Shown here: one piece after another, positions 1 through 64,000 of the stretch
Position numbering within the stretch: position 1 is the stretch's first letter
How the letters are laid out: each line of letters opens with the position of its first letter
Origin: an uncultured Fibrobacteraceae bacterium
GTDB taxonomy: Bacteria > Krumholzibacteriota > Krumholzibacteriia > LZORAL124-64-63
DNA length: 64,000 nt
Direction of reading: 5' to 3'
Assembly: GCA_964637835.1 (NCBI GenBank)
Contig: CAZWYF010000002.1
Span: forward strand, 84,614 to 148,613
Made by a program: the position numbers and the translations under genes
Notes under the pieces: generated by a model
Database searches by the model: none
What the model was told of the DNA's origin: nothing
Seen by the model: only the letters and a program-made list of their open reading frames with translations

Positions 1-15
1 CGCGGAGGTAGATCG

Positions 16-399
16 ATGCACGAGCGCATCCTCATCGTGGACGACGAGGCCCCGGTGGCCAGCCTGCTCGAGCAGGCCCTGCGCCAGGAGGGCTACGAGG
101 TGGCCCGCGCCGACGACGGCATGGACGCCATGAACCGCATCCAGGCCTTCGAGCCGGACGTGGTGATCATGGACGTGATGATGCCCCGCCTGGACGGCGT
201 GCAGACCACGCGCCTGCTGCGACGCAACCGCAACTACCGCGACACCGTGATCATCGCCCTCTCCGCCCGGACCGACCAGCCCGCCCGCGACGCCATGCGC
301 GAGGCCGGCGCCAACCTCTACATGCGCAAGCCGTTCACCATCGCGCGCCTGGTCGAGCACGTTCGCGAGCTGCTCGACGCGCGGCCGGTGGGTCGCTAG
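16..399 (+). CDS. Single-domain response regulator (CheY-like receiver, REC only)
   Basis: ATG at 16 with GGAGG RBS at 4-9. Receiver signature residues are intact: 'ILIVDDE', phospho-acceptor 'VVIMDVMMP', 'ALSA', 'YMRKPF'. No output domain. Stop lies 7 bp before the kinase gene. Confidence 0.85.
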   Translation: MHERILIVDDEAPVASLLEQALRQEGYEVARADDGMDAMNRIQAFEPDVVIMDVMMPRLDGVQTTRLLRRNRNYRDTVIIALSARTDQPARDAMREAGANLYMRKPFTIARLVEHVRELLDARPVGR

Positions 400-405
400 G
401 AGATC

Positions 406-3400
406 ATGGATCTGGCCGTCGGCATTCCCGCCCTGTCCCAGGCCCTGCCGCCGCTCCCGGGCGCGCTGCAGGTGGCGGCCGCCATGGCGGCCGCCGTCCT
501 GGGACTGGTGCTGGCGCTGGTGGCCCAGCTGGCCTGGCGGCAGGCTGGCGCGGCGCCCTGGCGTCGGCTCCGCTTCTGCGGCCTGGCCCTGGTGGCGGCC
601 GCGGTGCTGCGCGGTCTGGCCACCCAGGCCACGCCGGCCGCGGGGCCGTTGCTGGGGGCGGCGCTCTCGGTGCTGGACCTGGTGGTGCTGGCCCTGATCC
701 TGGTGGCGACGTTGCAGGCGGGCCCCGCCGGCCGCGGGAGAGTCGTGCTGCTGGTCGCGCCCGCGCTGGCGACGCTGTTCCTCGGCCTGCTCGGCGGCGA
801 CCCGCAGGCCTCGCTCCTGGCGCGCAGCCTGCCGGCGGCCCTGGCGCACCTGGCCACCCTGGCGCTGGTGGTGGGCGTGGCGCAGGTGGAGTTCGACGCC
901 CGCACCCGCCGCGCCTGGCGCGACGCCGAGGCCCGTGCCGACCAGCTCCTGTGCGAGCGGCAGGCCCTGCAGGGCCGCGTGGAGGCGGCCGAGGCGGCGA
1001 GCGCCGAGGCCGACGGCCGCGCGGCGCGCAGCGTGGAGCTCGCGCGCGACGCCGGCCGCCGGGCGCGCCTGCTCGAGCACCTGCTGGCCGGGACGGTGGA
1101 ACTGTCGGCCCGCCGAGATCCCCGCGACCTGCTCCAGCACGCGGTGGAACTGGTGGGATTGCTCTTCGGATTCCAGCAGGTGGCGTTGCACCAGTGGTCG
1201 GAGTCCCTGGTCGCATTCGGCGTGCAGGCCACCACCGGCTGGTCGGAGGACGATGTCCAGCGCCTGGTGCACCAGCCCATCGACCGCGCCGGCTACGACC
1301 ATCTGGTCCACCCGCGCTTCCGGGTCTCCGACAGCTTCCTCGTGCCGCCGCCGGCGGTCGCCTGGCCCCCCGGCGGCCCGGCCGACGAGGTGGCCTGGCC
1401 CGAGGGCCAGCGCCTCATCGTGCCGTTGACCGACGCCAGCGGCACCGTCCACGGCTTCCTCGACCTGCAGCATCCGGAGTCCGGCCGCGCTCCCGACCTG
1501 CTGCGCATCCGCTATCTCGAGCTCCTCGCCCGCCAGGTGGCCGCCCTGCTGGACGTGCAGGAGGTGCGCGAGCATCTGGCCACCTGCCGCGCCGAGCTGG
1601 CCCACGCCGCCGACCGCCTGCAGGCCCTGGGCGACCTGCGCAGCAACTTCGTGGCCAACGTCAGCCACGAGCTGCGCACGCCGCTCACGTCGATCATCGG
1701 CTACACCGAGATGCTCCGCGACCGCGGCGAGGACATGTCCCGCGAGGTCCGCGAGGAGTTCCTGGACGTGATCCTCGAGCAGGGCCAGCGCTTCAAGGAG
1801 ATCGTCAACGACCTCCTCGATCTCGATCGCGCCGAGGAAGAGGCCGTGCGCATGGAGCGCACCGAGTGCGACCTCGCCGCCCTGACCCGCCGCCTGGCCG
1901 AGGACTGGCGCCAGCGGGCGGAGAAGCATGGTCGCCGGCTGACCGTCGAGGCCGGCCGCACCGCGATCCTGCTGGAGGCCGACCCGGTCCTCTGCCAGCA
2001 GCTCCTCGGCCACCTGGTGGATAACGCCCTGAAGTTCACGCCGCCCGACGGCCACATCGGCGTCCAGGTGACCGAGCAGGGCACCGCCGCCCGCATCGAG
2101 GTGGAGGACAGCGGCATCGGGATCCCGGAGGAGAAGCTGCACACCATCTTCGAGCAGTTCTACCAGGTGGACGGGTCCAGCACCCGCGAGGTGGGCGGCC
2201 AGGGCATCGGCCTGGCCATCTGCCAGGACATCGTCAGCTGGCACGACGGCCGCATCTGGGCCGAGAACCTGCCCGGGGGCGGGACGCGCTTCACCGTGCT
2301 GCTGCCGCGCCGGCCGCGCGTGGTGATGCCCGATCCGCCGGCCGCGGTGGATCCCGTGCTCCAGGAGCCGCGGCTGTTCCTGCAGCGATTGATCCACTGG
2401 GTGGGCGAGAACCTGGGCGTGCGCAACGCCGTGGTGCTCACCGTCGACCACGACGACGAGCACCTCACCGCCCTGGCGGCCACCGGCCTGCCCGCCGGAC
2501 AGCTCCAGGAGCTGCGCCTGGCGCCGGGCGTGGGCCTGGCCGGACGGGTCTGGCAGGAGCGCCGCAGTTCGCTCGAGATGCCGCCGGCCGGCGACGTGCT
2601 CCTGGCCGGCGAGTCGCCCGCCCTCTGCGTACCCCTGATCCGGGACGACCGGGTGCTCGGGGTGGTGGCGGTACGCGACCGCGTCGACGGCCGGCCCCTC
2701 GGGGACGACGACCGCCTGCTGCTCGAGGCCATGGCGCCCCAGCTGGCCATGCTCCTGGCCCGCTTCGACGCCCATGACCACCTGCTGCGCGACTTCGCCG
2801 CGGTGCAGTCCTCGCTGCGCGTGACCACCCGCGTGGGCAGCCTGCCCCACGCCGACGTCGCGGGCGTCTGCCAGGCGATCTGTCTGGCCACCGCCCGGCG
2901 CCTGGGCCTGCCCGAGGCCGACGTCCGCCACCTGGCCTTCGCCCTGCAGTACTACGACGTGGGCCTGGGCAGCGTGCCGCCCTACCTCCTGGCCAAGACC
3001 GGCCCGCTCACCGATGGCGAGCGCGCGCAGCTCGAGCGCCACGTCCAGGTGGGCCTGGTGACCCTGGCGCCGCTGCAGCTGCCGCCCAAGGTGCGGCAGA
3101 TCATCCTGCACCATCACGAGAACTACGACGGCTCCGGCTACCCCAAGGGGCTGGTCGGCGAGGCCATCCCTCTCGGCTCGCGCCTGATCGCCCTGGCCGA
3201 CAGCCTGCGGGCCCTGCTGCAGCGCCGGCCCTGGCGGCCGGCGGTGCCCCTCTCGGAGGCCCTGGCGGAGATCCAGGCGCTGGCCGGCACCCGGTACTGC
3301 CCGCGACTGACCGCCGTCTTCCTGGAGGAGGCCGCCCGGCGCCGCGCCCTCATCGAGGACCTGCGCCAGCGCGCCGACGACGGCGAGGATCTCAAGCGGC

Positions 3401-3438
3401 CGGTGCCGCTGCACCCGGTGCAGCTGGTCCGCCACTGA
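406..3438 (+). CDS. Membrane-anchored hybrid sensor histidine kinase. About 5 N-terminal TM helices and an Ala/Arg-rich coiled coil, then HisKA+HATPase_c, a GAF domain and a C-terminal HD-GYP-like domain.
   Basis: H-box 'NVSHELRTPLTSIIGYTEMLRD'. N/G boxes 'LVDNALKFT', 'VEDSGIGIP', 'GGQGIGLAI'. GAF region 'VGLAGRVWQERRSSLEM...VLGVVAVRD'. HD-GYP signature 'HHHENYDGSGYPKGL' is intact, but the HD dyad reads 'YDVGL' instead of 'HDIGK'. Confidence 0.8.
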   Translation: MDLAVGIPALSQALPPLPGALQVAAAMAAAVLGLVLALVAQLAWRQAGAAPWRRLRFCGLALVAAAVLRGLATQATPAAGPLLGAALSVLDLVVLALILVATLQAGPAGRGRVVLLVAPALATLFLGLLGGDPQASLLARSLPAALAHLATLALVVGVAQVEFDARTRRAWRDAEARADQLLCERQALQGRVEAAEAASAEADGRAARSVELARDAGRRARLLEHLLAGTVELSARRDPRDLLQHAVELVGLLFGFQQVALHQWSESLVAFGVQATTGWSEDDVQRLVHQPIDRAGYDHLVHPRFRVSDSFLVPPPAVAWPPGGPADEVAWPEGQRLIVPLTDASGTVHGFLDLQHPESGRAPDLLRIRYLELLARQVAALLDVQEVREHLATCRAELAHAADRLQALGDLRSNFVANVSHELRTPLTSIIGYTEMLRDRGEDMSREVREEFLDVILEQGQRFKEIVNDLLDLDRAEEEAVRMERTECDLAALTRRLAEDWRQRAEKHGRRLTVEAGRTAILLEADPVLCQQLLGHLVDNALKFTPPDGHIGVQVTEQGTAARIEVEDSGIGIPEEKLHTIFEQFYQVDGSSTREVGGQGIGLAICQDIVSWHDGRIWAENLPGGGTRFTVLLPRRPRVVMPDPPAAVDPVLQEPRLFLQRLIHWVGENLGVRNAVVLTVDHDDEHLTALAATGLPAGQLQELRLAPGVGLAGRVWQERRSSLEMPPAGDVLLAGESPALCVPLIRDDRVLGVVAVRDRVDGRPLGDDDRLLLEAMAPQLAMLLARFDAHDHLLRDFAAVQSSLRVTTRVGSLPHADVAGVCQAICLATARRLGLPEADVRHLAFALQYYDVGLGSVPPYLLAKTGPLTDGERAQLERHVQVGLVTLAPLQLPPKVRQIILHHHENYDGSGYPKGLVGEAIPLGSRLIALADSLRALLQRRPWRPAVPLSEALAEIQALAGTRYCPRLTAVFLEEAARRRALIEDLRQRADDGEDLKRPVPLHPVQLVRH

Positions 3439-3522
3439 TCGGACTCAAGCGACGCTCCCGGACGCCGATCAGGGCGTCGAGAGGAGATCGCCCAGCGACC
3501 CCGCGCCCCGGAGGCGAACGAC

Positions 3523-3894
3523 GTGCAGAAGATCCTGGTCTGCGATGACGATCCGCACATCCGCAACATCATCGACTTCGGCCTGGAGGCCGAGGGTTTC
3601 CAGGTGCTCGTGGGCGCCGACGGGCCGCAGGCCCTGACCCTGGCCCGCAGCGAGCATCCGGACCTGGTGATCCTCGACGTGATGATGCCGGGCTCGGACG
3701 GCCTCGAGGTCTGCCGGACCCTGAAGCAGGACCCGGCCACCAGCCAGATCCCCGTGCTGCTGCTCACCGCGCGCGCGGGCAAGGCCGATCGTGATCTCGG
3801 CCTGGCCGCCGGCGCCGACGACTACATCACCAAGCCGTTCAGCCCGCCGCGCCTGGTGGAGAAGGTGCAGAGCGTGCTCGGCGTCCGCCCCTGA
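3523..3894 (+). CDS. Single-domain response regulator (REC only)
   Basis: GTG start at 3523 with GGAGG 8 nt upstream. 'ILVCDDD', 'LVILDVMMPGSDG', 'LLTAR', 'YITKPF'. Confidence 0.85.
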   Translation: MQKILVCDDDPHIRNIIDFGLEAEGFQVLVGADGPQALTLARSEHPDLVILDVMMPGSDGLEVCRTLKQDPATSQIPVLLLTARAGKADRDLGLAAGADDYITKPFSPPRLVEKVQSVLGVRP

Positions 3895-4006
3895 ACCCCC
3901 CGGCGGCGCCGGCCGCCGGGAGGCCACCGGCGTCGAACCGCGGCGCGACGCGACCCTGGCGGTCGTGCCGCGCCGCCGCTTGTCCGGCGCCCCGCCCGCC
4001 GCTACC

Positions 4007-6112
4007 ATGCCCCGACCGAACCTCGCCGCCCCGTCCGCTCGACGGGGCGGCCGTCCCCGTCCCCGCGAGGTGGTCGTGGAGCGCCTGCTGGTCGACGTCG
4101 CCCTGCCCGTGCCCCTGACCGGCCCCTTCACCTACCGCTGGACCCCGGCGGTGGCGGGGGGCGTGCCGGAGGCCGGCGACCTGGTGCGGGCGCCCTTCGG
4201 GCGGCGGCGGGGCCTGATCGGGCTGGTGGAATCGGTGCGCGAGGATCCCGAGGCCGTCACCACGGTGGGCGGCACGCCGCTGCGCGATCTCGTGGCCGTG
4301 CTGCCGCCGGCGTACCGTCTGGACACGGCGCGCCGGGCCCTGGCCGCCTGGCTGGCCGGGTACTACGCGGTACCCCTCGGCGAGGTGGTCCCGCTGTTCC
4401 ATCCCCCGAAGCCGGAGACCCGCGGCCGTCGGTCGCGCCTCGAGATCCCGGCCTTTCCCCTGCAGGAGTCGCCGGACGTGCCCGATCCCACGCCGGCCCA
4501 GGCCCGCGTGATCGCGGCGGCGGCGGAGCTGCTGGCCGCCGGGCGGTTCGGCTCGCTCCTGGTGCACGGGGTGACCGGCAGCGGCAAGACCGAGGTCTTC
4601 CTGCGCGTCATCGCCGACGCCCTGGACCGGGGGCGGGGCGCGCTCTACCTGTTGCCCGAGATCGCGCTGACGCCCCAGACCCTCGCGCGCATCGCCGCGC
4701 GCTTCGGCGACCGTGCGGCGGCCATCCACAGCGGCCTGTCCGCGGGGGAGCGCTGCCGGGTCCACGAGGCGGCCGCCGCGGGGGAGATCCAGGTGGTGGT
4801 GGGGCCCCGCTCGGCCCTCTTCGCGCCGGTGCGCGATCTGGGCGTGGTGGTGGTGGACGAGGAGCACGAGACCAGCTACAAGCAGGACGAGAAGCCCCGC
4901 TACCATGCGCGCGACGTGGCCCTGGTGAGGGGTCGTCAGGCCGGGGCGGTGGTGCTGCTGGGCTCGGCCACGCCGGACCTGACGAGCTGGTCGCGGGCGC
5001 GCGAGGGCAAGCACCAGCTGCACGTGCTGGCCGACCGGGTGGGCGGCGCCGACCTGCCGCGGATCGAGCTCATCGACCTGCGGGGCGAGGCGCCGCAGGA
5101 CGGCTTCAGCGAGCCGCTGCTCGAGGCGGTGGCCGAGACGGTGGCCGCGGGCCGGCAGGTGATCCTCTACCACAACCGCCGGGGCTTCGCCCGCCAGCTG
5201 CAGTGCCGCGACTGCGGCGTGGTGGTGATGTGCCCCCACTGCGACATCGGCCTGACCTGGCACCTGCGTCCTCGCCGCCTGCTCTGCCACTACTGCGGCC
5301 ACGCCCGCGAGGTGCCGGCGGCCTGTCCGGAGTGCCGGGCGGAGGCGTTCCTGCCCGCCGGCGGGGGGACCGAGAAGACCGAACTGGTGCTGCGGGCCAC
5401 CCTGCCGGAGGCGACCATCCTGCGGCTCGATCACGACACCACCCGCCGGCGGGGCAGCCACGCCCGCATCCTCACGCAGTTCGCCGCCGGGAAGGCCCAG
5501 ATCCTGGTGGGAACCCAGATGGTGGCCAAGGGGCACCACTTCCCCGGCGTGGCGCTGGTGGGAGTCCTGGCGGCCGACGATGGCCTCTCGCTGCCGGACT
5601 ATCGCGCGGCCGAGCGGGTGTTCCAGCTGCTGACCCAGGTGGCCGGCCGGGCGGGACGCCGTGACGCGGGTCAGGTGCTGCTGCAGACCTGGCAGCCCGA
5701 GCACCCGGTGATCCTGGCCGCCGCCGACCATGACTACGCCGGCTTCGCCATGGCCGAGAGCGCGCACCGGCGGCGGGCGGGCTATCCGCCCTTCCAGCGC
5801 CTGATCCGGCTGGGTGTGACCGGTCCACGGCAGGCCGACACCGCGCGGGCGGCGGCCCAGCTCGCCGCCGCGGTCGAACGGCAGCTGGGTGGTCGCACGA
5901 AGGCGGGCGCCGGCGACGGCGGGCTGGAGGTCCTGGGCCCGGCACCCGCCGTCTTCGCCCGGCTGCAGGGGCGCTACCGCCAGCAACTCCTCCTGAAGGG
6001 GACCCTCGACCGGGGGCAGAAGGCCTGGCTCGCCCGCTGCGCGCAGGCGCTCCGGGAGGCGCACCGCGGCCTGGACGTGGCCCTCGACGTCGATCCGGCC
6101 GGACTGTTCTGA
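4007..6112 (+). CDS. priA: Primosomal protein N' (PriA replication-restart helicase)
   Basis: Walker A 'GVTGSGKTEV', DEAH-like 'VVDEEHETSYKQDE', Cys4 zinc-binding 'CRDCGVVVMCPHCD...CHYCGH...CPECRA'. The six-frame ORF begins at 3791 and overlaps the REC gene; ATG at 4007 precedes the conserved PriA N-terminus 'VERLLVDVALPVPL'. Start is uncertain. Confidence 0.85.
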   Translation: MPRPNLAAPSARRGGRPRPREVVVERLLVDVALPVPLTGPFTYRWTPAVAGGVPEAGDLVRAPFGRRRGLIGLVESVREDPEAVTTVGGTPLRDLVAVLPPAYRLDTARRALAAWLAGYYAVPLGEVVPLFHPPKPETRGRRSRLEIPAFPLQESPDVPDPTPAQARVIAAAAELLAAGRFGSLLVHGVTGSGKTEVFLRVIADALDRGRGALYLLPEIALTPQTLARIAARFGDRAAAIHSGLSAGERCRVHEAAAAGEIQVVVGPRSALFAPVRDLGVVVVDEEHETSYKQDEKPRYHARDVALVRGRQAGAVVLLGSATPDLTSWSRAREGKHQLHVLADRVGGADLPRIELIDLRGEAPQDGFSEPLLEAVAETVAAGRQVILYHNRRGFARQLQCRDCGVVVMCPHCDIGLTWHLRPRRLLCHYCGHAREVPAACPECRAEAFLPAGGGTEKTELVLRATLPEATILRLDHDTTRRRGSHARILTQFAAGKAQILVGTQMVAKGHHFPGVALVGVLAADDGLSLPDYRAAERVFQLLTQVAGRAGRRDAGQVLLQTWQPEHPVILAAADHDYAGFAMAESAHRRRAGYPPFQRLIRLGVTGPRQADTARAAAQLAAAVERQLGGRTKAGAGDGGLEVLGPAPAVFARLQGRYRQQLLLKGTLDRGQKAWLARCAQALREAHRGLDVALDVDPAGLF

Positions 6113-6344
6113 TCCTGATTTCGCGGGGCCCGTAACCCGTTCTCGCGCGATGGGCTGCCATCACGAGGGGGCTTCCGGGGAACGGTTCGCAGCAGCGCCG
6201 GGCCACCGGTACGAAAATTGATCCACGGTTTCGTGAGGTTCACGATGTATGCTTGAGCGGTGCCCGCTGCCCGTTCCGCGGCGCGGCCGCGTGCAGCCTG
6301 CCTGCCACGCGCCGCCGCCCGTTTCCGTGCCGAGGAGGCCGACC

Positions 6345-9300
6345 ATGACCCGCCGTCCGTCGCCGCGCGCCGCCGCGCGCCCGATCCTGCTGCTGCTGCT
6401 CGCCGCCAGCCTGCTGTCCCTGGCGGCCGCCACGGCCCTCGCCGAGCAGACCTACACGCGCGGCTTCGTCCCCCCGGAGAACTGGGAACGGATCCTCGAG
6501 GAGCGCCGCGTCCTCTACCCGCCGAACAAGGATCCGCTGCCCACCCACTGGGACTGGCGCGCCCACGAGGGCGTGACCCCGCCCAAGGACCAGGGCAGCT
6601 GCGGCTCCTGCTGGGCGTTCGCCGCCGCGGGCGAGATGGAGGCCAAGATCCGCATCGAGTACGGCAAGGTGCTGGACCTCTCCGAGCAGCAGATCATCTC
6701 CTGCAACCCGTACGGTTCCGGCTGCAACGGTGGCTGGGCCGGCTCGGCCTACTACGTCTTCATGCATCATGGCGGGGTCATGGAGCATTGCATGCCCTAC
6801 GAGGGCAGCGACGACGTGCCCTGCGCCCAGGACGACTACCTCCAGTTCACCACCATGGATACCTGGCATTCCCTCGCCAACGACGTCCAGCAGATCAAGA
6901 CCGCGGTCTACAACGACGGGCCGGTCTGCACCGCGGTGGACGCCAACGACGCCTGGGACGACTATGGCGGTGGCGTCATCGACGCCCAGGGCTACGGCAC
7001 CAACCACCTGGTGCTCATCGTCGGCTGGGACGACCGCATGGGCGCCGATGGCGCCTGGATCGTGAAGAACTCCTGGGGCGCGGGCTGGGGCGAGGCGGGC
7101 TACTGCTACGTGGCCTACGGCGCCACCAGCATCGGCACCGGCGTCACCTCCCTGAGCTACACGCCGCCGCCGGTGGACGTGGGCGTCTCCTCGCCGCCAG
7201 CCGACGTCCAGGTCTTCGGCGACGCCCCCCTGACCATCACCTGGAACACCTCCGGCGAGCCGGTCGATCAGGTGGATCTCTACTACGGCACCGTGGGCAA
7301 CTGCCCCTCCGAGCCCATCGCCCTGGGCCTGCCCAACACCGGCAGCTACGAGTGGGTGGTGCCCAACGTCACCACCGACCGCGCCACGGTGCTGGTCCTG
7401 CCCAGCGAGGGGACCGAGCAGGGGTTCGGCTTCAGCGAGGGCGAGTTCGCCATCCTCGGTCACCAGACGCGGTACGTCTCGCCCTCCGGCGGGGACATCC
7501 CGCCCTACGACGCCCCCGACCGGGCGGCGCGCTCCATCGTCGACGCCGTCCTCGCCGGCGCCGGCCGCGACACCATCATGATCGCCGCCGGCGACTACCT
7601 CGAGAGCTCCATCACGGTGAACTCGCCCGCGCATCTCATCGGCGGCTGGAGCGCCGATTTCGCCACCCACGATCCCGACCTGCACGTCACCCGCCTGCGC
7701 GGCGTCTACGGCACCTTGCGCTTCAGTTCCGCGGCCGGCGACTATTGCGGGGTCAGCGGCATCACCTTCCACGACTGCCAGGCGGCGGTGAGCACCACGC
7801 CGGTCAACGGCCGCCATGGCGCGGCCATCCTGGCCCTCGATGCCTCGCCCGTGATCACCGATTGCGTCTTCATCGGCAACCGGGCCGATCCCGGCATGAG
7901 CCTCGGCTGGGGCGGGGCGGTCCTGGCGCACGGCGGCTCGCCGGTGATCCGGGACTGCGAGTTCATCGGCAACATCGGCAGCCACGGCGGCGCCCTGGCG
8001 CTGTCGTCCTGCGACGGCGCGCTGGTGGAGGACTGCACCTTCCTGGCCAACAGCACCAGCGACAGCTCCACTGCGTACGTCGGCGGCGCCATCCACGTGT
8101 CCGGCGGCGAGGCCACCCTGCGCCGTGCCGAACTGCGGGCGGGCGGCTCGGGACGGGGCGGCGGTCTGGCGATCACCGGCGGCGCCCAGGTGGTGGCCGA
8201 GGACCTGGTCCTCGCCGACAACCGGGCTCTGGTGGCGGGCGCCGGCGTCCACGTGGACCAGGCGGCCAGTCTGCAGCTGATCCGCGGCGAGGTGGTGGCC
8301 AACGCCCTGCACACGGGCAGCGGCAACGGCGGCGGCCTGGCGGCCAGCGAGGCGACCCTGACCCTCGTGGGCGTCCAGTTCCGCGACAACACGGCGCCGG
8401 GAATCGGCGGCGGCATCTACGCCCAGGGCCTGGCCGGCGGCAGGCTGGAGAACTGCCTGCTCCGCGGCAACACGGGTCAGACCGGCGGCGGGGTCTTCGT
8501 GGCCGCGAGCGGGCCCTACCAGGTGCGCAACAACGTGGTGGTGGGCAACCTGGGCGGCGGCCTGTTCGCCGGCGGGCCGGAAATGGTGAGCGATTACAAC
8601 CTGGCCCACGACAACGCGGGCGGCGATTTCCAGTCGGCCCCCGGGGAGCACGACCACGTGGCGGCGCCCGTCTTCGCCGACGCGGCCGGGGGCGACTTCG
8701 CGCCCGGCCTGCACTCGCCGCTCCTCGACAGCGGCGATCCGGCCACCGGCGAGGACTGGGACGGCGGGGCCGTGGACCGCGGGCCGTACGGCGGTCCGCT
8801 GGCCGTGCCCAGCGGACCGGGCCGCGTCACCGGGCTGGCGGGCTCGCAGCAGGATGGCGTGGTGAGCCTGAGCTGGGACGCGAGCCCCGACGCCGTCGCC
8901 TACGCCGTCTACCGCGACACCGCGGCGGTGTTCCTGCCCGGGCTGACCAGCCTCTGCGCCCTGGTCGACGCGCCCGCGACCTCCTGCGATGATGCGCCGC
9001 CCGCGGGGGCGGACTGGTACTACCTGGTCGGCGCGCTGGCGGCCGATGGCCGCGCCGGCGGCTTCAGTGCGCGATACGAGGCCGGTGGCACCAGCGTGCC
9101 GGTGGCGGACGGGGGCCTGCCGCGGGCCCTGGCCATCGGCAGCGTCGCGCCCAATCCCTTCAATCCGCGCACCGTGGTGCGGTTCGCGGTCCCGGACGCC
9201 GGGCCGGTGCGCCTGCAGGTCTACGACCTGCGGGGCCGTCTGGTGCGGACGCTCCATGCCGGGCGCCTGGAGGCCGGCAGCCACACCGTCGCCTGGGACG

Positions 9301-9401
9301 GCAGCGACGCGCGGGGGCGCGCCGCGGCGGCGGGCGTCTACTGCGTGCGCCTGGATGACGGGCAGCGCGCGGTGACGGTCAAGGCGGTGCTGGCCAAGTA
9401 G
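6345..9401 (+). CDS. Secreted papain-like (C1A) cysteine protease fused to right-handed beta-helix repeats, ending in a T9SS type-A sorting domain
   Basis: ATG 6345 preceded by GAGGAGG. Signal peptide 'RPILLLLLAASLLSLAAATALA'. Catalytic Cys 'QGSCGSCWAF', His 'NHLVLIVGW', Asn 'KNSWGAGWGEAGY'. Repeated 'GGA..V.GG' beta-helix units. T9SS tail 'NPFNPRTVVRFAVPDAGPVRLQVYDLRGRLVRTL...GVYCVRL'. Confidence 0.88.
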   Translation: MTRRPSPRAAARPILLLLLAASLLSLAAATALAEQTYTRGFVPPENWERILEERRVLYPPNKDPLPTHWDWRAHEGVTPPKDQGSCGSCWAFAAAGEMEAKIRIEYGKVLDLSEQQIISCNPYGSGCNGGWAGSAYYVFMHHGGVMEHCMPYEGSDDVPCAQDDYLQFTTMDTWHSLANDVQQIKTAVYNDGPVCTAVDANDAWDDYGGGVIDAQGYGTNHLVLIVGWDDRMGADGAWIVKNSWGAGWGEAGYCYVAYGATSIGTGVTSLSYTPPPVDVGVSSPPADVQVFGDAPLTITWNTSGEPVDQVDLYYGTVGNCPSEPIALGLPNTGSYEWVVPNVTTDRATVLVLPSEGTEQGFGFSEGEFAILGHQTRYVSPSGGDIPPYDAPDRAARSIVDAVLAGAGRDTIMIAAGDYLESSITVNSPAHLIGGWSADFATHDPDLHVTRLRGVYGTLRFSSAAGDYCGVSGITFHDCQAAVSTTPVNGRHGAAILALDASPVITDCVFIGNRADPGMSLGWGGAVLAHGGSPVIRDCEFIGNIGSHGGALALSSCDGALVEDCTFLANSTSDSSTAYVGGAIHVSGGEATLRRAELRAGGSGRGGGLAITGGAQVVAEDLVLADNRALVAGAGVHVDQAASLQLIRGEVVANALHTGSGNGGGLAASEATLTLVGVQFRDNTAPGIGGGIYAQGLAGGRLENCLLRGNTGQTGGGVFVAASGPYQVRNNVVVGNLGGGLFAGGPEMVSDYNLAHDNAGGDFQSAPGEHDHVAAPVFADAAGGDFAPGLHSPLLDSGDPATGEDWDGGAVDRGPYGGPLAVPSGPGRVTGLAGSQQDGVVSLSWDASPDAVAYAVYRDTAAVFLPGLTSLCALVDAPATSCDDAPPAGADWYYLVGALAADGRAGGFSARYEAGGTSVPVADGGLPRALAIGSVAPNPFNPRTVVRFAVPDAGPVRLQVYDLRGRLVRTLHAGRLEAGSHTVAWDGSDARGRAAAAGVYCVRLDDGQRAVTVKAVLAK

Positions 9402-9432
9402 AAGCGCGACAGCGGCCTGCGAAACCCTACCC

Positions 9433-9465
9433 GGGGCGTCGTATATTGCGGCGCCCCTTTTACTT
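9433..9465 (+). terminator. Intrinsic terminator-like hairpin after the protease gene
   Basis: GGGGCGTCG-tatattg-CGGCGCCCC (9-bp stem with one G.U pair) followed by 'TTTTACTT'. Confidence 0.55.
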
Positions 9466-9565
9466 GTGTCGCTCCGGGCTGCTACCTACCTTTGCGCGGA
9501 CCGAAAGCCTCCGCTACCGCACGACGCTCTCCGGATGCGCCGAAACTCCACAAGGAAGGTGACTG

Positions 9566-10147
9566 ATGGCTGCTGAGATGGTCGAGATCCGCTGGCATGC
9601 GCGCGGCGGCCAGGGCGCCAAGACCGCGGCCATGTTCGTGGCCCAGGCCGTGCTCGTGAAGGGCAAGTACGGCCAGGGATTCCCCGAGTACGGGCCCGAG
9701 CGGCGCGGCGCGCCCATGCGCGGCTTCACCCGCATCGCCGATGCGCCCATCCGCCGGCACTGCGGCATCGAGAACCCCGGGATCGTGATCGTGCTCGACC
9801 CCACGCTGCTGGACTCCCCGGCGGCCGGCGTCACCGCCGGTACCGACAAGGACACGGTGTTCCTGATCAACACCACGCTCTCGCCCGCGGAGATCAAGAA
9901 GAAGCTGAACGTGCCGGGCGCCCAGATCTACACCGTGGACGCCACCCGCATCGCCCTCGAGGCGTTCGGCAAGCCCATTCCGAACATGCCCATGACCGGC
10001 GCGCTGATCGCGGCCCGGCCCATCCTCGAGCTGGATGAGCTGAAGGCGGCCATGCAGGAGAAGTTCAGCGAGAAGTTCTCCCAGGCCGTGGTCGACGGGA
10101 ACCTGCGCGCGGTCGAGACCGCATACAACGAGGTGGTGAGCGAATGA
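9566..10147 (+). CDS. porC: Pyruvate/2-oxoacid:ferredoxin oxidoreductase, gamma subunit
   Basis: 'RWHARGGQGAKTAAMFVAQA' gamma-subunit signature. RBS AAGGAAGG. First gene of a 4-gene gamma-delta-alpha-beta cluster with overlapping or tight junctions. Confidence 0.85.
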   Translation: MAAEMVEIRWHARGGQGAKTAAMFVAQAVLVKGKYGQGFPEYGPERRGAPMRGFTRIADAPIRRHCGIENPGIVIVLDPTLLDSPAAGVTAGTDKDTVFLINTTLSPAEIKKKLNVPGAQIYTVDATRIALEAFGKPIPNMPMTGALIAARPILELDELKAAMQEKFSEKFSQAVVDGNLRAVETAYNEVVSE

Positions 10148-10452
10148 GTTTCAAGCCTACCAGGGACCTCGCCGAGGCCGGGATCATCACCGAGGCCGGC
10201 AACGCCGCGGACTTCAAGACCGGCGACTGGCGCACCTACGTGCCGGAGTTCTACTCGGAGAACTGCATCCAGTGCATGTTCTGCTGGGTCTACTGCCCCG
10301 ACGCCGCCATCAAGGTGGACCTCAGCGGCGAGAAGCCGCAGGTGGTCGGGATCGATCTGGAGCACTGCAAGGGCTGCGGCATCTGCGCCCACGAGTGCCC
10401 GCCCGCCAAGAAGGGCAAGGCCGCCCTGGTCATGGTCCGCGAAGAGAAGTAA
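10144..10452 (+). CDS. porD: 2-oxoacid:ferredoxin oxidoreductase delta subunit (2x[4Fe-4S] ferredoxin)
   Basis: Two CxxCxxCxxxCP motifs ('CIQCMFCWVYCP', 'CKGCGICAHECP'). ATGA overlap with porC. Confidence 0.85.
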   Translation: MSFKPTRDLAEAGIITEAGNAADFKTGDWRTYVPEFYSENCIQCMFCWVYCPDAAIKVDLSGEKPQVVGIDLEHCKGCGICAHECPPAKKGKAALVMVREEK

Positions 10453-10465
10453 GGAGGCGAGGACG

Positions 10466-11659
10466 ATGAGCAAGATCGCACCGCAGGAACTCACTGCGCT
10501 GAGCGGGAACGAGGCCGTCGCCTATGCCTTCCGGCAGACGCGGCCCCACGTGGCCTCGGCCTTCCCCATCACGCCGCAGACCGAGATGATGCACAAGTAC
10601 GCCGAGTTCGTGGCCAACGGCGAGGTGGACACCGAGATGATCCTCGTCGAGAGCGAGCACTCGGCCATGTCCGCCGCCGTCGGCTCGGCCGCCGCCGGCG
10701 CCCGCACGATCACCGCCACCAGCTCGGCCGGGTTCGCGCTGATGTGGGAGATCGTCTACATCGCCGCCTCGCTGCGGCTGCCCATCCAGATGGCCCTGGT
10801 CAACCGGGCGCTGTCGGGCAACATCAACATCCACTGCGACCACAGCGATTCCATGGGCGGCCGCGACGCCGGCTGGATCCACCACTTCTGCGAGAACGCG
10901 CAGGAGGCCTACGACAGCTCGCTGATCAACTTCCGTATCGGCGAGCACATGGACGTCCGCCTGCCGGCGATGGTGAACTACGACGGCTTCATCATCTCCC
11001 ACAAGGAAGACGCCCTGCACATGCTGAGCGACGATGCGGCCTACGACTTCGTGGGCCCCTACAAGCACAAGTACACGCTGCTCGACCCGGCCAGCCCCAT
11101 CACCGTGGGCCCGCTGGACCTGACCGACTACTACTTCGAGCACAAGTTCAGCCAGCTCGAGGCGTATCCCCGCGTCTTCGACGTGGCCCAGCAGGTCTTC
11201 GACGAGTACGCCGACCTCACCGGCCGCCGCTATGGCTTCTGGGAGAGCTACAAGCTCGACGATGCCGACCTGGTCATGGTGATCCTCGGTTCCAGCGCGG
11301 GCACCGCCAAGGACGTGATCGACGAGTACCGCGAGAAGGGCGTCAAGGTGGGCCTGCTGAAGCTGCGCATGTTCCGCCCCTTCCCGGCCGAGATGCTGCG
11401 CCCGGTGCTCGAGGGTCGCAAGGCCGTCGCCGTCCTGGACCGTTCGGCCAGCTTCGGTGGCTGGGGCGGGCCCGTGTTCAACGAGATCCGCAGCGCCCTC
11501 TACGGCACCAGCAACCCGTCGCCGGTGCACAACTGGATCTACGGCCTGGGTGGCCGCGACTTCGACCTCAAGCACGCGGCCGAGGTGATCGACGCGATGC
11601 AGAAGATCGCCGCCGGCAAGAAGGTCGACACCCTCAACCTGCTCGGCTGCCGGGCGTAG
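10466..11659 (+). CDS. porA: 2-oxoacid:ferredoxin oxidoreductase alpha subunit
   Basis: Typical PorA N-terminus 'LSGNEAVAYAFRQTRPHVASAFPITPQTEMM'. Positioned third in the operon. Confidence 0.85.
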   Translation: MSKIAPQELTALSGNEAVAYAFRQTRPHVASAFPITPQTEMMHKYAEFVANGEVDTEMILVESEHSAMSAAVGSAAAGARTITATSSAGFALMWEIVYIAASLRLPIQMALVNRALSGNINIHCDHSDSMGGRDAGWIHHFCENAQEAYDSSLINFRIGEHMDVRLPAMVNYDGFIISHKEDALHMLSDDAAYDFVGPYKHKYTLLDPASPITVGPLDLTDYYFEHKFSQLEAYPRVFDVAQQVFDEYADLTGRRYGFWESYKLDDADLVMVILGSSAGTAKDVIDEYREKGVKVGLLKLRMFRPFPAEMLRPVLEGRKAVAVLDRSASFGGWGGPVFNEIRSALYGTSNPSPVHNWIYGLGGRDFDLKHAAEVIDAMQKIAAGKKVDTLNLLGCRA

Positions 11660-11673
11660 CGAAGGAGGACGAC

Positions 11674-12627
11674 ATGGCCACGAGCCTCAAGGACCTCGTC
11701 CAGAACGAAGACCTCCTCGTCGGAGGGCACCGCGCCTGCGCCGGCTGCATGGGGGCGACCATCCTGCGCCAGATCATGCTGGTCGCGGGCAAGAACACCG
11801 TGGTCGGCGGGGCCACCGGTTGCATGGAGGTGGTCACCACCATCTTCCCGTACACCGCCTGGAAGACCTCGTTCATCCACAGCGCGTTCGAGAACTCGGC
11901 GGCCACGGTCAGCGGCGTGGAGACCGCCTACCGTGCCCTCAAGAAGCGGGGCGATCTGCCGGAGGCGGCCGACCAGGCCGACGGCATGAACTTCATCGCC
12001 TTCGGCGGCGACGGCGGCACCTACGACATCGGCCTGCAGTCGCTGTCCGGGGCCTTCGAGCGCGGGCACGACATGGTGTACGTCTGCTACGACAACAACG
12101 CGTACATGAACACCGGCATCCAGCGCTCCAGCGCCACGCCGTTCGGCGCCCATACCTCCACCGCGCCCGCGGGCAAGGTGAAGCAGGGCAAGGAGCAGGA
12201 GCGCAAGGACCTGACCCGCATCATGGCCGCGCACAACATCCCGTACGTGGGCCAGACCACGCCCTTCCACTGGAAGGACATGGCCACCAAGGTGCAGAAG
12301 GCGCTGAGCTGCGACGGCCCGGCGTTCCTCAACATCCTGATGCCCTGCACCGTGGGCTGGGGCTTCGCGCCGGAGCTGGGCGCCGAGGTGGCCAAGCAGG
12401 CGGTGGAGACCAACTTCTGGCCGCTGTTCGAGATCGAGAACGGCAAGTACACCATCAACAAGAAGCCCAAGGACCCGACGCCCATCGTCGAGTGGCTCGA
12501 GCCGCAGGCGCGGTTCCGCCACCTCTTCAGGCCGGGCAACGAGCCCATGCTCGAGCACGCCCAGCAGTGGGTGGATGCGCAGTGGGAGAAGCTGCTGCGC
12601 GACGAGGCGGCCACGGCCGAACTCTAG
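11674..12627 (+). CDS. porB: 2-oxoacid:ferredoxin oxidoreductase beta subunit (TPP-binding)
   Basis: ATG 11674 with GAAGGAGGA RBS. 'HRACAGCMGATI' Cys cluster and 'GGDGGTYDIG' TPP motif. Sits within the longer, frame-shifted-looking ORF 10744-12627 in the track. Confidence 0.85.
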   Translation: MATSLKDLVQNEDLLVGGHRACAGCMGATILRQIMLVAGKNTVVGGATGCMEVVTTIFPYTAWKTSFIHSAFENSAATVSGVETAYRALKKRGDLPEAADQADGMNFIAFGGDGGTYDIGLQSLSGAFERGHDMVYVCYDNNAYMNTGIQRSSATPFGAHTSTAPAGKVKQGKEQERKDLTRIMAAHNIPYVGQTTPFHWKDMATKVQKALSCDGPAFLNILMPCTVGWGFAPELGAEVAKQAVETNFWPLFEIENGKYTINKKPKDPTPIVEWLEPQARFRHLFRPGNEPMLEHAQQWVDAQWEKLLRDEAATAEL

Positions 12628-12653
12628 GTCCGGCTGGCGCCCCAGGCGATCAC

Positions 12654-12687
12654 GAGCCCCCGGATGGCCACCGCCCTCCGGGGGCTC
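12654..12687 (+). terminator. GC-rich perfect hairpin after porB (terminator-like, no U tract)
   Basis: GAGCCCCCGGA-N12-TCCGGGGGCTC, an 11-bp perfect stem. Confidence 0.4.
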
Positions 12688-12830
12688 GGCGCGTCCGGTG
12701 GCGGGGGTGGCCCGACCCCGCGGCCACGGCACGGCGCCGCCGCAGCGGGTGGGGTTGCACACAGCCGATCACCCCGCTAGAGTCCCAGCGATGAGGTCGT
12801 TCTTCTCTTCCCGAGCAAAGGCAGGCAGCC

Positions 12831-14057
12831 ATGCCCCACCATGACCCCGTGAGCGCCCTGGTCCAGATCCGCCGCGAGTTCGGCGAGCACGGCGGCGTGG
12901 CGCCCTCCATCGAGCGCTCGAGCACCTTCACGGTGCTGGAGTCGGGCACCATGCCGGAGATCTTCGCCGGCCTCAAGGGCCCCGACCAGGGGGGCTGCTA
13001 CCTGTACAGCCGGCACTTCAATCCCACGGTGGACGTCCTGGCCCGGTCGCTGGCGGCCCTCGAGGGCACCGAGTGGGCCATCGGCACCGCCAGCGGCATC
13101 GCGGCCATCGCCACCACGCTGCTGCAGCTCTGCCACCAGGGCGCGCACATCGTGGCCAGCCACACCATCTACGGGGGCACCCACGCCCTGCTCGCGGAGA
13201 CCCTGCCGCAGATGGGGATCCAGACCACCTTCGTCGATCCCGACGACACCGAGGCCTTCCAGGCCGCCATCCGGCCGGAGACCCGGGTGCTCTACACCGA
13301 GGTGGTGGCCAATCCGACCCTGCGCGTCTCGGACATCCCGGCCCTGGCCCGGGTGGCGCGCGAGGCCAAGGTCAAGCTGGTGGTGGACAACACCTTCACG
13401 CCGGTGCTGGTCAGCCCCGCCGCCCTCGGCGCCGACGTGGTGGTCCACTCCCTGACCAAGTTCATCAACGGCGCCAGCGACGTGGTCGCTGGCGCGGTCT
13501 GCGCCAGCCGGGCCTTCATCGAGGAACTGATGGATCTGCACACGGGACGGATCATGCTGCTGGGGCCCACCATGGATCCGCGGACGGCCTATGACGTCTA
13601 CCAGCGCCTGCCCCACCTGCCGCTGCGCATGCAGGAGCACGGGCGCCGGGCCCTGGCCATCGCGGTGCGGCTGCAGGAGCTGGGCGCGCCGGTGGGCTAT
13701 CCGGGATTGCCGGACCATCCGGGCCACGGGCGGCTGAACGGCATGCTCAACGATCCCGACCTCGGCCATGGCGGCGTGATCACCCTCGATTGCGGGACCC
13801 GCGAGCGCGCGGAGGCCCTCATGGATCACCTGCAGCACCAGGAACGGTTCGGGTACATCGCCGTGTCGCTGGGCTACTTCGACACGCTGATGTCGTGCTC
13901 GGGGTCGTCCACCAGCTCGGAGATCTCCGCCGAGGAGCAGCAGCGCATGGGGCTGAGCCCGGGCCTGCTGCGGATCTCGGTGGGCATCACCGGGCGGCTG
14001 GAGGACCGTGTGGAGGAGATCACGCGGGCGGTGCGGGCCGTGGGCCTGGTGGCTTGA
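12831..14057 (+). CDS. PLP-dependent Cys/Met-metabolism enzyme (methionine gamma-lyase / cystathionine gamma-synthase family)
   Basis: PLP lysine motif 'HSLTKFINGASDVVAG'. Fold-type I trans-sulfuration family pattern throughout. Confidence 0.8.
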   Translation: MPHHDPVSALVQIRREFGEHGGVAPSIERSSTFTVLESGTMPEIFAGLKGPDQGGCYLYSRHFNPTVDVLARSLAALEGTEWAIGTASGIAAIATTLLQLCHQGAHIVASHTIYGGTHALLAETLPQMGIQTTFVDPDDTEAFQAAIRPETRVLYTEVVANPTLRVSDIPALARVAREAKVKLVVDNTFTPVLVSPAALGADVVVHSLTKFINGASDVVAGAVCASRAFIEELMDLHTGRIMLLGPTMDPRTAYDVYQRLPHLPLRMQEHGRRALAIAVRLQELGAPVGYPGLPDHPGHGRLNGMLNDPDLGHGGVITLDCGTRERAEALMDHLQHQERFGYIAVSLGYFDTLMSCSGSSTSSEISAEEQQRMGLSPGLLRISVGITGRLEDRVEEITRAVRAVGLVA

Positions 14058-14088
14058 CGGCCGGTCACGACGTCGTCACAACCCGGCT

Positions 14089-14118
14089 TGACGACGGTTG
14101 CGGGTTCGTTCTAATCTG
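14089..14118 (+). promoter_or_regulatory. Candidate sigma-70-like promoter TTGACG-N18-TAATCT upstream of the starch-binding lipoprotein, overlapping an inverted repeat
   Basis: TTGACG at 14089-94 and TAATCT at 14113-18. Imperfect inverted repeat TGACGACGG / CCGTCGTTGA spans the element. Lies in a locally AT-richer island. Confidence 0.35.
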
Positions 14119-14204
14119 CCGTCGTTGATACCGACAGTCAGCCACCCTGGTCGACCAGGCCGGCGCCGGCCGCTGGTCGAGGACCTGGAACCAAGGAGAA
14201 AGCG

Positions 14205-15221
14205 ATGAAGAAGCTCGCGCTGCTCACGCTGGCCCTGCCCGTGCTCGGCCTGGTGTTCGCCTGCACCGACGCCGGGGATCCGTACATCCCGGAGGGCGGG
14301 AACGGCGGACCGACGACCGCGGACGTGACCGTCGAGGTCATGGACATGGTGGGCGACTGGGACAACCTGCACGTCAACGGGGAGCTGACCGGAGACTCGC
14401 CGGTGGCCATGACCCAGGACGGCATCATCTGGACCGCCACCATCACCGGCGTGGAGCCCGGCACCTACGCCTACGCCATCGTCCACGATGACGGCACCAA
14501 GGCCCTGGTGGAGGTGATCTCCGGCCTGAGCGTCACCGTCACCGAGGGCGGCGAGGTCACCGGCGACCAGGAACTCGACCTCGAGCCCGCCGCCGGCACC
14601 GGCTTCAACCTCGTGGTCATCAACCACAACCCGGCCTACGACAACATCAAGATCAAGGGCTCCTATGACGGCTGGGCCACCACCGAGCGCACCGGCATGA
14701 GCGAGGACGGCATGTACGTCTATCGCCACATCGAGGCCGGCCTCGACGCTGGGACCTACGAATGGGGCGTGATCCAGGACGATGGCAGCGACAACGGTAT
14801 CTGGCTGCTGCCGGGAGACAACCTGCAGTTCGACGTGGCGGCCGACGGCTCGGTCAGCGGCACCACCACCTTCGAGATCCCCTCGCCGCAGCCGGTCACC
14901 ACGCTGACGCTGAGCTGCGACATGAACGAATACGGTGGTGGCAGCTTCACCACCTGCCAGGTCCGCGGCAGCTTCAATGGCTGGTCCGATGCCCCCACCG
15001 CGCTGTCCGACGCGGACGAGGATGGCATCTGGACCGTGGAGCTCGAGGTCGAGCAGAACCAGACGATCGACTTCAAGTTCCTGCTCGACGGGGCCACCTA
15101 CGAGTCGGTGCCTGCCGCGTGTGGCGTCGACGACGACTTCGGCGGCTACAACCGCCAGGTGGAGATCGCCACCGAGCCGGTGACCTACTCCACGCCGTGG
15201 GAAGGCTGCCCGGGCGACTGA
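14205..15221 (+). CDS. Lipoprotein with three starch-binding-like (CBM20/CBM48-type) beta-sandwich repeats
   Basis: Lipobox 'LGLVFAC'. Three repeats with the 'GS(Y/F)(D/N)GW...(D/E)G.(Y/W)...F.(F/I).DG' pattern typical of CBM48/CBM20/AMPK-beta glycogen-binding domains. RBS AAGGAGAAAG. Confidence 0.6.
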   Translation: MKKLALLTLALPVLGLVFACTDAGDPYIPEGGNGGPTTADVTVEVMDMVGDWDNLHVNGELTGDSPVAMTQDGIIWTATITGVEPGTYAYAIVHDDGTKALVEVISGLSVTVTEGGEVTGDQELDLEPAAGTGFNLVVINHNPAYDNIKIKGSYDGWATTERTGMSEDGMYVYRHIEAGLDAGTYEWGVIQDDGSDNGIWLLPGDNLQFDVAADGSVSGTTTFEIPSPQPVTTLTLSCDMNEYGGGSFTTCQVRGSFNGWSDAPTALSDADEDGIWTVELEVEQNQTIDFKFLLDGATYESVPAACGVDDDFGGYNRQVEIATEPVTYSTPWEGCPGD

Positions 15222-15240
15222 GCTTCGATGCATCGATCGG

Positions 15241-15274
15241 AGAGGGCGGCCCCGGGCACGGGGTCGCCCTCTTT
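15241..15274 (+). terminator. Hairpin after the CBM lipoprotein gene
   Basis: AGAGGGCG-(gccccgggcacggggt)-CGCCCTCT followed by TT. The palindrome TCGATGCATCGA lies just upstream. Confidence 0.4.
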
Positions 15275-15354
15275 CGCACCAAGGCTATCATGTCCACAGA
15301 GACCCGACACCCGCGCCGCCACCACGGCCACGACCCGTCGCTGGAGGTTCTCCC

Positions 15355-18300
15355 ATGCGCAAGCTCGGCTTGCTCCTCGGCGTCCTCGCCCTGATCCTGC
15401 CGGCCCTGCCGGCCCTGGCGCAGAGCGACGCCACGCTGACCATCCACTATTTCCGATTCGATGACGACTACCTCGGCTGGGGCCTGCACCTCTGGAACGC
15501 CGTCGAGGAGGACGGCGGCACCTTCATCATCGAGGGCCAGAGCTACGACTGGCAGAACCCCCTGCCGCCCACCGGTTCGGACGACTACGGCGTCTACTGG
15601 GAGGTGCCCATCGCCTACCCCGAGAACGAGCTGGGGTTCATCATCCACAACGGCGACGTCAAGGACCCCGGCCCGGACCAGTTCTGGAGCGACTACGAGG
15701 CGCACCCGGAGATCTGGATCCTCTCGGGCTACACCCAGATCTTCACCGAGCCGCCCAACCCGGACGTGCGCCTGATGTCGGCGACCAGCGATGGCGAGGA
15801 CACCATCACCCTGACCCTCGGCCGCGACGCCGATCAACTCGACGCGTTCAGCGTCCTGAAGGACGGCACGCCGGTGACCGTGACTTCCCGCACCGTCACG
15901 ACACCGCGCACGGTGCTGCTGGAGCTCGCCGAGCCCATCGACATCACCGTCCTCTACGAGGTGGCCGACTCGGTGGGCGAGAACCAGGTGGCCGTCCTGC
16001 ACGAGTTCGACGACGCCGAGTGGGCCTACGACGGCGAGGACCTCGGCTTCACCTACTCGCCCACCGAGACCACCTTCAAGCTCTGGAGCCCGGTGGCCTC
16101 GGCCGCCACCGTCCACATCTACGACAGCCCGTTCCCGGTGGACGGCGAGCCGGTGGACAGCCACCAGCTCATCCGCTCGTTCACCGATCCGGGGGTCATG
16201 GAGGTCACCGTCGCGGGGGACCACAAGGACCGCTACTACCTCTACGAGATGTCCGTCTACGGCGAGACCTACCTCACGCCGGACCTGTACTCCATCGCCA
16301 TGAGCGGCAACAGCCAGCGGTCGCAGATCATCGACCTGGACGAGACCGACCCCGCCGGCTGGGATCAGGACCAGTGGCCGGACTTCCCGGTGACCGACTC
16401 GGTGGTCTGGGAGGTCCACGTCCGCGACCTGACGGCCGCGCCGACCTGGAACGGCAGCGAGGACAACCGTCACCTGTTCCTGGGCGTGGTCGAGCCCGGC
16501 ACCAGCCACGAGGGCGAGCCCACGGGCTTCGACCACATCCTGGATCTGGGCGTCAACACCGTGCAGATCCTGCCCATGTACGATTTCACCTCGGTCAACG
16601 AGTACGATCCCCAGAGCCGCAACTGGGGCTACGACCCCTACGCCTACAACGTCCCGGAGGGCAGCTACTCCTCCGATCCGGACGACGGCAAGGTGCGCAT
16701 CCGCGAGATGAAGCAGATGATCCAGGCCTTCCACGAGGCCGGCATCAAGGTGGTCATGGACGTGGTCTACAACCACACCCACAACGTGGGCCCGCAGGGG
16801 TCGCTCTACGACGCCATGGTGCCCAGGTACTACTACCGCCTCGAGCCGGACGGCAGCTACAGCAACGGCTCGGGCGTGGGCAACGAGGTGGCCACCGAGA
16901 AGCTCATGGCTCGGAACTTCATCCTGCAGAGCGTGAAGTACTGGGTGCAGGAGTACCGCGTCGATGGCTTCCGCTTCGACCTGATGGGCCTGATCGATAC
17001 CGACCTGATGGCCACCATCACCGAGGAGGTCAAGGCCATCAACCCGCACGCCATCATCTATGGCGAGCCCTGGGGCGGCTACGGCGCCGACATCCTCACC
17101 GGCAAGGGCGACCAGCGGGGCCTGGGCTTCGGCTGCTTCAACGACAACGTCCGCAACGCCATCCGCGGTTCCACCGATGGCACCGATCCCGGCTACGCCA
17201 TGGGCATCGAGTCCGACCGGCCCGCCGTGCAGGATGGCCTCGAGGCCGCCATCGACGACTTCACCGACGGCCCCGAGGAGACCATCAACTACATCTCCGC
17301 CCACGACAACTACACCTGGTGGGACAAGCTGGACTGGCGCTGGAATCCCACCCTGCCGCCGCCCGGGCACTCCGAGGAGACGCTGATCCGCATGAACCGC
17401 TTCGGCATCAGCATGGTGCTGCTCGGCCAGGGCATCCCCTTCATCCACGCCGGCAGCGAGTTCCTGCGCACCAAGCGCGTGGGCGATCCCGACGACCCGA
17501 GCAACGACGAGGAGTCCATCCGTAACAGCTACAACGCCGGCGACGACGTCAACCAGCTCGACTGGGCGCGCCGCGTGCAGTACGACGACGTGGTGGAATA
17601 CTACCAGGGGCTGGTCGCCCTGCGCCTGGCCCGGCCGGAGTTCCGGCTGACCACGCAGGCGCAGATCGAGGCCAACCAGACCTTCCTGACCGGCCTCGAC
17701 GGCGGCGCCATCGCCTACACCCTGGCCGACGTCACGCCGGACGACGACTGGGGCGAGATCCTGGTGATCCACAATCCGAGCGACCAGGAGGTCATGGTCC
17801 CGCTGCCGGCCGGCCAGTGGGCCGCGGTGGTGGACCCGCAGACCGCCGGCACGAGCGTGCTCGCGAGCCACGTCAGCCCGGCGGCCGATCCGCTGGACCT
17901 GCCGGCGCCGCCGCGGGGGACCATGGTGCTCTACCAGGAGGCCGCGCCGGATCTGCAGCTCAACCTCTTCCAGAACCCGGTGCTGGACCGGTACCTGACC
18001 GTCGCGGTCAATGCCCTGGACACCACCATCGTGCACGCCGACGTGGTGATCAACGGCGAGGACCTGCTCCTCGAGCAGATCACCCCGGGCAGCTGGCTGG
18101 GCCGCTACACGCTGAGCGAGTCCGGCGAGCTGGTGATCACCGTGGCGGCCGGCGATCTGGTGCTCACGCGGACGGTGTCGGCCTGGGATCTCAGCGGTGG
18201 CGCCAGCTTCACCTCCCGGGACGGCGTCCTGGCGGTGGACGTGCCCGCGGGCGCCCGGCCGGGCGGCTGGCTGGTGCTGGCCGACCGCGCGGGGCGGCCC

Positions 18301-18807
18301 GACCTGCCCCGTGGCACCTGGCTGCTGGGGGCGCCGCAGGCCCGCCTGCTCGCGCCCGCCGTCCTGCGGGCGCAGCCGCCGGAGCCTGGCCAGGTCTTCC
18401 AGCTCTTCCGTGACGGCGCCTGGTCCGCCCTGCCCACCACCGTGGCGGAGGATGGCACCCTCGAGGCGCACACGGCCGAGCTGGGCCTGATCCGCCTGGC
18501 GCCGGGGCAGGCCGTGCCGGTGGCCACGCGGCTGCTGGGCAACGCTCCCAATCCCTTCAACCCGCAGACCAGCATCCGCTTCGCGCTCGCCGCCGCCGAC
18601 GCCGGCGACCGCGTGCGCCTGCGCGTCTACGACGTGCGCGGCAAGCTGGTCCGCACCCTGGTCGACGGCGCGCTGCCCGCGGGCGAGCACGCCATCGTCT
18701 GGGACGGTCGTGACGGCCAGGGCCGCGCCGCGGCCTCCGGCGTCTACCTCTATCGACTCGAGACCGGCCGGCAGGCGCTCAGCGGGCGCATGCTGATGCT
18801 GAAGTGA
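15355..18807 (+). CDS. Secreted type-I pullulanase (GH13_14) with N-terminal CBM and a T9SS type-A tail
   Basis: Signal peptide 'LGVLALILPALPALAQS'. Pullulanase signature 'RNWGYDPYAY'. GH13 regions 'VVMDVVYNHT', 'GFRFDLMGLI', 'YGEPWGG', 'YISAHDNYT'. Tail 'NPFNPQTSIRFAL...VRLRVYDVRGKLVRTL...GVYLYRL'. Confidence 0.9.
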   Translation: MRKLGLLLGVLALILPALPALAQSDATLTIHYFRFDDDYLGWGLHLWNAVEEDGGTFIIEGQSYDWQNPLPPTGSDDYGVYWEVPIAYPENELGFIIHNGDVKDPGPDQFWSDYEAHPEIWILSGYTQIFTEPPNPDVRLMSATSDGEDTITLTLGRDADQLDAFSVLKDGTPVTVTSRTVTTPRTVLLELAEPIDITVLYEVADSVGENQVAVLHEFDDAEWAYDGEDLGFTYSPTETTFKLWSPVASAATVHIYDSPFPVDGEPVDSHQLIRSFTDPGVMEVTVAGDHKDRYYLYEMSVYGETYLTPDLYSIAMSGNSQRSQIIDLDETDPAGWDQDQWPDFPVTDSVVWEVHVRDLTAAPTWNGSEDNRHLFLGVVEPGTSHEGEPTGFDHILDLGVNTVQILPMYDFTSVNEYDPQSRNWGYDPYAYNVPEGSYSSDPDDGKVRIREMKQMIQAFHEAGIKVVMDVVYNHTHNVGPQGSLYDAMVPRYYYRLEPDGSYSNGSGVGNEVATEKLMARNFILQSVKYWVQEYRVDGFRFDLMGLIDTDLMATITEEVKAINPHAIIYGEPWGGYGADILTGKGDQRGLGFGCFNDNVRNAIRGSTDGTDPGYAMGIESDRPAVQDGLEAAIDDFTDGPEETINYISAHDNYTWWDKLDWRWNPTLPPPGHSEETLIRMNRFGISMVLLGQGIPFIHAGSEFLRTKRVGDPDDPSNDEESIRNSYNAGDDVNQLDWARRVQYDDVVEYYQGLVALRLARPEFRLTTQAQIEANQTFLTGLDGGAIAYTLADVTPDDDWGEILVIHNPSDQEVMVPLPAGQWAAVVDPQTAGTSVLASHVSPAADPLDLPAPPRGTMVLYQEAAPDLQLNLFQNPVLDRYLTVAVNALDTTIVHADVVINGEDLLLEQITPGSWLGRYTLSESGELVITVAAGDLVLTRTVSAWDLSGGASFTSRDGVLAVDVPAGARPGGWLVLADRAGRPDLPRGTWLLGAPQARLLAPAVLRAQPPEPGQVFQLFRDGAWSALPTTVAEDGTLEAHTAELGLIRLAPGQAVPVATRLLGNAPNPFNPQTSIRFALAAADAGDRVRLRVYDVRGKLVRTLVDGALPAGEHAIVWDGRDGQGRAAASGVYLYRLETGRQALSGRMLMLK

Positions 18808-18818
18808 GGAGGTCGTCC

Positions 18819-19427
18819 ATGAAGACGCTCCGGATCCTCTCGCTGCTGATCCTGCCGCTGCTGGTGCTCGCCGGCTGTGGCGACGACGACGACACCGACC
18901 CGCCCACGCCGCCCAGCGACCAGGAGGTTCTCGCGGCCGGCTGGGACGCCTACGAGCAGGACGACCTCGCCGACGCGGAGGCGCAGTTCCGCGAGCTGCT
19001 CGGCCGGGGCGCGCTGCTCGCCAGGGCGCACGACGGGCTGGGCTGGGTCTTCGCCGCGCAGAGCGCGGCCGACTCCGCGCAGACCCACTTCGTGGCCGCG
19101 GTGACGGCCAACGGTGGCGCCGACGGCGCCCTCGACGAGCAGGCGTATGCCGGGCAGGCCCTCGCTCTCGACGCCCTGGGCGACTGGAACGGCGTGCTCA
19201 CCGCCGCCCTGGAGGTGCCCGAGGGCTGGACCTTCACCCATGATCCCACCATCGACCGCAACGACATCCACGTCCTGCAGGCGGTGGCCCACTACGCCCT
19301 CGGCGATTTCGGCGCCAGCCTGATCCAGGTCCAGATCTTCGACGCGAGCTTCGCACCCGATCTGCAGACCGTGGCGGGCCGCGCCGAACTGGCGGCCCGC
19401 ATCGAGGCGTTGCTACTCTCGGTGTAG
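18819..19427 (+). CDS. Small lipoprotein of unknown function in the starch locus
   Basis: GAGGAGG RBS then ATG 18819. Lipobox 'LVLAGC' followed by 'GDDDDTDPPTPP'. Helical, Ala/Leu-rich. Confidence 0.55.
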   Translation: MKTLRILSLLILPLLVLAGCGDDDDTDPPTPPSDQEVLAAGWDAYEQDDLADAEAQFRELLGRGALLARAHDGLGWVFAAQSAADSAQTHFVAAVTANGGADGALDEQAYAGQALALDALGDWNGVLTAALEVPEGWTFTHDPTIDRNDIHVLQAVAHYALGDFGASLIQVQIFDASFAPDLQTVAGRAELAARIEALLLSV

Positions 19428-19499
19428 CCGCGTCGACCGTCGTGGACGGGGGGCCTGCGGGCCCCCCATCGCGCCTGGCCACCATCCGGAGGCTCCTTC

Positions 19500-21164
19500 A
19501 TGCGCCGCGCCCCGCTCGCCGCCCTCGTCCTCGCGCTACTCTTGCTGCTGCCCGCCTGCTCGGACGACGACGACCCTCGCGGTCCCACCACGCCCGGCGG
19601 CGGCGGCGGCGAGATCGAGCAGCCCGGACCCACCTCCTGGTATCACGACAAGGTCTGGTACGAGGTCTTCGTGCGCAGCTTCCAGGACAGCGACGGCGAC
19701 GGGATCGGCGACCTGCAGGGCCTGATCTCGCGGCTGGACTACCTCAACGACGGCGACCCGTCCACCGACACCGACCTCGGCGTGACCGGCCTCTGGCTCA
19801 TGCCCATCGTCGAGTCGCCCAGCTACCACGGCTACGACGCCACGGACTACCGCACCGTCGAGCCCGATTACGGCACCAATGCCGACTTCCAGCAACTCAT
19901 CGCGGCGGCCGAGGCGCGGGGCATGACGGTGATCGTCGACTACGTCATGAACCACTGCTCCACCCAGCATCCGTGGTTCCAGGCCTCGGCACAGGGCGAT
20001 CCCGACTTCGCCGACTGGTTCCTCTGGCGCAGCGACAATCCGGGCTGGTCCCAGCCGTGGGGGGGCGGCAGCGTCTGGCACTCCGGCGCGCGCGGCTACT
20101 ACTACGGCGTCTTCTGGGGTGGCATGCCCGATCTGAACTATACCCACGCGCCCGTGGTCGCCGAGATGCTCGACACCGCCGACTGGTGGCTGCAGGACAT
20201 GGGCGCCCACGGCTTCCGACTCGACGCCGTGAAGTACCTCATCGAGGAGGGCAGCCGCCTGGAGGACACCGGCGCCACGCTGGCCTTCTGGGGGCGGTTC
20301 CGCGAGCACCTCGATCTCGTGGCCCCCGACGCCTTCGTGGTGGGCGAGGCCTGGGATCGCTCCACCGTCTCGGCCAGCTACGTGGATGCGGGCCTGCACA
20401 CGGTCTTCGAGTTCGACCTCGCCGACGCCATGATCCGCGCGGCCAACCAGGGCGACGCGCGTCCGGTCAACACCCAGCTGGACGTGGTGCAGGCGTCGTA
20501 CCCGTTCCTGACCCATGCCACCTTCCTGACCAACCACGACCAGCAGCGGGTCTTCTCCCAGCTCGACCAGGAGCCCGGCCGCAACCGGACCGCCGCCGCC
20601 CTGCTGCTCACCCTGCCGGGCGTGCCCTTCCTCTTCTATGGCGAGGAGGTGGGCATGATCAGCAGCTGGGTCCACGAGGACGTGCGCCGGCCCATGTCCT
20701 GGACCGGCGGCGCGGGGGCGGGCTTCACCACCGGCACGCCCTGGCAGGCGCCGGCGGCCAACCACGGGTCCTTCAACGTGCAGGCCATGCAGGCCGCCGA
20801 GGGCTCGCTCTGGCATCACTACCGCCGTCTGGTCCACGTGCGCAACGGTTCGCCCGCCCTGCGGCGCGGCACCTACCATCAGCTGGGCACCGGCACCAAT
20901 CAGCTGCTGGCGTTCCTGCGCCACCACGAGGCGCAGGCGGTGGTGGTCCTGCACAACTTCTCCGGCGGCAGCCTGGCCGGCTGGAGCCTGAGCACCGCGG
21001 CCAGTCAGCTCGCGCCAGGAGCGTACGCGGCCACCGACCTGGAGACCGGCGAGGAGCTCGCCGGGCTCACCGTGGCGGACAACGGCGCCTTCGCCGACTG
21101 GTCGCCCGTGGGCTTCGTCACCGGCCGTGGCGTCCGGTTCGTCGAGCTCGCGCCGGTGCGGTGA
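19500..21164 (+). CDS. GH13 alpha-amylase-family lipoprotein (alpha-amylase / alpha-glucosidase type)
   Basis: Lipobox 'LLLLLPAC' + 'SDDDDPRG'. GH13 regions I 'VIVDYVMNHCS', II 'GFRLDAVKYL', III 'VVGEAWD', IV 'FLTNHDQQR' are all intact. Confidence 0.88.
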   Translation: MRRAPLAALVLALLLLLPACSDDDDPRGPTTPGGGGGEIEQPGPTSWYHDKVWYEVFVRSFQDSDGDGIGDLQGLISRLDYLNDGDPSTDTDLGVTGLWLMPIVESPSYHGYDATDYRTVEPDYGTNADFQQLIAAAEARGMTVIVDYVMNHCSTQHPWFQASAQGDPDFADWFLWRSDNPGWSQPWGGGSVWHSGARGYYYGVFWGGMPDLNYTHAPVVAEMLDTADWWLQDMGAHGFRLDAVKYLIEEGSRLEDTGATLAFWGRFREHLDLVAPDAFVVGEAWDRSTVSASYVDAGLHTVFEFDLADAMIRAANQGDARPVNTQLDVVQASYPFLTHATFLTNHDQQRVFSQLDQEPGRNRTAAALLLTLPGVPFLFYGEEVGMISSWVHEDVRRPMSWTGGAGAGFTTGTPWQAPAANHGSFNVQAMQAAEGSLWHHYRRLVHVRNGSPALRRGTYHQLGTGTNQLLAFLRHHEAQAVVVLHNFSGGSLAGWSLSTAASQLAPGAYAATDLETGEELAGLTVADNGAFADWSPVGFVTGRGVRFVELAPVR

Positions 21165-21314
21165 GTCGGCGGGATGCGAGTCGGGTGCACATGAGCCCAG
21201 GTGGGATTTCCTGAACTCCGGTGAAGAGCCGGATCCCGCGTCGCCGCCGCTGCTTGCGGGAAATTCATAACCTTTTGACTTGTATGGTCTTGTGCGCGTC
21301 GACTTTGCGTGCAT

Positions 21315-21344
21315 TTGACGCATGTCGAACCCTATCCGTAATCT
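21315..21344 (+). promoter_or_regulatory. Second TTGACG-N18-TAATCT promoter-like element with overlapping palindrome
   Basis: TTGACG 21315-20, TAATCT 21339-44. Same spacing as the element at 14089. CGAC-tt-TGCGT-N7-ACGCA-t-GTCG inverted repeat overlaps the -35. Confidence 0.35.
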
Positions 21345-21456
21345 TCCGCGCTACGGTTCCTGCGTCCTGGGAGGAGTCCTGGACGTGCGCTGGCTGCCGC
21401 GGCTCCGGTTCGCTCCTCCCGCCCCGAGAGACCCGCTTTCCCATGGGGAGAACGAC

Positions 21457-23202
21457 ATGCGGAACTTGCTGCGGACGTCCCTGGTGGTCCTGACCCTGAT
21501 CGCGCTGGCCGCCGGCGCGCAGGCCCAGGTGCCCACCGCCAAGAACATCATCGTCTTCATCAGCGACGGCTGGGGCCAGTCCCAGCTCGACGCCACCGCC
21601 TACTGGAACGGTGAGCGCGCGAGCTACGAGAGCTGGGCCAGCACCCACATGAGCACCTACTCCTACGTCCGACCCTCCGACAACCCGCCCTACGGCGACG
21701 GCAGCTTCGAGGGCATCCACGGGTACGACCCCGCGCTGGCCTGGAGCGACTGGTGGTACCACCAGAACTTCGCCACCGACTCGGCCGCGGCCGGCACCGC
21801 CATGGCCACCGGCCAGAAGACCTACAACGGCGCCATCTGCTGGAGCGTCGATGATCAGCCCATCGAGAATTATTTCGAGTTCGCCGAGGCGGCCGGCAAG
21901 GCCACCGGTACGGTCACCAGCGTCCAGCTGAACCATGCCACGCCGGCGACTCACCGCGCCCACAATCCGGCTCGCGGCAACTACGCGGCCATCGCCCAGG
22001 AGATGATCGAGGACTCGGGACTGGACGTCATCATGGGCGCCGGTCATCCAAACTACGACCACGACGGCCAGTGGGATGCCGGTGATCCGACCGTCCCCGG
22101 CGACTGGCGGCACGTGGGTGGCCACGAGCTCTGGAACGAGCTCCTGGCCGGCACCGCCGGCGGCAGCGAGCCCTGGACCCTCATCGACCAGAAGGCCGAC
22201 TTCGAGGCGCTGGCCGACGGCACCCTGGTCCTCGATCGCGTCGTCGGCGTGGCCCAGGTGGCCAGCACCCTGCAGCACAACCGCGCGGGCTATCCGGACG
22301 ACAACGCGCCGGACGCCCCCTACACCGATCCCTTCGTGCCCAACGTGCCCACCCTGGCGACCATGACCGCCGGCGCGCTCAACGTCCTGGGCCAGGATCC
22401 CGACGGCTTCGTCGTGATGGTCGAGGGCGGCGCCGTGGACTGGTCCGGCCATGGCCGCGCCATGGAGCGCCTCATCGAGGAGCAGGACGATTTCAACGCG
22501 GCCGTCGAGGCGGCCATCGCCTGGGTCGAGGCCCACAGCAGCTGGGACGAGACCCTGATCATGGTCACCGGCGATCACGAGACCGGCGGCCTGTTCGGCC
22601 CCGGCGTCGACCCCGAGGACGAGAGCACCTGGTTCGCGCCCATCGTCGACAACGGTCCGGGCAACGTGCCAGGCTTCTATTACTACTCCGCCCCTGGTCA
22701 GGACTGGCAGAATCCCACCGGCTCCGCCGGCCACACCAACCTGCTGGTGCCCTTCTTCGTGCGCGGCGCCGGGGCCGAGGTCCTGCTCGGCCACGCCGAC
22801 GAGGTCGACCCGGTGGTGGGCAGCTACATCGACAACACCGAGGTCGCCCTGACCTGCTTCGATCTGATCTCCGGGACCGTGCCGGTGGAGAACCCCGACC
22901 TGCCCGGCGACGAGGTGCCCGTGGTCGCGCGGAGCCTGGAGCAGAACTACCCCAACCCGTTCAATCCCCAGACCACCATCGCCTTCGACCTGCCCCGCAG
23001 CGAGGCCGTGCGCCTGGAGATCGTCGACATGCAGGGCCGCCACGTGCGCACCCTGGTGGACGGGACCCGTGGGGCCGGACACCACACGGTGGTCTGGGAC
23101 GGAACCGACCGGACCGGCCGTCGCGTGGCCAGCGGCACCTACGTCTATCGCCTGAACACCGAGAGCCTGGTCCAGAGCAAGACCATGGCCCTGGTGAAGT
23201 AG
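21457..23202 (+). CDS. Secreted alkaline phosphatase (PhoA family) with a T9SS type-A tail
   Basis: Signal peptide 'VLTLIALAAGAQAQ'. Active-site block 'TDSAAAGTAMATGQKTYNGAI' (PhoA DSAAS..TG.KT). Tail 'NPFNPQTTIAFDLPRSEAVRLEIVDMQGRHVRTL...GTYVYRL'. ATG 21457 preceded by GGGGAG. Confidence 0.85.
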   Translation: MRNLLRTSLVVLTLIALAAGAQAQVPTAKNIIVFISDGWGQSQLDATAYWNGERASYESWASTHMSTYSYVRPSDNPPYGDGSFEGIHGYDPALAWSDWWYHQNFATDSAAAGTAMATGQKTYNGAICWSVDDQPIENYFEFAEAAGKATGTVTSVQLNHATPATHRAHNPARGNYAAIAQEMIEDSGLDVIMGAGHPNYDHDGQWDAGDPTVPGDWRHVGGHELWNELLAGTAGGSEPWTLIDQKADFEALADGTLVLDRVVGVAQVASTLQHNRAGYPDDNAPDAPYTDPFVPNVPTLATMTAGALNVLGQDPDGFVVMVEGGAVDWSGHGRAMERLIEEQDDFNAAVEAAIAWVEAHSSWDETLIMVTGDHETGGLFGPGVDPEDESTWFAPIVDNGPGNVPGFYYYSAPGQDWQNPTGSAGHTNLLVPFFVRGAGAEVLLGHADEVDPVVGSYIDNTEVALTCFDLISGTVPVENPDLPGDEVPVVARSLEQNYPNPFNPQTTIAFDLPRSEAVRLEIVDMQGRHVRTLVDGTRGAGHHTVVWDGTDRTGRRVASGTYVYRLNTESLVQSKTMALVK

Positions 23203-23211
23203 CCACCATCT

Positions 23212-23256
23212 CCTCCCGGGGGAGGTCGCGGGGGCCCCGGCCACGGCCGGGGCCCC
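23212..23256 (+). terminator. Two consecutive GC-rich hairpins after the phosphatase gene
   Basis: CCTCCCGGGGGAGG palindrome, then GGGGCCCCGGCC-ac-GGCCGGGGCCCC (12-bp perfect stem). Confidence 0.4.
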
Positions 23257-23309
23257 GCCGGAACCACGTCCCCCGGCATCCGCCCCCCTCGGCCCGGAGG
23301 TCCTTCGAC

Positions 23310-24680
23310 ATGGCTCGCCGCCTGGTTCCGTTCTCGACCGCCACCCTCCTCCTCCTGCTCTGGGGGCTCACCGCGCTCGGGGGGTGCGACCGGCACCGCG
23401 TGCCGTCGAGCGGCCACGGAGGCGGCGACACCTTCACCGGACAGGTGCTCTACCAGATCAACATCGCGGAATTCAGCACCGCCGGCACCCTCGATGGTGC
23501 CATCGCGCACCTGGACGGGCTCCAGGAGCTCGGCATCGAGATCCTCGTGCTCAATCCCATCCATCCGGCCGGCGGGCTGCCGGGAGACACCACCGCGGCC
23601 CACCCCTACGCCGTCCGTGACCACCTCGCCGTGGCGCCAGAGCTCGGCGACGTGGCGGCATTCGAGCGCTTCTGCGCTGCCGCGCATGCTCGTGGCCAGC
23701 GTGTCCTGCTCGACATGGTGCTCAACCATGGTTCCCTCGACCACGCCGAGATCCTGCAGCATCCGGAGTACTTCCTTCGCGACCAGGCCGGCCAGCCCAC
23801 GCGCGAGGTCGCTGCCTGGCGGACCATCGCCGACTTCGATCACGACGATGCCGGCGCCCGCGCCTACCTCGAACGCGTCCTGCGCACCTGGGCGCAACGA
23901 GGAGCCGACGGTTTCCGGTGTCTGCACGCCGACCTCGTACCGGCCGGGTTCTGGAGGGACGCGCTCGCCGCCGCGAGGCGTGCGCGACCTGGCCTCCGCC
24001 TCATCGCCGATTCCCGGGATCCGGGGCACCTGGCGGTGGGCTTCGACGCCATCCTGCGTCCGCAGTACCTGGAGGCCTGCCGCTTCGCGATGATGGACGA
24101 CTTCGCCCAGCGTGGGCTTCACGAGGACCTCTGGCTGGCGGCCGCGGACACCAGCATCGTCGAGCGGGGGGCAGCGATCCACTTCCTGGAGGACCGGTTC
24201 GGCGAGCGTGCGGCCAGGGCGTTCTCCTGGCCGCACGGCATCGGATACGTGGTGGCCATGTTGACCCTGCCGGGCCATCCCCAGCTCTACAGCGGGCAGG
24301 AGTGGGGGGCGACGCAGCCGCCGCGGTTGCACCGCCCGGTGCCCCTGGATCGCACCGCGCGCGATGCGCGCTGGGAGTCTCTCTATCGCGAGCTGCTGGG
24401 ATTGCGGCATCGCAGCGACGCCGTGCGGCAGGGGGAGACCCGGCGCGTGCCCTGTGACGAGCAGGGGGTCCTGGTCTACCTCCGCGAGTCCCCGGAGGAG
24501 ACGGTGCTGGTGGCCGTGAACCTGTCGGAGTTCCAGCCCACCGTGGCGCTGCCGGTAGCGGTGACCGGGAAACGGTGGCGAAGATGGTCGTCCGGGGCCT
24601 TCGCCGCCGATCCTGAGGAGATCCCGGCCGATCTGACCCTCGCGCCCCGCAGCTGGCGCGTGTGGCGGGAAGGACCCTGA
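23310..24680 (+). CDS. GH13-like (alpha-amylase family) lipoprotein with a divergent catalytic region II
   Basis: Lipobox 'LTALGGC'. Region I 'LLDMVLNHGSLDH' present. Region II reads 'GADGFRCLHAD', so the canonical nucleophile Asp in 'GFRxD' is absent or shifted. Confidence 0.6.
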   Translation: MARRLVPFSTATLLLLLWGLTALGGCDRHRVPSSGHGGGDTFTGQVLYQINIAEFSTAGTLDGAIAHLDGLQELGIEILVLNPIHPAGGLPGDTTAAHPYAVRDHLAVAPELGDVAAFERFCAAAHARGQRVLLDMVLNHGSLDHAEILQHPEYFLRDQAGQPTREVAAWRTIADFDHDDAGARAYLERVLRTWAQRGADGFRCLHADLVPAGFWRDALAAARRARPGLRLIADSRDPGHLAVGFDAILRPQYLEACRFAMMDDFAQRGLHEDLWLAAADTSIVERGAAIHFLEDRFGERAARAFSWPHGIGYVVAMLTLPGHPQLYSGQEWGATQPPRLHRPVPLDRTARDARWESLYRELLGLRHRSDAVRQGETRRVPCDEQGVLVYLRESPEETVLVAVNLSEFQPTVALPVAVTGKRWRRWSSGAFAADPEEIPADLTLAPRSWRVWREGP

Positions 24681-24718
24681 GGTCCGACCGATCCCGAAGC
24701 GACGGCAGGCCGTCCGGC

Positions 24719-25900
24719 TCAGTCCAGCCGCAGGATCCGGTCGACGAACACCTGACTTCCCGCGCGGACCCGCAGGAGGTAGACCCCGGCGGGTGCGCGC
24801 CGGCCCCCGTCCTGGCGGCCGTCCCAGCGGAGGTCATGCACGCCGGCCGGCCACGATCCCCGCGACACGCGTGCCACGCGGCGACCGCGCAGGTCGAAGA
24901 TGTCGGCCTGCACCAGCGCTGCGGCGGACAGCTCGAGACGCCAGTGGGCCGTCCCGGACGCCGGCGCCGGGCCCGCGCGCCGGAGTCGAGCCGCGGCGGC
25001 CGGCGTTCCCGCGGCCGTGGGCAACCCCACCCGCTCGGTGGCCAGCGGCGGCGCGGCGAGGTCGGTCAGGACCTGGGCGCCGGCGGCGGCATCGCCACGC
25101 AGGCGCCAGGCCAGCCAGCCCGTCACCAGGCGCCGCGTGAGGGCCTGCTGGCTCGCCGACGGCAACGTCGGCGGGCACCAGGACTCCCCACCCAGGCACG
25201 CCGGCGAGGGCTCGGCGAAACTGCAGTGTCCGCCGCCGAGCACCAGCGCCAGCGCGCGCGTGGACGAGCCGAGGGCGGTGAAGAGCGGCTGTTGATGCTC
25301 CGCTGGCGGCGTCACGCAGTCCAGCTCGCCGGCGAGGATGAGCGCCGGAGCCTGCACGTCCGGAGCCCGGCCGATCATGGAGGGACGGGGTCGTTCCTGG
25401 GGCGCGAGCAGGGCCAGAACGCCGGCCAGGGGGTCGTCCGCGGCGGCCACCACGGCGGCGCCCCCCCCGAGGCTGTGACCGACCAGGGCATGGGGGCCGG
25501 ACGACCGGGCCGGCAGATCCGCCGGCAGGTCCGGATGCCCCTGGCGCAGGGCCGAGGCCAGGAACGTCATGTCCGCGGCGAGGGCGGCCTGGTCGCCGGG
25601 CAGACCCATCTCGGTGGTCGGCAGGGCCACCAGCCAGCCGGTCCCGGCCAGGGTGTCGGCCAGGGCGGCGTAATGCTCCCAGCCCGTGAGGGTGGCGTGG
25701 GCGAGCACCACCACCGGGCAGGGGGCCGTGGCGGCGGGATCGGCCACCAGGACCGCGGTCACCGGACGATCCGGTCGCTCGGGATCGTTCAGGCCCACCG
25801 GCCACTGGCGGGGCGAGGCCATCGCCACCGCGGAGAGGAGCACGGGGAGCAGCAGGCCGACCAGGGCGGCGGCATGATGATGGCGGCGATCAGCACTCAT
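24719..25900 (-). CDS. Secreted alpha/beta-hydrolase (esterase/lipase) with a T9SS type-A tail
   Basis: Nucleophile elbow 'LVGHSLGGGAAV'. C-terminal 'ADIFDLRGRRVARVSRGSWPAGVHDLRWDGRQDGGRRAPAGVYLLRV' matches the T9SS tail shared with the other cargo. Confidence 0.75.
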   Translation of the reverse strand: MSADRRHHHAAALVGLLLPVLLSAVAMASPRQWPVGLNDPERPDRPVTAVLVADPAATAPCPVVVLAHATLTGWEHYAALADTLAGTGWLVALPTTEMGLPGDQAALAADMTFLASALRQGHPDLPADLPARSSGPHALVGHSLGGGAAVVAAADDPLAGVLALLAPQERPRPSMIGRAPDVQAPALILAGELDCVTPPAEHQQPLFTALGSSTRALALVLGGGHCSFAEPSPACLGGESWCPPTLPSASQQALTRRLVTGWLAWRLRGDAAAGAQVLTDLAAPPLATERVGLPTAAGTPAAAARLRRAGPAPASGTAHWRLELSAAALVQADIFDLRGRRVARVSRGSWPAGVHDLRWDGRQDGGRRAPAGVYLLRVRAGSQVFVDRILRLD

Positions 25901-25979
25901 GGGCGGTCACGGCGCGGGGGCGTCGCGCCGGTGGACAGGATACCCGGAATCCCGGTCGCTGTCAGCAGGCCGGTTCCTG

Positions 25980-26606
25980 TCAGGAGGCCGGCGGGGTGGC
26001 GGGATCGAAGTCCGCGAGGTCGGCATCGATCTCGGCCAGGCGCCGCCGGGCCCACTCGTCCTCCCGGTGCCGGAGTCCCCGGGCCAGCAGGCCGAGGGCG
26101 ACCGCCAGCAGCAGGGTGCTGGCCAGATCCAGCCAGGGGAGCGTCGCCGGCGGGAGCAGATGCAATTCGCGCAGCACCACCTTCAGGAGCAGCACCGCTG
26201 CCGCGGCCTGCAGGACGTGCCGGCGGAAGGGGGCCACCTGTCGGCGCGTCGCCAGCGCCAGCAGCGACAGCAGGACGGCCTTGGGGATCACCAGCTGCAG
26301 GTAGATCCAGGCACCCGGTCCGGAGCCGAGCAGCCCGGCCACCAGGCCGGCCAGCTGGGCGAGGAACACGGCCCCGGCGGCGACCGCCAGGGTGGTCAGC
26401 CAGGGACGCAGGCCCGAGAGGATCAGGCCCACGCCGCTGAGGGCCAGGCCCAGGCCCCAGATCGACCAGCCGGGATCGCCGCCGCCCTGCAGGCGGGCCA
26501 GCACCGGCGCGGTGGCGGTGGCCATGGCGCCGGCGAGCAGGACGGAACTGGGGCGCACCCCGGCGCGGATCCGTCGCCAGGCAGGGTCGTGATCACCGAG
26601 TGGCAT
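25980..26606 (-). CDS. Integral membrane protein, unknown function (about 5 TM helices)
   Basis: Hydrophobic helices 'SVLLAGAMATATAPVLA', 'IWGLGLALSGVGLILSGL', 'LAVAAGAVFLAQLAGLVAGLL' etc. The track ORF extends to 26714, but that would overlap the divergent ATPase start; the internal ATG at 26606 is preferred. Confidence 0.5.
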   Translation of the reverse strand: MPLGDHDPAWRRIRAGVRPSSVLLAGAMATATAPVLARLQGGGDPGWSIWGLGLALSGVGLILSGLRPWLTTLAVAAGAVFLAQLAGLVAGLLGSGPGAWIYLQLVIPKAVLLSLLALATRRQVAPFRRHVLQAAAAVLLLKVVLRELHLLPPATLPWLDLASTLLLAVALGLLARGLRHREDEWARRRLAEIDADLADFDPATPPAS

Positions 26607-26691
26607 GAGTGGCGGCTCCTGAACGGCCCCGCGGGACGGCACGAGGCGTCCGTTGTGGACGCGTGGCCTGGGGCGAGCTAAGTTTCCGCCC

Positions 26692-27243
26692 ATGAAGATC
26701 GCGTTCATGGGCACTCACGGGGTGGGCAAGACCACCCTCTGCTTCGAGCTGGCCGCGGCGCTCAAGCGCCTGGATCTGAGCGTCGACCTGGTCAAGGAGG
26801 TGGCGCGACGCTGTCCGCTGCCCATCAACCAGGAGACCACCCGGGATGCCCAGCTCTGGATCCTGCACTCCCAGATCGCCGCCGAGCTGGACCATGCGGC
26901 CCGCTACGAGGTGATCGTCTGCGATCGGGCGGTGCTTGACAACTATGCCTACCTGGTCAACGCCGCGGGCCGGCACCCGCACCTCGAGGACCTGATCCGC
27001 GAGTGGCTGCGCAGCTACCACCTGCTGGTCAAGGTGCCGGTGATCGCACCGCCGAGCTACGATGGCACGCGTGACGTCTCCATCACCTTCCAGCTGGCCA
27101 TCGACCGGATCATCGAGGACCTGCTGCAGGAGTACGGCGCGCCCTGCCTGCGCCTGCCCGCCGGCGACCGTTCCGGCTGGGTGTCGGCGGTCCTCGGCGC
27201 CCTGGATCTGCCCCCGCGCGCGCCCCAGCTGGACCTCTTCTGA
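26692..27243 (+). CDS. Small P-loop NTPase (AAA_28 / NadR-like ATPase-kinase fold)
   Basis: Walker A 'FMGTHGVGKTTL'. Walker B-like 'VIVCDRAVLD'. About 184 aa, no other domain. Confidence 0.6.
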   Translation: MKIAFMGTHGVGKTTLCFELAAALKRLDLSVDLVKEVARRCPLPINQETTRDAQLWILHSQIAAELDHAARYEVIVCDRAVLDNYAYLVNAAGRHPHLEDLIREWLRSYHLLVKVPVIAPPSYDGTRDVSITFQLAIDRIIEDLLQEYGAPCLRLPAGDRSGWVSAVLGALDLPPRAPQLDLF

Positions 27244-27481
27244 GCCCCGGAACGCCCGGCGAACCCCCGGTTCTCCGTCGTTCTTGATATCGGACTTGCA
27301 ACGTGGGATATCTGTGTCCATCTTGACGGTGCGCCCCGGCCCGGACCTTGCTCCAGCACGGAGGAACTTTCTCCTGCCGCGGGTTTTGCAAGGAGATGGA
27401 CGTCGCCGCGGGCGGCGGTCCCGACAGTGACCCGGCGCGGCCGCCGCGGCCGCCGACCATAGATCGCAGACGGAGCATCCC

Positions 27482-28369
27482 TTGACGCTGATCCAGATCC
27501 CCCCCGTCGCCGACGGCCTCCGCGTCATGACGTTCAACCTGCTGGCGGCTTCCAAGAAGCGCCGTCGCTACCCGTGGGAACAGCGCCTGCAGGGCATCGT
27601 GGACGTGTTCGAGCAGCAGCGCCCCGACGTGGTGGGCACCCAGGAGGCCAACCTCGCGCAGCTCAACGACCTCCGCGAGCGCCTGCCGGATTACGACTAC
27701 ACCGGCGAGGCCAACCTGGGCCCCGGCCGGGCCGAGCACACCGACGCCTGGTACAACGCCATCTTCTACCGCCGCGACCGGATCCGGCGCCTGCCCACCC
27801 CGGGCGAGTCGTTCTGGCTGTCGCCGCGGCCGCTGGAGCCAGCCAGCCGCTTCGTGCTGGCCTCGCGGCCGCGCCTGGCGGTGTGGTCGTTCCTCGAGCA
27901 TCGCCCCACGGGACGACCCCTGCTCTTCGGCACCACGCACCTGGAGGCCTTCCTGCCGGGGCATCGCCGCCATGGCGCGCTGCTGCTGCAGCAGTACATC
28001 CAGCGGAAGCTCGCCGAGATGGGCGAGGAGATGCCCGTCTTCCTCACCGGCGACTTCAACGCCGCGGCCAATACCCGGGAGATCCGGGCGCTGGCCGAGC
28101 AGACCGCCGACCGTGCGGGCCTGCTCGACGCCTGGAGCGCGGCCGGCGGGATCGAGGGCCGCCCCGGCGCCACCTTCCGGGGCCTGGGCCTGCGTGATCG
28201 TCTGGGCAATCTGCTTTTCGGCCCCCGCCGCATCGACTACGTGTTCTACCGTCCGCAGCTGGAGGTCCGCAGCGTCTCGCGGGTCGATTTCGATCGCCTG
28301 AGCACGCTGGGCGCGCCGCCGCCCTCGGACCACTTCCCCGTGATGGCCGAGTTCCGGCTCGCCAGCTGA
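27482..28369 (+). CDS. Endonuclease/exonuclease/phosphatase (EEP) family protein
   Basis: 'MTFNLLAA...GTQEA' N-terminal Mg-binding block and C-terminal 'SDHFPVMAEF' motif. Start is TTG at 27482 or ATG at 27527. Confidence 0.75.
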   Translation: MTLIQIPPVADGLRVMTFNLLAASKKRRRYPWEQRLQGIVDVFEQQRPDVVGTQEANLAQLNDLRERLPDYDYTGEANLGPGRAEHTDAWYNAIFYRRDRIRRLPTPGESFWLSPRPLEPASRFVLASRPRLAVWSFLEHRPTGRPLLFGTTHLEAFLPGHRRHGALLLQQYIQRKLAEMGEEMPVFLTGDFNAAANTREIRALAEQTADRAGLLDAWSAAGGIEGRPGATFRGLGLRDRLGNLLFGPRRIDYVFYRPQLEVRSVSRVDFDRLSTLGAPPPSDHFPVMAEFRLAS

Positions 28370-28470
28370 CGGCCTGTTCCGAGGGGGTTGCATCGGCGCC
28401 CCGGTCGGTTAGAATGGCACCAACCGCGGCCGGCCGTGGCCGCGAGTACGCTGAACGAAGGAGGGCATCC

Positions 28471-28830
28471 ATGGAGACGACGCGGACCGAGCAGTTCGCA
28501 GGCTTGCTGCCCGAGGAGGTCCTCGCCCTTCCCAAGGTCGAGGTGCCCGTCGACGGCGTGACGGGCTTCGCCCTCAACGACGACGAGAAGCAGGTGGTCT
28601 TCTTCGTCTTCGAGGAAGGGGTCTCCTTCCCCGATCACGCGCACTGCGCCCAGCGCGGCACGGTCCTGAGCGGGGAGATGGTGATGGAACTCGACGGCCG
28701 GACCAACCTCTACCAGTCCGGCGACCATTATCACGTGCCCGAGAATACCCCGCATCGTACGGTCTTCTCGAAGCGGACCGTGCTGGTGGACCTCTCCGAC
28801 GATCCTGCCCGGTATCCCGTGCGCCGCTGA
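28471..28830 (+). CDS. Cupin-fold small protein
   Basis: GAAGGAGGG RBS. 'FPDHAHCAQRGTVLSGEMVMELDGRTNLYQSGDHYHVPENTPH' has the two-His cupin motif pattern. Confidence 0.6.
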   Translation: METTRTEQFAGLLPEEVLALPKVEVPVDGVTGFALNDDEKQVVFFVFEEGVSFPDHAHCAQRGTVLSGEMVMELDGRTNLYQSGDHYHVPENTPHRTVFSKRTVLVDLSDDPARYPVRR

Positions 28831-29110
28831 CCCGGCGCGCGACCGTCGTTCTCGCTGGCCGGCTCCGCCTGGGGCCGGCCTTCTCATGATCGGCCGCCCT
28901 CCCGCCGGCGTCTCGACGCGCGGCGCCGGCCGGATGGTCAGCGGGAGGCCGTCACGTCGGCGTGGGGGTGGCGACCGTGCGCCGACGTTGACGCGGCGCC
29001 CGGCGTTTGCCAGTGTTGCGGCGACCGCGGCCGGACGCGGGCCGCCGGGCGCGGCCGGTGGTGGCCGCCACCGCTCCCACGGAACCGTTTCCTCCGACCG
29101 AGGTCGTCCC

Positions 29111-31201
29111 ATGCTCCCGCACGTCCCGGCACGTCTGCGGCACTCGCTGTACGTGCTCCGCGACCGGATCTCGCCGGACGAGACCACCATCATGGTGGCG
29201 ATCGCGGTGGTGATCGGCGTGCTGGGCGGCTTCGGCGCCATCCTCTTCCGTCACCTGGTGGACTTCTTCCAGGGCTTCGCCATCGGGTCGGGCGAGCACA
29301 CCGCGGAGCTGCTCCTCGGGCATCCCTGGTGGCGCAAGCTGCTCCTGCCGGTGGTGGGTGCGCTGATCGTGGGCCCGCTGGTCCACTACCTGGCCCGCGA
29401 GGCCCGGGGGCACGGCGTGCCCGAGGTGATCAATGCGGCCGTCTTCCGCAACGGCGTCATCCGCCCCATCGTCGCGGCGGTGAAGATCACCGCCAGCGCC
29501 GTGACCATCGGCTTCGGCGGCTCGGTGGGGCGCGAGGGGCCCATCGTGCAGATCGGCGCCGCGCTGGCCTCCTCGGTGGGACAGGTCCTGCACTTCTCCC
29601 CCCAGCGGTTGCGGACGCTCATCGGCTGCGGCGCGGCGGCCGGCATCGCCGCCACCTTCAACGCCCCCATCGCCGGCACGTTCTTCGCGCTGGAGATCCT
29701 GCTGCGCGACTTCGCCGTGGTCACCTTCAGCCCCATCGTGGTCGCCAGCGTGGTGGCCACCACGGTCAGCCGCCACTACCTCGGCGACACGCCCGCCTTC
29801 CCGGTCCCTGGCTTCCAGATGAACTCCCCGGTGGAACTGCCGCTGTACCTGCTCATGGGCCTGATCGTGGGCGCGGTGGCCGTGGTCTACGTGCGCACGC
29901 TCTACTTCACCGAGGAGCGCTTCGCGGCGCTGCGCTTCCCCGAGCCGCTCAAGCCGGTCCTGGGGGCCATTCCGCTGGGGCTGCTCTTCCTCTGGTTCCC
30001 GCAGGTCTACGGCGTGGGTTACGGCTCGATGGTCCATGCCCTGGAGGGGAACATGGAGCTGCAGCTGATGGCCCTGCTGGTGGTGGTCAAGCTGGTGGCG
30101 GTCTGCCTGACCCTGGGGTCGGGTTTCTCGGGCGGCATCTTCGCACCGGCGCTCTTCCTCGGCGGCATGACCGGCGGCGCCTGCGGGGCCCTGTTCGACC
30201 TGCTCTGGCCCGGCCTCGAGGTGCCGGTGGGCGCCTTCGCCATGGTGGGCATGGCGGCCATGGTGGGTGCGGCCACCGGCGGGCCGCTGACGGCCATCAT
30301 CATCCTCTTCGAGATGACCGGCGAGTACCGGGTGATGCTGCCGCTCATGCTGGCGAGCGTCACCGCCACCCTCGGCTACCGGGCGGTCCTGCGCGACAGC
30401 ATCTTCACGCTGAAGTTCACCCGCGAGGGCCGGAGCCTGGATCTCGGCCGCGAGAGCGCCATCCTGCGCCAGTACCACGTGGACGACGTCATGGACGCCA
30501 ACCCGGTGACCGTGACCCGCGACACGCCCTACGAGCGCATCCTCGAGCTCTTCCTCGCGAGCAACGACGAGCACTACTACGTGGTCGACGCGGACGGCCA
30601 TCTGGCCGGCCGCATCACCATCCATGACGTCAAGGACATCCTGCACGAGGAGAGCCTGGGCCAGGTGCTCATCGCCGCCGACCTCGCCGAGCCGGTTCCG
30701 GCGACCGTCCACCGTGCCGACACCCTCGAGGACTGCCTCCTGCGTCTCGGCGACCGCGACAGCAGCGATCTGCCCGTGCTCGCCTCTGGCGAGCGACCCG
30801 TCCTCGTGGGCGTCATCACCCGCCGGGCCATCTTCGAGGTCTACAACCGCGAGGTGCTGCACCAGGAGGACATGGGCATCAAGCTGGTCCACGGCGAGGC
30901 GCGCCTGCGCGACTGCGTGGACCTGCCCGAGGCCTACCGGGTCCAGGTGCTGATCCCGCCGAGCAGCTGGCTGGGCGTCACCCTGCGCGACCTCGAGCTG
31001 CGCCCGCGTCACGGCATCACCGTCCTGGCGGTCAAGCACCGGCGGCTGCTCGGCGGCAGCGAGAACGAGCTGCCCCGGCCGGATCGCCCCCTGGAACCCG
31101 GTGATCGGCTGATCATCGTCGGCCGCGCCGACGATCTCGAGCGCCTGCTCGAGGACACTCGCCGCGGCGGTGGCTGGCCGCCGGCGGCGGCGGCGGACTG
31201 A
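29111..31201 (+). CDS. ClC-family chloride channel / Cl-/H+ antiporter with C-terminal tandem CBS domains and an RCK_C (TrkA-C) domain
   Basis: ClC selectivity motifs 'GHGVPE', 'GGSVGREGP', 'GFSGGIFAPALFLGG'. CBS pair after the TM region. 'GITVLAVKHRRLLGG...PGDRLIIVGRADDLERL' RCK_C. Confidence 0.85.
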   Translation: MLPHVPARLRHSLYVLRDRISPDETTIMVAIAVVIGVLGGFGAILFRHLVDFFQGFAIGSGEHTAELLLGHPWWRKLLLPVVGALIVGPLVHYLAREARGHGVPEVINAAVFRNGVIRPIVAAVKITASAVTIGFGGSVGREGPIVQIGAALASSVGQVLHFSPQRLRTLIGCGAAAGIAATFNAPIAGTFFALEILLRDFAVVTFSPIVVASVVATTVSRHYLGDTPAFPVPGFQMNSPVELPLYLLMGLIVGAVAVVYVRTLYFTEERFAALRFPEPLKPVLGAIPLGLLFLWFPQVYGVGYGSMVHALEGNMELQLMALLVVVKLVAVCLTLGSGFSGGIFAPALFLGGMTGGACGALFDLLWPGLEVPVGAFAMVGMAAMVGAATGGPLTAIIILFEMTGEYRVMLPLMLASVTATLGYRAVLRDSIFTLKFTREGRSLDLGRESAILRQYHVDDVMDANPVTVTRDTPYERILELFLASNDEHYYVVDADGHLAGRITIHDVKDILHEESLGQVLIAADLAEPVPATVHRADTLEDCLLRLGDRDSSDLPVLASGERPVLVGVITRRAIFEVYNREVLHQEDMGIKLVHGEARLRDCVDLPEAYRVQVLIPPSSWLGVTLRDLELRPRHGITVLAVKHRRLLGGSENELPRPDRPLEPGDRLIIVGRADDLERLLEDTRRGGGWPPAAAAD

Positions 31202-31294
31202 GCCCGACCGGCGCGTGCGCAGCGGGCGCTTCGTTGTTACCGTGCCTGCCAGCGTCCGCCGGGCCGGTCCGGCGGCGGAACCGGGACGGGACCC

Positions 31295-31957
31295 TTGAGC
31301 GCAGCCGGCTACCACTGCCATGAGCGTCCGCAGATGCGCCGCTACGTGCCCGCCGGCGCGCGCGCGCTGCTGGACGTCGGCTGCGGCGACGGCGCCTTCG
31401 CCGCCGGCCTGAGGGCCGATCGCGAGGGGCCGGGCGACCCGCTGGAGATCTGGGGCCTGGAGCTGGATCCCGACGCGGCGCAGCGCGCCCGGCAGCACCT
31501 GCAGCGCGTGCTCGTGGGGCCGGCCCAGACCACGGTCACCGCGCTGCCCGCCGCCCACTTCGACTGCGTGGTGCTCAACGACGTGCTCGAGCACATGGCC
31601 TGGCCGGAGGAATTCCTGCGGTCTTTGCACCGGGTCCTGCGCCCGGGCGCCTGCCTGGTGGCCAGCATCCCCAACGTCCGCTACTTCCCCAACCTCTGGG
31701 GCCTGCTGGTCCGGTCCGACTGGGAATACCGCGACGAGGGCATCCTCGATCGCACGCACCTGCGCTTCTTCACCCGCGACAGCATGCGCGGCCTCTTCGT
31801 CCGCAGCGGCTTCCGGCTCCAGCGGCAGGAGGGGATCAATCCCACCGGGTCCTGGCGCTTCCGGGTCGCCAACCTCCTCAGCCTCGGGCGCCTGGCCGAC
31901 ACCCGCTTCCTGCAGTACGCCTGCGTGGCCGAGCCCTCGCCGGAGCACCGCTCGTGA
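31295..31957 (+). CDS. Class I SAM-dependent methyltransferase
   Basis: Motif I 'LLDVGCGDGAFAAGL'. TTG start at 31295 or ATG at 31334. Confidence 0.7.
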   Translation: MSAAGYHCHERPQMRRYVPAGARALLDVGCGDGAFAAGLRADREGPGDPLEIWGLELDPDAAQRARQHLQRVLVGPAQTTVTALPAAHFDCVVLNDVLEHMAWPEEFLRSLHRVLRPGACLVASIPNVRYFPNLWGLLVRSDWEYRDEGILDRTHLRFFTRDSMRGLFVRSGFRLQRQEGINPTGSWRFRVANLLSLGRLADTRFLQYACVAEPSPEHRS

Positions 31958-32877
31958 GCGCGACACCCGACATCCTGACCATCGACGTGGAGGAGTGGTT
32001 CCACGGGCACAATTACCTGACGCAGGTGCCGCCGGACGCCTGGGACCGGCAGGAGGAACGGGTGGTGGCCAACACCGATCGGGTCCTCGACCTCCTCGCG
32101 CGCCACGGGGTCCGGGCCACCTTCTTCGTGCTCGGCTGGACGGCGTCGCGGCATCCGGACCTGGTCCGTCGCATCGCCGCGGCCGGCCACGAGATCGGCT
32201 GCCACTCCTTCGGCCACCCCGTGGTCTGCGAGCAGGATGAGACCGCCTTCCTCGCCGACCTCGACCGGGCCCTCGCCGCCCTGGCCGACTGCGGGGTCAC
32301 GCCGGCCGGCTACCGGGCGCCGAGCTTCACCATCACGCCGCCGGTCCACCACTACCTGCATCACCTGCAGGCGCGCGGCTTCGCCTACGACTGCTCCCTC
32401 TTTCCGGTGCGCCACCCCCGTTACGGCCAGCCCGACTCGCCACGCTACCCGTTCCTGCTGGCCCCCGCGGGCGCGGGGGGCCGTCTCGCCGATCCCGACC
32501 GCACCCTCGCCGTGGTCCCCATGCCCACCTGGCGCGTCCTGGGCGTCAACGTGCCCTTCAGCGGCGGCGGCTACCTGCGCCTGTTGCCTCGCTGGGCCTA
32601 CCGGCTGGTCCGCGCCGGCGCCAGCCGTCAGGGTCTGCCCTGCATCATCTACCTGCACCCCTGGGAGTTCGATACCTACCGCCCCGTCACCGGCCAGAGC
32701 CGCCTGCAGCGGTGGCGCAGCCAGGGTGGCCAGGACACGGTGATCGCCAAGCTGGACGACCTCCTGCGCCGGGGTCGGTTCATCACCCTCGGCGAGTACG
32801 TGACGTCCCTGCGCCGCGGCGGCCTGCCCGTCCGGGAGCTGCCCCTCGGGCCCGCCGCGGTCGTCGCGGGCGCCTGA
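31954..32877 (+). CDS. Polysaccharide deacetylase (CE4 / NodB-homology, DUF3473-type)
   Basis: 'ILTIDVEEWFHGHNY' start, 'HGVRATFFVLGW', 'GHEIGCHSFGHP' His-His metal motif. Overlaps the methyltransferase stop. Confidence 0.8.
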   Translation: MSATPDILTIDVEEWFHGHNYLTQVPPDAWDRQEERVVANTDRVLDLLARHGVRATFFVLGWTASRHPDLVRRIAAAGHEIGCHSFGHPVVCEQDETAFLADLDRALAALADCGVTPAGYRAPSFTITPPVHHYLHHLQARGFAYDCSLFPVRHPRYGQPDSPRYPFLLAPAGAGGRLADPDRTLAVVPMPTWRVLGVNVPFSGGGYLRLLPRWAYRLVRAGASRQGLPCIIYLHPWEFDTYRPVTGQSRLQRWRSQGGQDTVIAKLDDLLRRGRFITLGEYVTSLRRGGLPVRELPLGPAAVVAGA

Positions 32878-32982
32878 TCGACCTCTCGTCCAGATTTCTT
32901 TGCAACCTTCCCGGTGCGATCCGTATCTTCAGATACCCCCCGCGTTGACCATGAACTCCCTGACCGCTTCAGGAGGGACATC

Positions 32983-35900
32983 ATGGCGCGCAAGCTCTTG
33001 ATCGGATGGACCCTGGCGACCCTCGCGCTGGCCGGTGCCGCGGTTGCCGACGACGGAATCATGCCGGACCAGTTGCTGGACCGGCTCACGGCCCGCTCCA
33101 TGGCCCATCAGGGCCAGGTGGCCGCCACGACCGACCTGGCCAGGGCGTCGGGCGACACCATCTACCTGCTCGGTGGCCCCGACCGCCTCGACGGCCGCTT
33201 CGAGGACGCCAACGGCCAGCCGGACTGGCACGACTGGATCACGGTGGACTTCACCGACGCCGGCATGGACAATGCCTGGCACGTCCAGGACCAGTACGTC
33301 CTCTCGGGCAGCCACTCCATGATCTGCGCCGCGGACATCCCCCAGCCCGATGGCTCGGTCTGGGGCTACGGCAACAACTGGCGCATGACCCTGCTGCAGT
33401 CCCACACCGTGGACGACCCCTCCCAGACCAGCACCCTGCGCATCACCGGTACCCTGCGCGTGGACACCGAGCCGCAGTACGACTACGTCTACCTCCAGGT
33501 CCAGAAGGCGGGTACCTGGGTGGACATCGACGCCGAGGCCGTCTGGGACGGCGTCCAGGACGTCGGCTTCGACTTCTCCACCAGCTTCCGAGCCGGCGAT
33601 TACTCCGGCTCGGGCGACGATGAGATCCGCATCCGCTTCTACTTCGCGTCCGACAGCATGGCCTCCGATCAGGACGGGGATTACGACTCCGACGGCGCCT
33701 GCCTGCTGGACGACATCACCGTGGCGATCGACGGCGCGGTGGTCGCCTTCGACGATTTCGAGGACGGCACCAGCGGCAACTGGGTCGGCGAGGTGCTGCC
33801 GGGCGCCGGCGATTTCGCGGCGCTCTACGGCAATCTCCAGGACCTCGATCCCTGCCGGAGCAACAGCTCCATCCAGGTGGCGTTCGTCGATAACGGCATC
33901 GTGGTCCCCGGTACCGGTGGCACGCCGTGCATCACCTGGTGCTACGGCCCCGAGGGCTACATCGTCAACAACACCGGCGGCCTGCTCGGCCCCGAGAACC
34001 ACGTGGAGAACGGCATCGTCTCGCCACCGCTGCGGTGGCAGGAAGGCCATGACGCGGCCGAGTTGGCGCTGAGCCTCTTCGTGCACGAGCCCATGCACTC
34101 GACCTCCGGCGGCACCATGTTCATCTGGTGGGTGCGCAGCACCACCGCCGACGACCCGGCCATGCTCGAGCATGCCGAGTGGACCAGCAACTACACCCTC
34201 TGGTACGGCTCGCCCATCTACGTCAACCATGCGGCGGATCTGACCAGCCATCTCGAGCCCGGCCGCAAGTGGTTCCAGGTGCGGCTGGAGGTCTGGGAGG
34301 CCGGCTGGATCTTCGGCGTCGAGGGTTCCGACGGTACGCCGCACCCCTACCTCGACAACGTGCGGATCCGCAGCTATCCCTCGGGCGGCCCCGCCATCTC
34401 GCACAACGAGCTCTTCCTGGCCCAGTCCAGCTTCCCCGAGCACGGCGACATCGACTTCGGCAACCTCGGGGGCAACTCCATCCGTTTCGACGCCGCGCGC
34501 AACATCAGTCCCACCGCCCACCTGCGGAACGACCCCGGCGACTCCCTCTGGGTGGACGTGGTCCCGGTGCGCGAGGGCTCGACGCTGCCCCAGCTCCCGC
34601 AGATGGTGGTGCGCATGAAGGCCAACCCGCTGTTCGACGACGTGCGGGCGCTACCGCCAGGCTTCAGCCAGGACGGCGAGGTCATCACCGGCACGGTGGT
34701 CGGCGACTCGACCTACAACGGCAACACCGGCGAGCTGGTGGCCGACCGCTACAACTTCGACCTGCCGGACACCGGCTTCTTCTACCCCGGCGACGTGATC
34801 CACTACTACTTCGAGGCCTGGGACGACCGGAACGGCGACATCGGCCACACCATGCTCCCGGCCGACACCACCGGCTTCGCCAGCTTCGCGCACGACCTCG
34901 GCTACCCCAGCGACTTCATCTGCCGGGGCCTGCCCACGCTGTTCAGCGATGCCCCCGGCGATCAGCCGAAGATCCTGCTGTGGAACGACTTCGCGGACTA
35001 CGGCGGCGAGAACGAGTGGTACCATGCGCTGTCCGGCGCTGGCCTCGTCGAGGGCGTGGACTACGACATCTACTACACCATCTCGCCGGACGCGGGCGAG
35101 GGGAACGGCCTCGGCGGCCGCGCCACCAGCGCCGTGCTCGACGGCTACGACATCCTGCTCTACACCAGCGGCACGCTGTTCGTCTACACGCTGGGCGACG
35201 GCGATTTCGCGACCGATCCCTCCCAGGACATCCAGTTGCTCAACGCCTGGTTCGCCCGCGGGGGCAAGAAGGCGTTGTTCACCGGCGACGATCTGGTGAA
35301 CGACCTGATGGACGGCGGTTCGCTCGGCCAGGCGCTCGTCAACAACTACCTGGGCGTCCAGTTCTTCGACAACTCGCTCGTCGACTACATCGGCCGCCAG
35401 ACCGCGCCCACGGTGCGCACCTACTCCGGCAACGGCTTCCTGCCCAGCGTGGGCACCTGGATCGCGTATGGCGGCTGCCTCGGCATCAACACCTTCGACG
35501 CGGTGCAGACGGTGGGTTCGGCGCAGAGCCTCGCCGAGTTCACCGACGCCAACGGCAACGGCGGCGTGTACCCCTACACCGCCGCGGTCTACAACTACAA
35601 CGAGACCACCGACACCGAGGTGATCTACCTGCCCTACGACTTCATGTTCGTCTACAATGCGCCCGGCTACGTGCCGCCCGGGGGCCTGGAGGGGCTGCCC
35701 GCCCGTGCGGTCATGCTGCGCGACATCCTCAATGCCTTCGGCCAGCAGCTCGACGGCCCCATCGGCGTGGAGGACACGCCGGCCGTGCAGGCCGTGGATG
35801 TCATGGCCTATCCCAATCCCTTCAACCCGCAGACCACCCTGGCGCTCAGCCTGCCGCGCGCCGGTCACGTGAGCGTGAAGATCTTCAACGTGCGGGGCGA

Positions 35901-36063
35901 ACTGGTCCGCACGTTGCAGGACGGAGCGCTGACCGCTGGCCGACACGAGCTGCGCTGGGACGGCCGCGACACCGACGGGTCGCGGCAGGCCTCCGGCGTC
36001 TACTTCGCCGAGACCCGCGCCCTCGGACAGACCGAGGTCACGCGCATGGCCATGATCAAGTAA
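32983..36063 (+). CDS. Large secreted protein of unknown function (1027 aa) with a T9SS type-A tail
   Basis: AGGAGGGA RBS. Signal peptide 'LLIGWTLATLALAGAAVA'. Asp/Gly/Trp/Tyr-rich beta-type body. Tail 'YPNPFNPQTTLALSLPRAGHVSVKIFNVRGELVRTL...GVYFAETR'. One HExxH-like string 'HEPMH' whose context is not convincing. Confidence 0.6.
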   Translation: MARKLLIGWTLATLALAGAAVADDGIMPDQLLDRLTARSMAHQGQVAATTDLARASGDTIYLLGGPDRLDGRFEDANGQPDWHDWITVDFTDAGMDNAWHVQDQYVLSGSHSMICAADIPQPDGSVWGYGNNWRMTLLQSHTVDDPSQTSTLRITGTLRVDTEPQYDYVYLQVQKAGTWVDIDAEAVWDGVQDVGFDFSTSFRAGDYSGSGDDEIRIRFYFASDSMASDQDGDYDSDGACLLDDITVAIDGAVVAFDDFEDGTSGNWVGEVLPGAGDFAALYGNLQDLDPCRSNSSIQVAFVDNGIVVPGTGGTPCITWCYGPEGYIVNNTGGLLGPENHVENGIVSPPLRWQEGHDAAELALSLFVHEPMHSTSGGTMFIWWVRSTTADDPAMLEHAEWTSNYTLWYGSPIYVNHAADLTSHLEPGRKWFQVRLEVWEAGWIFGVEGSDGTPHPYLDNVRIRSYPSGGPAISHNELFLAQSSFPEHGDIDFGNLGGNSIRFDAARNISPTAHLRNDPGDSLWVDVVPVREGSTLPQLPQMVVRMKANPLFDDVRALPPGFSQDGEVITGTVVGDSTYNGNTGELVADRYNFDLPDTGFFYPGDVIHYYFEAWDDRNGDIGHTMLPADTTGFASFAHDLGYPSDFICRGLPTLFSDAPGDQPKILLWNDFADYGGENEWYHALSGAGLVEGVDYDIYYTISPDAGEGNGLGGRATSAVLDGYDILLYTSGTLFVYTLGDGDFATDPSQDIQLLNAWFARGGKKALFTGDDLVNDLMDGGSLGQALVNNYLGVQFFDNSLVDYIGRQTAPTVRTYSGNGFLPSVGTWIAYGGCLGINTFDAVQTVGSAQSLAEFTDANGNGGVYPYTAAVYNYNETTDTEVIYLPYDFMFVYNAPGYVPPGGLEGLPARAVMLRDILNAFGQQLDGPIGVEDTPAVQAVDVMAYPNPFNPQTTLALSLPRAGHVSVKIFNVRGELVRTLQDGALTAGRHELRWDGRDTDGSRQASGVYFAETRALGQTEVTRMAMIK

Positions 36064-36064
36064 C

Positions 36065-36119
36065 GTCCGCCAGCGGACGCCGTCCCCCGAGGGCCCCGGG
36101 TCGTCGCGACCCGGGGCCC
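36065..36119 (+). terminator. Two perfect GC-rich hairpins immediately after the large cargo gene
   Basis: CGTCCGC-cag-GCGGACG, then GGGCCCCGGGTCG-tcg-CGACCCGGGGCCC (13-bp perfect stem). Confidence 0.45.
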
Positions 36120-36145
36120 GGTTCATGGAGCGGGCCGGGGCGCCC

Positions 36146-36186
36146 GGCGAGGCTGGCGAGCCGGGCGAGGCTGGCGAGCCGGGCGG
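36146..36186. repeat. 18-bp tandem direct repeat (2.3 copies) in a non-coding region
   Basis: GGCGAGGCTGGCGAGCCG x2 followed by GGCGGCG. Confidence 0.7.
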
Positions 36187-36821
36187 CGATGACCATGGCG
36201 GGGGGCCGAGGTCGGCCGGCACGGAAGACCTGGCGGGAGGAGATCCGGGGGGAAGAGATCCGGTGGGGGGTGTTCCGTCGGTGGTGAGCCAGGCTGGCGC
36301 CTGGAGGAGGTCGAGTCTCGTGGCCGCGAGGGTCGATCCGTCCTCCGAGGCGCTTCACCCGGTCGCAGAAGCGATCCGTTCTGTTCTGATTGTTCGCCAC
36401 CCGGGACGTTGCAAGCGGAGTGCCCGTTGCGAGTCGCCGTTCAATATTCTCAAGTCGTTCAAATACAATGACATGTGGCTGCACCGGCCGCCACCTCGCG
36501 CCGCGGGGACGCGGGGGTGTCAACGCCGTTGATACCCCCGGGGCTGAGCTTGTAACCTGCAGTGATATAATAACATGTGCGATAAACAAAGTTTCTGCCC
36601 GGAGGCCGCCCGCTGGAACCCGTTGCGAGAACGCTGATTCCAGGGCCGGCACGGCGACGGGGCCCCCCGGGGGGCCCCGTCCGCTCGCTGTCCGCTCGTT
36701 CCCTGGGATCCGGCCGCGGGGGAAAAGCCGGTGGCGGTCGCGGATCCGGCTTGTGTTACACTCGCCGGCCGTGTTTGTTCCAGCCGGTCTTCCGTCGCCC
36801 GTCCTCCGGGGAGATGCTGCC

Positions 36822-37775
36822 GTGTCCGAGCTCCGCCATGACGTCCTGCACCAGACCTGGGTGGTCCTGGCTCCCGGCCGGGGCGACCGCCCGCGGGACG
36901 TCCAGCTGCGGACCGAGCCGGCCGCCGCCGGTCCCTGCCCGTTCTGCCCCGGGCAGGAGGCGCAGACGCCTGCCGAGGTCCTGGCCACCGGCCGGCCAGA
37001 CGGCGTGCCGGCCGACCACCCGCCCTGGCGGGTGCGCGTGTTTCCCAACCGCTACCCGGCGGTGACCGGGGCGGCGGGCCGGCACGAGGTGGTGGTGCTC
37101 TCGCCCGACCACGAGCGCGGCCTGGCCGACCTCACCGGCGAGGAGGCGGCCGAGGTCCTCGCCGCGGTGCGGACGCGGATGGCGGAGCTGGAGAGACGGC
37201 CGGACCTGGCGGCGGTGACCTTCTTCCTCAACTCGGGGGCCGGCGCCGGCGCCAGCCTCAGCCATCCGCACGGGCAATTGCTGGCCACGCCGGCGGTGCC
37301 GGCGGTGCTGCGTGCCGAGCTGGGCGCCCTGGCCGCCTGGCGCCGGGACCGGGGGGAATGCCTGCTCTGCGCCGCGCCGGCAGCCGCCGACGTGGTGGCG
37401 GCCGGGCCGCTGGCCCTGGCGTTCGCCCCCCGGGCGAGCCGCTTCGCCTGGGAGACCCTGCTGATGCCGCGACGCCACGAGGCGCGCTTCACCGCCGCCA
37501 CCGACGCGGAGCTCGGCGCGGTGGCCAGCCTGCTGGTCCAGCTGGCGGCCGCGCTGCGCGTCGCGGCCGGTGATCCCGCTTACAATCTGGTCTTGCACAC
37601 CGCCCCGCCCGGGAGCGAGGATTTCCACTGGCACCTGGAGCTGATGCCGCGGCTGGCGCCGCTGGCCGGCTTCGAGGCGGGCACGGGGTTCTTCATCAAC
37701 CCGGTGGATCCGTCCCGGGCCGCCGCCGCCCTGCGGGCCCAGCTACCCGCGACCCCAGCGAGGACCGACCCATGA
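36822..37775 (+). CDS. GalT-like HIT-family nucleotidyltransferase (galactose-1-phosphate uridylyltransferase / ADP-glucose phosphorylase family)
   Basis: Zn-site 'CPFCPGQE'. Active-site 'SHPHGQLLATP' (HxHxQ). 'RVRVFPNRYPAV'. GTG start at 36822 after CCGGGGAG. ATGA overlap with glgA. The in-frame upstream extension to 36390 looks like non-coding translation. Confidence 0.7.
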   Translation: MSELRHDVLHQTWVVLAPGRGDRPRDVQLRTEPAAAGPCPFCPGQEAQTPAEVLATGRPDGVPADHPPWRVRVFPNRYPAVTGAAGRHEVVVLSPDHERGLADLTGEEAAEVLAAVRTRMAELERRPDLAAVTFFLNSGAGAGASLSHPHGQLLATPAVPAVLRAELGALAAWRRDRGECLLCAAPAAADVVAAGPLALAFAPRASRFAWETLLMPRRHEARFTAATDAELGAVASLLVQLAAALRVAAGDPAYNLVLHTAPPGSEDFHWHLELMPRLAPLAGFEAGTGFFINPVDPSRAAAALRAQLPATPARTDP

Positions 37776-39247
37776 GGATCCTGATGATCACCGCGGAGAT
37801 GGCGCCGCTGGTGAAGATCGGCGGCCTGGCCGACGTCACCGGGGCGCTGCCGGCCGCCCTGGCCGCCCACGGCCACGAGGTGCGGGTGGTGCTGCCGCTC
37901 TACGGCCATCTCGATCGCCGGGCGCAGGACCTGCAACCGCGCCCGGAGACCGGGCCGTTGCCCCTGCGCGTGGGGCAGGCCGTGCACACGGTACGCTTCT
38001 GGTCCTGGCCGGCGGCCCCGGCGGGGGTCCAGGTGGACCTGGTGGAGTGCCGGGACCTGTTCGGTCGTCCCGGGGTCTATGCCGATCCCGCAGGCGCGGT
38101 GTTCGGCGACACGCTCGAGCGGGCCAGCTGCCTCTGCGCCGCGGCCCTGGCCCTGCCCGAGCTGCTCGACTGGCCGGTGGACGTGGTCCACGCCCACGAC
38201 GTGCACGCCGCGCTGGCCCCCCACTACCGCGCCCACTGGTACGCCGGCCGCGAGCTGCCCGGCCCGGCGGCCACCATGCTGACCATCCACAACCTGGCCC
38301 ACCAGCAGCTCGAGCCGGCGGGCGCCATCGTCCGCGTGGGGCTGCCCCGCGAGCTGGCCGAGTATCCCGGTCCCTTCGAGTTCCACGGCCACTGCAACCT
38401 GCTGAAGGCCGGCATCCTGGCCGCCGACCACGTCAACACCGTCAGCCCCACCTACGCGCGGGAGGTGGTGGCCGACGCCACCGCCGGCTGTGGCCTGCAC
38501 GGCGTGCTCGCCGCGCGCGGCGAGGCCTTCGACGGCATCGTCAACGGTGTGGACACCCGCACCTGGGACCCCTCGCGCGACCGCCACCTGCCGGCGCGCT
38601 ACCACGCCCAGGACCTGGTGGGCAAGTCCGTCTGCCGGTCGCGACTGCTCCGTGACGCCGGCCTGGAGGAGGATCAGCGCCCGCTGCTGGGCGTGGTCAG
38701 CCGCCTGGTGCCGCAGAAGGGCATCGACCTGGTGTGCGACCTGCTGGATCGCCTGGTGGACGGGGGCTTCTCCCTGCTGGTCCTGGGGACGGGCGACGCG
38801 CCCCTGCACGAGCAGCTCGCCGCCGCGGCGGCCCGGCATCCGGGGCGGGTGGCCTTCCGTCCGGAGTTCAGCGAGTCGTGGGCCCATCGCATCTACGCCG
38901 GCAGCGACCTCTTCCTCATGCCCAGCCGCTTCGAGCCCTGCGGCCTGGGCCAGCTCTACGCCCTGCGCTACGGGACCTTGCCCGTGGTGCGCCGCACCGG
39001 CGGCCTGGCCGACACCATCGCCGACGTCGACACCGCCGGTGGCACCGGCTTCGTGTTCGACGAGCCCACGCCCGACGCCCTCTGGCAGGCCCTGGTGCGC
39101 GCCCGCGCCACCCGGGAGGACACCGTCCGCTGGCGCGCCATGCAGCGCCGCGGCATGCAGCGCGACGTCTCCTGGGAGATCAGCGCCGCCGCCTACGCCG
39201 CGCGCTACCGCCGGCTGGTCCCCGTCGCCGCGGAGGTGGCGCCATGA
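37772..39247 (+). CDS. glgA: Glycogen synthase (ADP-glucose type, GT5)
   Basis: 'MRILMITAEMAPLVKIGGLADVTGALP' canonical GlgA N-terminus. C-terminal 'SRFEPCGL' block. Confidence 0.92.
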   Translation: MRILMITAEMAPLVKIGGLADVTGALPAALAAHGHEVRVVLPLYGHLDRRAQDLQPRPETGPLPLRVGQAVHTVRFWSWPAAPAGVQVDLVECRDLFGRPGVYADPAGAVFGDTLERASCLCAAALALPELLDWPVDVVHAHDVHAALAPHYRAHWYAGRELPGPAATMLTIHNLAHQQLEPAGAIVRVGLPRELAEYPGPFEFHGHCNLLKAGILAADHVNTVSPTYAREVVADATAGCGLHGVLAARGEAFDGIVNGVDTRTWDPSRDRHLPARYHAQDLVGKSVCRSRLLRDAGLEEDQRPLLGVVSRLVPQKGIDLVCDLLDRLVDGGFSLLVLGTGDAPLHEQLAAAAARHPGRVAFRPEFSESWAHRIYAGSDLFLMPSRFEPCGLGQLYALRYGTLPVVRRTGGLADTIADVDTAGGTGFVFDEPTPDALWQALVRARATREDTVRWRAMQRRGMQRDVSWEISAAAYAARYRRLVPVAAEVAP

Positions 39248-40998
39248 ATGATCCCGTGACCCTCGATGAGCTCGCCCACCGCAGCCTGGCCGCCACCCAG
39301 ACGCCCCTGCTGGTGGTGGACGCCCGCTGGCGCGTGCTCCTGGCCAGCACCGGCGCCGGCCGTCTCTACGCCGAGGAGCCGGCGGACCTGGTGGGCCGAT
39401 CCCTGGAGGAGCTGGTCACCAGCACCGACCCGTTCGCAGGGTGCGACGACCCCGGCTGTCCCGACCGCGGGTGCGTCCGGCAGCTGGACCTGTGCGTGGG
39501 CGACGCCACCGTGGCCGCCGAGCTGCAGTGCGAGGCCTTCCGCGACGGCCAGGGACGGCTCCATCGCCTCCTGCTGATCCACGACGCCAGCGAGCTGGCC
39601 GCCCGCGACGCCATGCGTGCCGCCCGCCTGGCCAAGCTCAACCTGCTGAACCAGGTCTCGGAGGCCCTGTACGGCGCGCAGCTCTCCTTGCCCCAGGTGC
39701 TCGAGTCGGTGCTCATCGCCATGACCGCCGGCCAGGGCCTGCGCTTCAACCGCGCCTTCCTGCTGCTGGTGGACGAGCGCACCCGTTGCTTGCGCGGGGA
39801 GATCGCCATCGGCCCGAGCAGCCGCGAGGAGGCCGAGCGCATCTGGCGCGACCTGGCCGATCAGCCCACCGACCTCTACGAGATGATGACCAGCTACGAC
39901 CTCTCCCTCCGGGAGACCGACGTGGCGGTCAACAACATCGTCCGGCAGCTCTCCGTCTCCCTGGACGAGGGCCAGCACGTGCTCATCCGCGCGCTGCACG
40001 GTCGCCGCACGGTCCTGGTCACCGAGACCGACGACGGTCCGGGCACCGCCGACGTCCGTCGCTGGCTCGGCGTGGGCCGCTTCGCCGTGGCGCCCCTGGC
40101 CACCCGCCGCGGCGCCATCGGCGTGCTCATCGCCGACAATGCCATCAGCGGGCTGGAGATCACGGAGATGGACCTGGAGTTCCTCCAGCTCTTCGCCAAC
40201 CAGTCGGCCAACGCCATCGAGTCCTCCCGGCTGACCGAGGAGCTGGCGCGCAAGGTCCTGGACCTGCGCAAGGCCCAGCAGAAGCAGAAGGAGGACCAGC
40301 AGACCCTGCTGCGCATGGAGCGCCTGTCGGTCATGGGCGAGACCTCGGCCATCGTGGCCCACGAGCTGCGCAATCCCCTGGTGGCCATCGGCGGTTTCGC
40401 CCGGGCGCTGCTGCGCAGCCTGGAGGAGGACGACGCCAACCGGCAATACGCCCAGATCATCTCCGAGGAGGTGGCGCGCCTCGAGCGCATCATCCACGAC
40501 CTCCTCGACTTCATCCGGCCCCAGAAGATGATGCGTCGCAGCGTGGCTCCGGATACCATCGTGCAAGAAGTGGCACGAAAGATGCAGCCGACCCTGGACC
40601 ACGGGTCGGTGGCACTGCACCTCGACCTGCGGGCCGGGCCGGCGGAGGTCCACTGCCATCCCGGCGAGATCCAGCAGGTACTGCAGAACCTGGTGTTGAA
40701 CGCCGTCCAGGCCCAGCCGGACGGCGGGCGCATCCGCCTGGCGAGCCGGTCGCTCGAGGGCGGCGTGCTCATCCAGGTGGCGGATGACGGACCGGGGCTG
40801 GCCAGGGACGTGGCGGACAAGATGTTCTCGCCGTTCTTCACCACCAAGTCCGCGGGCTCGGGTCTGGGACTGACCATCTGCGCCCAGATCATCAAGGCCC
40901 ACGGCGGGGTGCTGCGGGGCGAGAACCTCGCCGACGGCGGCGCCAGCTTCAGCTTCATCCTGCCGCGACCAAAGCTGGAACCCGACCAGGGCGAGTAG
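39244..40998 (+). CDS. Cytoplasmic sensor histidine kinase (Cys-rich PAS-like region, GAF, HisKA, HATPase_c) embedded in the glycogen operon
   Basis: ATGA overlap with the glgA stop. No TM segment. 'FAGCDDPGCPDRGCVRQLDLCVGD...LQC' (5 Cys within 33 aa). GAF 'GRFAVAPLATRRGAIGVLIADN'. H-box 'VAHELRNPLVAIGGFARAL'. G-boxes 'VADDGPGL', 'GSGLGLTIC'. Confidence 0.85.
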   Translation: MNDPVTLDELAHRSLAATQTPLLVVDARWRVLLASTGAGRLYAEEPADLVGRSLEELVTSTDPFAGCDDPGCPDRGCVRQLDLCVGDATVAAELQCEAFRDGQGRLHRLLLIHDASELAARDAMRAARLAKLNLLNQVSEALYGAQLSLPQVLESVLIAMTAGQGLRFNRAFLLLVDERTRCLRGEIAIGPSSREEAERIWRDLADQPTDLYEMMTSYDLSLRETDVAVNNIVRQLSVSLDEGQHVLIRALHGRRTVLVTETDDGPGTADVRRWLGVGRFAVAPLATRRGAIGVLIADNAISGLEITEMDLEFLQLFANQSANAIESSRLTEELARKVLDLRKAQQKQKEDQQTLLRMERLSVMGETSAIVAHELRNPLVAIGGFARALLRSLEEDDANRQYAQIISEEVARLERIIHDLLDFIRPQKMMRRSVAPDTIVQEVARKMQPTLDHGSVALHLDLRAGPAEVHCHPGEIQQVLQNLVLNAVQAQPDGGRIRLASRSLEGGVLIQVADDGPGLARDVADKMFSPFFTTKSAGSGLGLTICAQIIKAHGGVLRGENLADGGASFSFILPRPKLEPDQGE

Positions 40999-41076
40999 AG
41001 TTTTCCTGGAACCGCAGCCGGCCATTTGCTAGCCTGCGAGTGGAGATCCTGGAACCCGCACGAAGGAGGGTGTTCC

Positions 41077-41445
41077 ATGGCCAAGGTCCTCATCGTCGAC
41101 GACGAACCGCATCTGCGCCTGCTCTACGAGACGGAACTCCGTCGAGCCGGCTACGAGACCATGACCGCGAGCAATGCCGAGCAGGGACTCGAGTACGTCC
41201 AGACCATGCAGCCGGATCTGGTGATCCTGGACATCCGCATGGCGGGGATGGATGGAATTGAGGCCTTGCAAAGGATCCTGGATATGGATAATACCATACC
41301 GGTGATCCTGAACACCGCCTACTCGAGCTATCGCGAGAACTACCTCACCTGGTCGGCCGACGCGTACATCACCAAGTCGTCGGATACCACGGCCCTGCTC
41401 GAGAAGGTCAAGGAACTGCTGCACGCGAAGACGGTCGAGAACTGA
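41077..41445 (+). CDS. Single-domain response regulator (REC only)
   Basis: GAAGGAGGG RBS. 'VLIVDDEPH', 'LVILDIRMAGMDG', 'VILNTAYS', 'YITKSS'. Confidence 0.85.
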   Translation: MAKVLIVDDEPHLRLLYETELRRAGYETMTASNAEQGLEYVQTMQPDLVILDIRMAGMDGIEALQRILDMDNTIPVILNTAYSSYRENYLTWSADAYITKSSDTTALLEKVKELLHAKTVEN

Positions 41446-41468
41446 GCCCGGGTTCCGGCCTCGCGTGG

Positions 41469-42755
41469 ATGGCGAGCCCGCGGGCGCCGGGAGCATGGCC
41501 GGTGGATATTCTCGAACGCATACGTCGCACGCTGACCATCGTCCTGGCCGGCGGGCAGGGCGAACGCCTGTACCCGCTGACCAAGGACCGTTCCAAGCCC
41601 TCGGTCCCCTTCGGCGGGAACTACCGCATCATCGATTTCACCCTGTCCAACTGCTTCAACTCGGGCCTGCGGCGCATCTACGTGCTGACCCAGTACAAGA
41701 GCTACAGCCTGGACAAGCACCTGCAGCGCGGCTGGAACATCTTCAACTACGAGGCGGACGAGTTCCTCTACCGTATCCCCCCGCAGCATCGCGTGGGCAC
41801 CAAGTGGTACGAGGGCACCGCCGACGCCATCTACCACAACATCTATCTGCTGGAGAAGGACAAGCCGGAGCACGTCCTGGTCCTCTCGGGCGACCACGTC
41901 TACAAGATGGACTACGGGGACTTCATGACCTTCCACCTCGGCCACGGCGCGCCCTTCTCCCTGTGCGCGGCGGTGGTTCCCCGCGAGGGCGCCCATCACT
42001 TCGGCATCCTCGAGGTGGACGAGGACTGGCGGGTGATCGGCTACGAGGAGAAGCCGCCCAACCCCAAGACCATCCCCGGCGATCCCGAGCACTGCCTGGT
42101 CAACATGGGTGTCTACCTGGTGGACACCGAGTGCCTGGTCAAGGAGCTCTGCCACGACTCGCGGCGTACCGACAGCCACCACGATTTCGGCAAGAACATC
42201 ATCCCGCGGCTGGTCCAGCACGGCGAGGTCTTCGCCTACCCGTTCCGTGACGCCGGGAGTCGCGAACCCCTCTACTGGCGCGACATCGGGACCCTGGACA
42301 GCTTCTATGCGGCCGCCATGGACCTGCTCTCGCGCCGGCCGCCCCTGGACCTCTACGACCGCGACTGGCCGTTCCGGGCCTGGCAGCCGCCGGTCCCCCC
42401 GGCCAAGTCGGTGCACAGCTTCAACGAGGACGAGCCGCAACCCGGCATCCTGGCCAACTCCATCATCGGCGGCGGCTCGATCATCTCCGGCGCCCGCGTC
42501 GAGAAGTCCATCCTGCACCGCGGCGTGAAGGTGAACTCCTACGCCAAGGTCTCCGGGAGCATCCTCATGGACGGCGTGCAGGTGGGCCGTTACGCCGACC
42601 TGCACCGGGTGATCTGCGACAAGGACGTGGTGATCCCCGAGGGGCTGGTGATCGGCCGCGACCTGGAGCAGGACCGCGAGCTGTTCACCGTCACCCAGGA
42701 CGGTATCGTGGTGATCCCCAAGGAGATGGACCTCTCCGGCCTCGGCGGCGGTTGA
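41469..42755 (+). CDS. glgC: Glucose-1-phosphate adenylyltransferase
   Basis: 'IVLAGGQGERLYPLTKDRSKPSVPFGGNYRIIDFTLSNCFNSGLRRIYVLTQYKSYSL'. C-terminal left-handed beta-helix 'GGGSIISGARVEKSILHRGVKV'. Alternative GTG start at 41502. Confidence 0.92.
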   Translation: MASPRAPGAWPVDILERIRRTLTIVLAGGQGERLYPLTKDRSKPSVPFGGNYRIIDFTLSNCFNSGLRRIYVLTQYKSYSLDKHLQRGWNIFNYEADEFLYRIPPQHRVGTKWYEGTADAIYHNIYLLEKDKPEHVLVLSGDHVYKMDYGDFMTFHLGHGAPFSLCAAVVPREGAHHFGILEVDEDWRVIGYEEKPPNPKTIPGDPEHCLVNMGVYLVDTECLVKELCHDSRRTDSHHDFGKNIIPRLVQHGEVFAYPFRDAGSREPLYWRDIGTLDSFYAAAMDLLSRRPPLDLYDRDWPFRAWQPPVPPAKSVHSFNEDEPQPGILANSIIGGGSIISGARVEKSILHRGVKVNSYAKVSGSILMDGVQVGRYADLHRVICDKDVVIPEGLVIGRDLEQDRELFTVTQDGIVVIPKEMDLSGLGGG

Positions 42756-42855
42756 CCGCGGGCCCCGGCGGGATCACATTGTCCAGCGATCATCGTCCAG
42801 CATCCGGGGCAGCCAGGCGGCTGCCCCGCCCGGACCCCCGCGATCCCGAGGCCCC

Positions 42856-43263
42856 ATGACCGATCGACAGAATCCCCGCGACCGCGCTGGCCAGGGCGCC
42901 GACGAGTTCGACCTCACGGCGTCCGAGGTGGAGATCGCCCTGATCTGCCTGCGCTTCTTCCGTGGCGACTGGGACATGTACCTGGACTACCTCCAGGGTT
43001 CACGCGTCACGCCCGAACAGCGTCGCCGCGACCTGCCGCTGGTCGAATCCCTCCGCGACCGCGACCGCCGGACCGAGTTCCTCACCGCCTTCCTCGAGGA
43101 CGAGGTGGTGGCCCTGGCCCAGCGGCTCGGCTTCGACCAGCTCCTGAGGATCTGGGAGCACGCCCTCGAGCTCGACCCCGAGTCCGAGCCGTTTCCCGAG
43201 TTCCACGGCGAGGGCGCGGCCGAGGACGACGGGGGGGACGATGCGCCGACGACGTTGCACTGA
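42856..43263 (+). CDS. Hypothetical acidic protein (135 aa), possibly the last gene of the glg operon
   Basis: No recognisable motifs. C-terminus 'EGAAEDDGGDDAPTTLH'. Same strand, 100 bp after glgC. Confidence 0.4.
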   Translation: MTDRQNPRDRAGQGADEFDLTASEVEIALICLRFFRGDWDMYLDYLQGSRVTPEQRRRDLPLVESLRDRDRRTEFLTAFLEDEVVALAQRLGFDQLLRIWEHALELDPESEPFPEFHGEGAAEDDGGDDAPTTLH

Positions 43264-43395
43264 GGCGGTGGGGTGAGGGGCCATGGTGGCGAAGGTCCTC
43301 GCGAAGGGTGGGCCTGGACGGCCCACCCTTCTGCTGCGGAGTTTCGCCATCAGGACGGAGCGACCCTACCCCCCAGGCGAGCGCCGGGAGCCGGA

Positions 43396-44187
43396 TCAGA
43401 GGACGTAGAACTCCGGCCGGCGATCGGCGAGGAGGTGATTGCGCGGCGTGATCCGGTGGTCGCAGAGGGCGAGGTCGAGCTCGGCGACGGCGGCCTCGGG
43501 ACGATCCTCGCTGCCGAGGACCAGGCGCTCGGCGGTGGGCGCGCAGATGGTGCTGCGACCGATGAAGTCCAGGGCCTCGGCGGTGCGGTGCTCGCGGCCG
43601 ACGCGATTGGCGGTCAGGGTGAAGACGCGGTTCTCCAGGGCGCGGATGCGCATGGCGTCCGGGCAGTGGGGCAGCACCAGGTTCGAGGGGTGGGCGACCA
43701 CGCGGGCACCGCGGCGGCCCAGGGTGCCGGCGGCCTCGGGGAACTGCCAGTCGAAGCAGATCATCAGGCCCACGGTGGTGCCGCAGGCCGCGAACACGGG
43801 CAGGCCCAGGTCGCCCGGGTCGAAGACCAGCTTCTCGTCCCAGAACAGGTGGAGCTTGCGGTAACGGTCGATGCGGCCATCGGGCTGGACCAGGACGGCG
43901 CTGTTGTAGAGGCGCTGGCCGTGGGCCTCGGCCAGGCCGGCCACCAGGGTGGTGCCGGTGCGCGCGGCGTGGTCGCGGAGCGCCGCGCAGCTGGGGCCAT
44001 CGGGGATGGGCTCGGCCAGTCGCTTCAGTTCCTCGCGATCGCGGAACTGGTAGCCGGTGGCGCAGAGCTCCGGCAGGACGGCCAGGTCGCAATGGTCGGG
44101 CACCAGGGCGAGGGCGGCCGCCAGGTTGGCGGCGGGCTCGCCGAAGACGGGGTCGGTCTGGATCACGGCGGCACGCAGGACGGTCAT
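43396..44187 (-). CDS. Carbon-nitrogen hydrolase (nitrilase superfamily)
   Basis: Catalytic triad blocks 'VLPELCATGY' (Glu), 'YRKLHLF' (Lys), 'GLMICFDWQFPE' (Cys). ATG at 44187 with GGAGGAG RBS. 4-bp overlap with the upstream GT4 gene. Confidence 0.8.
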   Translation of the reverse strand: MTVLRAAVIQTDPVFGEPAANLAAALALVPDHCDLAVLPELCATGYQFRDREELKRLAEPIPDGPSCAALRDHAARTGTTLVAGLAEAHGQRLYNSAVLVQPDGRIDRYRKLHLFWDEKLVFDPGDLGLPVFAACGTTVGLMICFDWQFPEAAGTLGRRGARVVAHPSNLVLPHCPDAMRIRALENRVFTLTANRVGREHRTAEALDFIGRSTICAPTAERLVLGSEDRPEAAVAELDLALCDHRITPRNHLLADRRPEFYVL

Positions 44188-45335
44188 GGCATCTCCTCCG
44201 GACAGGTCAGGGCCAGCAGGCGGTCCCAGCACCGCTCGGCGTCGAGGACGGCCTCGGCGCGGCGTCGGCCCGCCGCTCCCAGTCTGGTCGCCAGCTCGTG
44301 GTCGGACAAGAGCGCGCTCAGGGCGGCGGCCAGCTCGTCCGGCCGGTCCGGGGGCACCAGCAGGCCGGTCTTTCCGCCGGCGATCACCTCCGGCAAGCTG
44401 CTCGTGTCTGCCGCCACCACCGGCAGGCCGCAGGCCGAGGCCTCGGCGGCTGCCAGACCGTAACCCTCGGCTCGCGAGGGCAGTACGGCCACGCGGCAGC
44501 CGGCCCAGAAGCCGGGCACGTCCTCCACGAATCCCCTCAGCTCGACGCTCCGGGGACTCGCGAGGCCGGCACGCCAGCGCTCCAGGATCGGGCGCAGGGG
44601 ACCCTCGCCCGCCAGGCGCAGCACGGGGCCCGCCACCGTGGCCGCCGCGCCCGGCGGCGAGGCTCCCGGCGGCGAGGCTCCCGGCGCGGCGGTGGCGATG
44701 ATCTGCTCCCAGGCGGCCATGAGCGCCTCGAGCCCCTTGCGAGCGATGAGCTGGCCCACGTACCCCACCACCGGCGGCCGGGCGGCCAGCTCCGGCCCCT
44801 GGGGGCGGAACCGTCGCGTGTCCACGCCCTTCATCAGCAGCTGGACGCGGGCGGGGTCCAGCCAGGGGACGCTCGCGAGCACCGTCCGCCGCGTGGCCTC
44901 GCTGCCCACGAGCACCCCGGTGGCCGCGTGGTGGAAGTACCACCGGTAGTGGCTCCTGTCCTTGAGCGGGAAGTCGCTCTCGCGGCTGGCCAGGCGCACC
45001 GGCACGCCGGCCCAGCGTCCGGCCAGGCCGGCCGCCTTGACGTCCTTGGTCAGGTTGCAGACCAGGGCGGTCACGCCCTGGCGCCGGAAATGCCACCAGA
45101 GCCGGGCCAGGGTCCAGGGGGCGCCGTCGCAACGGATGGGGATGGCGGCGGCGGGGACACCGGCCGCGCGGGCGCGCGCCAGCAGCGCGCTGCCGGGCCG
45201 GGCCACCAGGCTCGCACGCACGGCGCGCCGCTGCAGGGCCCGGGCGGCATCCAGGAACCAGAGCTCCGCTCCACCCAGCTCGCGCAGGGAGTTGACCAGG
45301 CAGACGTGTGGCGGCCGGCGGGCAGGGCGGGGCAT
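44184..45335 (-). CDS. Glycosyltransferase family 4 (GT1-fold)
   Basis: 'EGYGLAAAEASACGLPVVAADTSSLPEVI' EX7E-type C-terminal domain. Internal in-frame 15-bp duplication encodes GASPPGASPPG. Confidence 0.75.
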   Translation of the reverse strand: MPRPARRPPHVCLVNSLRELGGAELWFLDAARALQRRAVRASLVARPGSALLARARAAGVPAAAIPIRCDGAPWTLARLWWHFRRQGVTALVCNLTKDVKAAGLAGRWAGVPVRLASRESDFPLKDRSHYRWYFHHAATGVLVGSEATRRTVLASVPWLDPARVQLLMKGVDTRRFRPQGPELAARPPVVGYVGQLIARKGLEALMAAWEQIIATAAPGASPPGASPPGAAATVAGPVLRLAGEGPLRPILERWRAGLASPRSVELRGFVEDVPGFWAGCRVAVLPSRAEGYGLAAAEASACGLPVVAADTSSLPEVIAGGKTGLLVPPDRPDELAAALSALLSDHELATRLGAAGRRRAEAVLDAERCWDRLLALTCPEEMP

Positions 45336-45479
45336 TCCGGGCTACTCACCTTTTGTTTTTGATAAAGGCGTGCGGGCGTGCTTACTTTAGCCCCGATCGG
45401 CAGTCGGGGAAAGGCGCGGCCCAGGCATCAGCTGCCGCGACCCGCTCCCTTCCGGACCCAACCCCGGTGGAGGTTCCCG

Positions 45480-47210
45480 TTGGCTACCCAGGATCTGGTC
45501 GTCAGGATCGGCGGCGAGGGTGGCGAGGGCGTCATTTCCTGTGGCGAAATCCTGTCGAAGGCGGTGGCGCGTGGAGGTCTCAACATCCACGCGTTTCGCA
45601 CGTTTCCGGCGGAGATTCGCGGTGGTCTGGCCATGTTCCAGCTGCGTGGCAGCGATGGACCGGCCCGGTCGCTCAAGCAGTCGGTGGACGTTCTCTGCGC
45701 CATCAACCACAACGCATACGACGCCTATGTCAGCAACATCAGGGAAGACGGGTTCCTGGTCTACGACCCCGCCTTCGTCAAGCTGGACGACCGCCTCGGC
45801 AGCCGGCTGCGGCTCGAACTGCCCCTCGACGCGATCTCCAGGGAGGTCACCGAGTCGAGCCGCTCGAAGAACATGGTGGCCATGGGCGCCTTGCTCTTCG
45901 TCTTCGGCACACCGCTGGACTACGGCAAGACGCTGATCAAGGACCACTTCGGCAAGAAGGGCGACGCGGTGGTGCGGAGCAACCACGCCGCCGTGGAAGC
46001 GGGCTACCGCTTCGCCGAGCAGAACCTGGCCCAGTTGCAGAAGCCGTTCGAGCGGCAGCCCGAACGCGACCACATCCTGGTCTCGGGCAACGAGGCCGTG
46101 GCCCTCGGCGCCATCGCGGCCAAGGTGGACTTCGTGCCCGGTTATCCCATCACGCCGGCCACACCCATCTTCGAGTTCCTCTGCCGCGAGTTGCCCCGCT
46201 TCGGCGGCAGAGCGGTGCAGTTCGAGGACGAGATCGCCTCGCTCGCCGCCGGCATCGGCGCCAGCTTCGCCGGCGAGCGCGTGCTGACGGCCACGAGCGG
46301 GCCGGGCCTGTCGCTGATGAGCGAGACGCTGAACCTCGCGGCCATGACCGAGTGCCCCATCACCATCGTCAACGTGATGCGTGGCGGCCCGAGCACCGGC
46401 CTGCCCACCAAGACCGAGCAGTCGGATCTGAAGTTCGCCATCTACGGCACCAGTGGCGAGTCGCCGCGGTGCATCATGGCGCCGCTGGACATCTACGACT
46501 GCTTCTGGCAGACGGTCCGCGCGGTGCGCATCGCCGAGAAGTACCAGATCCCGGTGATCCTGCTGACGGACCAGGCCCTGGCCTACACCAGCCAGAACAT
46601 CCCCACCCCGGACCTCTCGGGTGTGGAGCTGGGTGAGCGCCTGGTGCCCGGACCGGAGGCCACGCGAGAGAACTTCAAGCGCTACGCCATCACCGACACG
46701 GGCATCAGCCCCATGCCGGTACCCGGCGTGCACGATCTGCCGTACATGTGCACCGGCCTGGAGCACACCGAGACCGGCGCGCCCAACTACACGCCGCAGA
46801 ACCACGAGGCCATGACCGAGAAGCGCTTCCGCAAGCTGAAGGCCCTCGGCAAGCGCATCGTGCAGCAGACGCAGGTGGAGGAGGACGAGTCGGAGGGCAC
46901 CGAGGTGGGCGTGATCGGCTGGGGCAGCACCTACGGCGCCATCTGCGAGGCCCTCGAGCAGATCGAGGCCGACACCGGCGTCCGGGTGGCGCACCTGCAC
47001 CCGCGCATCCTCTCGCCGCTCAACGAGTGGCGCATCCGCCAGTTCCTCGGCCCGCTGCGCAAGCTGATCGTGCCCGAGGAGAACTACACCGGTCAGTACG
47101 CGCACTTCCTCAAGGGCAAGTTCGGCATCAAGCCCATCGAGATCCACAAGGCGCATGGCGTGCCGTTCACCTCCGAGGAACTCTACGCCGCCATCCGGGA
47201 GGAGCTGTGA
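45480..47210 (+). CDS. korA: 2-oxoacid:ferredoxin oxidoreductase, fused gamma-alpha subunit (KorA-type)
   Basis: N-terminal gamma-domain 'LVVRIGGEGGEGVISCGEIL' then alpha-domain. TTG 45480 preceded by GGTGGAGG. The track ORF begins at 45378 but has no better start. Substrate (2-oxoglutarate vs other) cannot be told from sequence. Confidence 0.8.
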   Translation: MATQDLVVRIGGEGGEGVISCGEILSKAVARGGLNIHAFRTFPAEIRGGLAMFQLRGSDGPARSLKQSVDVLCAINHNAYDAYVSNIREDGFLVYDPAFVKLDDRLGSRLRLELPLDAISREVTESSRSKNMVAMGALLFVFGTPLDYGKTLIKDHFGKKGDAVVRSNHAAVEAGYRFAEQNLAQLQKPFERQPERDHILVSGNEAVALGAIAAKVDFVPGYPITPATPIFEFLCRELPRFGGRAVQFEDEIASLAAGIGASFAGERVLTATSGPGLSLMSETLNLAAMTECPITIVNVMRGGPSTGLPTKTEQSDLKFAIYGTSGESPRCIMAPLDIYDCFWQTVRAVRIAEKYQIPVILLTDQALAYTSQNIPTPDLSGVELGERLVPGPEATRENFKRYAITDTGISPMPVPGVHDLPYMCTGLEHTETGAPNYTPQNHEAMTEKRFRKLKALGKRIVQQTQVEEDESEGTEVGVIGWGSTYGAICEALEQIEADTGVRVAHLHPRILSPLNEWRIRQFLGPLRKLIVPEENYTGQYAHFLKGKFGIKPIEIHKAHGVPFTSEELYAAIREEL

Positions 47211-48064
47211 TGAGCGACACCGCCACGGTCCTGAAGGTCGCCGACTACAAGAGCGATCTGAAGCCCATCTGGTGTTCCGGCTGCGGGGATTACGGCGTGA
47301 TCTCGCCGTTCTATCAGGCCCTGGCCGAGCAGCAGGCCGACCCCAAGAGCACGGTCATCGTCTCGGGCATCGGCTGCTCCGGCCGGTTCCCGTACTTCTG
47401 CAACACCTATGGCTTCCATGGCGTGCACGGCCGTGCGCTGCCCACCGCCGCCGGCGTGAAGATCTCGCGGCCCGAGCTGACGGTGGTGGCGGTGGGTGGC
47501 GACGGCGACGGCCTGGGCATCGGCGGCGGACACGTGCCGCACGTCTGCCGCAAGAACGTCGACATGACCTACATCCTCATCGACAACTCGATCTACGGCC
47601 TGACCAAGGGCCAGTCGAGCCCCACCTCGCCCCTGGACATGAAGTCCAAGACGGCGCCCTACGCGTACATCGAGGATCCGCTCAACCCGCTGCTGATGTT
47701 CCTCGCCTACAACGCGAGCTTCGTGGCGCGCGGCTACAGCGGCAAGCCCAAGCACCTGAAGCAGCTCTTCGTGGACGCCATGCAGCACAAGGGCTTCTCG
47801 GTCCTGCACATCTTCTCGCCGTGCGTGTCGATGAACAAGCAGGTCACGTTCAAGACCATGAGCGAGATCGTCAAGCCGCTGCCCGAGGACTGGGACCCCG
47901 GCAACCGGCTGGAGGCCATGAGGATGGCCCTCGACACCAGCACGTTCTGGACGGGGCTGGTCTACAAGGAGGAGCGGGACACCATCCACGAGCGGCTCGA
48001 CGGGATCGTCGAGCGGGTGGGCCAGTACGACGGCCTGGGCGACCTGCTGGCCGAGTTCAAGTAG
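47210..48064 (+). CDS. korB: 2-oxoacid:ferredoxin oxidoreductase beta subunit (TPP-binding, KorB-type)
   Basis: 'IWCSGCGDYGV', 'GIGCSGRFPYF', 'GGDGDGLGIGGGH'. ATG overlaps the korA stop (TGATGA). Confidence 0.85.
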   Translation: MSDTATVLKVADYKSDLKPIWCSGCGDYGVISPFYQALAEQQADPKSTVIVSGIGCSGRFPYFCNTYGFHGVHGRALPTAAGVKISRPELTVVAVGGDGDGLGIGGGHVPHVCRKNVDMTYILIDNSIYGLTKGQSSPTSPLDMKSKTAPYAYIEDPLNPLLMFLAYNASFVARGYSGKPKHLKQLFVDAMQHKGFSVLHIFSPCVSMNKQVTFKTMSEIVKPLPEDWDPGNRLEAMRMALDTSTFWTGLVYKEERDTIHERLDGIVERVGQYDGLGDLLAEFK

Positions 48065-48105
48065 ACGGCACGCGTCGCCAGCGAGCGGATCGACCCCATC
48101 GCGAA

Positions 48106-48166
48106 GGGGCCCCGTCCGGATGGACGGGGCCCCGTTTGCGAGGATGGGGCGCGATCGCGCCCCATC
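48106..48166. terminator. Pair of perfect hairpins between convergent korB and the minus-strand secreted-protein gene (bidirectional terminator candidate)
   Basis: GGGGCCCCGTCC-ggat-GGACGGGGCCCC then TTTG. The 24-nt perfect palindrome GATGGGGCGCGATCGCGCCCCATC follows. Confidence 0.5.
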
Positions 48167-48178
48167 GGCGGGAAGCGA

Positions 48179-48844
48179 TCAGTCGAACAGGCTGCGGACC
48201 TGGCTGAGCGTGGTGGTCTCCACCGGCACGCCGCCGAACGTCGCCTTGAACTGCAGGACCGCGGTGCGGCCCCAGTCCGCGTCGGGATCCCAGGCGCCTT
48301 CGTACCAGGCCCAGGTGTCCACGCCGTTGGCGGTGATCTGGCCGCCGATGCCCGGGTTCTCGTACCCGAAGTAGAACGTCGCGTCGGCGGGGATCATGAT
48401 GTCCGCGGCGGTGACGTCGACGTAGCTGTAGGTGGTGGGCGGGAACTCGTCCGGGTCGCTGCTCGCCGGCGTCCACTGGCCGTTGAAGGTCTCGGTGCCC
48501 ACCGGGCCGGGCAGGGTCTCGGAGATCCACACGTACCAGTCCACGGGGCCGGGGCCGCCGCAGGGCCAGCCGAACTCGATGAGGGTGATATCCTGGCCGG
48601 TGTCGTTGGTCCAGGCGGTGATGAAGTAGGGGCCCCAGCCGTCGGCCGAGCCGCCGGTGGTGGCCGGCCCGTCGATGGTGCCGGTGGTGTTCCACTCCAC
48701 GTCGGCGCGGGTGCCGCTGTTGCCCTGGGCGGGGTTGTCCTGCACGGGCAGGGTCTGCCCGTCCTTGCCGCAGACGCCGTCGGCGGCCAGGACGCCGGAC
48801 GTCATGAGGGCGAGGATGCCGATGATGGTCAATAGCTTCTTCAT
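48179..48844 (-). CDS. Small secreted Trp/Gly-rich protein of unknown function
   Basis: Signal peptide 'MKKLLTIIGILALMTSGVLA'. 'GWPCGGPGPVDWYVWISE', many W/G/T/D. Monocistronic, between terminator hairpins and a divergent promoter region. Confidence 0.55.
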   Translation of the reverse strand: MKKLLTIIGILALMTSGVLAADGVCGKDGQTLPVQDNPAQGNSGTRADVEWNTTGTIDGPATTGGSADGWGPYFITAWTNDTGQDITLIEFGWPCGGPGPVDWYVWISETLPGPVGTETFNGQWTPASSDPDEFPPTTYSYVDVTAADIMIPADATFYFGYENPGIGGQITANGVDTWAWYEGAWDPDADWGRTAVLQFKATFGGVPVETTTLSQVRSLFD

Positions 48845-49049
48845 GAGTTATTACCCCCGGGTTCTCGGGTGAATGCCCACGGCGGTCGGCGATGGTCGCC
48901 GCGTTGCTCCCCTAGCATAGCAGATCGGCCAGGGTCCTGAGAAGGGTCTTGATGGAAAAATCTCAATTGCCGGGATCTCGCCGTGGCTGGCCCCCCGGGG
49001 GGGCCACGTACTATCTTCGCAGAGGCCATCTGTCCCCGGAGGAACCCCG

Positions 49050-50114
49050 TTGCCCGCACACAAGCCCGTCCGCCTCGATGCTCGCATCCCCTGGTTCGGC
49101 GAGGTGCGCCACCTGCTGTCACCCATGGCGGGGGTCACCGACCGGCCTTTCCGCGCCATCTGCCGCGATCTGGGGGCGGACATGGGCTTCTGCGAGTTCA
49201 CCTCCGCCTCGGGCCTCTATCACGAGAACGAGCAGACCTGGCGCCTGATCGACACCGAGGGCGAACCCGGGCGCGTGGGCATCCAGATCTTCGGCAGCGA
49301 CCCCGACCACATGGCGGCCGCCGCCGAGATGCTGCGGCCGCGGCGCCTGGACGTGCTGGACATCAACTTCGGCTGCCCGGCCAAGAAGGTGGTCAAGAAG
49401 TGCGGCGGCAGCGCCCTGCTGGCCGACGTGCCCCTGCTCGCGGAGATCACCCGGCGGGTGGTCGCGGCGGCAGCGCCGGTGCCCGTGTCGGCCAAGTTCC
49501 GCACCGGCTGGGACCACGACAGCGTCAACTACGCCGAGGTGGGCGCCATGCTCCAGGAACTGGGCTGTGTCTGGGTGACGCTCCATGGCCGCACCCGCGC
49601 CCAGAAGTACACCGGCCGGGCCGACTGGGACACCATCGCCCGCCTGGTGGAACTGCTGGCGATCCCGGTGATCGGCAACGGCGACGTGGTCGATGGCGCG
49701 AGCTACCGGGACCTGGTGCGCCACACCCGTTGCCACGGCGTCATGGTGGCCCGCGGCGCCATCGGCAACCCCTGGATCTTCGGCGAGATGGCCGCCGTCG
49801 ATCGCGGCGTGGCCTGGCAGCCGCCGGCGTTCGCGGAGATGTGCGCCACCATCGCCCGGCACGTGCGCCTGGAGGTGGCCCAGCGTGGCGAACGCTCCGG
49901 CTGCCTGGTGGTGCGCAAGCACATCGCTCGCTGCTTCCGGGGCTACCCGGGCGCAGCGCAGCTGCGCAAGCGGCTCTATGCGGAGGAGACCTCGGCCGCC
50001 ATGATCGCCATCCTGGACGAGGCCGCCGCGGCCGGCGATCCGCGGCACGTTCGCGGTGTCGCGCCAGCGATCGCCGGCGCGCAGGAGCAGGAACGGAAGG
50101 ACGTGGCGTCATGA
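49050..50114 (+). CDS. tRNA-dihydrouridine synthase
   Basis: 'LSPMAGVTDRPFRAICRDLGA', 'DINFGCPAKKV' (catalytic Cys), 'GNGDV'. TTG start with GGAGG upstream. Confidence 0.85.
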   Translation: MPAHKPVRLDARIPWFGEVRHLLSPMAGVTDRPFRAICRDLGADMGFCEFTSASGLYHENEQTWRLIDTEGEPGRVGIQIFGSDPDHMAAAAEMLRPRRLDVLDINFGCPAKKVVKKCGGSALLADVPLLAEITRRVVAAAAPVPVSAKFRTGWDHDSVNYAEVGAMLQELGCVWVTLHGRTRAQKYTGRADWDTIARLVELLAIPVIGNGDVVDGASYRDLVRHTRCHGVMVARGAIGNPWIFGEMAAVDRGVAWQPPAFAEMCATIARHVRLEVAQRGERSGCLVVRKHIARCFRGYPGAAQLRKRLYAEETSAAMIAILDEAAAAGDPRHVRGVAPAIAGAQEQERKDVAS

Positions 50115-50902
50115 CGGACTCGCGCCGTGGTCTCGACAGCCGGCGGCTCCTCGCCGTCGCGGCCGCCACGGTCCTGCTCGGCCTGGCCGGTTGCAGCAAG
50201 CAGGTCCCGGCACCGGGGCCGCGCACCGGGGCGCCACCGGCCGGCGAGCAGGTGATCGCGCACACCGTCCGCACCGGCGAGGATCTGCAGCGCATCGCCG
50301 ATCTCTACTATGGCGATCCCGACCGCGCCGATCGCATCGCCGCGGACAATGGCCTGCAACGACCGGTGGATCTGCTGGCCGGCTCGGTCCTGCAGCTGAC
50401 GTTCGCGGCCGACGAGTACGCCACCGCCCGGCGGCGCGCCGCCGCCCTGGGTCCCTACAACCGCGGCGTGGCCGCCCTGGATGGCGGCGACCTCGCCGAG
50501 GCCGAGCGTCAGTTCCGGCTGGCCCTGCGGACGGCCCCCGACCTGACCGACGCGCGCTACAACCTGGCGCTGGTGCTCCTGGATCGCGGGCAGACCGACG
50601 TCGCCGCCGACTCCCTCGCCGTTCTCGCCAGCGAGCGGCCCGCAGATCCGGACATCGGCTTCGCCCTGGGCAATGCCCGCTTCCACCAGACCCGCTACCG
50701 GGAGGCCGCCACCGCGTTCGCCGGCGTGCTCGCGCGCCATCCCGGCCATCGCCGCGCCGCCTTCGGCCACGCCCGCGCGCTGCAGGAGGCCGGCGAGCAG
50801 GCGGCGGCCATCTCCGCCTGGCAGACCTACCTGCGCCTCGATCCCGACAGCGGCTGGGCCGCGCAGGCCCGGCGGCACCTCGGCGAGCTCACCGGTGGCT
50901 GA
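50111..50902 (+). CDS. Lipoprotein with an N-terminal LysM domain and TPR repeats
   Basis: Lipobox 'LGLAGC'. LysM 'HTVRTGEDLQRIADLYYGDPDRADRIAADNGL'. TPR-like 'YNLALVLLDRGQTDVAADSL...'. ATGA overlap with dus and GTG overlap with the downstream ABC gene. Confidence 0.7.
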   Translation: MTDSRRGLDSRRLLAVAAATVLLGLAGCSKQVPAPGPRTGAPPAGEQVIAHTVRTGEDLQRIADLYYGDPDRADRIAADNGLQRPVDLLAGSVLQLTFAADEYATARRRAAALGPYNRGVAALDGGDLAEAERQFRLALRTAPDLTDARYNLALVLLDRGQTDVAADSLAVLASERPADPDIGFALGNARFHQTRYREAATAFAGVLARHPGHRRAAFGHARALQEAGEQAAAISAWQTYLRLDPDSGWAAQARRHLGELTGG

Positions 50903-52271
50903 GCGGCTGCATCTGCACGACCTCAGCCTGGAGCGGGACGGGCCGCAGGGCCCGCTGCTGGTGCTGCGCAACCTGGACCTGGAGCTGGACCTCGCCGGCG
51001 GCGAGCGCCTGGCCCTGATCGGCGGTAACGGCGCGGGCAAGTCGTCCCTGCTGCGGCACCTGGCCACCCCCGGCGTGCTGCCCGGGGTGCGCGCCGGGCT
51101 GGTCTTCCAGGATCCCGATGAGCAGCTCATCGCCGCCACCGTGGCCGAGGAACTGGGCCTCGGCCGGCCCGATCCGGTCACCGGGGACCACCTCGCCGCC
51201 TGCGGCCTCGCCGGCCGCGAGGGCGAGGATCCGCGGCTGCTCTCGGCGGGACAGAAGCAACGCCTGCAGGTGGCCACCGTGCTCGGCGGCCGCCCCGATC
51301 TGCTCCTGCTCGACGAGCCCACCAGCCTGCAGGACGCCGACCAGGCCGCCTGGCTGCGCCAGCAGCTCGACGCGCGTCCGGAGGCGATGATCTGGGCCAC
51401 CCAGCAGGCAGAGGAGGTGGCGCTCTGCCACCGCGCCGTGGTGCTCGACCGGGGCCAGCCGGTGGCGAGCGGCCCGGTGCCGGAACTGCTCGCGCGCCCG
51501 GACGTGCAGGCCTTGCTCGCGCCGGACTACGGGCCGCCGGCGGCCGCGCCGGTGGCGACCGCGGCTGCCGGGCCGGCCGCGCCCGCCGCCGCGCCTGCGC
51601 CCGCGCCCCTGGCCACCGTCGACGACCTGCGCCTCGGCTTCCGCGACGGCGGCGCCCTCCACCTCGCGCGGTGGCGCCTGGCCCCCGGCGACCGCGTGGG
51701 CGTGGTGGGGCCCAACGGCTGCGGCAAGAGCACCCTGCTGGCCGTCCTGGCCGGCCTGCGCCGCCCCGATGCCGGCACCGTCACCCTGGCCGGCCGCCGC
51801 CTCTACGGGCGCGGCCGTCGCGATCTCGACCACGGTCTCTGCGCCCTGGCTCCCCAGCTGCCCGAGTACCTGCTCACCCGCGATACCGTGGCCGCCGAGA
51901 TCGCCCTCGACCCCGGCCTCGCCGGCCAGGATCCGGCCGCGGTTCTGGCCACCGCCGGCCTGGAGCCCGACCTGCTCGGCTGCCATCCGTACGACCTCTC
52001 CGGCGGCCAGCGCCGGCGCCTGGCCCTGGCCCTGGCCCTGGCCAGCGGTCGTCCCCTGCTGCTGCTGGACGAGCCCACCGCGGCCCTGGACGCCGCCGGC
52101 CGGGCGCAGGTGGCCCGCCAGATCGTGGCCAGTCCCCGCGATGGCGCCCTGGTGATCGCGTCCCACGATCGCCCCTTCCTCGCCGCCTGCGGCTGCGGCC
52201 TGCTGGATCTCTCCGGGGGGGCGGCGGCGGGTCCGGCAGGGGGCCCGGCGGCGGCCTTGCACGGCGCCTGA
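50895..52271 (+). CDS. ABC-type ATPase with two fused nucleotide-binding domains (ECF/CbiO-like tandem NBD), no permease gene adjacent
   Basis: NBD1: 'LIGGNGAGKSSL', 'LSAGQKQRLQVA', 'LLLDEPTSLQD'. NBD2: 'VVGPNGCGKSTL', 'LSGGQRRRLALA', 'LLLDEPTAALD'. GTG 50895 overlaps the upstream stop. Confidence 0.8.
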   Translation: MAERLHLHDLSLERDGPQGPLLVLRNLDLELDLAGGERLALIGGNGAGKSSLLRHLATPGVLPGVRAGLVFQDPDEQLIAATVAEELGLGRPDPVTGDHLAACGLAGREGEDPRLLSAGQKQRLQVATVLGGRPDLLLLDEPTSLQDADQAAWLRQQLDARPEAMIWATQQAEEVALCHRAVVLDRGQPVASGPVPELLARPDVQALLAPDYGPPAAAPVATAAAGPAAPAAAPAPAPLATVDDLRLGFRDGGALHLARWRLAPGDRVGVVGPNGCGKSTLLAVLAGLRRPDAGTVTLAGRRLYGRGRRDLDHGLCALAPQLPEYLLTRDTVAAEIALDPGLAGQDPAAVLATAGLEPDLLGCHPYDLSGGQRRRLALALALASGRPLLLLDEPTAALDAAGRAQVARQIVASPRDGALVIASHDRPFLAACGCGLLDLSGGAAAGPAGGPAAALHGA

Positions 52272-52302
52272 CGGCCTGCTATCTTCCCCGGCGTCCACGG
52301 TC

Positions 52303-52396
52303 CTTTTTAACGCGGTCCCGCGAGGCCCGAAGAGGAGGCGGCCGATCCCACGACGGACCCCTGCGCCCCCGGCGCCCGGGCCCGTTTTTTTTGCCC
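52303..52396 (+). promoter_or_regulatory. PyrR-dependent transcription-attenuation leader: PyrR-binding loop followed by a GC hairpin and a T8 tract
   Basis: 'TTTTTAACGCGGTCCCGCGAGGCCCGAAGAGGAGG' closely matches the Bacillus PyrR box 'TTTAACAGTCCAGAGAGGCTGAGAAGGA'. Downstream 'CCCGGCGCCCGGG' hairpin then 'CCCGTTTTTTTT', an eight-T run that is exceptional in 70% GC DNA, 25 nt before the pyrR RBS. Confidence 0.7.
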
Positions 52397-52421
52397 GCTT
52401 CCCAGCCCAGGCAGGAGAATC

Positions 52422-52970
52422 ATGAGTTTCACCGAGAAGGCCGTCATCATGAACGGGGCCGAGGTCACCCGGGCGATCAAGCGCATGGCCCACGAGGTGC
52501 TCGAGGCCAATCACGGGACCAGCGACCTGGTGGTCCTGGGGATCCAGCGCCGCGGCGTGCCGCTCGCCGGCCTGCTGCGCGACGCCATCCAGTCGGTGGA
52601 GGGCGTGGAGCTGCCCATGGGCGCCATCGACATCACCTTCTACCGGGACGACCTCTCCAGGCTCGGGCCCTCGCCCAGGGTGGCCACCACCGAGATGCCC
52701 CTGGACGTCACCGACAAGGTGGTGATCCTGGTGGACGACGTCCTCTACACCGGCCGCACCGTGCGCGCGGCGCTGGACGTGATCATGGACTGGGGTCGTC
52801 CCCGGGCCATCCAGCTGGTGGTGCTGGTCGATCGCGGTCATCGCGAGTTGCCCATCCGTCCGGACTACGTGGGCAAGAACGTCCCCACCAGCCAGAAGGA
52901 GGTCATCAAGGTGAAGGTGGCCGACATCGACGGGAAGCAGGAAGTGGTGGTGGGGGAGGTGGGCGCCTGA
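52422..52970 (+). CDS. pyrR: Bifunctional pyrimidine regulatory protein / uracil phosphoribosyltransferase
   Basis: PRPP loop 'VVILVDDVLYTGRTVRAAL'. PyrR N-terminus 'KAVIMNGAEVTRAIKRMAHEV'. Confidence 0.9.
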   Translation: MSFTEKAVIMNGAEVTRAIKRMAHEVLEANHGTSDLVVLGIQRRGVPLAGLLRDAIQSVEGVELPMGAIDITFYRDDLSRLGPSPRVATTEMPLDVTDKVVILVDDVLYTGRTVRAALDVIMDWGRPRAIQLVVLVDRGHRELPIRPDYVGKNVPTSQKEVIKVKVADIDGKQEVVVGEVGA

Positions 52971-53920
52971 TGAGCCTCAAGCGCAAGGACGTGCTGGGCC
53001 TCGAGGAGATGTCCGCCGAGGAGATCCTCATGGTGCTCGACATCGCCGAGCGGTTCCGCGCCGTCTTCGACCGCCCGGTCCGCTCGGTGCCCATCATGCG
53101 CGGCCGCACCGTGGTGAACTTCTTCCACGAGCCCAGCACCCGCACCCGCATCAGCTTCGAGCTGGCGGAGAAGCGGCTCTCGGCGGACATCGTCAACTTC
53201 TCGGTGGCCACCAGCAGCTTCAGCAAGGGCGAGACCCTGCGCGACACCGCGGAGAACCTGCAGGCCATGAAGATCGACATGCTGGTGGTGCGCCACCGGA
53301 GCAGCGGTTCGGCCCATTACCTGGCCCGGGTGCTGCAGTGCCCGGTGATCAACGCGGGCGACGGCTGCCACGAGCACCCCACCCAGGGTCTGCTGGACAT
53401 CATGACCATGCGCCAGCGCCTGGGCGACCTGCGCGGCAAGCAGGTCACCATCATCGGGGACATCGCCCACAGCCGCGTGGCCCGCTCCAACATCTGGGGT
53501 CTGAGCAAGCTGGGCGCCGAGGTCACCGTCTGCGGCCCGCCCACCATGGTGCCGGGCAACATCGCGCGCATGGGTGTGAACGTGGAGTACGACCTGCAGC
53601 GCGCCGTGGCGCAGGCGGACGTGCTGAACATCCTGCGCATCCAGCTCGAGCGCCACGCCAGCCAGGGCTTCCCCAGCAATCGCGAGTACCACCGTCGTTA
53701 CGGGGTGACCGAGGACGTCGTGCGGGGACTGAAGCCCGAGGCGTTCATCATGCACCCGGGGCCCATGAACCGGAACGTGGAGATCGCCAGCGAGGTGGCC
53801 GACGGCCCGCGCCAGGTGATCCTCGACCAGGTGGCCAACGGCGTGGCGGTGCGCATGGCCCTGATCTACCTGCTGTCCGGCGGCGACCCGGGTGCGCTGG
53901 CGGCCGGCGACGCGGCCTGA
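52970..53920 (+). CDS. pyrB: Aspartate carbamoyltransferase catalytic subunit
   Basis: 'EPSTRTRISFE', 'HEHPTQGLLD', 'HPGP'. ATGA overlap with pyrR. Confidence 0.9.
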   Translation: MSLKRKDVLGLEEMSAEEILMVLDIAERFRAVFDRPVRSVPIMRGRTVVNFFHEPSTRTRISFELAEKRLSADIVNFSVATSSFSKGETLRDTAENLQAMKIDMLVVRHRSSGSAHYLARVLQCPVINAGDGCHEHPTQGLLDIMTMRQRLGDLRGKQVTIIGDIAHSRVARSNIWGLSKLGAEVTVCGPPTMVPGNIARMGVNVEYDLQRAVAQADVLNILRIQLERHASQGFPSNREYHRRYGVTEDVVRGLKPEAFIMHPGPMNRNVEIASEVADGPRQVILDQVANGVAVRMALIYLLSGGDPGALAAGDAA

Positions 53921-53939
53921 ACCCCCGAAAGGACCCGAC

Positions 53940-55253
53940 ATGCAGTGGAGCTGGCAGCGCATCCCGGCGGAGTATCTGATCACCGGCGTCAAGCTGGTGC
54001 GCGGCGGCAAGGTGGCCGGCCGCAAGGGCTTCATCCACGTCAAGAAGGGCCGCATCGAGGCCCTGGGCGTGGGCAAGCCCACCGCCGAGGGCCTCGCGGT
54101 CCTGGACGCCGACGGCCTGCTCCTGGCGCCCGGGTTCATCGACACCCACGTGCACTTCCGCGAGCCGGGCCAGGAAGAGAAGGAGACCGTGGCCACTGGC
54201 AGCCGGGCCGCCGCGTGCGGCGGGTTCACCACCGTGGTGACCATGCCCAACACCGATCCCACCATCGACAACGCCGGCATGGTGCGCTACCTGGTCGACC
54301 GCGCCGCCGAGGCCGGCCTCTGCCGCGTCCTGCCCACCGGCGCCATCTCGGTGGGGCGGCAGGGCGAGGCCATGGCCGAGCTGGGCGCCATGGTGGACGC
54401 CGGCGCGGTGGCCTTCACCGACGACGGCTCGCCGGTGCTCAGCGGCAAGCTCATGAGCAACGCCCTGAAGTACGCCGGTGTGCTGGGCGTGCCCATCATG
54501 ACCCATGCCGAGGACCCCGGCATCGCCGGCGACGGCTGCATGCACGGCGGCTACTGGTCCACCCGCCTGGGCCTGACGGGGATCCCGCGGGCGAGCGAGG
54601 ACAGCGCCACGTTCCGGGACATCGAGCTGGCCCGCGCGGCCGGCGCCCACCTGCACATCTGCCATGTCTCCACGCGGGGCGCGGTGGAGATCATCCGGCG
54701 AGCCAGGGCCGAGGGCGTCAAGGTGACCGCGGAGGCCACGCCGCATCACTTCGCGCTGGATCACAGCCGCTGCCGCGACTACTCCCCGTCCTTCAAGATG
54801 AATCCTCCCCTGCGCGAGCCGGACGATGTGGCGGCCGTGGCCGACGGCCTGGCCGACGGGACCATCGACGGCATCGCCACCGACCACGCGCCCCATACGG
54901 CCACCGAGAAGGAGCTGCAGTTCGACCAGGCGCCCTTCGGCGTGATCGGCCTGGAGACGGCGTTCGCCGCCGGGGTGACCTACCTGGTGGAGACCGGCAA
55001 GCTCGACCTGGGCACCCTGGTGCAGTGCCTGAGCGAGCGGCCGGCCGACGTGCTGGGCCTGCCCCTCGGCCGCCTGGAGGAGGGGCGGGAGGCGGACTTC
55101 GTGCTCCTCGACCCGCAGGCCGAGTGGGTGGTGGACCGGTCGCACCTGCGCTCTCGCAGCCACAACTCCTGCTTCCTCGGCGAGACCCTCAAGGGGCGCG
55201 TGACGGCCACCTTCCTGCGCGGCCGCGCCACCTGGCACCACGAGGAGAGTTGA
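53940..55253 (+). CDS. pyrC: Dihydroorotase (multifunctional-complex type)
   Basis: 'GFIDTHVHFREPG', 'DHAPHT', 'ICHVSTRG'. Confidence 0.88.
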   Translation: MQWSWQRIPAEYLITGVKLVRGGKVAGRKGFIHVKKGRIEALGVGKPTAEGLAVLDADGLLLAPGFIDTHVHFREPGQEEKETVATGSRAAACGGFTTVVTMPNTDPTIDNAGMVRYLVDRAAEAGLCRVLPTGAISVGRQGEAMAELGAMVDAGAVAFTDDGSPVLSGKLMSNALKYAGVLGVPIMTHAEDPGIAGDGCMHGGYWSTRLGLTGIPRASEDSATFRDIELARAAGAHLHICHVSTRGAVEIIRRARAEGVKVTAEATPHHFALDHSRCRDYSPSFKMNPPLREPDDVAAVADGLADGTIDGIATDHAPHTATEKELQFDQAPFGVIGLETAFAAGVTYLVETGKLDLGTLVQCLSERPADVLGLPLGRLEEGREADFVLLDPQAEWVVDRSHLRSRSHNSCFLGETLKGRVTATFLRGRATWHHEES

Positions 55254-55356
55254 CCCGGCCGCGGCGAGCGCCTAGCCTCGCGGCGGAGCGGGAACCACGG
55301 TTGCCGCTCCGGGTTCAACCCCCGCACCAAGGACGCTGCAGGAACCCCCTGATCCT

Positions 55357-57414
55357 GTGGGCGGAAAGGCAGCGCGCGTGATCAGCTCGGAGCTCCGCAA
55401 CCGCGACCGCCGGTCGGATCGGCGCTCCGGCCGCCGTCTGGTGGCCGCAGGCCTGGGGTTGCTCTGCGCCCTGGCGCTGGCCTCCGGCTGCGCCCGGTAC
55501 AATACCTTCTACAACGCCGAGCGGGCGTTCGATGACGCCGAGCAGGTGCGCGAGGACAAGCAGCGCGCCGGTGAGGACGTCACCCAGGCCAGCGCTGCTC
55601 AGCGGCAGGATTACCAGACGGCCATCAAGAAGGCCCAGAAGGTCCTGGACAACTACCCCGGCCACGGCCTGACCGATGACGCCCTCTTCCTGCAGGGCAA
55701 GGCCTACCACCGCCTCTCCAGCTACCGCATGTCCATCCGCAAGCTGGACCTGCTCTATACCAACTTCCCGCAGACGGCGTTCCTGGAGGAGACCTACTAC
55801 CTGCAGGCGGTCAATTACCTGATGCTCGGCAACGCCGGCCGCAGCCAGGACTACCTCGACCGCCTCGAGCGCCAGTTCCCCGACAGCCGGTTCCAGTCCG
55901 AGGCCCTGCGGGCCAGCGGCGACAACGCCTACGCCATGGAGGACTGGGAGGACGCGGCCACCGCGTACCGGGCATTCCTCGCGCGCTATCCCGAGGCCGA
56001 GGACTGGGACGTCAGCACCCTGCGCCTGGGGGAGGCGCTCTTCGAGCTGGACCGGTACGCGGAAGCGGCCACCGCCGTGCAGCGGGTGATCGAGGAGTCC
56101 GACCAGACCGACCGCGTGTTCCGGGCGCGGCTGCTGCAGGCCCGCGGCCTGGCCCGCGCGGGCGAGCACGACCGTGCCGACGGGTTGCTGGCCGCGCTGG
56201 CCGATGAGGCCGCCATCTACCAGTCCGAGGGCCTGGTGGCCGTGGCCGAGGCGGAGAACCTGGTGGCCGCCGGCGACCTCGGCGCGGCCATCACGCTGCT
56301 CGAGGGCCTGCCCGACGACCAGATCTCCACCGAGGTCAAGCCCCGGCGGGCCGACATCCTCGGCCGGTCCTACGTCACGGTGGGCGAGCTGGATACCGAG
56401 AACCTGGAGCAGGCCCGCGACAACCTGCAGCAGGCCGTCTCCGGTGCGCGCTGGCTCGAGGATCCCGAGGACACGCGACTGCTCCTGCAAACCATCAAGG
56501 ATTACCTCGCCGCGGCCGGCCGGCTGCCCGATGCCCGTCCCGATCGTGCGGCCAGCCTGCGCTTGCTGCAGGCCAACGCCCTGCTCTTCGGCTTCGAGCG
56601 GCCCCGGCGGGCCCTGGACCTCTTCGCCGACGTGGCGGCCGACACGGCGGCCGATTCCACGGTGGCGGCCCGGGCGCTCTACGGCGCCATGCTCGTCCAC
56701 GACGCCTATCTCGACCAGCCCGATTCCGCCGCCGTGTACGCCGAGCAGCTGGACCAGCGGTATCCCGAGTCGCCGCAGGCCTACGAGGTTCGCAGCGGCA
56801 CCGGGGCCGACCTGCTCGCCTTCCTCCTCGAGCAGGAGGCGGAGCTGGCCGCCCTCGCCCGCGCCGAGGCCGACACCGTGGCCGAGGACACGGACCTGGT
56901 CGTGCCGGCCGCGCTGGGCGAGGCGCCGCTGCGGCGGCGCCTGGTCTACCTGCAGCGCCGGGCCAACCTGGTGTACCCGCCGCCGCCGGCCGCGGTGGCG
57001 GCCCAGGAGGTCCGCCTGGCCGAGGAACGCGCGGCCGCCGCCGCCGCGGCGGCCGTGGCGGTGCCTTTGCCCGGCGAGGCGCTCGCCGAGACGCTCAGCT
57101 TCGCCGCGCCGCCCGGGGGAGGGCCCGAGGCCGGTGCGCTGGCTCCCGCCGATGCCGATACGGTCGGATCGGGCGCGCCGGCGCCGGCGGACGCCGCGGC
57201 GCCGGATACCGCGCTGACCGGCGCCGGCGCCGACACGGTGCTCACCGGCGCCGCCGCGGACACCGCGCTCACCGGCGCCGCCGCCGACACGGCGCTCACC
57301 GGCGCCGCCGCCGACACGGCGCTCACCGGCGCCGCCGCCGACACCGTCGCGGCCGAACCCGAGCCGCCGCCCGAGGAACCCGAAGAGGAGAAGCCGCGCA
57401 GTTGGGACTTCTAG
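55357..57414 (+). CDS. TPR-repeat lipoprotein with a C-terminal tandem 9-aa repeat array, inserted between pyrC and pyrK
   Basis: Lipobox 'ALALASGC'. Multiple TPR-like 'A..Y.......Y..A' helices. C-terminal 'ADTALTGAA' x5. GTG start at 55357 or 55378. Confidence 0.65.
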   Translation: MGGKAARVISSELRNRDRRSDRRSGRRLVAAGLGLLCALALASGCARYNTFYNAERAFDDAEQVREDKQRAGEDVTQASAAQRQDYQTAIKKAQKVLDNYPGHGLTDDALFLQGKAYHRLSSYRMSIRKLDLLYTNFPQTAFLEETYYLQAVNYLMLGNAGRSQDYLDRLERQFPDSRFQSEALRASGDNAYAMEDWEDAATAYRAFLARYPEAEDWDVSTLRLGEALFELDRYAEAATAVQRVIEESDQTDRVFRARLLQARGLARAGEHDRADGLLAALADEAAIYQSEGLVAVAEAENLVAAGDLGAAITLLEGLPDDQISTEVKPRRADILGRSYVTVGELDTENLEQARDNLQQAVSGARWLEDPEDTRLLLQTIKDYLAAAGRLPDARPDRAASLRLLQANALLFGFERPRRALDLFADVAADTAADSTVAARALYGAMLVHDAYLDQPDSAAVYAEQLDQRYPESPQAYEVRSGTGADLLAFLLEQEAELAALARAEADTVAEDTDLVVPAALGEAPLRRRLVYLQRRANLVYPPPPAAVAAQEVRLAEERAAAAAAAAVAVPLPGEALAETLSFAAPPGGGPEAGALAPADADTVGSGAPAPADAAAPDTALTGAGADTVLTGAAADTALTGAAADTALTGAAADTALTGAAADTVAAEPEPPPEEPEEEKPRSWDF
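57206..57340 (+). repeat. 27-bp tandem repeat (5 copies) inside the TPR lipoprotein gene
   Basis: GACAC(G/C)G(C/T)GCTCACCGGCGCCGCCGC(C/G) x5, in frame, encoding (ADTALTGAA)n. Confidence 0.85.
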
Positions 57415-58253
57415 AACCGACCACCTGGGATCTGGCCGGCGTCGTCACCGCCAACGCGGCGGTCTCGCGGGGGCTGATCCGCCTGGACGTGGAATTGCCG
57501 CGCGTCGTGCCCTTCGCCCCGGGCCAGTTCGCCATGCTCAACCTCGCCGGCGCCGGCCGGCTGGTCTTCCGGCGTCCCTTCAGCATCCTGGCCGCCTCGG
57601 GAACGGAGATGTCGTTCCTCTACCGGGTGGTCGGACGGGGCACGGCGTTGCTGGCCGGCGCGCGGCCCGGTGATCGCCTGGACTGCCTGGCCCCGCTGGG
57701 GCGGGGATTCGACGCGCCGGGCCCCGGGTCGCCGCCTGCCCTGGTGCTGGCCGGCGGCGTGGGCTTGCCGCCGCTGCACGCCTGGTGGGAGCGGTTCGGT
57801 CGGCCGGACGACCTGATCTGCTTCGGCGGCCGCGACGGGGCCGACGTGCCCTGGAGCCTGCTGCCGGATCGGTGGCGCGTGAGCGTGGACGTGGGGCGCG
57901 AGGTGCCGGCGGGCCGGGAGGCGTTCACGGGCCTGGTCACGGATCTGGCCCGGCGCGAGCTGGACGCCGGCGGCGCGGCCGGGCCGCGGCTGGTGCTCGC
58001 CTGCGGCCCCACGCCGCTGCTGCGGGCGGCGGCCGCGCTGGCGGCCGCTCGCGACTGGCCCTGCCAGGTGTCGCTGGAGGAGCACATGGGCTGTGGCTAC
58101 GGCGTGTGCAAGGGCTGCGTGGTGCCGGTGCGCATCACCGAGACGCCGGGCTGGCGCAACGCCACCAGCTGCACCGAGGGCCCGGTCTTCGATGCCGCCG
58201 ACCTGGACTGGGCGCGCCTCGGCGCGCACCACGCGGCGGGAGGTGCCCCGTGA
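57402..58253 (+). CDS. pyrK: Dihydroorotate dehydrogenase electron-transfer subunit (FAD / 2Fe-2S)
   Basis: 'FAPGQFAMLN', 'RRPFSI', C-terminal 'CGYGVCKGCVV' cluster. TTG start overlaps the end of the TPR gene. Confidence 0.8.
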   Translation: MGLLEPTTWDLAGVVTANAAVSRGLIRLDVELPRVVPFAPGQFAMLNLAGAGRLVFRRPFSILAASGTEMSFLYRVVGRGTALLAGARPGDRLDCLAPLGRGFDAPGPGSPPALVLAGGVGLPPLHAWWERFGRPDDLICFGGRDGADVPWSLLPDRWRVSVDVGREVPAGREAFTGLVTDLARRELDAGGAAGPRLVLACGPTPLLRAAAALAAARDWPCQVSLEEHMGCGYGVCKGCVVPVRITETPGWRNATSCTEGPVFDAADLDWARLGAHHAAGGAP

Positions 58254-59260
58254 TCCTGCCCACCTGGTGGACCACCGATCCCTGCGCCCCGGTGACCGTG
58301 GGGCCGCGGGAGCTGCCTGGCCGCATCTGGACCGCGTCCGGCTGCTTCGCCTATGGCCTGACCGGCCACGACATCGCCGCCGCCGATGGCGCCACGCCCT
58401 ACGCGGGGATCGGCGCGGTGGTCACCAAGACCGTCACCCCGCAGCCGCGTGCGGGCAATCCCATGCCCCGCCTGGTGGAACTGCCGTGCGGCGCCATCAA
58501 CTCCATCGGCCTGGAGAACGTGGGCTTCGCCGCCTTCCTCGCCGAGACCCTCCCCGCGCTGGCGGAGAAGGGCGTGCCCACGGTGGTCAGCCTGGCCGCC
58601 ACGCGTCCGGAGGAGTTCGGCCCCATGGTCCGGCAGCTGCACGACGTGGGGCATCGCTTCGCATGCTGGCACGGCGTGGAGCTGAACCTGAGCTGCCCCA
58701 ACGTGGCCGAGGGAGGGCATGATTTCGGCAGCGATCCGTCCACCGTCGCGGCCTGCGTCTCGGCGGCCCGGCGGCACCTGCCCGACCGCGCGCTCATCGC
58801 CAAGCTGACCCCCAACGTGGCGCGGCTCGCGCCGCTGGCTGCGGCCGCCGCCGATGCGGGCTGCGACGCCATCGCGGCCATCAACACCGTGCTCGGCCTG
58901 GACGTGGACCTGGCCACCGGCCAGCCGGTGCTGCCGCGGCGCTTCGGCGGCTACTCCGGCCCCGGCATCCAGCCCATCGCCCTGGCCAAGGTGGACGAGG
59001 TGGTCCGCGAGGTGGGCGTGCCGGTGGTGGGGATCGGCGGCATCGACACCGCGGCCGACGCGCTGAAGTTCTTCGCCCTCGGCTGCGTGGCCGTGCAGGT
59101 GGGCACCGCGCAGATGCGCGATCCCTTCGCCGCCGCGCACATCGCGCGGGACCTGCGGCCCGCGACGCGGGTCACGCCGCGCGACGCCGCGACCCCCGGC
59201 GGGGCGGCCACGACCAGCAGGACCCCCGGTGGGACGGCCACCAGGGGGGCGGGGGACTAG
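58250..59260 (+). CDS. pyrD: Dihydroorotate dehydrogenase catalytic subunit (class 1B)
   Basis: 'ASGCFAYG', 'AINSIGLEN', catalytic Cys 'ELNLSCPNV', 'GIGGI'. GTG overlaps the pyrK stop (GTGA). Confidence 0.88.
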   Translation: MILPTWWTTDPCAPVTVGPRELPGRIWTASGCFAYGLTGHDIAAADGATPYAGIGAVVTKTVTPQPRAGNPMPRLVELPCGAINSIGLENVGFAAFLAETLPALAEKGVPTVVSLAATRPEEFGPMVRQLHDVGHRFACWHGVELNLSCPNVAEGGHDFGSDPSTVAACVSAARRHLPDRALIAKLTPNVARLAPLAAAAADAGCDAIAAINTVLGLDVDLATGQPVLPRRFGGYSGPGIQPIALAKVDEVVREVGVPVVGIGGIDTAADALKFFALGCVAVQVGTAQMRDPFAAAHIARDLRPATRVTPRDAATPGGAATTSRTPGGTATRGAGD

Positions 59261-60288
59261 CGGTCGTTCTCGTCGAACTCGGGGAATTCCTTGAGGACGG
59301 CCACGTCGGGGTCTTCCTCCACCTCTTCCTCGTCCGCGTCTCCGGGCAGGCCCTCGGGGAACTCGGCCTCGAGCAGGCCGATGAGCGTCTGGCCGCTCTG
59401 CAGGATGGCCTCGGCCAGCTCCGCGCCCAGGGCGGCGGCCTGCTCGGCCGGGCCCTCGCGCTGCTGGATCTCCGCGGCCGCGGCGTCCGAGGTGCCCACC
59501 GCGCCGGTCACCGTCAGGCGGGTGCCATCGCACCGGGCGAGGACGCCCACCGGCAGCTCGAGGTCGCTGGCGAAACGCTGCAGGAAGGCGTGCTCGGCCT
59601 CCATCTCCCGCTGGGTCGGTGAGCTGTGGACGGGGGCGAGCAGGTCGCGGACCTCGGCGTCGTCCGTGCGGCCGAGCACCACCAGGATGCCCTGTCCGCC
59701 ACTGGGCAGCGCCAGTTCCGGATTGAAGATCTCCGCCACCACGCCCTGCAGGCCCAGGTGCTCGGCCACCGCCGCCGGCGCCACCAGGCCATCCAGCTCC
59801 GCCCGCCGCAGCAGCGACTCCAGGGCGGCCTGCACGCCGCCGCGCAGGAGCTGGAAATCCAGTTCCGGCCACAGCGCCTGCATCTGCGTGCGCGAACGGA
59901 GGTTGAGCACCCCGATGGCCGAGCCGGCGGGCATGTCGTCGATGATGACGTTCTGGCGGGTCAGGAAGGCGTCGAAGGGCGTATCGCGGGCGGGGATCGC
60001 CACCTGGGCCAGGCCCTCGCGAAGGGGCAGGACCAGGTCCTGGGCGCGGATCACCGCCAGGCGGAACTCGCCGGCCAGGAGCTGCTCCTCGAGGAACTCC
60101 ACCTCCGCGGCGCTGGCCGCGAAGAACGACTCGTCCTGCAGATCCGGCGGCGGCACGGGCGAGGGCACCACCTGCATGCGGCAGACCAGGCGGGGACTCG
60201 CCTCCTGCAGCCGGTCGAGGACCACCTTGGTCTGATCCTTGGCGAGCTGCGTGTTGAGGCATCCGAAACTGAGGACCTTGCCCGTCAC
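59257..60288 (-). CDS. Divergent hydroxymethylbilane synthase (HemC)-like protein with an acidic C-terminal extension
   Basis: HemC-like blocks 'NLRSRTQMQALWPELDFQLLRGGVQAAL' (cf. 'SSLRRQAQL..RPDL...RGNVDTRL'), 'LPSGGQGILVV' (cf. 'PAVGQGAL'), 'RCDGT'. The N-terminal 'GTRGS' Arg motif is replaced by 'FGCLNT'. Tail 'DADEEEVEEDPDVAVLKEFPEFDENDR'. Confidence 0.4.
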   Translation of the reverse strand: MTGKVLSFGCLNTQLAKDQTKVVLDRLQEASPRLVCRMQVVPSPVPPPDLQDESFFAASAAEVEFLEEQLLAGEFRLAVIRAQDLVLPLREGLAQVAIPARDTPFDAFLTRQNVIIDDMPAGSAIGVLNLRSRTQMQALWPELDFQLLRGGVQAALESLLRRAELDGLVAPAAVAEHLGLQGVVAEIFNPELALPSGGQGILVVLGRTDDAEVRDLLAPVHSSPTQREMEAEHAFLQRFASDLELPVGVLARCDGTRLTVTGAVGTSDAAAAEIQQREGPAEQAAALGAELAEAILQSGQTLIGLLEAEFPEGLPGDADEEEVEEDPDVAVLKEFPEFDENDR

Positions 60289-60353
60289 CTTGAGCCTCCC
60301 GGCGCCCGGGGGGCGCCATCATCGGATGCATGGATGCGGCCGTCGTGCCGTCG

Positions 60354-61493
60354 TCAGCCGGCGGCCTCTTCCTGTCGCTCGAGGAACTCGCCCACCATGG
60401 TCCCGATGCGCTCGGCCGTGGCGAACGGCATGGCGGCATGGATGGGCAGGGTCAGGATCTCGCGCCCGGCCACCTCGGAGGCCTCGAGGCTGCCAGCGAT
60501 CCGACAGTACTCCATGAGCGGATGGTGGTGCAAGGGGGGGTCGTAGTAGACGCCGGTGTCGATGCCCTCGCTGTCCAGGCGGTGCTGCAGCCGATCGCGG
60601 GCCTTGCTGCGCACCCAGTACTGGTGGTAGGTGACCTTGGTGCCGGGGTCGAGATCCTCCACCGCCAGGCGGTTGGACCCGGGGATCCGCGCATCGTAGA
60701 TGGCGGCCACCCGGTCGCGGTCGCGCTGCTCGTCTTCGAAGCGGGAGAGGCGGTGACGGATCACCATGGCCTGGATCTCGTCCAGGCGACTGTTCCAGCC
60801 GCAGTAGAGGTTCTTGTTGATCCAGAGCGCCTTGTGGCCGCGGAGCTGGCGGATGCGGTCGGCGTCCTCCTGCTGCTGGCAGAAGATCAGGCCGCCGTCG
60901 CCGATGCCTGGCAGGTTCTTGGTGGGATAGAAGCTCAGCGTGCTCATGCGGCCGATGCTGCCGCAGGGCCGGCCCTTGTAGAGCGTGCCCCAGGCCTGGG
61001 CCATGTCCACCACCACCTGCAGGTCGTGCCGGTGGGCGATGTCTATGATGGCATCCATGTCCGCCGGGGCGCCGAAGATGTGCACCGGCAGGATGGCGCG
61101 CGTCCGGGGCGTGATGGCGGCCTCGATGGCGGCAGGGTCGATGTTCAGGTCGTCCGGCTTGATGTCCACCAGGACCGGCCGCGCATGCAGCATGATCACG
61201 GCCTCGATGGTGGCCTCGAAGGTGTACGGGGTGGTGATCACCTCGGTGCCGGGCCGCACGCCCGCCATGGCCAGCGCCAGGTACAGGGCTTCCGAACCGC
61301 TGGCCACGCCCACGGCGTCCGCAACGCCGCACTGGTCGGCCATCTCGCGCTCGAGCGTCTTCACCTCGTGGCCCAGGATGTACTGGCCGGACATGAGGAT
61401 GCGTTCGAAGTCGGCGAGGATCTGCTCCTTGACCGGGAGCATGGGCGTCACCAGATCGTAGCGCGAGATGCGCGACTGCTTGGGGTCAGACAT
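60354..61493 (-). CDS. DegT/DnrJ/EryC1/StrS-family PLP-dependent sugar aminotransferase
   Basis: 'GVASGSEALYLAL', PLP-lysine block 'LSFYPTKNLPGIGDGG'. Confidence 0.85.
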   Translation of the reverse strand: MSDPKQSRISRYDLVTPMLPVKEQILADFERILMSGQYILGHEVKTLEREMADQCGVADAVGVASGSEALYLALAMAGVRPGTEVITTPYTFEATIEAVIMLHARPVLVDIKPDDLNIDPAAIEAAITPRTRAILPVHIFGAPADMDAIIDIAHRHDLQVVVDMAQAWGTLYKGRPCGSIGRMSTLSFYPTKNLPGIGDGGLIFCQQQEDADRIRQLRGHKALWINKNLYCGWNSRLDEIQAMVIRHRLSRFEDEQRDRDRVAAIYDARIPGSNRLAVEDLDPGTKVTYHQYWVRSKARDRLQHRLDSEGIDTGVYYDPPLHHHPLMEYCRIAGSLEASEVAGREILTLPIHAAMPFATAERIGTMVGEFLERQEEAAG

Positions 61494-61514
61494 GAGATCC
61501 TTTCGGGCCGGGAG

Positions 61515-62843
61515 TCAGGACTCCTGGCCGGGCTGCGGGCGGCCGAAGCTGCGGTAGCTGAAGCCGAAGGGCGTCACGTGGTCGTGCGAGTAGACGTTGC
61601 GGCAGTCGAGGAACCGGCGGCCGGACATCACCTCGCCGAGGTGGTTGAAATCGAGCTGCCGATACTGGTTCCACTCGGTCACCAGCACGGCCAGGTCCGC
61701 GCCCTCGCAGGCCTCGTAGGCGTTGCGGCAGTATGTCAGGTCGGGGTAGGCCTGGCGGAAGTTGTCCATGGCCACGGGGTCGTGGACGCGCAGGGTGGCG
61801 CCGGCGTCGGCGAACATGCTCACCAGCTGGCGGCTGCCCGCGCAGCGGATGTCGTCGGTGTTGGGCTTGAAGGCCAGGCCGAGCAGGGCGACGGTCTTGC
61901 CGGAGAGGTCGGGCATCATCTCGCGGGCCTTGCTCACCGCCCGGGCGGGCAGCCCGGAATTCACCGCGATGGCGGACTCCACGATGGACATGCGCTCGCC
62001 GTGCTCGCGGGCGATGTGGCAGATGGCGTGGGTGTCCTTGGGGAAGCAGCTGCCGCCGTAGCCCAGACCCGCGTGCAGGAACTTGCCGCCGATGCGGCCG
62101 TCCAGGCCCATGGCCTTGGCCACCTGGGAGACGTCGGCGCCCACCCGGTCGGCCAGCGTGGCGATCTCGTTGATGAAGCTGATCTTCACGGCGAGGAAGC
62201 TGTTGCTGGCGTACTTGATCAGCTCGGCGGTCTCGATGCGCGGGCAATGCACGATGGGCGTGTCGAGCAGGTACAGCGGCCGGTAGATGCCGCGCATGAG
62301 TTCCTCCGCCCGCTCGCTCTCGGTGCCGATGACCACGCGGTCGGGGCGCATGAAGTCCTCGATGCTCGAGCCCTCGCGCAGGAACTCCGGGTTGCTGGCC
62401 ATGTCGAAGGGCACGGGCTGGGGCTGGGCGTCGGTGATCACCTGCTGGAGCTTGCGCGCCGTTCCCACCGGCACCGTGCTCTTGGTGACGATCACCTTGT
62501 AGCTCTCGAGCCGCTCGCCGATCTGCTTGCCCACCTCCCAGATGTACGTGAGGTCCGCCTCGCCGCTGCCCTCGGCCTGGGGTGTCTGCACCGCGATGAA
62601 CACGACGTCGGCCTCGCGCATGCCGGCGGCCAGGTCGGTGGTGAACGAGAGGTGCCCCTCCTGGACGTTCTTGGCCACGAGGCGGTCGAGCCCCGGCTCG
62701 TAGAAGGGCATCTCGCCCCGCTCGATGGCGGCGATGCGCTCGGGCAGGATGTCGACGCAGGTGACGCGATGGCCGAAGTCTGCCATGCAGGCGCCGGATA
62801 CCAGACCGACGTAGCCGGTGCCGATCATGCAGATGCGGATCAT
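61515..62843 (-). CDS. Nucleotide-sugar dehydrogenase (UDP-glucose / UDP-ManNAc 6-dehydrogenase family)
   Basis: 'ICMIGTGYVGL' Rossmann, catalytic 'GGSCFPKD'. Confidence 0.85.
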   Translation of the reverse strand: MIRICMIGTGYVGLVSGACMADFGHRVTCVDILPERIAAIERGEMPFYEPGLDRLVAKNVQEGHLSFTTDLAAGMREADVVFIAVQTPQAEGSGEADLTYIWEVGKQIGERLESYKVIVTKSTVPVGTARKLQQVITDAQPQPVPFDMASNPEFLREGSSIEDFMRPDRVVIGTESERAEELMRGIYRPLYLLDTPIVHCPRIETAELIKYASNSFLAVKISFINEIATLADRVGADVSQVAKAMGLDGRIGGKFLHAGLGYGGSCFPKDTHAICHIAREHGERMSIVESAIAVNSGLPARAVSKAREMMPDLSGKTVALLGLAFKPNTDDIRCAGSRQLVSMFADAGATLRVHDPVAMDNFRQAYPDLTYCRNAYEACEGADLAVLVTEWNQYRQLDFNHLGEVMSGRRFLDCRNVYSHDHVTPFGFSYRSFGRPQPGQES

Positions 62844-63841
62844 GTCGTCTCTCCTCCGGGTCGAGCCAGGGACGCCCTGGCGTCCTCCAGGAGGTCGCCG
62901 AGGGTCTCGGTCATGGTCAGGCGCGGACGCCAGCCGGTGGCGTCGCGCAACGCGGCCGGGTCGCCGATCAGCCGGGGCACGTCCACCGGCCGCAGGCGGG
63001 AGGGATCGGTGGTCACCTCGATCCGCGCGGTGGACAACCCCAGAAGTATCTCCAGTCCCCCGGCGATCGTCAACGCCGAGCCGGAGCAGACGTTGTAGAC
63101 CCGCCCCGGCCGACCCCGTTCCAGCAGCAGGGCGTAGGCCCGGACCACGTCGCGGACGTCGAGGAAATCCCGGCAGGCGGCCAGGTTGCCGGTGCGCAGG
63201 ATCGGCTCCTGTCGGCCCGCCTCGATGGCGGCGATCTGGTGGGCGAAGGCCGGGAAGACGAACCGGCGGTCCTGGCCCGGGCCGGTGTGGTTGAAGGCCC
63301 GGACCGCGAGGGCGGGCAACCCGAAGGCCTGATGATACTGGATGGTCAGCTGCGTGGCGGCCGCCTTGCTCGTGGCATAGGGGGAGAGGGGCAGCAGGGG
63401 GTCGCCCTCGCGGCAGGGTCGGTCCGGGCGGGCCGCGGCGCCGTATTCCTCGGCCGATCCCACCACCAGCAGCCGGGGCACCGGCCGGCCGGCACGATCG
63501 AGCCGTCGCAGGGCCTCGAGCACCTCGACGGTACCGCCCAGGTTGGCGGCCACCGTCCCGGCGGGATCGGCGAAGCTGGCGCCGGCGGAGCTCTGGCCGG
63601 CCAGGTGACAGATCGCGGTGAAGGCCTCGGCGGACAGCAGGTCGGCCAGGGCGGCGCCACCGTCGGCAGGGCTGGCGCCGAGTTCGCGTCGCCAGCGGAC
63701 CAGCGGCTCGTCGGTCGTCCCGTCATCGGCGCGCGGGCGGTCGAGCCCGGCGGCGTCGATACCCGCCGCGGCGAGGGCCGCGGCCAGGTGGCGGCCGACG
63801 AAGCCGCCGGCGCCGGTGATCAGGATCCTGGGGGAGGTCAT
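62840..63841 (-). CDS. NAD-dependent epimerase/dehydratase (short-chain dehydrogenase/reductase fold)
   Basis: 'ILITGAGGFVG' and 'PYATSKAAA' (YxxxK). 4-bp overlap with the dehydrogenase gene. Confidence 0.8.
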   Translation of the reverse strand: MTSPRILITGAGGFVGRHLAAALAAAGIDAAGLDRPRADDGTTDEPLVRWRRELGASPADGGAALADLLSAEAFTAICHLAGQSSAGASFADPAGTVAANLGGTVEVLEALRRLDRAGRPVPRLLVVGSAEEYGAAARPDRPCREGDPLLPLSPYATSKAAATQLTIQYHQAFGLPALAVRAFNHTGPGQDRRFVFPAFAHQIAAIEAGRQEPILRTGNLAACRDFLDVRDVVRAYALLLERGRPGRVYNVCSGSALTIAGGLEILLGLSTARIEVTTDPSRLRPVDVPRLIGDPAALRDATGWRPRLTMTETLGDLLEDARASLARPGGETT

Positions 63842-63865
63842 CGGCAGGATCGCCTCCGTGGCAGC

Positions 63866-64000
63866 TCAGCCGTTCAGCAGCCGCAGGTATTCCTTGTAGA
63901 TGCAGCGGTCCATGACCACGGGGATGCCGGCGTCCCTGGCCCGGGCGGCCGCCTCCGCATGTTCCACGCCTTCCTGCATCCAGATCATGCCGTCGCGGCG
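63866..64000 (-). CDS. Partial gene (C-terminal 44 aa only): CoA-binding (YccU-like) protein
   Basis: '...RDGMIWMQEGVEHAEAAARARDAGIPVVMDRCIYKEYLRLLNG*' resembles the C-terminus of CoA_binding_2 proteins. Truncated by the window edge. Confidence 0.35.
   Translation of the reverse strand, partial: RRDGMIWMQEGVEHAEAAARARDAGIPVVMDRCIYKEYLRLLNG

Follow-up and report, generated by a model that had tools for sequence, protein, structure and literature searches.

In the 64-kb stretch of DNA analysed here (the window), a gene coding for a GalT-like HIT protein stands at the head of a glycogen (glg) operon, which raises the question of what such an enzyme does beside genes for the synthesis and use of ADP-glucose. 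The initial annotation had read it as a candidate ADP-glucose phosphorylase.

Placement of the GalT-like protein within the HIT superfamily

The gene has a GTG start codon with GGGGAG lying 9 nt before it, and this position is backed by homologues that open with MSELRHD at the equivalent site; the start region is identical in one relative (L082). In Pfam, the protein matched GalP_UDP_transf (3e-13, residues 82-160), DUF4921 (3e-11) and HIT (1.5e-8, residues 189-277), with the two HIT-like halves lying in one chain. These matches and those obtained in the PDB are far beyond chance, and the protein belongs to the GalT branch of the HIT superfamily and has the class I GalT fold.

The zinc knuckle and the active site named in the initial annotation were both located, CPFCPG at residues 39-44 and HPHGQ within SHPHGQ at residues 147-152. 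C39 and C42 align with C52 and C55 of E. coli GalT (EcGalT), and the predicted structural zinc site as a whole, C39, C42, H97 and H148, with C52, C55, H115 and H164. H148, H150 and Q152 align with H164, H166 and Q168 of EcGalT, motif residues whose roles have been described (bioRxiv 10.64898/2026.09.13.751320), and form an H-x-H-x-Q motif that is invariant in 21 family members, At5g18200, P. aerophilum GalT (PaGalT) and EcGalT. A second CxxC (C180, C183) is a probable second structural metal site. The hexose-pocket segment of the window protein, AGFEAGTGFFINPV, resembles that of At5g18200, GGFEIGTGCYINPV, and differs from those of PaGalT, AGAELGASLFTLD, and EcGalT, VGYEMLAETQRD; a C-terminal G-F-E-x-G-T-G-x-x-I-N-P segment is present in both the window protein and At5g18200, and A282, G283, F284, E285 and G289 are invariant in the 21-sequence family alignment. 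AGFEAGTGFFINPV replaces the Leloir-type K-F-x-V-G-Y-E-x-L-x-x-x-Q-R-D segment, which binds hexose in EcGalT (1GUP structure).

The top sequence match in the PDB was At5g18200 (1z84/2h39, E 5.8e-46, 161 bits), compared to 111 bits for PaGalT and 55 bits for EcGalT. An AF2 model of the window protein (pLDDT 91) was matched best by 2h39, the ADP-glucose complex, with a TM of 0.87 and an rmsd of 2.8 A, while PaGalT gave a TM of 0.75 and an rmsd of 7.3 A and the other verified GalT comparison gave a TM of 0.74-0.80; all Foldseek top matches of the model were class I GalT-fold proteins. DUF4921 matched the window protein with 43 bits and At5g18200 with 54 bits, and matched neither PaGalT nor EcGalT. 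In a neighbor-joining (NJ) tree of 205 sequences, with only the three GalT sequences as outgroup and the human GALT sequence taken from a PDB alignment, the GalTs of E. coli, human and P. aerophilum were separated from the window protein, At5g18200 and all bacterial relatives with 94% bootstrap, and At5g18200 grouped with the GalTs in only 8% of bootstrap replicates; deep nodes within the bacterial clade had no bootstrap support. The phylogeny that the initial annotation had called for thus places the window protein with At5g18200, apart from three experimentally verified GalTs, and together with the sequence scores, the fold, the hexose-pocket motif and DUF4921 it supports the candidate ADP-glucose phosphorylase reading.

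Raw identity to the window protein was about 30-33% for At5g18200 and 37% in the alignment for PaGalT, with NJ distances of 1.40 and 1.25, respectively, and the finding that PaGalT is about as near as At5g18200 by these measures is probably in part a result of the Ala/Arg/Pro-rich composition of a 71% GC genome. Placement was therefore judged on profile scores, fold, motifs and bootstrap rather than on identity or distance to a single reference. The window protein scored below the cut-offs of both NCBIfam GalT models (60.3 against 102.1 for TIGR00209, and 84.6 against 448 for PRK11720). However, At5g18200 too scores above the TIGR00209 threshold (107 against 102), and curated HMM cut-offs were for this reason rejected as a discriminator between GalT and ADP-glucose phosphorylase.

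Overall, At5g18200 (PDB 1Z84, 1ZWJ, 2H39) shares with the window protein the two-lobed HIT/GalT fold, the HxHxQ nucleophile motif, the CxxC/His zinc site, the second CxxC, the GFExGTGxxINP hexose-pocket segment, the DUF4921 signature and the clade; apart from its limited identity, it differs in being a stand-alone eukaryotic gene, not the first gene of a bacterial glycogen operon as in the window. The class I GalTs (E. coli 1HXP, human 5IN3, P. aerophilum 6K5Z) have the branch, the fold, His-x-His-x-Gln and the zinc ligands in common with the window protein, and PaGalT the second CxxC as well, but they form a separate clade and carry another hexose-pocket motif, and the context in the window is glycogen, not galK/galE.

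Organization of the operon

The GalT-like gene is followed by glgA, a GAF histidine kinase, a single-domain response regulator, glgC and then a small ORF (Table 1). This operon is kept in Krumholzibacteria relatives, and its gene order was matched in three related loci (L001, L008 and L083). The initial annotation had described the GalT-like gene as translationally coupled to glgA, which was borne out by the ATGA overlap at 37772-37775, where the TGA stop of the GalT-like gene (37773-37775) overlaps the glgA ATG (37772-37774); the same coupling is found in L083. glgA and glgC are co-directional, and a 23-nt gap precedes glgC. The N-terminus of the kinase, inspected by eye, has no hydrophobic segment, and the kinase was thus read as cytoplasmic. 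The acidic 135-aa protein encoded at the end of the operon had no match in Pfam and NCBIfam searches.

Table 1. Positions of the GalT-like gene, its sequence motifs and the other operon features in the window.
Feature	Position	Strand	Evidence or remark
Conserved block directly upstream of the GalT-like start codon	36707..36788	+	90% identity with L082; flanks diverge
GalT-fold HIT protein, 317 aa, candidate ADP-glucose:phosphate adenylyltransferase (ADP-glucose phosphorylase)	36822..37775	+	ORF, profiles, fold, tree
CPFCPG, residues 39-44	36936..36953	+	C39/C42 predicted Zn ligands; nearly invariant in 21 sequences
SHPHGQ, residues 147-152	37260..37277	+	H148 Zn ligand, H150 predicted nucleotidyl-accepting nucleophile
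Second CxxC (C180, C183)	37359..37370	+	Common to At5g18200 and PaGalT; missing from EcGalT
Hexose-pocket segment AGFEAGTGFFINPV, residues 282-295	37665..37706	+	At5g18200-type by alignment
glgA, ADP-glucose-type glycogen synthase	37772..39247	+	TIGR02095, 498 bits against a cut-off of 328
Sensor histidine kinase (PAS-GAF-HisKA-HATPase)	39244..40998	+	Start overlaps glgA stop, ATGA 39244-39247
Single-domain response regulator, receiver only, 122 aa	41077..41445	+	D8/D9, D51, T79 and K101 present
glgC, glucose-1-phosphate adenylyltransferase	41469..42755	+	NF001947, 532 bits against a cut-off of 470
Acidic conserved 135-aa protein, last in operon	42856..43263	+	Follows glgC in L001, L008 and L083

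The conserved block upstream of the GalT-like gene is probably the operon promoter or 5' leader, as suggested by its conservation. Another conserved element, at 36288-36395, may be a small RNA of its own. A sigma-70 scan of 36000-43400 found no promoter, and an Rfam search of 35900-37000 returned sub-threshold miRNA and lncRNA noise only. A TGaTATAAT sequence near 36566, noticed by eye, was considered as a promoter and dropped, as it is not conserved in L082.

Like glgBXCAP of E. coli, the window operon has glgC co-transcribed with an ADP-glucose-type glgA. Unlike glgBXCAP, it lacks the GH13 branching enzyme, GlgX and GT35 phosphorylase, and instead encodes a HIT-family enzyme and, embedded among the glg genes, a two-component system, while related clusters use GH57 enzymes.

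Association of GalT-like genes with glycogen genes in other bacteria

In 48 of 80 related loci, drawn from species representatives of more than 10 phyla, the GalT-like gene had one or more of these partners nearby: glgA, glgC, a gene for a GH57 enzyme, or an orthologue of the kinase or of the regulator. In 39 of the 80, ORF clustering placed a glycogen gene within 300 bp of the GalT-like gene, while the chance expectation for a single-copy gene to lie within 6 kb is about 0.3%. The directly adjacent partner (within 300 bp) was glgA in about 21 loci and glgC in 2, and 14 of the 80 loci, like the window, have glgC in one operon with the HIT gene. Thus, linkage of the GalT-like gene to GlgA and GH57 enzymes is far tighter than its linkage to GlgC. 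The related clusters are of the GH57 type, with GT35 phosphorylase found in 2 of 80 loci (weak matches), GH13 GlgB in 1 and GlgX in 0. About 40% of the related loci had no nearby glycogen genes, notably those of Terriglobia, where cysS-bioA-yraN lies upstream.

The two-component system is part of this association as well. Orthologues of the kinase and regulator, called by direct tblastn with score thresholds, show that the kinase adjoins GalT-like genes in other phyla and that the pair is kept beside the GalT-like gene in at least 6 phyla; the regulator orthologue was found in 17 loci at 80-229 bits, compared to at most 55 bits for unrelated receivers. In addition, GlgA and the GalT-like protein are fused in an 814-aa protein with at least 9 independent full-length copies in Coprothermobacterota, GH57-GalT-like fusions also exist, and the catalytic motifs are retained in all fusions of both types.

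The gene had been said to sit with glgA rather than with galK/galE, and this held: glgA is adjacent, and a search of the 64-kb window by tblastn with E. coli proteins and by a Pfam survey found no galK, galM or second galT. The sole GalE-like match in the window is a generic SDR (62840-63865, minus strand), which adjoins a UDP-glucose dehydrogenase and a DegT aminotransferase. In the related loci, galK, galE or galM was nearby in 0 of 80.

Literature searches on ADP-glucose phosphorylase and on pairings of GalT-like and glycogen genes found no paper describing such a linkage in bacteria, and we report the association of the GalT-like gene with bacterial glycogen clusters as new. In most of the papers matched by the term 'ADP-glucose phosphorylase', it is a misnomer for GlgC/AGPase.

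Proposed function and alternative readings

We favour, with moderate confidence, the reading that the window protein is a zinc-containing HIT nucleotidyltransferase, an At5g18200-type ADP-glucose phosphorylase (EC 2.7.7.36), which likely keeps ADP-glucose low in a phosphate-dependent manner. Its context fits ADP-glucose as the substrate, the adjacent glgA being of the ADP-glucose type and glgC lying in the same operon. At5g18200 is the only characterised member of the clade, the activity of the bacterial proteins is predicted by likeness to it, and we infer the substrates, reaction direction and regulation of the window protein. Specificity could have shifted within the superfamily, with PaGalT, a verified uridylyltransferase, being about as identical.

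The proposed reaction would be of the ping-pong type, in which His150 attacks the alpha-phosphate of ADP-glucose, glucose-1-phosphate leaves, and the adenylyl-enzyme hands AMP to orthophosphate to give ADP; a structural zinc would be held by Cys39, Cys42, His97 and His148, and Gln152 would stabilise the phosphate under transfer. As the first gene of a putative five- to six-gene operon, with overlapping stop and start codons, the GalT-like gene may be expressed so that its product and glycogen synthase are made in fixed proportion. The phosphorolysis direction is expected at normal cellular phosphate-to-glucose-1-phosphate ratios, and so the most likely job of the enzyme would be to keep the ADP-glucose pool low in dependence on phosphate. 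ADP-glucose, coming from GlgC or from GlgA in reverse, would be converted to glucose-1-phosphate and ADP, and adenylate would not be lost to AMP. Such a role would be the energy-conserving analogue of the brake exerted by the E. coli ADP-sugar pyrophosphatase, with the embedded kinase and regulator plausibly timing phosphorolysis. That pyrophosphatase (AspP, also ASPP) is a Nudix enzyme known to act as a negative control on the ADP-glucose pool of bacteria, and the role proposed for the window protein is the same, ADP-glucose removal that limits glycogen synthesis. The fold and chemistry of the two are unrelated: AspP hydrolyses ADP-glucose to AMP and glucose-1-phosphate whereas the window protein would phosphorolyse it to ADP and glucose-1-phosphate, and AspP is not in the glg operon. 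For the phosphorolysis of ADP-glucose to ADP and glucose-1-phosphate by At5g18200, the Km is about 7 uM, whereas E. coli ASPP has a Km of 160 uM (PMC4136846); the plant enzyme is cytosolic, and its physiological function has been described as unknown (PMC11066809, PMC4136846).

As a simple brake the arrangement is not obviously sensible, since an enzyme that destroys ADP-glucose would be co-expressed or fused with a synthase that uses it, and a futile cycle opposing GlgC, as suggested in the initial annotation, is only one reading. The net reaction of GlgC and the phosphorylase is ATP + Pi -> ADP + PPi, in which an anhydride bond is conserved. We weighed several other readings, among which an ordinary Leloir galactose-1-phosphate uridylyltransferase with an incidental place beside glgA is highly improbable. 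Most databases give the relatives this label, the window protein has a class I GalT fold and catalytic motif, and PaGalT, a true GalT, shows about the same identity to it as At5g18200 does, but both NCBIfam GalT cut-offs are missed (60 against 102 and 85 against 448), the three verified GalTs are split off in the tree and differ in the hexose-pocket motif, genes of the Leloir pathway are absent from the window (galK, galM) and from the surroundings of all 80 related loci, and the repeated linkage to and fusion with glgA and GH57 genes cannot be incidental. A nucleotidyl transferase of the same fold with another donor or acceptor, catalysing ADP-glucose/sugar-1-phosphate exchange, UDP- or GDP-glucose phosphorolysis, or transfer of adenylyl to a different phosphate, is improbable too; McCoy and colleagues reportedly found in 2006 that At5g18200 takes various phosphates, and a sizeable share of the family lies outside glycogen contexts. 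The GalT branch also holds several activities, including GalT, ADP-glucose phosphorylase and Ap4A phosphorylase (bioRxiv 10.64898/2026.09.13.751320). Against this reading are the ADP-glucose-specific context of glgC and an ADP-type glgA and the conservation of the pocket motif with At5g18200.

Two further readings retain the proposed chemistry and change its purpose. In one, which is possible but rather unlikely, GlgA would run in reverse (glycogen + ADP -> ADP-glucose) and the HIT enzyme would then phosphorolyse the product, with ADP recycled, so that the pair acts as a two-enzyme glycogen phosphorylase; in the opposite direction, abundant glucose-1-phosphate and low phosphate could allow glycogen to be built without ATP. 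The predominance of glgA over glgC as the adjacent gene, the translational coupling, the real and recurrent GlgA-GalT-like fusions and the near absence of GT35 phosphorylase, GlgX and GlgB from the GH57-type clusters all speak for such a pair. By an estimate from equilibrium constants, phosphorolysis at cellular Pi/G1P ratios would keep ADP-glucose no higher than micromolar. With the plant enzyme's Km of 7 uM (PMC4136846) taken into account, this estimated level is low enough for synthase reversal. However, we found no experimental precedent for physiological GlgA reversal, a GT35 phosphorylase may be encoded elsewhere in the genome, glgC in the same operon favours ordinary ATP-driven synthesis, and net synthesis without ATP would call for a Pi/G1P ratio under about 4, a condition that cells rarely reach. 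The other, which we regard as unlikely, is a two-step cycle of GlgC (G1P + ATP -> ADP-glucose + PPi) and the HIT enzyme (ADP-glucose + Pi -> ADP + G1P) that feeds PPi-dependent glycolytic enzymes. It agrees with the operon that the two genes share in the window and 14 related loci, and many carriers are anaerobes from phyla in which PPi-dependent enzymes are common. It has been suggested that some anaerobes obtain PPi by glycogen cycling, in which one ATP and one Pi give one PPi and one ADP (PMC8863071); the stoichiometry of the two-step cycle is equal, and it would be a short cut for that route. On the other hand, a PPi-dependent enzyme is absent from the window and none recurs near the gene, glgC linkage is weaker than that of glgA and GH57 genes, and in C. 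thermocellum a knockout of ADP-glucose synthase left growth unaffected, showing that glycogen cycling is not a major PPi source there (PMC8863071).

A wider model, which we put forward only tentatively and consider doubtful, combines these readings: rather than a wasteful brake, the HIT enzyme would be one half of a hitherto unrecognised ADP-catalysed link between glycogen and glucose-1-phosphate, the other half being GlgA in reverse, to which it is fused in Coprothermobacterota. This link would replace GT35 in GH57-type glycogen clusters, the HIT enzyme could together with GlgC also turn ATP + Pi into ADP + PPi, and the kinase and regulator would switch between storage and mobilisation by protein-protein contact, not transcription.

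Returning to the ADP-glucose phosphorylase reading, the window protein is most likely a further member of a known enzyme type in a previously undescribed operon setting. The crystal structure and reaction of ADP-glucose phosphorylase have been known since 2006. Its function was still given as unknown in a 2024 review (PMC11066809), and no GalT- or HIT-type enzyme is named in the searched part of a survey, also from 2024, of alpha-glucan enzymes in prokaryotes (PMC11046441). Database entries that carry the name 'galactose-1-phosphate uridylyltransferase' or 'DUF4921' are probably misannotated in thousands of cases, with 3,872 clusters at 50% identity matching at E <= 1e-30. Recurrent and sometimes fused homologues in glycogen clusters, often with their own two-component system, put the enzyme in a defined pathway, and the carriers of such clusters, among them cultivated Geobacter and planctomycetes, offer genetically tractable systems for testing its role. 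It also draws attention to a so far unexplored layer in the control of ADP-glucose pools in bacteria.

The GalT-like gene and the glycogen operon

The window has a G+C content of ~71%, and the nearest homologues of its GalT-like HIT protein come from metagenome bins of Candidatus Krumholzibacteria. The GTG start of the gene, with GGGGAG 5′ of it, is backed by homologues beginning at the same MSELR residues, and the start region is identical in L082, the locus of an 80%-identical relative. The stop codon and the glgA start ATG overlap (ATGA), and glgA in turn overlaps the downstream histidine kinase gene by ATGA. Because the 758-bp stretch upstream of the GalT-like gene is non-coding, this gene heads the operon, with glgA and glgC downstream. 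The zinc knuckle, the HPHGQ active site, the translational coupling to glgA and the position at the head of a glg operon, all described in the initial annotation, were thus found in the sequence. In another Krumholzibacteria genome (L083), whose protein is 63% identical, the six genes follow one another as in the window, 4-nt overlaps included, and the counterpart of the window's 135-aa protein is encoded by a 140-aa gene without Pfam match. The six-gene order is also kept in the related loci L001 and L008 according to tblastn, with different small intergenic gaps, and the 135-aa protein is retained in position (72% and 57% identity, respectively).

Coordinates of features in the window and in related loci
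Feature	Position	Strand	Description
GalT-like ORF	36822-37775	+	GTG start at 36822; TGA 37773-37775; 317 aa
CPFCPG	residues 39-44		zinc knuckle
SHPHGQ	residues 147-152		active site
Second CxxC	residues 180-183
glgA	directly 3′ of GalT-like gene	+	ADP-glucose-type glycogen synthase; TIGR02095, 498 bits
Histidine kinase	39244-40998	+	soluble, PAS-GAF-HisKA-HATPase; between glgA and regulator
Response regulator	41077-41445	+	receiver-only, 122 aa
glgC	41469-42755	+	NF001947, 532 bits
135-aa protein	42856-43263	+	acidic; 3′ of glgC; no Pfam or NCBIfam match
~110-nt element	36288-36395	+	conserved, non-coding
~110-nt element, relatives	L082 9472-9587; L083 6358-6473; L001 ~1575-1682
18-bp tandem repeat	36125-36185	+	intergenic
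FlgD_ig / T9SS-type enzymes	6237-9401, 15184-18807, 21319-23202, 24719-25906 (-), 32914-36063		five large proteins
GH13 alpha-amylase	19428-21164		3′ of pullulanase
1012-aa hybrid protein	400-3438	+	HisKA-HATPase, GAF, HD_5
2-oxoacid:ferredoxin oxidoreductases	9563-11659 and 45378-47210	+	two separate gene sets
GlgA + GalT-like fusion	L085 10001-12445
NTP-transferase + phosphoglucomutase fusion	L085 1601-4099		832 aa

A conserved element of ~110 nt lies 3′ of the gene for a 1049-aa FlgD_ig protein; at 92% (L082) and 81% (L083) identity, it is better conserved than what surrounds it. RNAalifold with four sequences gave a 30-pair hairpin, 8 pairs of which show compensatory changes, followed by a terminator-like short hairpin and U-rich tail. 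It has no Rfam match and could represent a small RNA or else a structured 3′ end. Since an extra gene intervenes before the GalT-like gene in L083, the element probably lies outside the glg operon. The 18-bp unit GGCGAGGCTGGCGAGCCG is tandemly repeated in the window and absent in L082, where the region is otherwise alignable.

Five large predicted secreted enzymes carry a C-terminal FlgD_ig / T9SS-type sorting domain: a papain-like protease with beta-helix, a pullulanase, an alkaline phosphatase, an alpha/beta hydrolase and the uncharacterised 1049-aa protein. The pullulanase gene is followed by that of a GH13 alpha-amylase, so that the organism probably feeds on external alpha-glucans; these genes are close to its glycogen operon. 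Two 2-oxoacid:ferredoxin oxidoreductase sets are consistent with an anaerobic, ferredoxin-based metabolism. The 1012-aa protein, with its HD-GYP-like HD_5 domain, is an unusual kinase/phosphohydrolase hybrid.

Affiliation with the plant ADP-glucose phosphorylase

Pfam matches of the window protein were the GalT N-terminal domain, HIT and DUF4921, and the DUF4921 profile also matches At5g18200, the ADP-glucose phosphorylase of Arabidopsis, and neither P. aerophilum GalT (PaGalT) nor E. coli GalT (EcGalT). The top PDB sequence match was At5g18200 (E 5.8e-46, 161 bits), with PaGalT (111 bits) and EcGalT (55 bits) lower. AlphaFold2, given 21 homologues, yielded a confident model (pLDDT 91.4) that was closest to 2H39, the ADP-glucose complex of At5g18200 (TM 0.87, rmsd 2.8 Å), compared with TM 0.75 and rmsd 7.3 Å for PaGalT and TM 0.73-0.80 for the E. 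coli and human GalTs. The phylogeny suggested in the initial annotation was built by neighbour joining from 205 sequences (119 database homologues, 80 locus proteins, 1 fusion, At5g18200 and 3 verified GalTs). It split the E. coli, human and P. aerophilum GalTs from all others, including the window protein and At5g18200, with 94% bootstrap, and At5g18200 joined the GalTs in only 8% of replicates; deep nodes within the At5g18200/bacterial clade lack bootstrap support.

The window protein has its zinc ligands and its H-x-H-x-Q motif in common with At5g18200, PaGalT and EcGalT, and the second CxxC occurs in At5g18200 and PaGalT as well. The C-terminal segment of the window protein, AGFEAGTGFFINPV, is nearly that of At5g18200, GGFEIGTGCYINPV, and unlike AGAELGASLFTLD of PaGalT or VGYEMLAETQRD of EcGalT; in EcGalT the aligned segment forms a lining of the hexose pocket. 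At5g18200, the sole characterised member of the clade, is ~30-33% identical to the window protein, a raw identity similar to that of PaGalT. Curated HMM thresholds were rejected as a separator of activities: the window protein fails TIGR00209 (60 vs 102) and At5g18200 passes it (107).

Gene neighbourhoods and fusion proteins across bacteria

With each GTDB species represented by one genome, a scan found relatives in at least 597 species, and the best 80 loci were analysed. They include Acidobacteriota, Planctomycetota, Elusimicrobiota, Desulfobacterota/Geobacter, Myxococcota, Aminicenantes, Zixibacteria, Eisenbacteria, WOR-3, Omnitrophota, Bacteroidota, Firmicutes-labelled bins and others. ORF clustering placed glgA, glgC or a member of three GH57 families (AmyA/4-alpha-glucanotransferase-like, a second GH57 and the GH57 branching enzyme, by Pfam) within 6 kb in 44 of the 80, and within 300 bp in 39; for a single-copy gene, chance alone would give a distance of 6 kb or less in roughly 0.3% of loci. 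When kinase and regulator were counted too, tblastn filtered by coverage and score showed at least one partner in 48 loci. As the initial annotation had it, the gene does not sit with galK/galE: the best 80 loci contained no galK, galE or galM homologues, and the 64-kb window has no galK, galM or second galT.

Orthologues of the receiver-only regulator were found in 17 of the 80 loci (80-229 bits, 39-91% identity), mostly as ORFs of 117-135 aa, with unrelated receivers in the same loci scoring at most 55 bits, and GAF kinase orthologues in 10. Kinase or regulator adjoins the GalT-like gene and/or glgC in these 17 loci (including L007, L011, L012, L019, L047, L055, L058 and L073) from distant phyla. 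The order is GalT-like, glgA, kinase, regulator, glgC in the window, L001, L008 and L083; GalT-like, kinase, regulator, glgC in L019 (Scalindua); and kinase, regulator, glgC, gap, GH57, GalT-like, glgA in L011 (Geobacter). L012, L047 and L073 share GH57, GH57, GH57 branching enzyme, glgC, kinase, regulator, GalT-like, after which L012 and L073 have glgA on the opposite strand and L047 ends. As the regulator keeps the conserved receiver residues but lacks an output domain, it would act through binding to a protein. No earlier description of a two-component system dedicated to a glycogen cluster appears to exist.

A minority of the family, mainly in Terriglobia, has the GalT-like gene 3′ of cysS-bioA-yraN (UPF0102) with glycogen genes absent nearby, and this subset may have a different role. 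Such loci, from Terriglobia and other Acidobacteriota, are L014, L017, L021, L030, L046, L048, L051, L053, L054, L056, L060, L062, L076, L077 and L080; some of their proteins are the nearest bacterial relatives of At5g18200 by distance. Tandem duplicated GalT-like genes occur in L043 and L057, and two GalT-like modules per chain in the homologues P0121 (871 aa) and P0122 (599 aa).

Searched with a profile, 1.84 billion cluster representatives gave 3,872 relatives at E ≤ 1e-30, with several long proteins among the best matches. In P0141 (814 aa), residues 2-437 are an entire GlgA and residues 478-809 an entire GalT-like domain; its cluster, assigned to Coprothermobacterota, has 19 members, at least 9 of them full-length (814 aa) and from independent assemblies. 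GH57 + GalT-like fusions (858-875 aa, such as P0155 and P0227) are recurrent too, and catalytic motifs are kept in all fusions of both types. The existence of these fusions argues strongly for a metabolite common to the HIT enzyme and glycogen synthase, be it ADP-glucose or ADP. On an 86-kb contig (L085) the neighbours of the GlgA fusion include a GH57 branching enzyme, a fusion of a GlgC-like NTP-transferase with phosphoglucomutase, and two HD_5 proteins.

Predicted role in ADP-glucose metabolism

The plant enzyme converts ADP-glucose + Pi to ADP + glucose-1-phosphate (G1P), with a Km of ~7 µM for ADP-glucose (PMC4136846). Residue roles in class I GalTs and At5g18200 have been described (bioRxiv 10.64898/2026.09.13.751320), and by homology the window protein would work by ping-pong nucleotidyl transfer via His150. 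In silico evidence supports the reading that it is a phosphorylase of ADP-glucose, which we somewhat favour. Since phosphate is far more abundant in cells than G1P, flux should run to phosphorolysis, with equilibrium ADP-glucose estimated from equilibrium constants as sub-micromolar; this estimate speaks for an ADP-glucose pool that is drained in a phosphate-dependent way. The initial annotation had the protein recycling ADP-glucose in opposition to GlgC, as a futile-cycle control point. The drain agrees with that idea, but the cycle is not pure loss, since GlgC and the GalT-like enzyme sum to ATP + Pi -> ADP + PPi, and glycogen cycling with this same stoichiometry has been discussed as a PPi source (PMC8863071).

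Among the best 80 loci, the direct neighbour of the GalT-like gene is glgA in ~21, GH57 in ~18 and glgC rarely (2), a linkage much tighter to GlgA and GH57 than to GlgC. GT35 phosphorylase is scarce in these clusters (2 loci, weak matches), as are GH13 GlgB (1) and GlgX (0). This linkage, the GlgA fusions and the GT35 scarcity raise the alternative that GlgA in reverse and the GalT-like enzyme together form a two-enzyme glycogen phosphorylase, which we consider less likely than a drain on ADP-glucose.

The window protein adds a new bacterial member to an enzyme family that is already known, as is the plant reaction. A 2024 plant review (PMC11066809) lists At5g18200 as an enzyme of unknown function, and the searched part of a 2024 review of prokaryotic alpha-glucan enzymes (PMC11046441) does not mention GalT or HIT enzymes. 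In the open-access literature we found no description of the bacterial members, their glycogen-cluster placement, the fusions or the two-component system; an account in a subscription journal is possible. Through the conserved linkage, the fusions and the signalling pair embedded in the cluster, an orphan enzyme activity becomes a part of bacterial glycogen metabolism that can be tested.

Follow-up and report, generated by a model that had tools for sequence, protein, structure and literature searches.

Does the cysteine-rich stretch near the N-terminus of a sensor histidine kinase encoded within a glycogen operon form a cofactor site, and could such a site make the kinase responsive to redox conditions? 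The stretch lies in the window (the whole 64,000-nucleotide piece of DNA that was analysed), and an earlier note had proposed that it could make the kinase a redox or O2 sensor controlling glycogen storage. The genes concerned are the following:

37772..39247, + strand: glgA, glycogen synthase, directly upstream of the kinase gene (Glyco_transf_5, 2.4e-66; synteny)
39244..40998, + strand: sensor histidine kinase gene, 584 aa (Pfam, homologue search, full-length homologue model)
41077..41445, + strand: stand-alone CheY-like receiver, 122 aa, without an output domain (Response_reg, 3.2e-27)
41469..42755, + strand: glgC, ADP-glucose pyrophosphorylase, directly downstream of the receiver (NTP_transferase, 4.9e-56, plus hexapeptide domain; synteny)

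The 584-aa translation was taken to represent a real gene product, since the database holds one 100%-identical protein and 282 homologues, and since its ATG overlaps the stop codon of glgA (ATGA). The receiver gene follows 78 nt downstream and is presumed to encode the partner response regulator of the kinase. The order GalT-like gene, glgA, kinase, stand-alone receiver, glgC was kept across the Candidatus Krumholzibacteriota loci examined (with the receiver in an identical position in L001-L005), so that the glycogen-operon setting claimed earlier was upheld by synteny as a position conserved across the phylum in these loci. Judging from gene order alone, the kinase may control glycogen storage. 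When 35.5-44 kb was scanned for promoters and terminators, nothing promoter-like was returned, and the terminator-like matches were five in number and all weak. In the literature searched, no description was found of a kinase or of a two-component system within a glycogen operon (glgA, kinase, receiver, glgC), or of glycogen regulation in Krumholzibacteria.

The kinase is built, in order, of a PAS domain, a J-alpha helix, a GAF domain, a long signalling helix, and the DHp and CA domains, and a full-length model of a 55%-identical homologue showed the identical domain order:

39292..39585, + strand: PAS domain, about residues 17-114 (AlphaFold model)
39586..39669, + strand: J-alpha linker helix from PAS to GAF, residues 115-142 (model, conservation)
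39688..40221, + strand: GAF domain, about residues 149-326 (Pfam GAF, GAF_2, GAF_3)
40336..40971, + strand: kinase core, HisKA and HATPase_c (Pfam)

Pfam matches were obtained for HisKA (1.7e-14; residues 365-425, H-box AHELRNP), HATPase_c (7e-24; residues 475-576) and GAF (2.8e-07), and a HisKA domain with the H-box histidine, an HATPase_c domain and an adjoining receiver gene together identify a two-component histidine kinase of the HisKA class. In NCBIfam, neither the kinase nor the receiver nor the small ORF downstream reached the cut-off of any family; the models nearest to the kinase were AtoS and ZraS, both far under cut-off. Conservation of the GAF domain was far above that of the PAS domain, with dozens of near-invariant columns, and GAF looks like the main sensor of the kinase. 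The J-alpha helix holds the invariant residues R125, R128 and N136.

The Pfam PAS models remained below their gathering scores (PAS, 18.7 bits with a cut-off of 22.6; PAS_4, 19.1 with a cut-off of 23.1), and precomputed PAS matches were present in some homologues of the kinase. The AlphaFold model (pLDDT 86.6) had a canonical PAS fold, with a five-stranded antiparallel sheet (strands A, residues 22-26; B, 30-34; G, 77-85; H, 88-100; I, 106-114), short flanking helices C, D and E, and similarity to solved PAS structures; in the model, the F-alpha helix is absent and a 16-residue loop stands in its place. Searches of the PDB with the single sequences of the window PAS and of a PAS from a distant clade gave nothing significant, PAS structures being reached by the family profile only, with human PAS kinase PAS-A (1LL8) as the best match (E = 4.5e-7) and weak matches to haem PAS domains and to the WalK PAS 4mn5. 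The haem PAS domains of EcDOS (DosP) and FixL were among the best structural matches. The window PAS is thus a divergent member of the PAS fold, and the earlier placing of the cysteine stretch in a PAS-like region, N-terminal to the GAF domain of this histidine kinase, agreed with the Pfam, model and structure matches. Its residues relevant to the cysteine site are located as follows:

39424..39471, + strand: cysteine-bearing lid loop, residues 61-76, replacing F-alpha (DSSP, conservation)
39442..39444, + strand: C67 (TGC), candidate ligand 1, lid loop; Cys in 93/120 homologues, in both four-Cys sets
39457..39459, + strand: C72 (TGT), candidate ligand 2, lid loop, followed by Pro; Cys in 36/120
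39472..39474, + strand: C77 (TGC), candidate ligand 3, first residue of strand G; Cys in 32/120, and in 7 more at position 78
39478..39480, + strand: R79, pocket-facing, two residues after C77; conserved, aligning with EcDOS Arg97
39493..39495, + strand: C84 (TGC), fifth cysteine, outside the conserved site; Cys in 3/120
39529..39531, + strand: C96 (TGC), candidate ligand 4, central strand H; Cys in 113/120

Residues 64-96 of the translated kinase (FAGCDDPGCPDRGCVRQLDLCVGDATVAAELQC) contain the five cysteines in exactly the spacing that had been reported, C-x4-C-x4-C-x6-C-x11-C. Describing the stretch as an insert was not appropriate, as the region is short for a PAS domain: strands B to G span 43 residues, about 7 fewer than estimated for EcDOS and 3 fewer than in Bacillus licheniformis NreB (PMC13478379), and the cysteine loop replaces F-alpha. 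The loop lacks regular structure by DSSP, with a pLDDT of about 68 (about 65-75 across both models), and contains, besides C67 and C72, the near-invariant P73 and G76.

Could so many cysteines have accumulated by chance? In the high-GC3 ORFs of the window, where the cysteine content is 0.91%, no 30-aa stretch other than that of the kinase contains 5 Cys, the runner-up having 3, and 5 were reached in 1.75% of residue shuffles. Enrichment over composition (p about 0.02) is therefore of modest significance by itself, and the weight for the cysteine site is carried by conservation, which was counted over 120 homologues. C67, C72, C77 and C96 were kept in about 32 of the 41 closest; in the close clade, the cysteines, P73 (96%) and G76 (100%) were retained, the C67-to-C77 span was constant, and positions 68-71 and 74-75 varied at 2.1-3.0 bits of entropy. 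Leaving E93 aside, no residue of the PAS core is better conserved than C96. That the cysteines have no specific function, being merely tolerated in a fast-evolving PAS domain left vestigial beside the GAF sensor, would suit the modest enrichment, the status of PAS as the least conserved part of the kinase, the clearly incidental C84 and the repeated loss of the set; four positions fixed across clades of about 50% identity while their neighbours vary freely, a site cysteine count bimodal at four or two, and a third ligand position that was swapped rather than simply lost, make this distinctly unlikely.

Of the cluster of five proposed earlier, four cysteines held up and the fifth did not: homologues, the 95%- and 94%-identical ones among them, usually have Arg at position 84, and strand parity predicts that C84 and C77 point to opposite faces of strand G. 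The rarity of C84 and its predicted place on the other face ruled out a single motif of all five cysteines.

Across the 120 homologues, the four-Cys set of the window kinase (67, 72, 77, 96) was found in 24 sequences plus variants, and an alternative set (67, 73, 96, 108) in 40 sequences from more distant homologues; one hybrid set (67, 72, 96, 108) and 5-Cys forms (67, 73, 78, 96, 108) also exist. The motif is spaced C-x4-C-x4-C-x18-C in the window clade and C-x5-C-x(22-23)-C-x(n)-C in the other clade. Position 73, one residue after 72, is Cys in 54/120 homologues, these being of the other clades, and position 77, Cys in the clade of the window kinase, is Met in 49% of the other clade. The variable third ligand always lies on a strand adjoining C96, either G or I. 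The number of site cysteines was bimodal (four in 76 sequences, two in 30 and three in 4, kinship being ignored); three or fewer were present in 40/120 homologues, and the four-Cys set was lost at least five times. R79 tracks the full set, being Arg in 71/80 sequences with at least four site cysteines versus 15/36 with at most two (Fisher p = 3e-7, again ignoring kinship), which supports a shared site. The operon context was unchanged at the two low-Cys loci examined (homologues P0045 and P0112), suggesting that the site is dispensable for the core role of the kinase and, with gene order conserved with or without the cysteines, that it constitutes an accessory input. The earlier note had counted a cluster not conserved in orthologues against its reading; the exact set does vary by clade and has been lost repeatedly, and two four-Cys sets are nevertheless conserved.

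Preferred even numbers of cysteines, four or two, and two-Cys forms persisting in many lineages could also reflect a metal-free thiol/disulfide switch, for example with the pairs C77-C96 and C67-C72, through which oxidation would hold the PAS domain fixed or deform it. The first pair is well placed, since C77 opens strand G as the cross-strand partner of C96 on strand H (77+96 = 85+88, from the DSSP strand limits), and the same register occurs in the model of the 55%-identical homologue, where M88 pairs with C108. In ArcB, the redox state likewise governs kinase activity through cysteines of a cytoplasmic PAS domain; ArcB, however, uses two cysteines, forms intermolecular disulfides in response to quinones and has no four-Cys cluster, and its sequence is unrelated. 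Where two cysteines survive, they are for the most part (67,96) or (96,108), more rarely (73,96) and (67,108), which are not the pairs that the proposed disulfides predict, and the swapping of the third ligand between strands G and I at a constant total of four fits a shared centre better. The protein is, moreover, cytoplasmic, the lineage is largely from anoxic habitats, and pyruvate:ferredoxin oxidoreductase genes are present in homologue loci L004 and L005, so that a disulfide switch appears unlikely.

A shared centre requires that the four cysteines meet in space. In the alignment to EcDOS (the aligned range agrees with 1v9y), positions 77, 79, 81 and 96 correspond to Met95, Arg97, Leu99 and Leu115, which we take to line the distal haem pocket, with Met95 as distal haem ligand. 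From this alignment and the strand register, C67, C72, C77 and C96 are predicted to converge in three dimensions on what was once the cofactor pocket. In haem PAS domains, F-alpha is the site of the proximal histidine. The window PAS, with its strand G motif M/C-x-R-x-L aligning with Met95-x-Arg97-x-Leu99 of EcDOS, resembles EcDOS and FixL, and unlike them has neither F-alpha nor the proximal histidine and carries cysteines at pocket-lining positions; the kinase family also lacks the 6 residues among which EcDOS carries His77. If the DOS-type distal pocket had been kept, haem might still be bound with Cys (or Met) as axial ligand and a loop cysteine as the other, as the haem PAS structural matches, the M/C77-x-R79 alignment and the Cys-Pro at 72-73 (the haem-regulatory motif) could suggest. 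This is very improbable, given the missing F-alpha and proximal His and the lid some 7 residues shorter than that of EcDOS; the larger clade, in addition, lacks the Cys-Pro, and haem needs one or two ligands, leaving the conserved set of four unexplained.

The PAS domain of the kinase thus probably binds a metal centre of some kind, with C67 and C72 of the lid loop, C77 of strand G and C96 of strand H as its joint ligands. The centre would sit where the cofactor used to be held in what is otherwise a canonical DOS/FixL-like PAS domain, and would anchor the lid loop on the beta-sheet. The likeness to metal or Fe-S ligands suggested in the earlier note was sustained in that conservation and topology fit such ligands, and not as to spacing, which matches no established Fe-S or Zn motif, the NreB motif included. 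Three close cysteines and one remote recall the plant-type [2Fe-2S] ferredoxins (C-x4-C-x2-C-x29-C) and the Rrf2 regulators (C-x5-C-x5-C). As to the occupant, a labile Fe-S cluster acting as sensor in the PAS pocket is the favoured, if tentative, reading, with structural zinc close behind; no feature of the sequence is specific to Fe-S.

The same four clustered ligands could instead form a structural Zn(Cys)4 site that only fixes the F-alpha replacement loop in position and takes no part in sensing; lineages without the site would stabilise their loop by other means. Independent losses of the set indeed coincide with changes in the lid loop (a 5-aa deletion in P0027 and P0032; insertions in P0030, P0031 and P0033), a pattern mirroring the Cys-plus and Cys-minus forms seen among other structural-zinc proteins; zinc knuckles often have their cysteines in Gly-Cys and Cys-Pro contexts, and the operon context is independent of the site. 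Yet CxxC knuckles, two of which usually supply the ligands of such a site, are absent, two ligands come from adjacent strands of the sheet floor, and the site coincides exactly with the sensory pocket of the PAS fold. Classical zinc sites are, furthermore, usually of high confidence in AF2, at odds with the low pLDDT of this loop, and structural zinc is accordingly judged somewhat unlikely. Repeated loss of a cysteine set is no less characteristic of structural zinc than of a sensory cluster.

The WalK zinc site reportedly uses His, Asp and Glu ligands, and differs from the present site in not being a pocket four-Cys set. It is comparable in that the activity of a histidine kinase is modulated by a metal ion on its cytoplasmic PAS domain, the metal being putative in the window kinase; His271 is named as a zinc-site residue of WalK in PMC6624279.

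The precedent for an Fe-S cluster in such a domain is NreB, a cytoplasmic histidine kinase sensing oxygen or sulfide that pairs with a NarL-type DNA-binding regulator (NreC). NreB is the sole PAS family given an iron-sulfur cofactor in a census of PAS domains, in which Fe-S PAS domains fall into the haem PAS cluster (PMC10468136), indicating that a PAS domain grouped with haem-binding ones can carry Fe-S. Its PAS domain binds [4Fe-4S] via CX2CX11CX2C (Staphylococcus carnosus) or [2Fe-2S] via CX2CX11C (B. licheniformis), and the kinase is inactive once the cluster is lost (PMC13478379). The window kinase resembles NreB in being a cytoplasmic histidine kinase with an N-terminal PAS domain, three to four conserved cysteines over the cofactor pocket, and loops where the helical lid is largely gone. 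In contrast to NreB, whose ligands all come from the E/F lid, its C-x4-C-x4-C-x18-C set would be divided between the lid and the floor of the beta-sheet, each supplying two ligands; it also has a GAF domain, which NreB lacks, and a HisKA core (PF00512) with a stand-alone receiver where NreB has HisKA_3 (PMC13478379). Membership of the window kinase in the NreB family was ruled out by the cysteine motif and the kinase class.

With an Fe-S cluster as the centre, oxidation, loss or ligand exchange (O2, ROS, NO, sulfide) would free the lid and alter the sheet, and J-alpha, GAF and the long signalling helix could relay the change and thereby modulate autophosphorylation. In this way the kinase would set the phosphorylation state of the adjoining receiver, which may act on glycogen synthesis, most likely by protein-protein contact or phosphorelay, because it has no DNA-binding output. 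The most specific form of the Fe-S reading is of a new class of Fe-S PAS sensor controlling glycogen synthesis: a DOS/FixL-type haem PAS domain minus F-alpha, in which a cluster held by residues 67, 72/73, 96 and either 77 or 108 bridges lid and sheet, passes O2, redox state or sulfide as input to a GAF histidine kinase, and acts post-translationally via the stand-alone receiver, across the candidate phylum Krumholzibacteriota. Taken as a whole, it is doubtful. If true, it would represent a second, independently evolved Fe-S PAS arrangement and show a haem pocket converted to a cluster site, and the sharing of ligands between lid and sheet would let the state of the cofactor act mechanically and directly on the signalling helix; if the site were structural zinc, the finding would be ordinary. 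The glgA-kinase-receiver-glgC system, kept throughout an uncultured phylum, would couple the storage of energy reserves to a signal from inside the cell by way of a receiver that lacks a DNA-binding domain, a case in which post-translational control of glycogen synthesis in bacteria can be put to the test.

No prior description of a four-Cys PAS domain of this kind was found in the literature searched, zinc PAS domains being within its scope. Among 1.84 billion cluster representatives searched with the cysteine-bearing PAS, matches were obtained only within this kinase family; 1132 representatives matched the kinase GAF domain at E < 1e-10, and the nine further matches examined that reached into the PAS region had no such cysteine set in their PAS. 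PAS kinase regulates glycogen synthase, and the human enzyme, whose PAS-A is the closest PDB profile match, is a Ser/Thr kinase without the cysteine set or a metal; the link to glycogen that it has in common with the window kinase is most likely a coincidence.

The kinase gene was translated from an ATG at 39244 to 40998 (584 aa). This ATG overlaps the glgA stop by 4 nt as ATGA (39244-39247); the overlap was also seen in homologous loci (for example at 6001-6004 in L001, one of the loci examined for gene order), and its recurrence suggests translational coupling of glgA and the kinase. Two ORFs overlying the gene, one antisense (39205-41025, - strand, 606 aa) and one in another frame (39441-40787, + strand, 448 aa), were rejected as genes, being typical shadow ORFs of 71% GC DNA. 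Residues 64-96 matched exactly the cysteine-rich stretch described in an earlier note, with cysteines at 67, 72, 77, 84 and 96. No other 30-residue stretch with five cysteines was present in the real coding ORFs of the window (cysteine share 0.91%), and the count was reached in 1.75% of residue shuffles. By composition alone the number of cysteines is just mildly unusual, so the case for a site rests on conservation.

A homologue search found 282 sequences, the named ones all being Candidatus Krumholzibacteria or Krumholzibacteriota, and residues were counted at each position in the best 120 of these.

Cysteine at the positions of the window kinase, best 120 of 282 homologues
C67: 93 of 120
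C72: 36 of 120
C77: 32 of 120
C84: 3 of 120
C96: 113 of 120

Two four-cysteine sets predominate among these 120: 67, 72, 77 and 96 in 24 sequences of the window's clade (with variants, some 32 of the 41 closest homologues), and 67, 73, 96 and 108 in 40 sequences from several deep clades, position 108 lying on strand I, diagonal to C96. The five-cysteine cluster proposed earlier is thereby reduced to four, C84 being rarely kept. One sequence has a hybrid set (67, 72, 96, 108) and several have five-cysteine sets (67, 73, 78, 96, 108); across all sets observed, including these, the variable third putative ligand is always on a strand adjoining that of C96. Of the homologues counted, 76 have four site cysteines and 30 have two, with three found in just 4 and five likewise in 4 (counts not corrected for phylogeny), and a neighbour-joining tree of the GAF and kinase part indicated at least five independent losses of the set, some coinciding with loop deletions or insertions. 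Within the window's clade the cysteines, P73, G76, R79 and E93 are fixed, and the residues between the cysteines have an entropy of 2.1-3.0 bits. R79 was found in 71 of the 80 sequences with a full set, versus 15 of the 36 with two cysteines or fewer (not phylogeny-corrected). A cysteine at the alignment column of G39 (PAS C-alpha helix, GAC-RLL) occurs in 17 of the 120 homologues and not in the window protein.

Pfam matches in the kinase were HisKA, HATPase_c and GAF, with only sub-threshold matches to the PAS models. Structure prediction, as the earlier note had suggested, was carried out with AlphaFold2 for residues 1-143 (117 homologues; mean pLDDT 86.6).

Elements of the AlphaFold2 model
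Residues 7-17: N-cap helix
Before residue 61: strands A and B, then three short helices
Residues 61-76: unstructured stretch (lid loop), pLDDT ~68
Residues 77-85: strand G
Residues 88-100: strand H (central)
Residues 106-114: strand I
Residues 115-142: J-alpha helix

This model shows the cysteine-bearing domain to be a true PAS domain and does not bear out the idea of an insert: strands B and G are separated by a segment of 43 residues, shorter than in the haem PAS protein EcDOS or the Fe-S PAS sensor kinase NreB, and the predicted lid loop takes the place of the F-alpha helix, which normally roofs the cofactor pocket of PAS domains. The lid loop carries C67 and C72, strand G begins with C77, and C96 is in strand H; given a two-residue turn at 86-87 (from the model strand limits), 77 and 96 form a cross-strand pair, a register repeated in a model of an entire homologue of 55% identity (M88 opposite C108). 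The family PAS profile aligned with EcDOS over the whole domain (1v9y, E = 0.037). At residue level, positions 77, 79, 81 and 96 probably align with EcDOS Met95, Arg97, Leu99 and Leu115, which line the distal haem pocket, and six residues appear to be absent from the family where EcDOS has its proximal His77. C84 would face the other side of the sheet, since its strand parity is opposite to that of C77; from topology and homology, C67, C72, C77 and C96 probably converge in space. Among solved structures the profile scored best against PAS-A of human PAS kinase (1LL8, E = 4.5e-7); in eukaryotes this enzyme controls glycogen synthase, a parallel that is probably coincidence.

The earlier reading of the cysteines, as Fe-S or Zn/redox-switch ligands that could make the kinase a redox or O2 sensor, is partly supported. 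One metal centre with four thiolate ligands, placed in the former cofactor pocket, would fit a count fixed at four with swappable positions, the rapid decay of broken sets to two, the hypervariable spacers and the predicted geometry facing the pocket. The pattern of surviving cysteine pairs speaks against fixed disulfides between the cysteines, and the set of four speaks against haem. Three cysteines in one loop with a remote fourth recall the cluster loops of ferredoxins and Rrf2 regulators. This likeness makes Fe-S the favoured, if tentative, occupant of such a centre, as do the precedent of NreB ([2Fe-2S] via CX2CX11C in the B. licheniformis PAS domain, [4Fe-4S] via CX2CX11CX2C in S. carnosus; PMC13478379) and the placement of Fe-S PAS domains within the haem PAS cluster in a PAS census (PMC10468136). 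Zinc bound by the four cysteines is somewhat less likely but a close rival, given the repeated loss of the set and a sequence without any Fe-S-specific signature; sequence cannot tell the two apart. The site differs from NreB in cysteine motif, kinase class and partner type, so it is not a member of that family and, if functional, would be an independent variant, plausibly a new one, of the PAS sensor with a cysteine-ligated cofactor.

Among 1.84 billion cluster representatives scanned, the GAF type was widespread (1132 matches at E < 1e-10) and the cysteine-bearing PAS was confined to the kinase's own family; none of nine related PAS-GAF kinases examined had the set in its PAS. Among family members, sequence conservation is far stronger in the GAF and kinase domains than in the PAS. 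The GAF domain (39688-40221; motif QGLRFNRAFLLL...GPS..EEA.RIW) probably acts as the main ligand sensor, with the cysteine site as an accessory input. A metal centre could connect strands G and H (or I) with the lid. Were it oxidised, lost or subject to ligand exchange, the sheet and the J-alpha helix joined to it would change, which in turn may modulate the GAF-coupled kinase.

The assignment of the kinase to a glycogen operon is well supported by a gene order (GalT/HIT-like, glgA, kinase, stand-alone receiver, glgC) kept in homologues of 75%, 55%, 51% and 51% identity, with a GH57 gene upstream in two of the four loci. This order persists in homologues with just two or three site cysteines, so the set is not required for the operon association. 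Each Krumholzibacteriota locus examined has the complete two-component pair (PAS-GAF histidine kinase and receiver; 39244-41445 in the window) with glgA on one side and glgC on the other, and literature searches found no description of such a pair there. The receiver is CheY-like, with complete phospho-acceptor residues and no output domain, so control of glycogen synthesis would run via protein contacts or a relay.

Flanking features
36390-37775, + strand: GalT/HIT-like (DUF4921) gene upstream of glgA; mechanical ORF of 461 aa from TTG
42856-43263, + strand: 135-aa ORF directly downstream of glgC

The true start of the GalT/HIT-like gene is probably some 100-140 codons downstream, as the homologues have 321-356 aa; the family resembles UDP-glucose-hexose-1-phosphate uridylyltransferase with a score far below the cut-off. 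The 135-aa ORF had no match in Pfam or NCBIfam. A small unannotated ORF closes the gene order in three of the four homologue loci (140-146 aa at the equivalent place in L001, L004 and L005), and the 135-aa ORF may be part of the operon.
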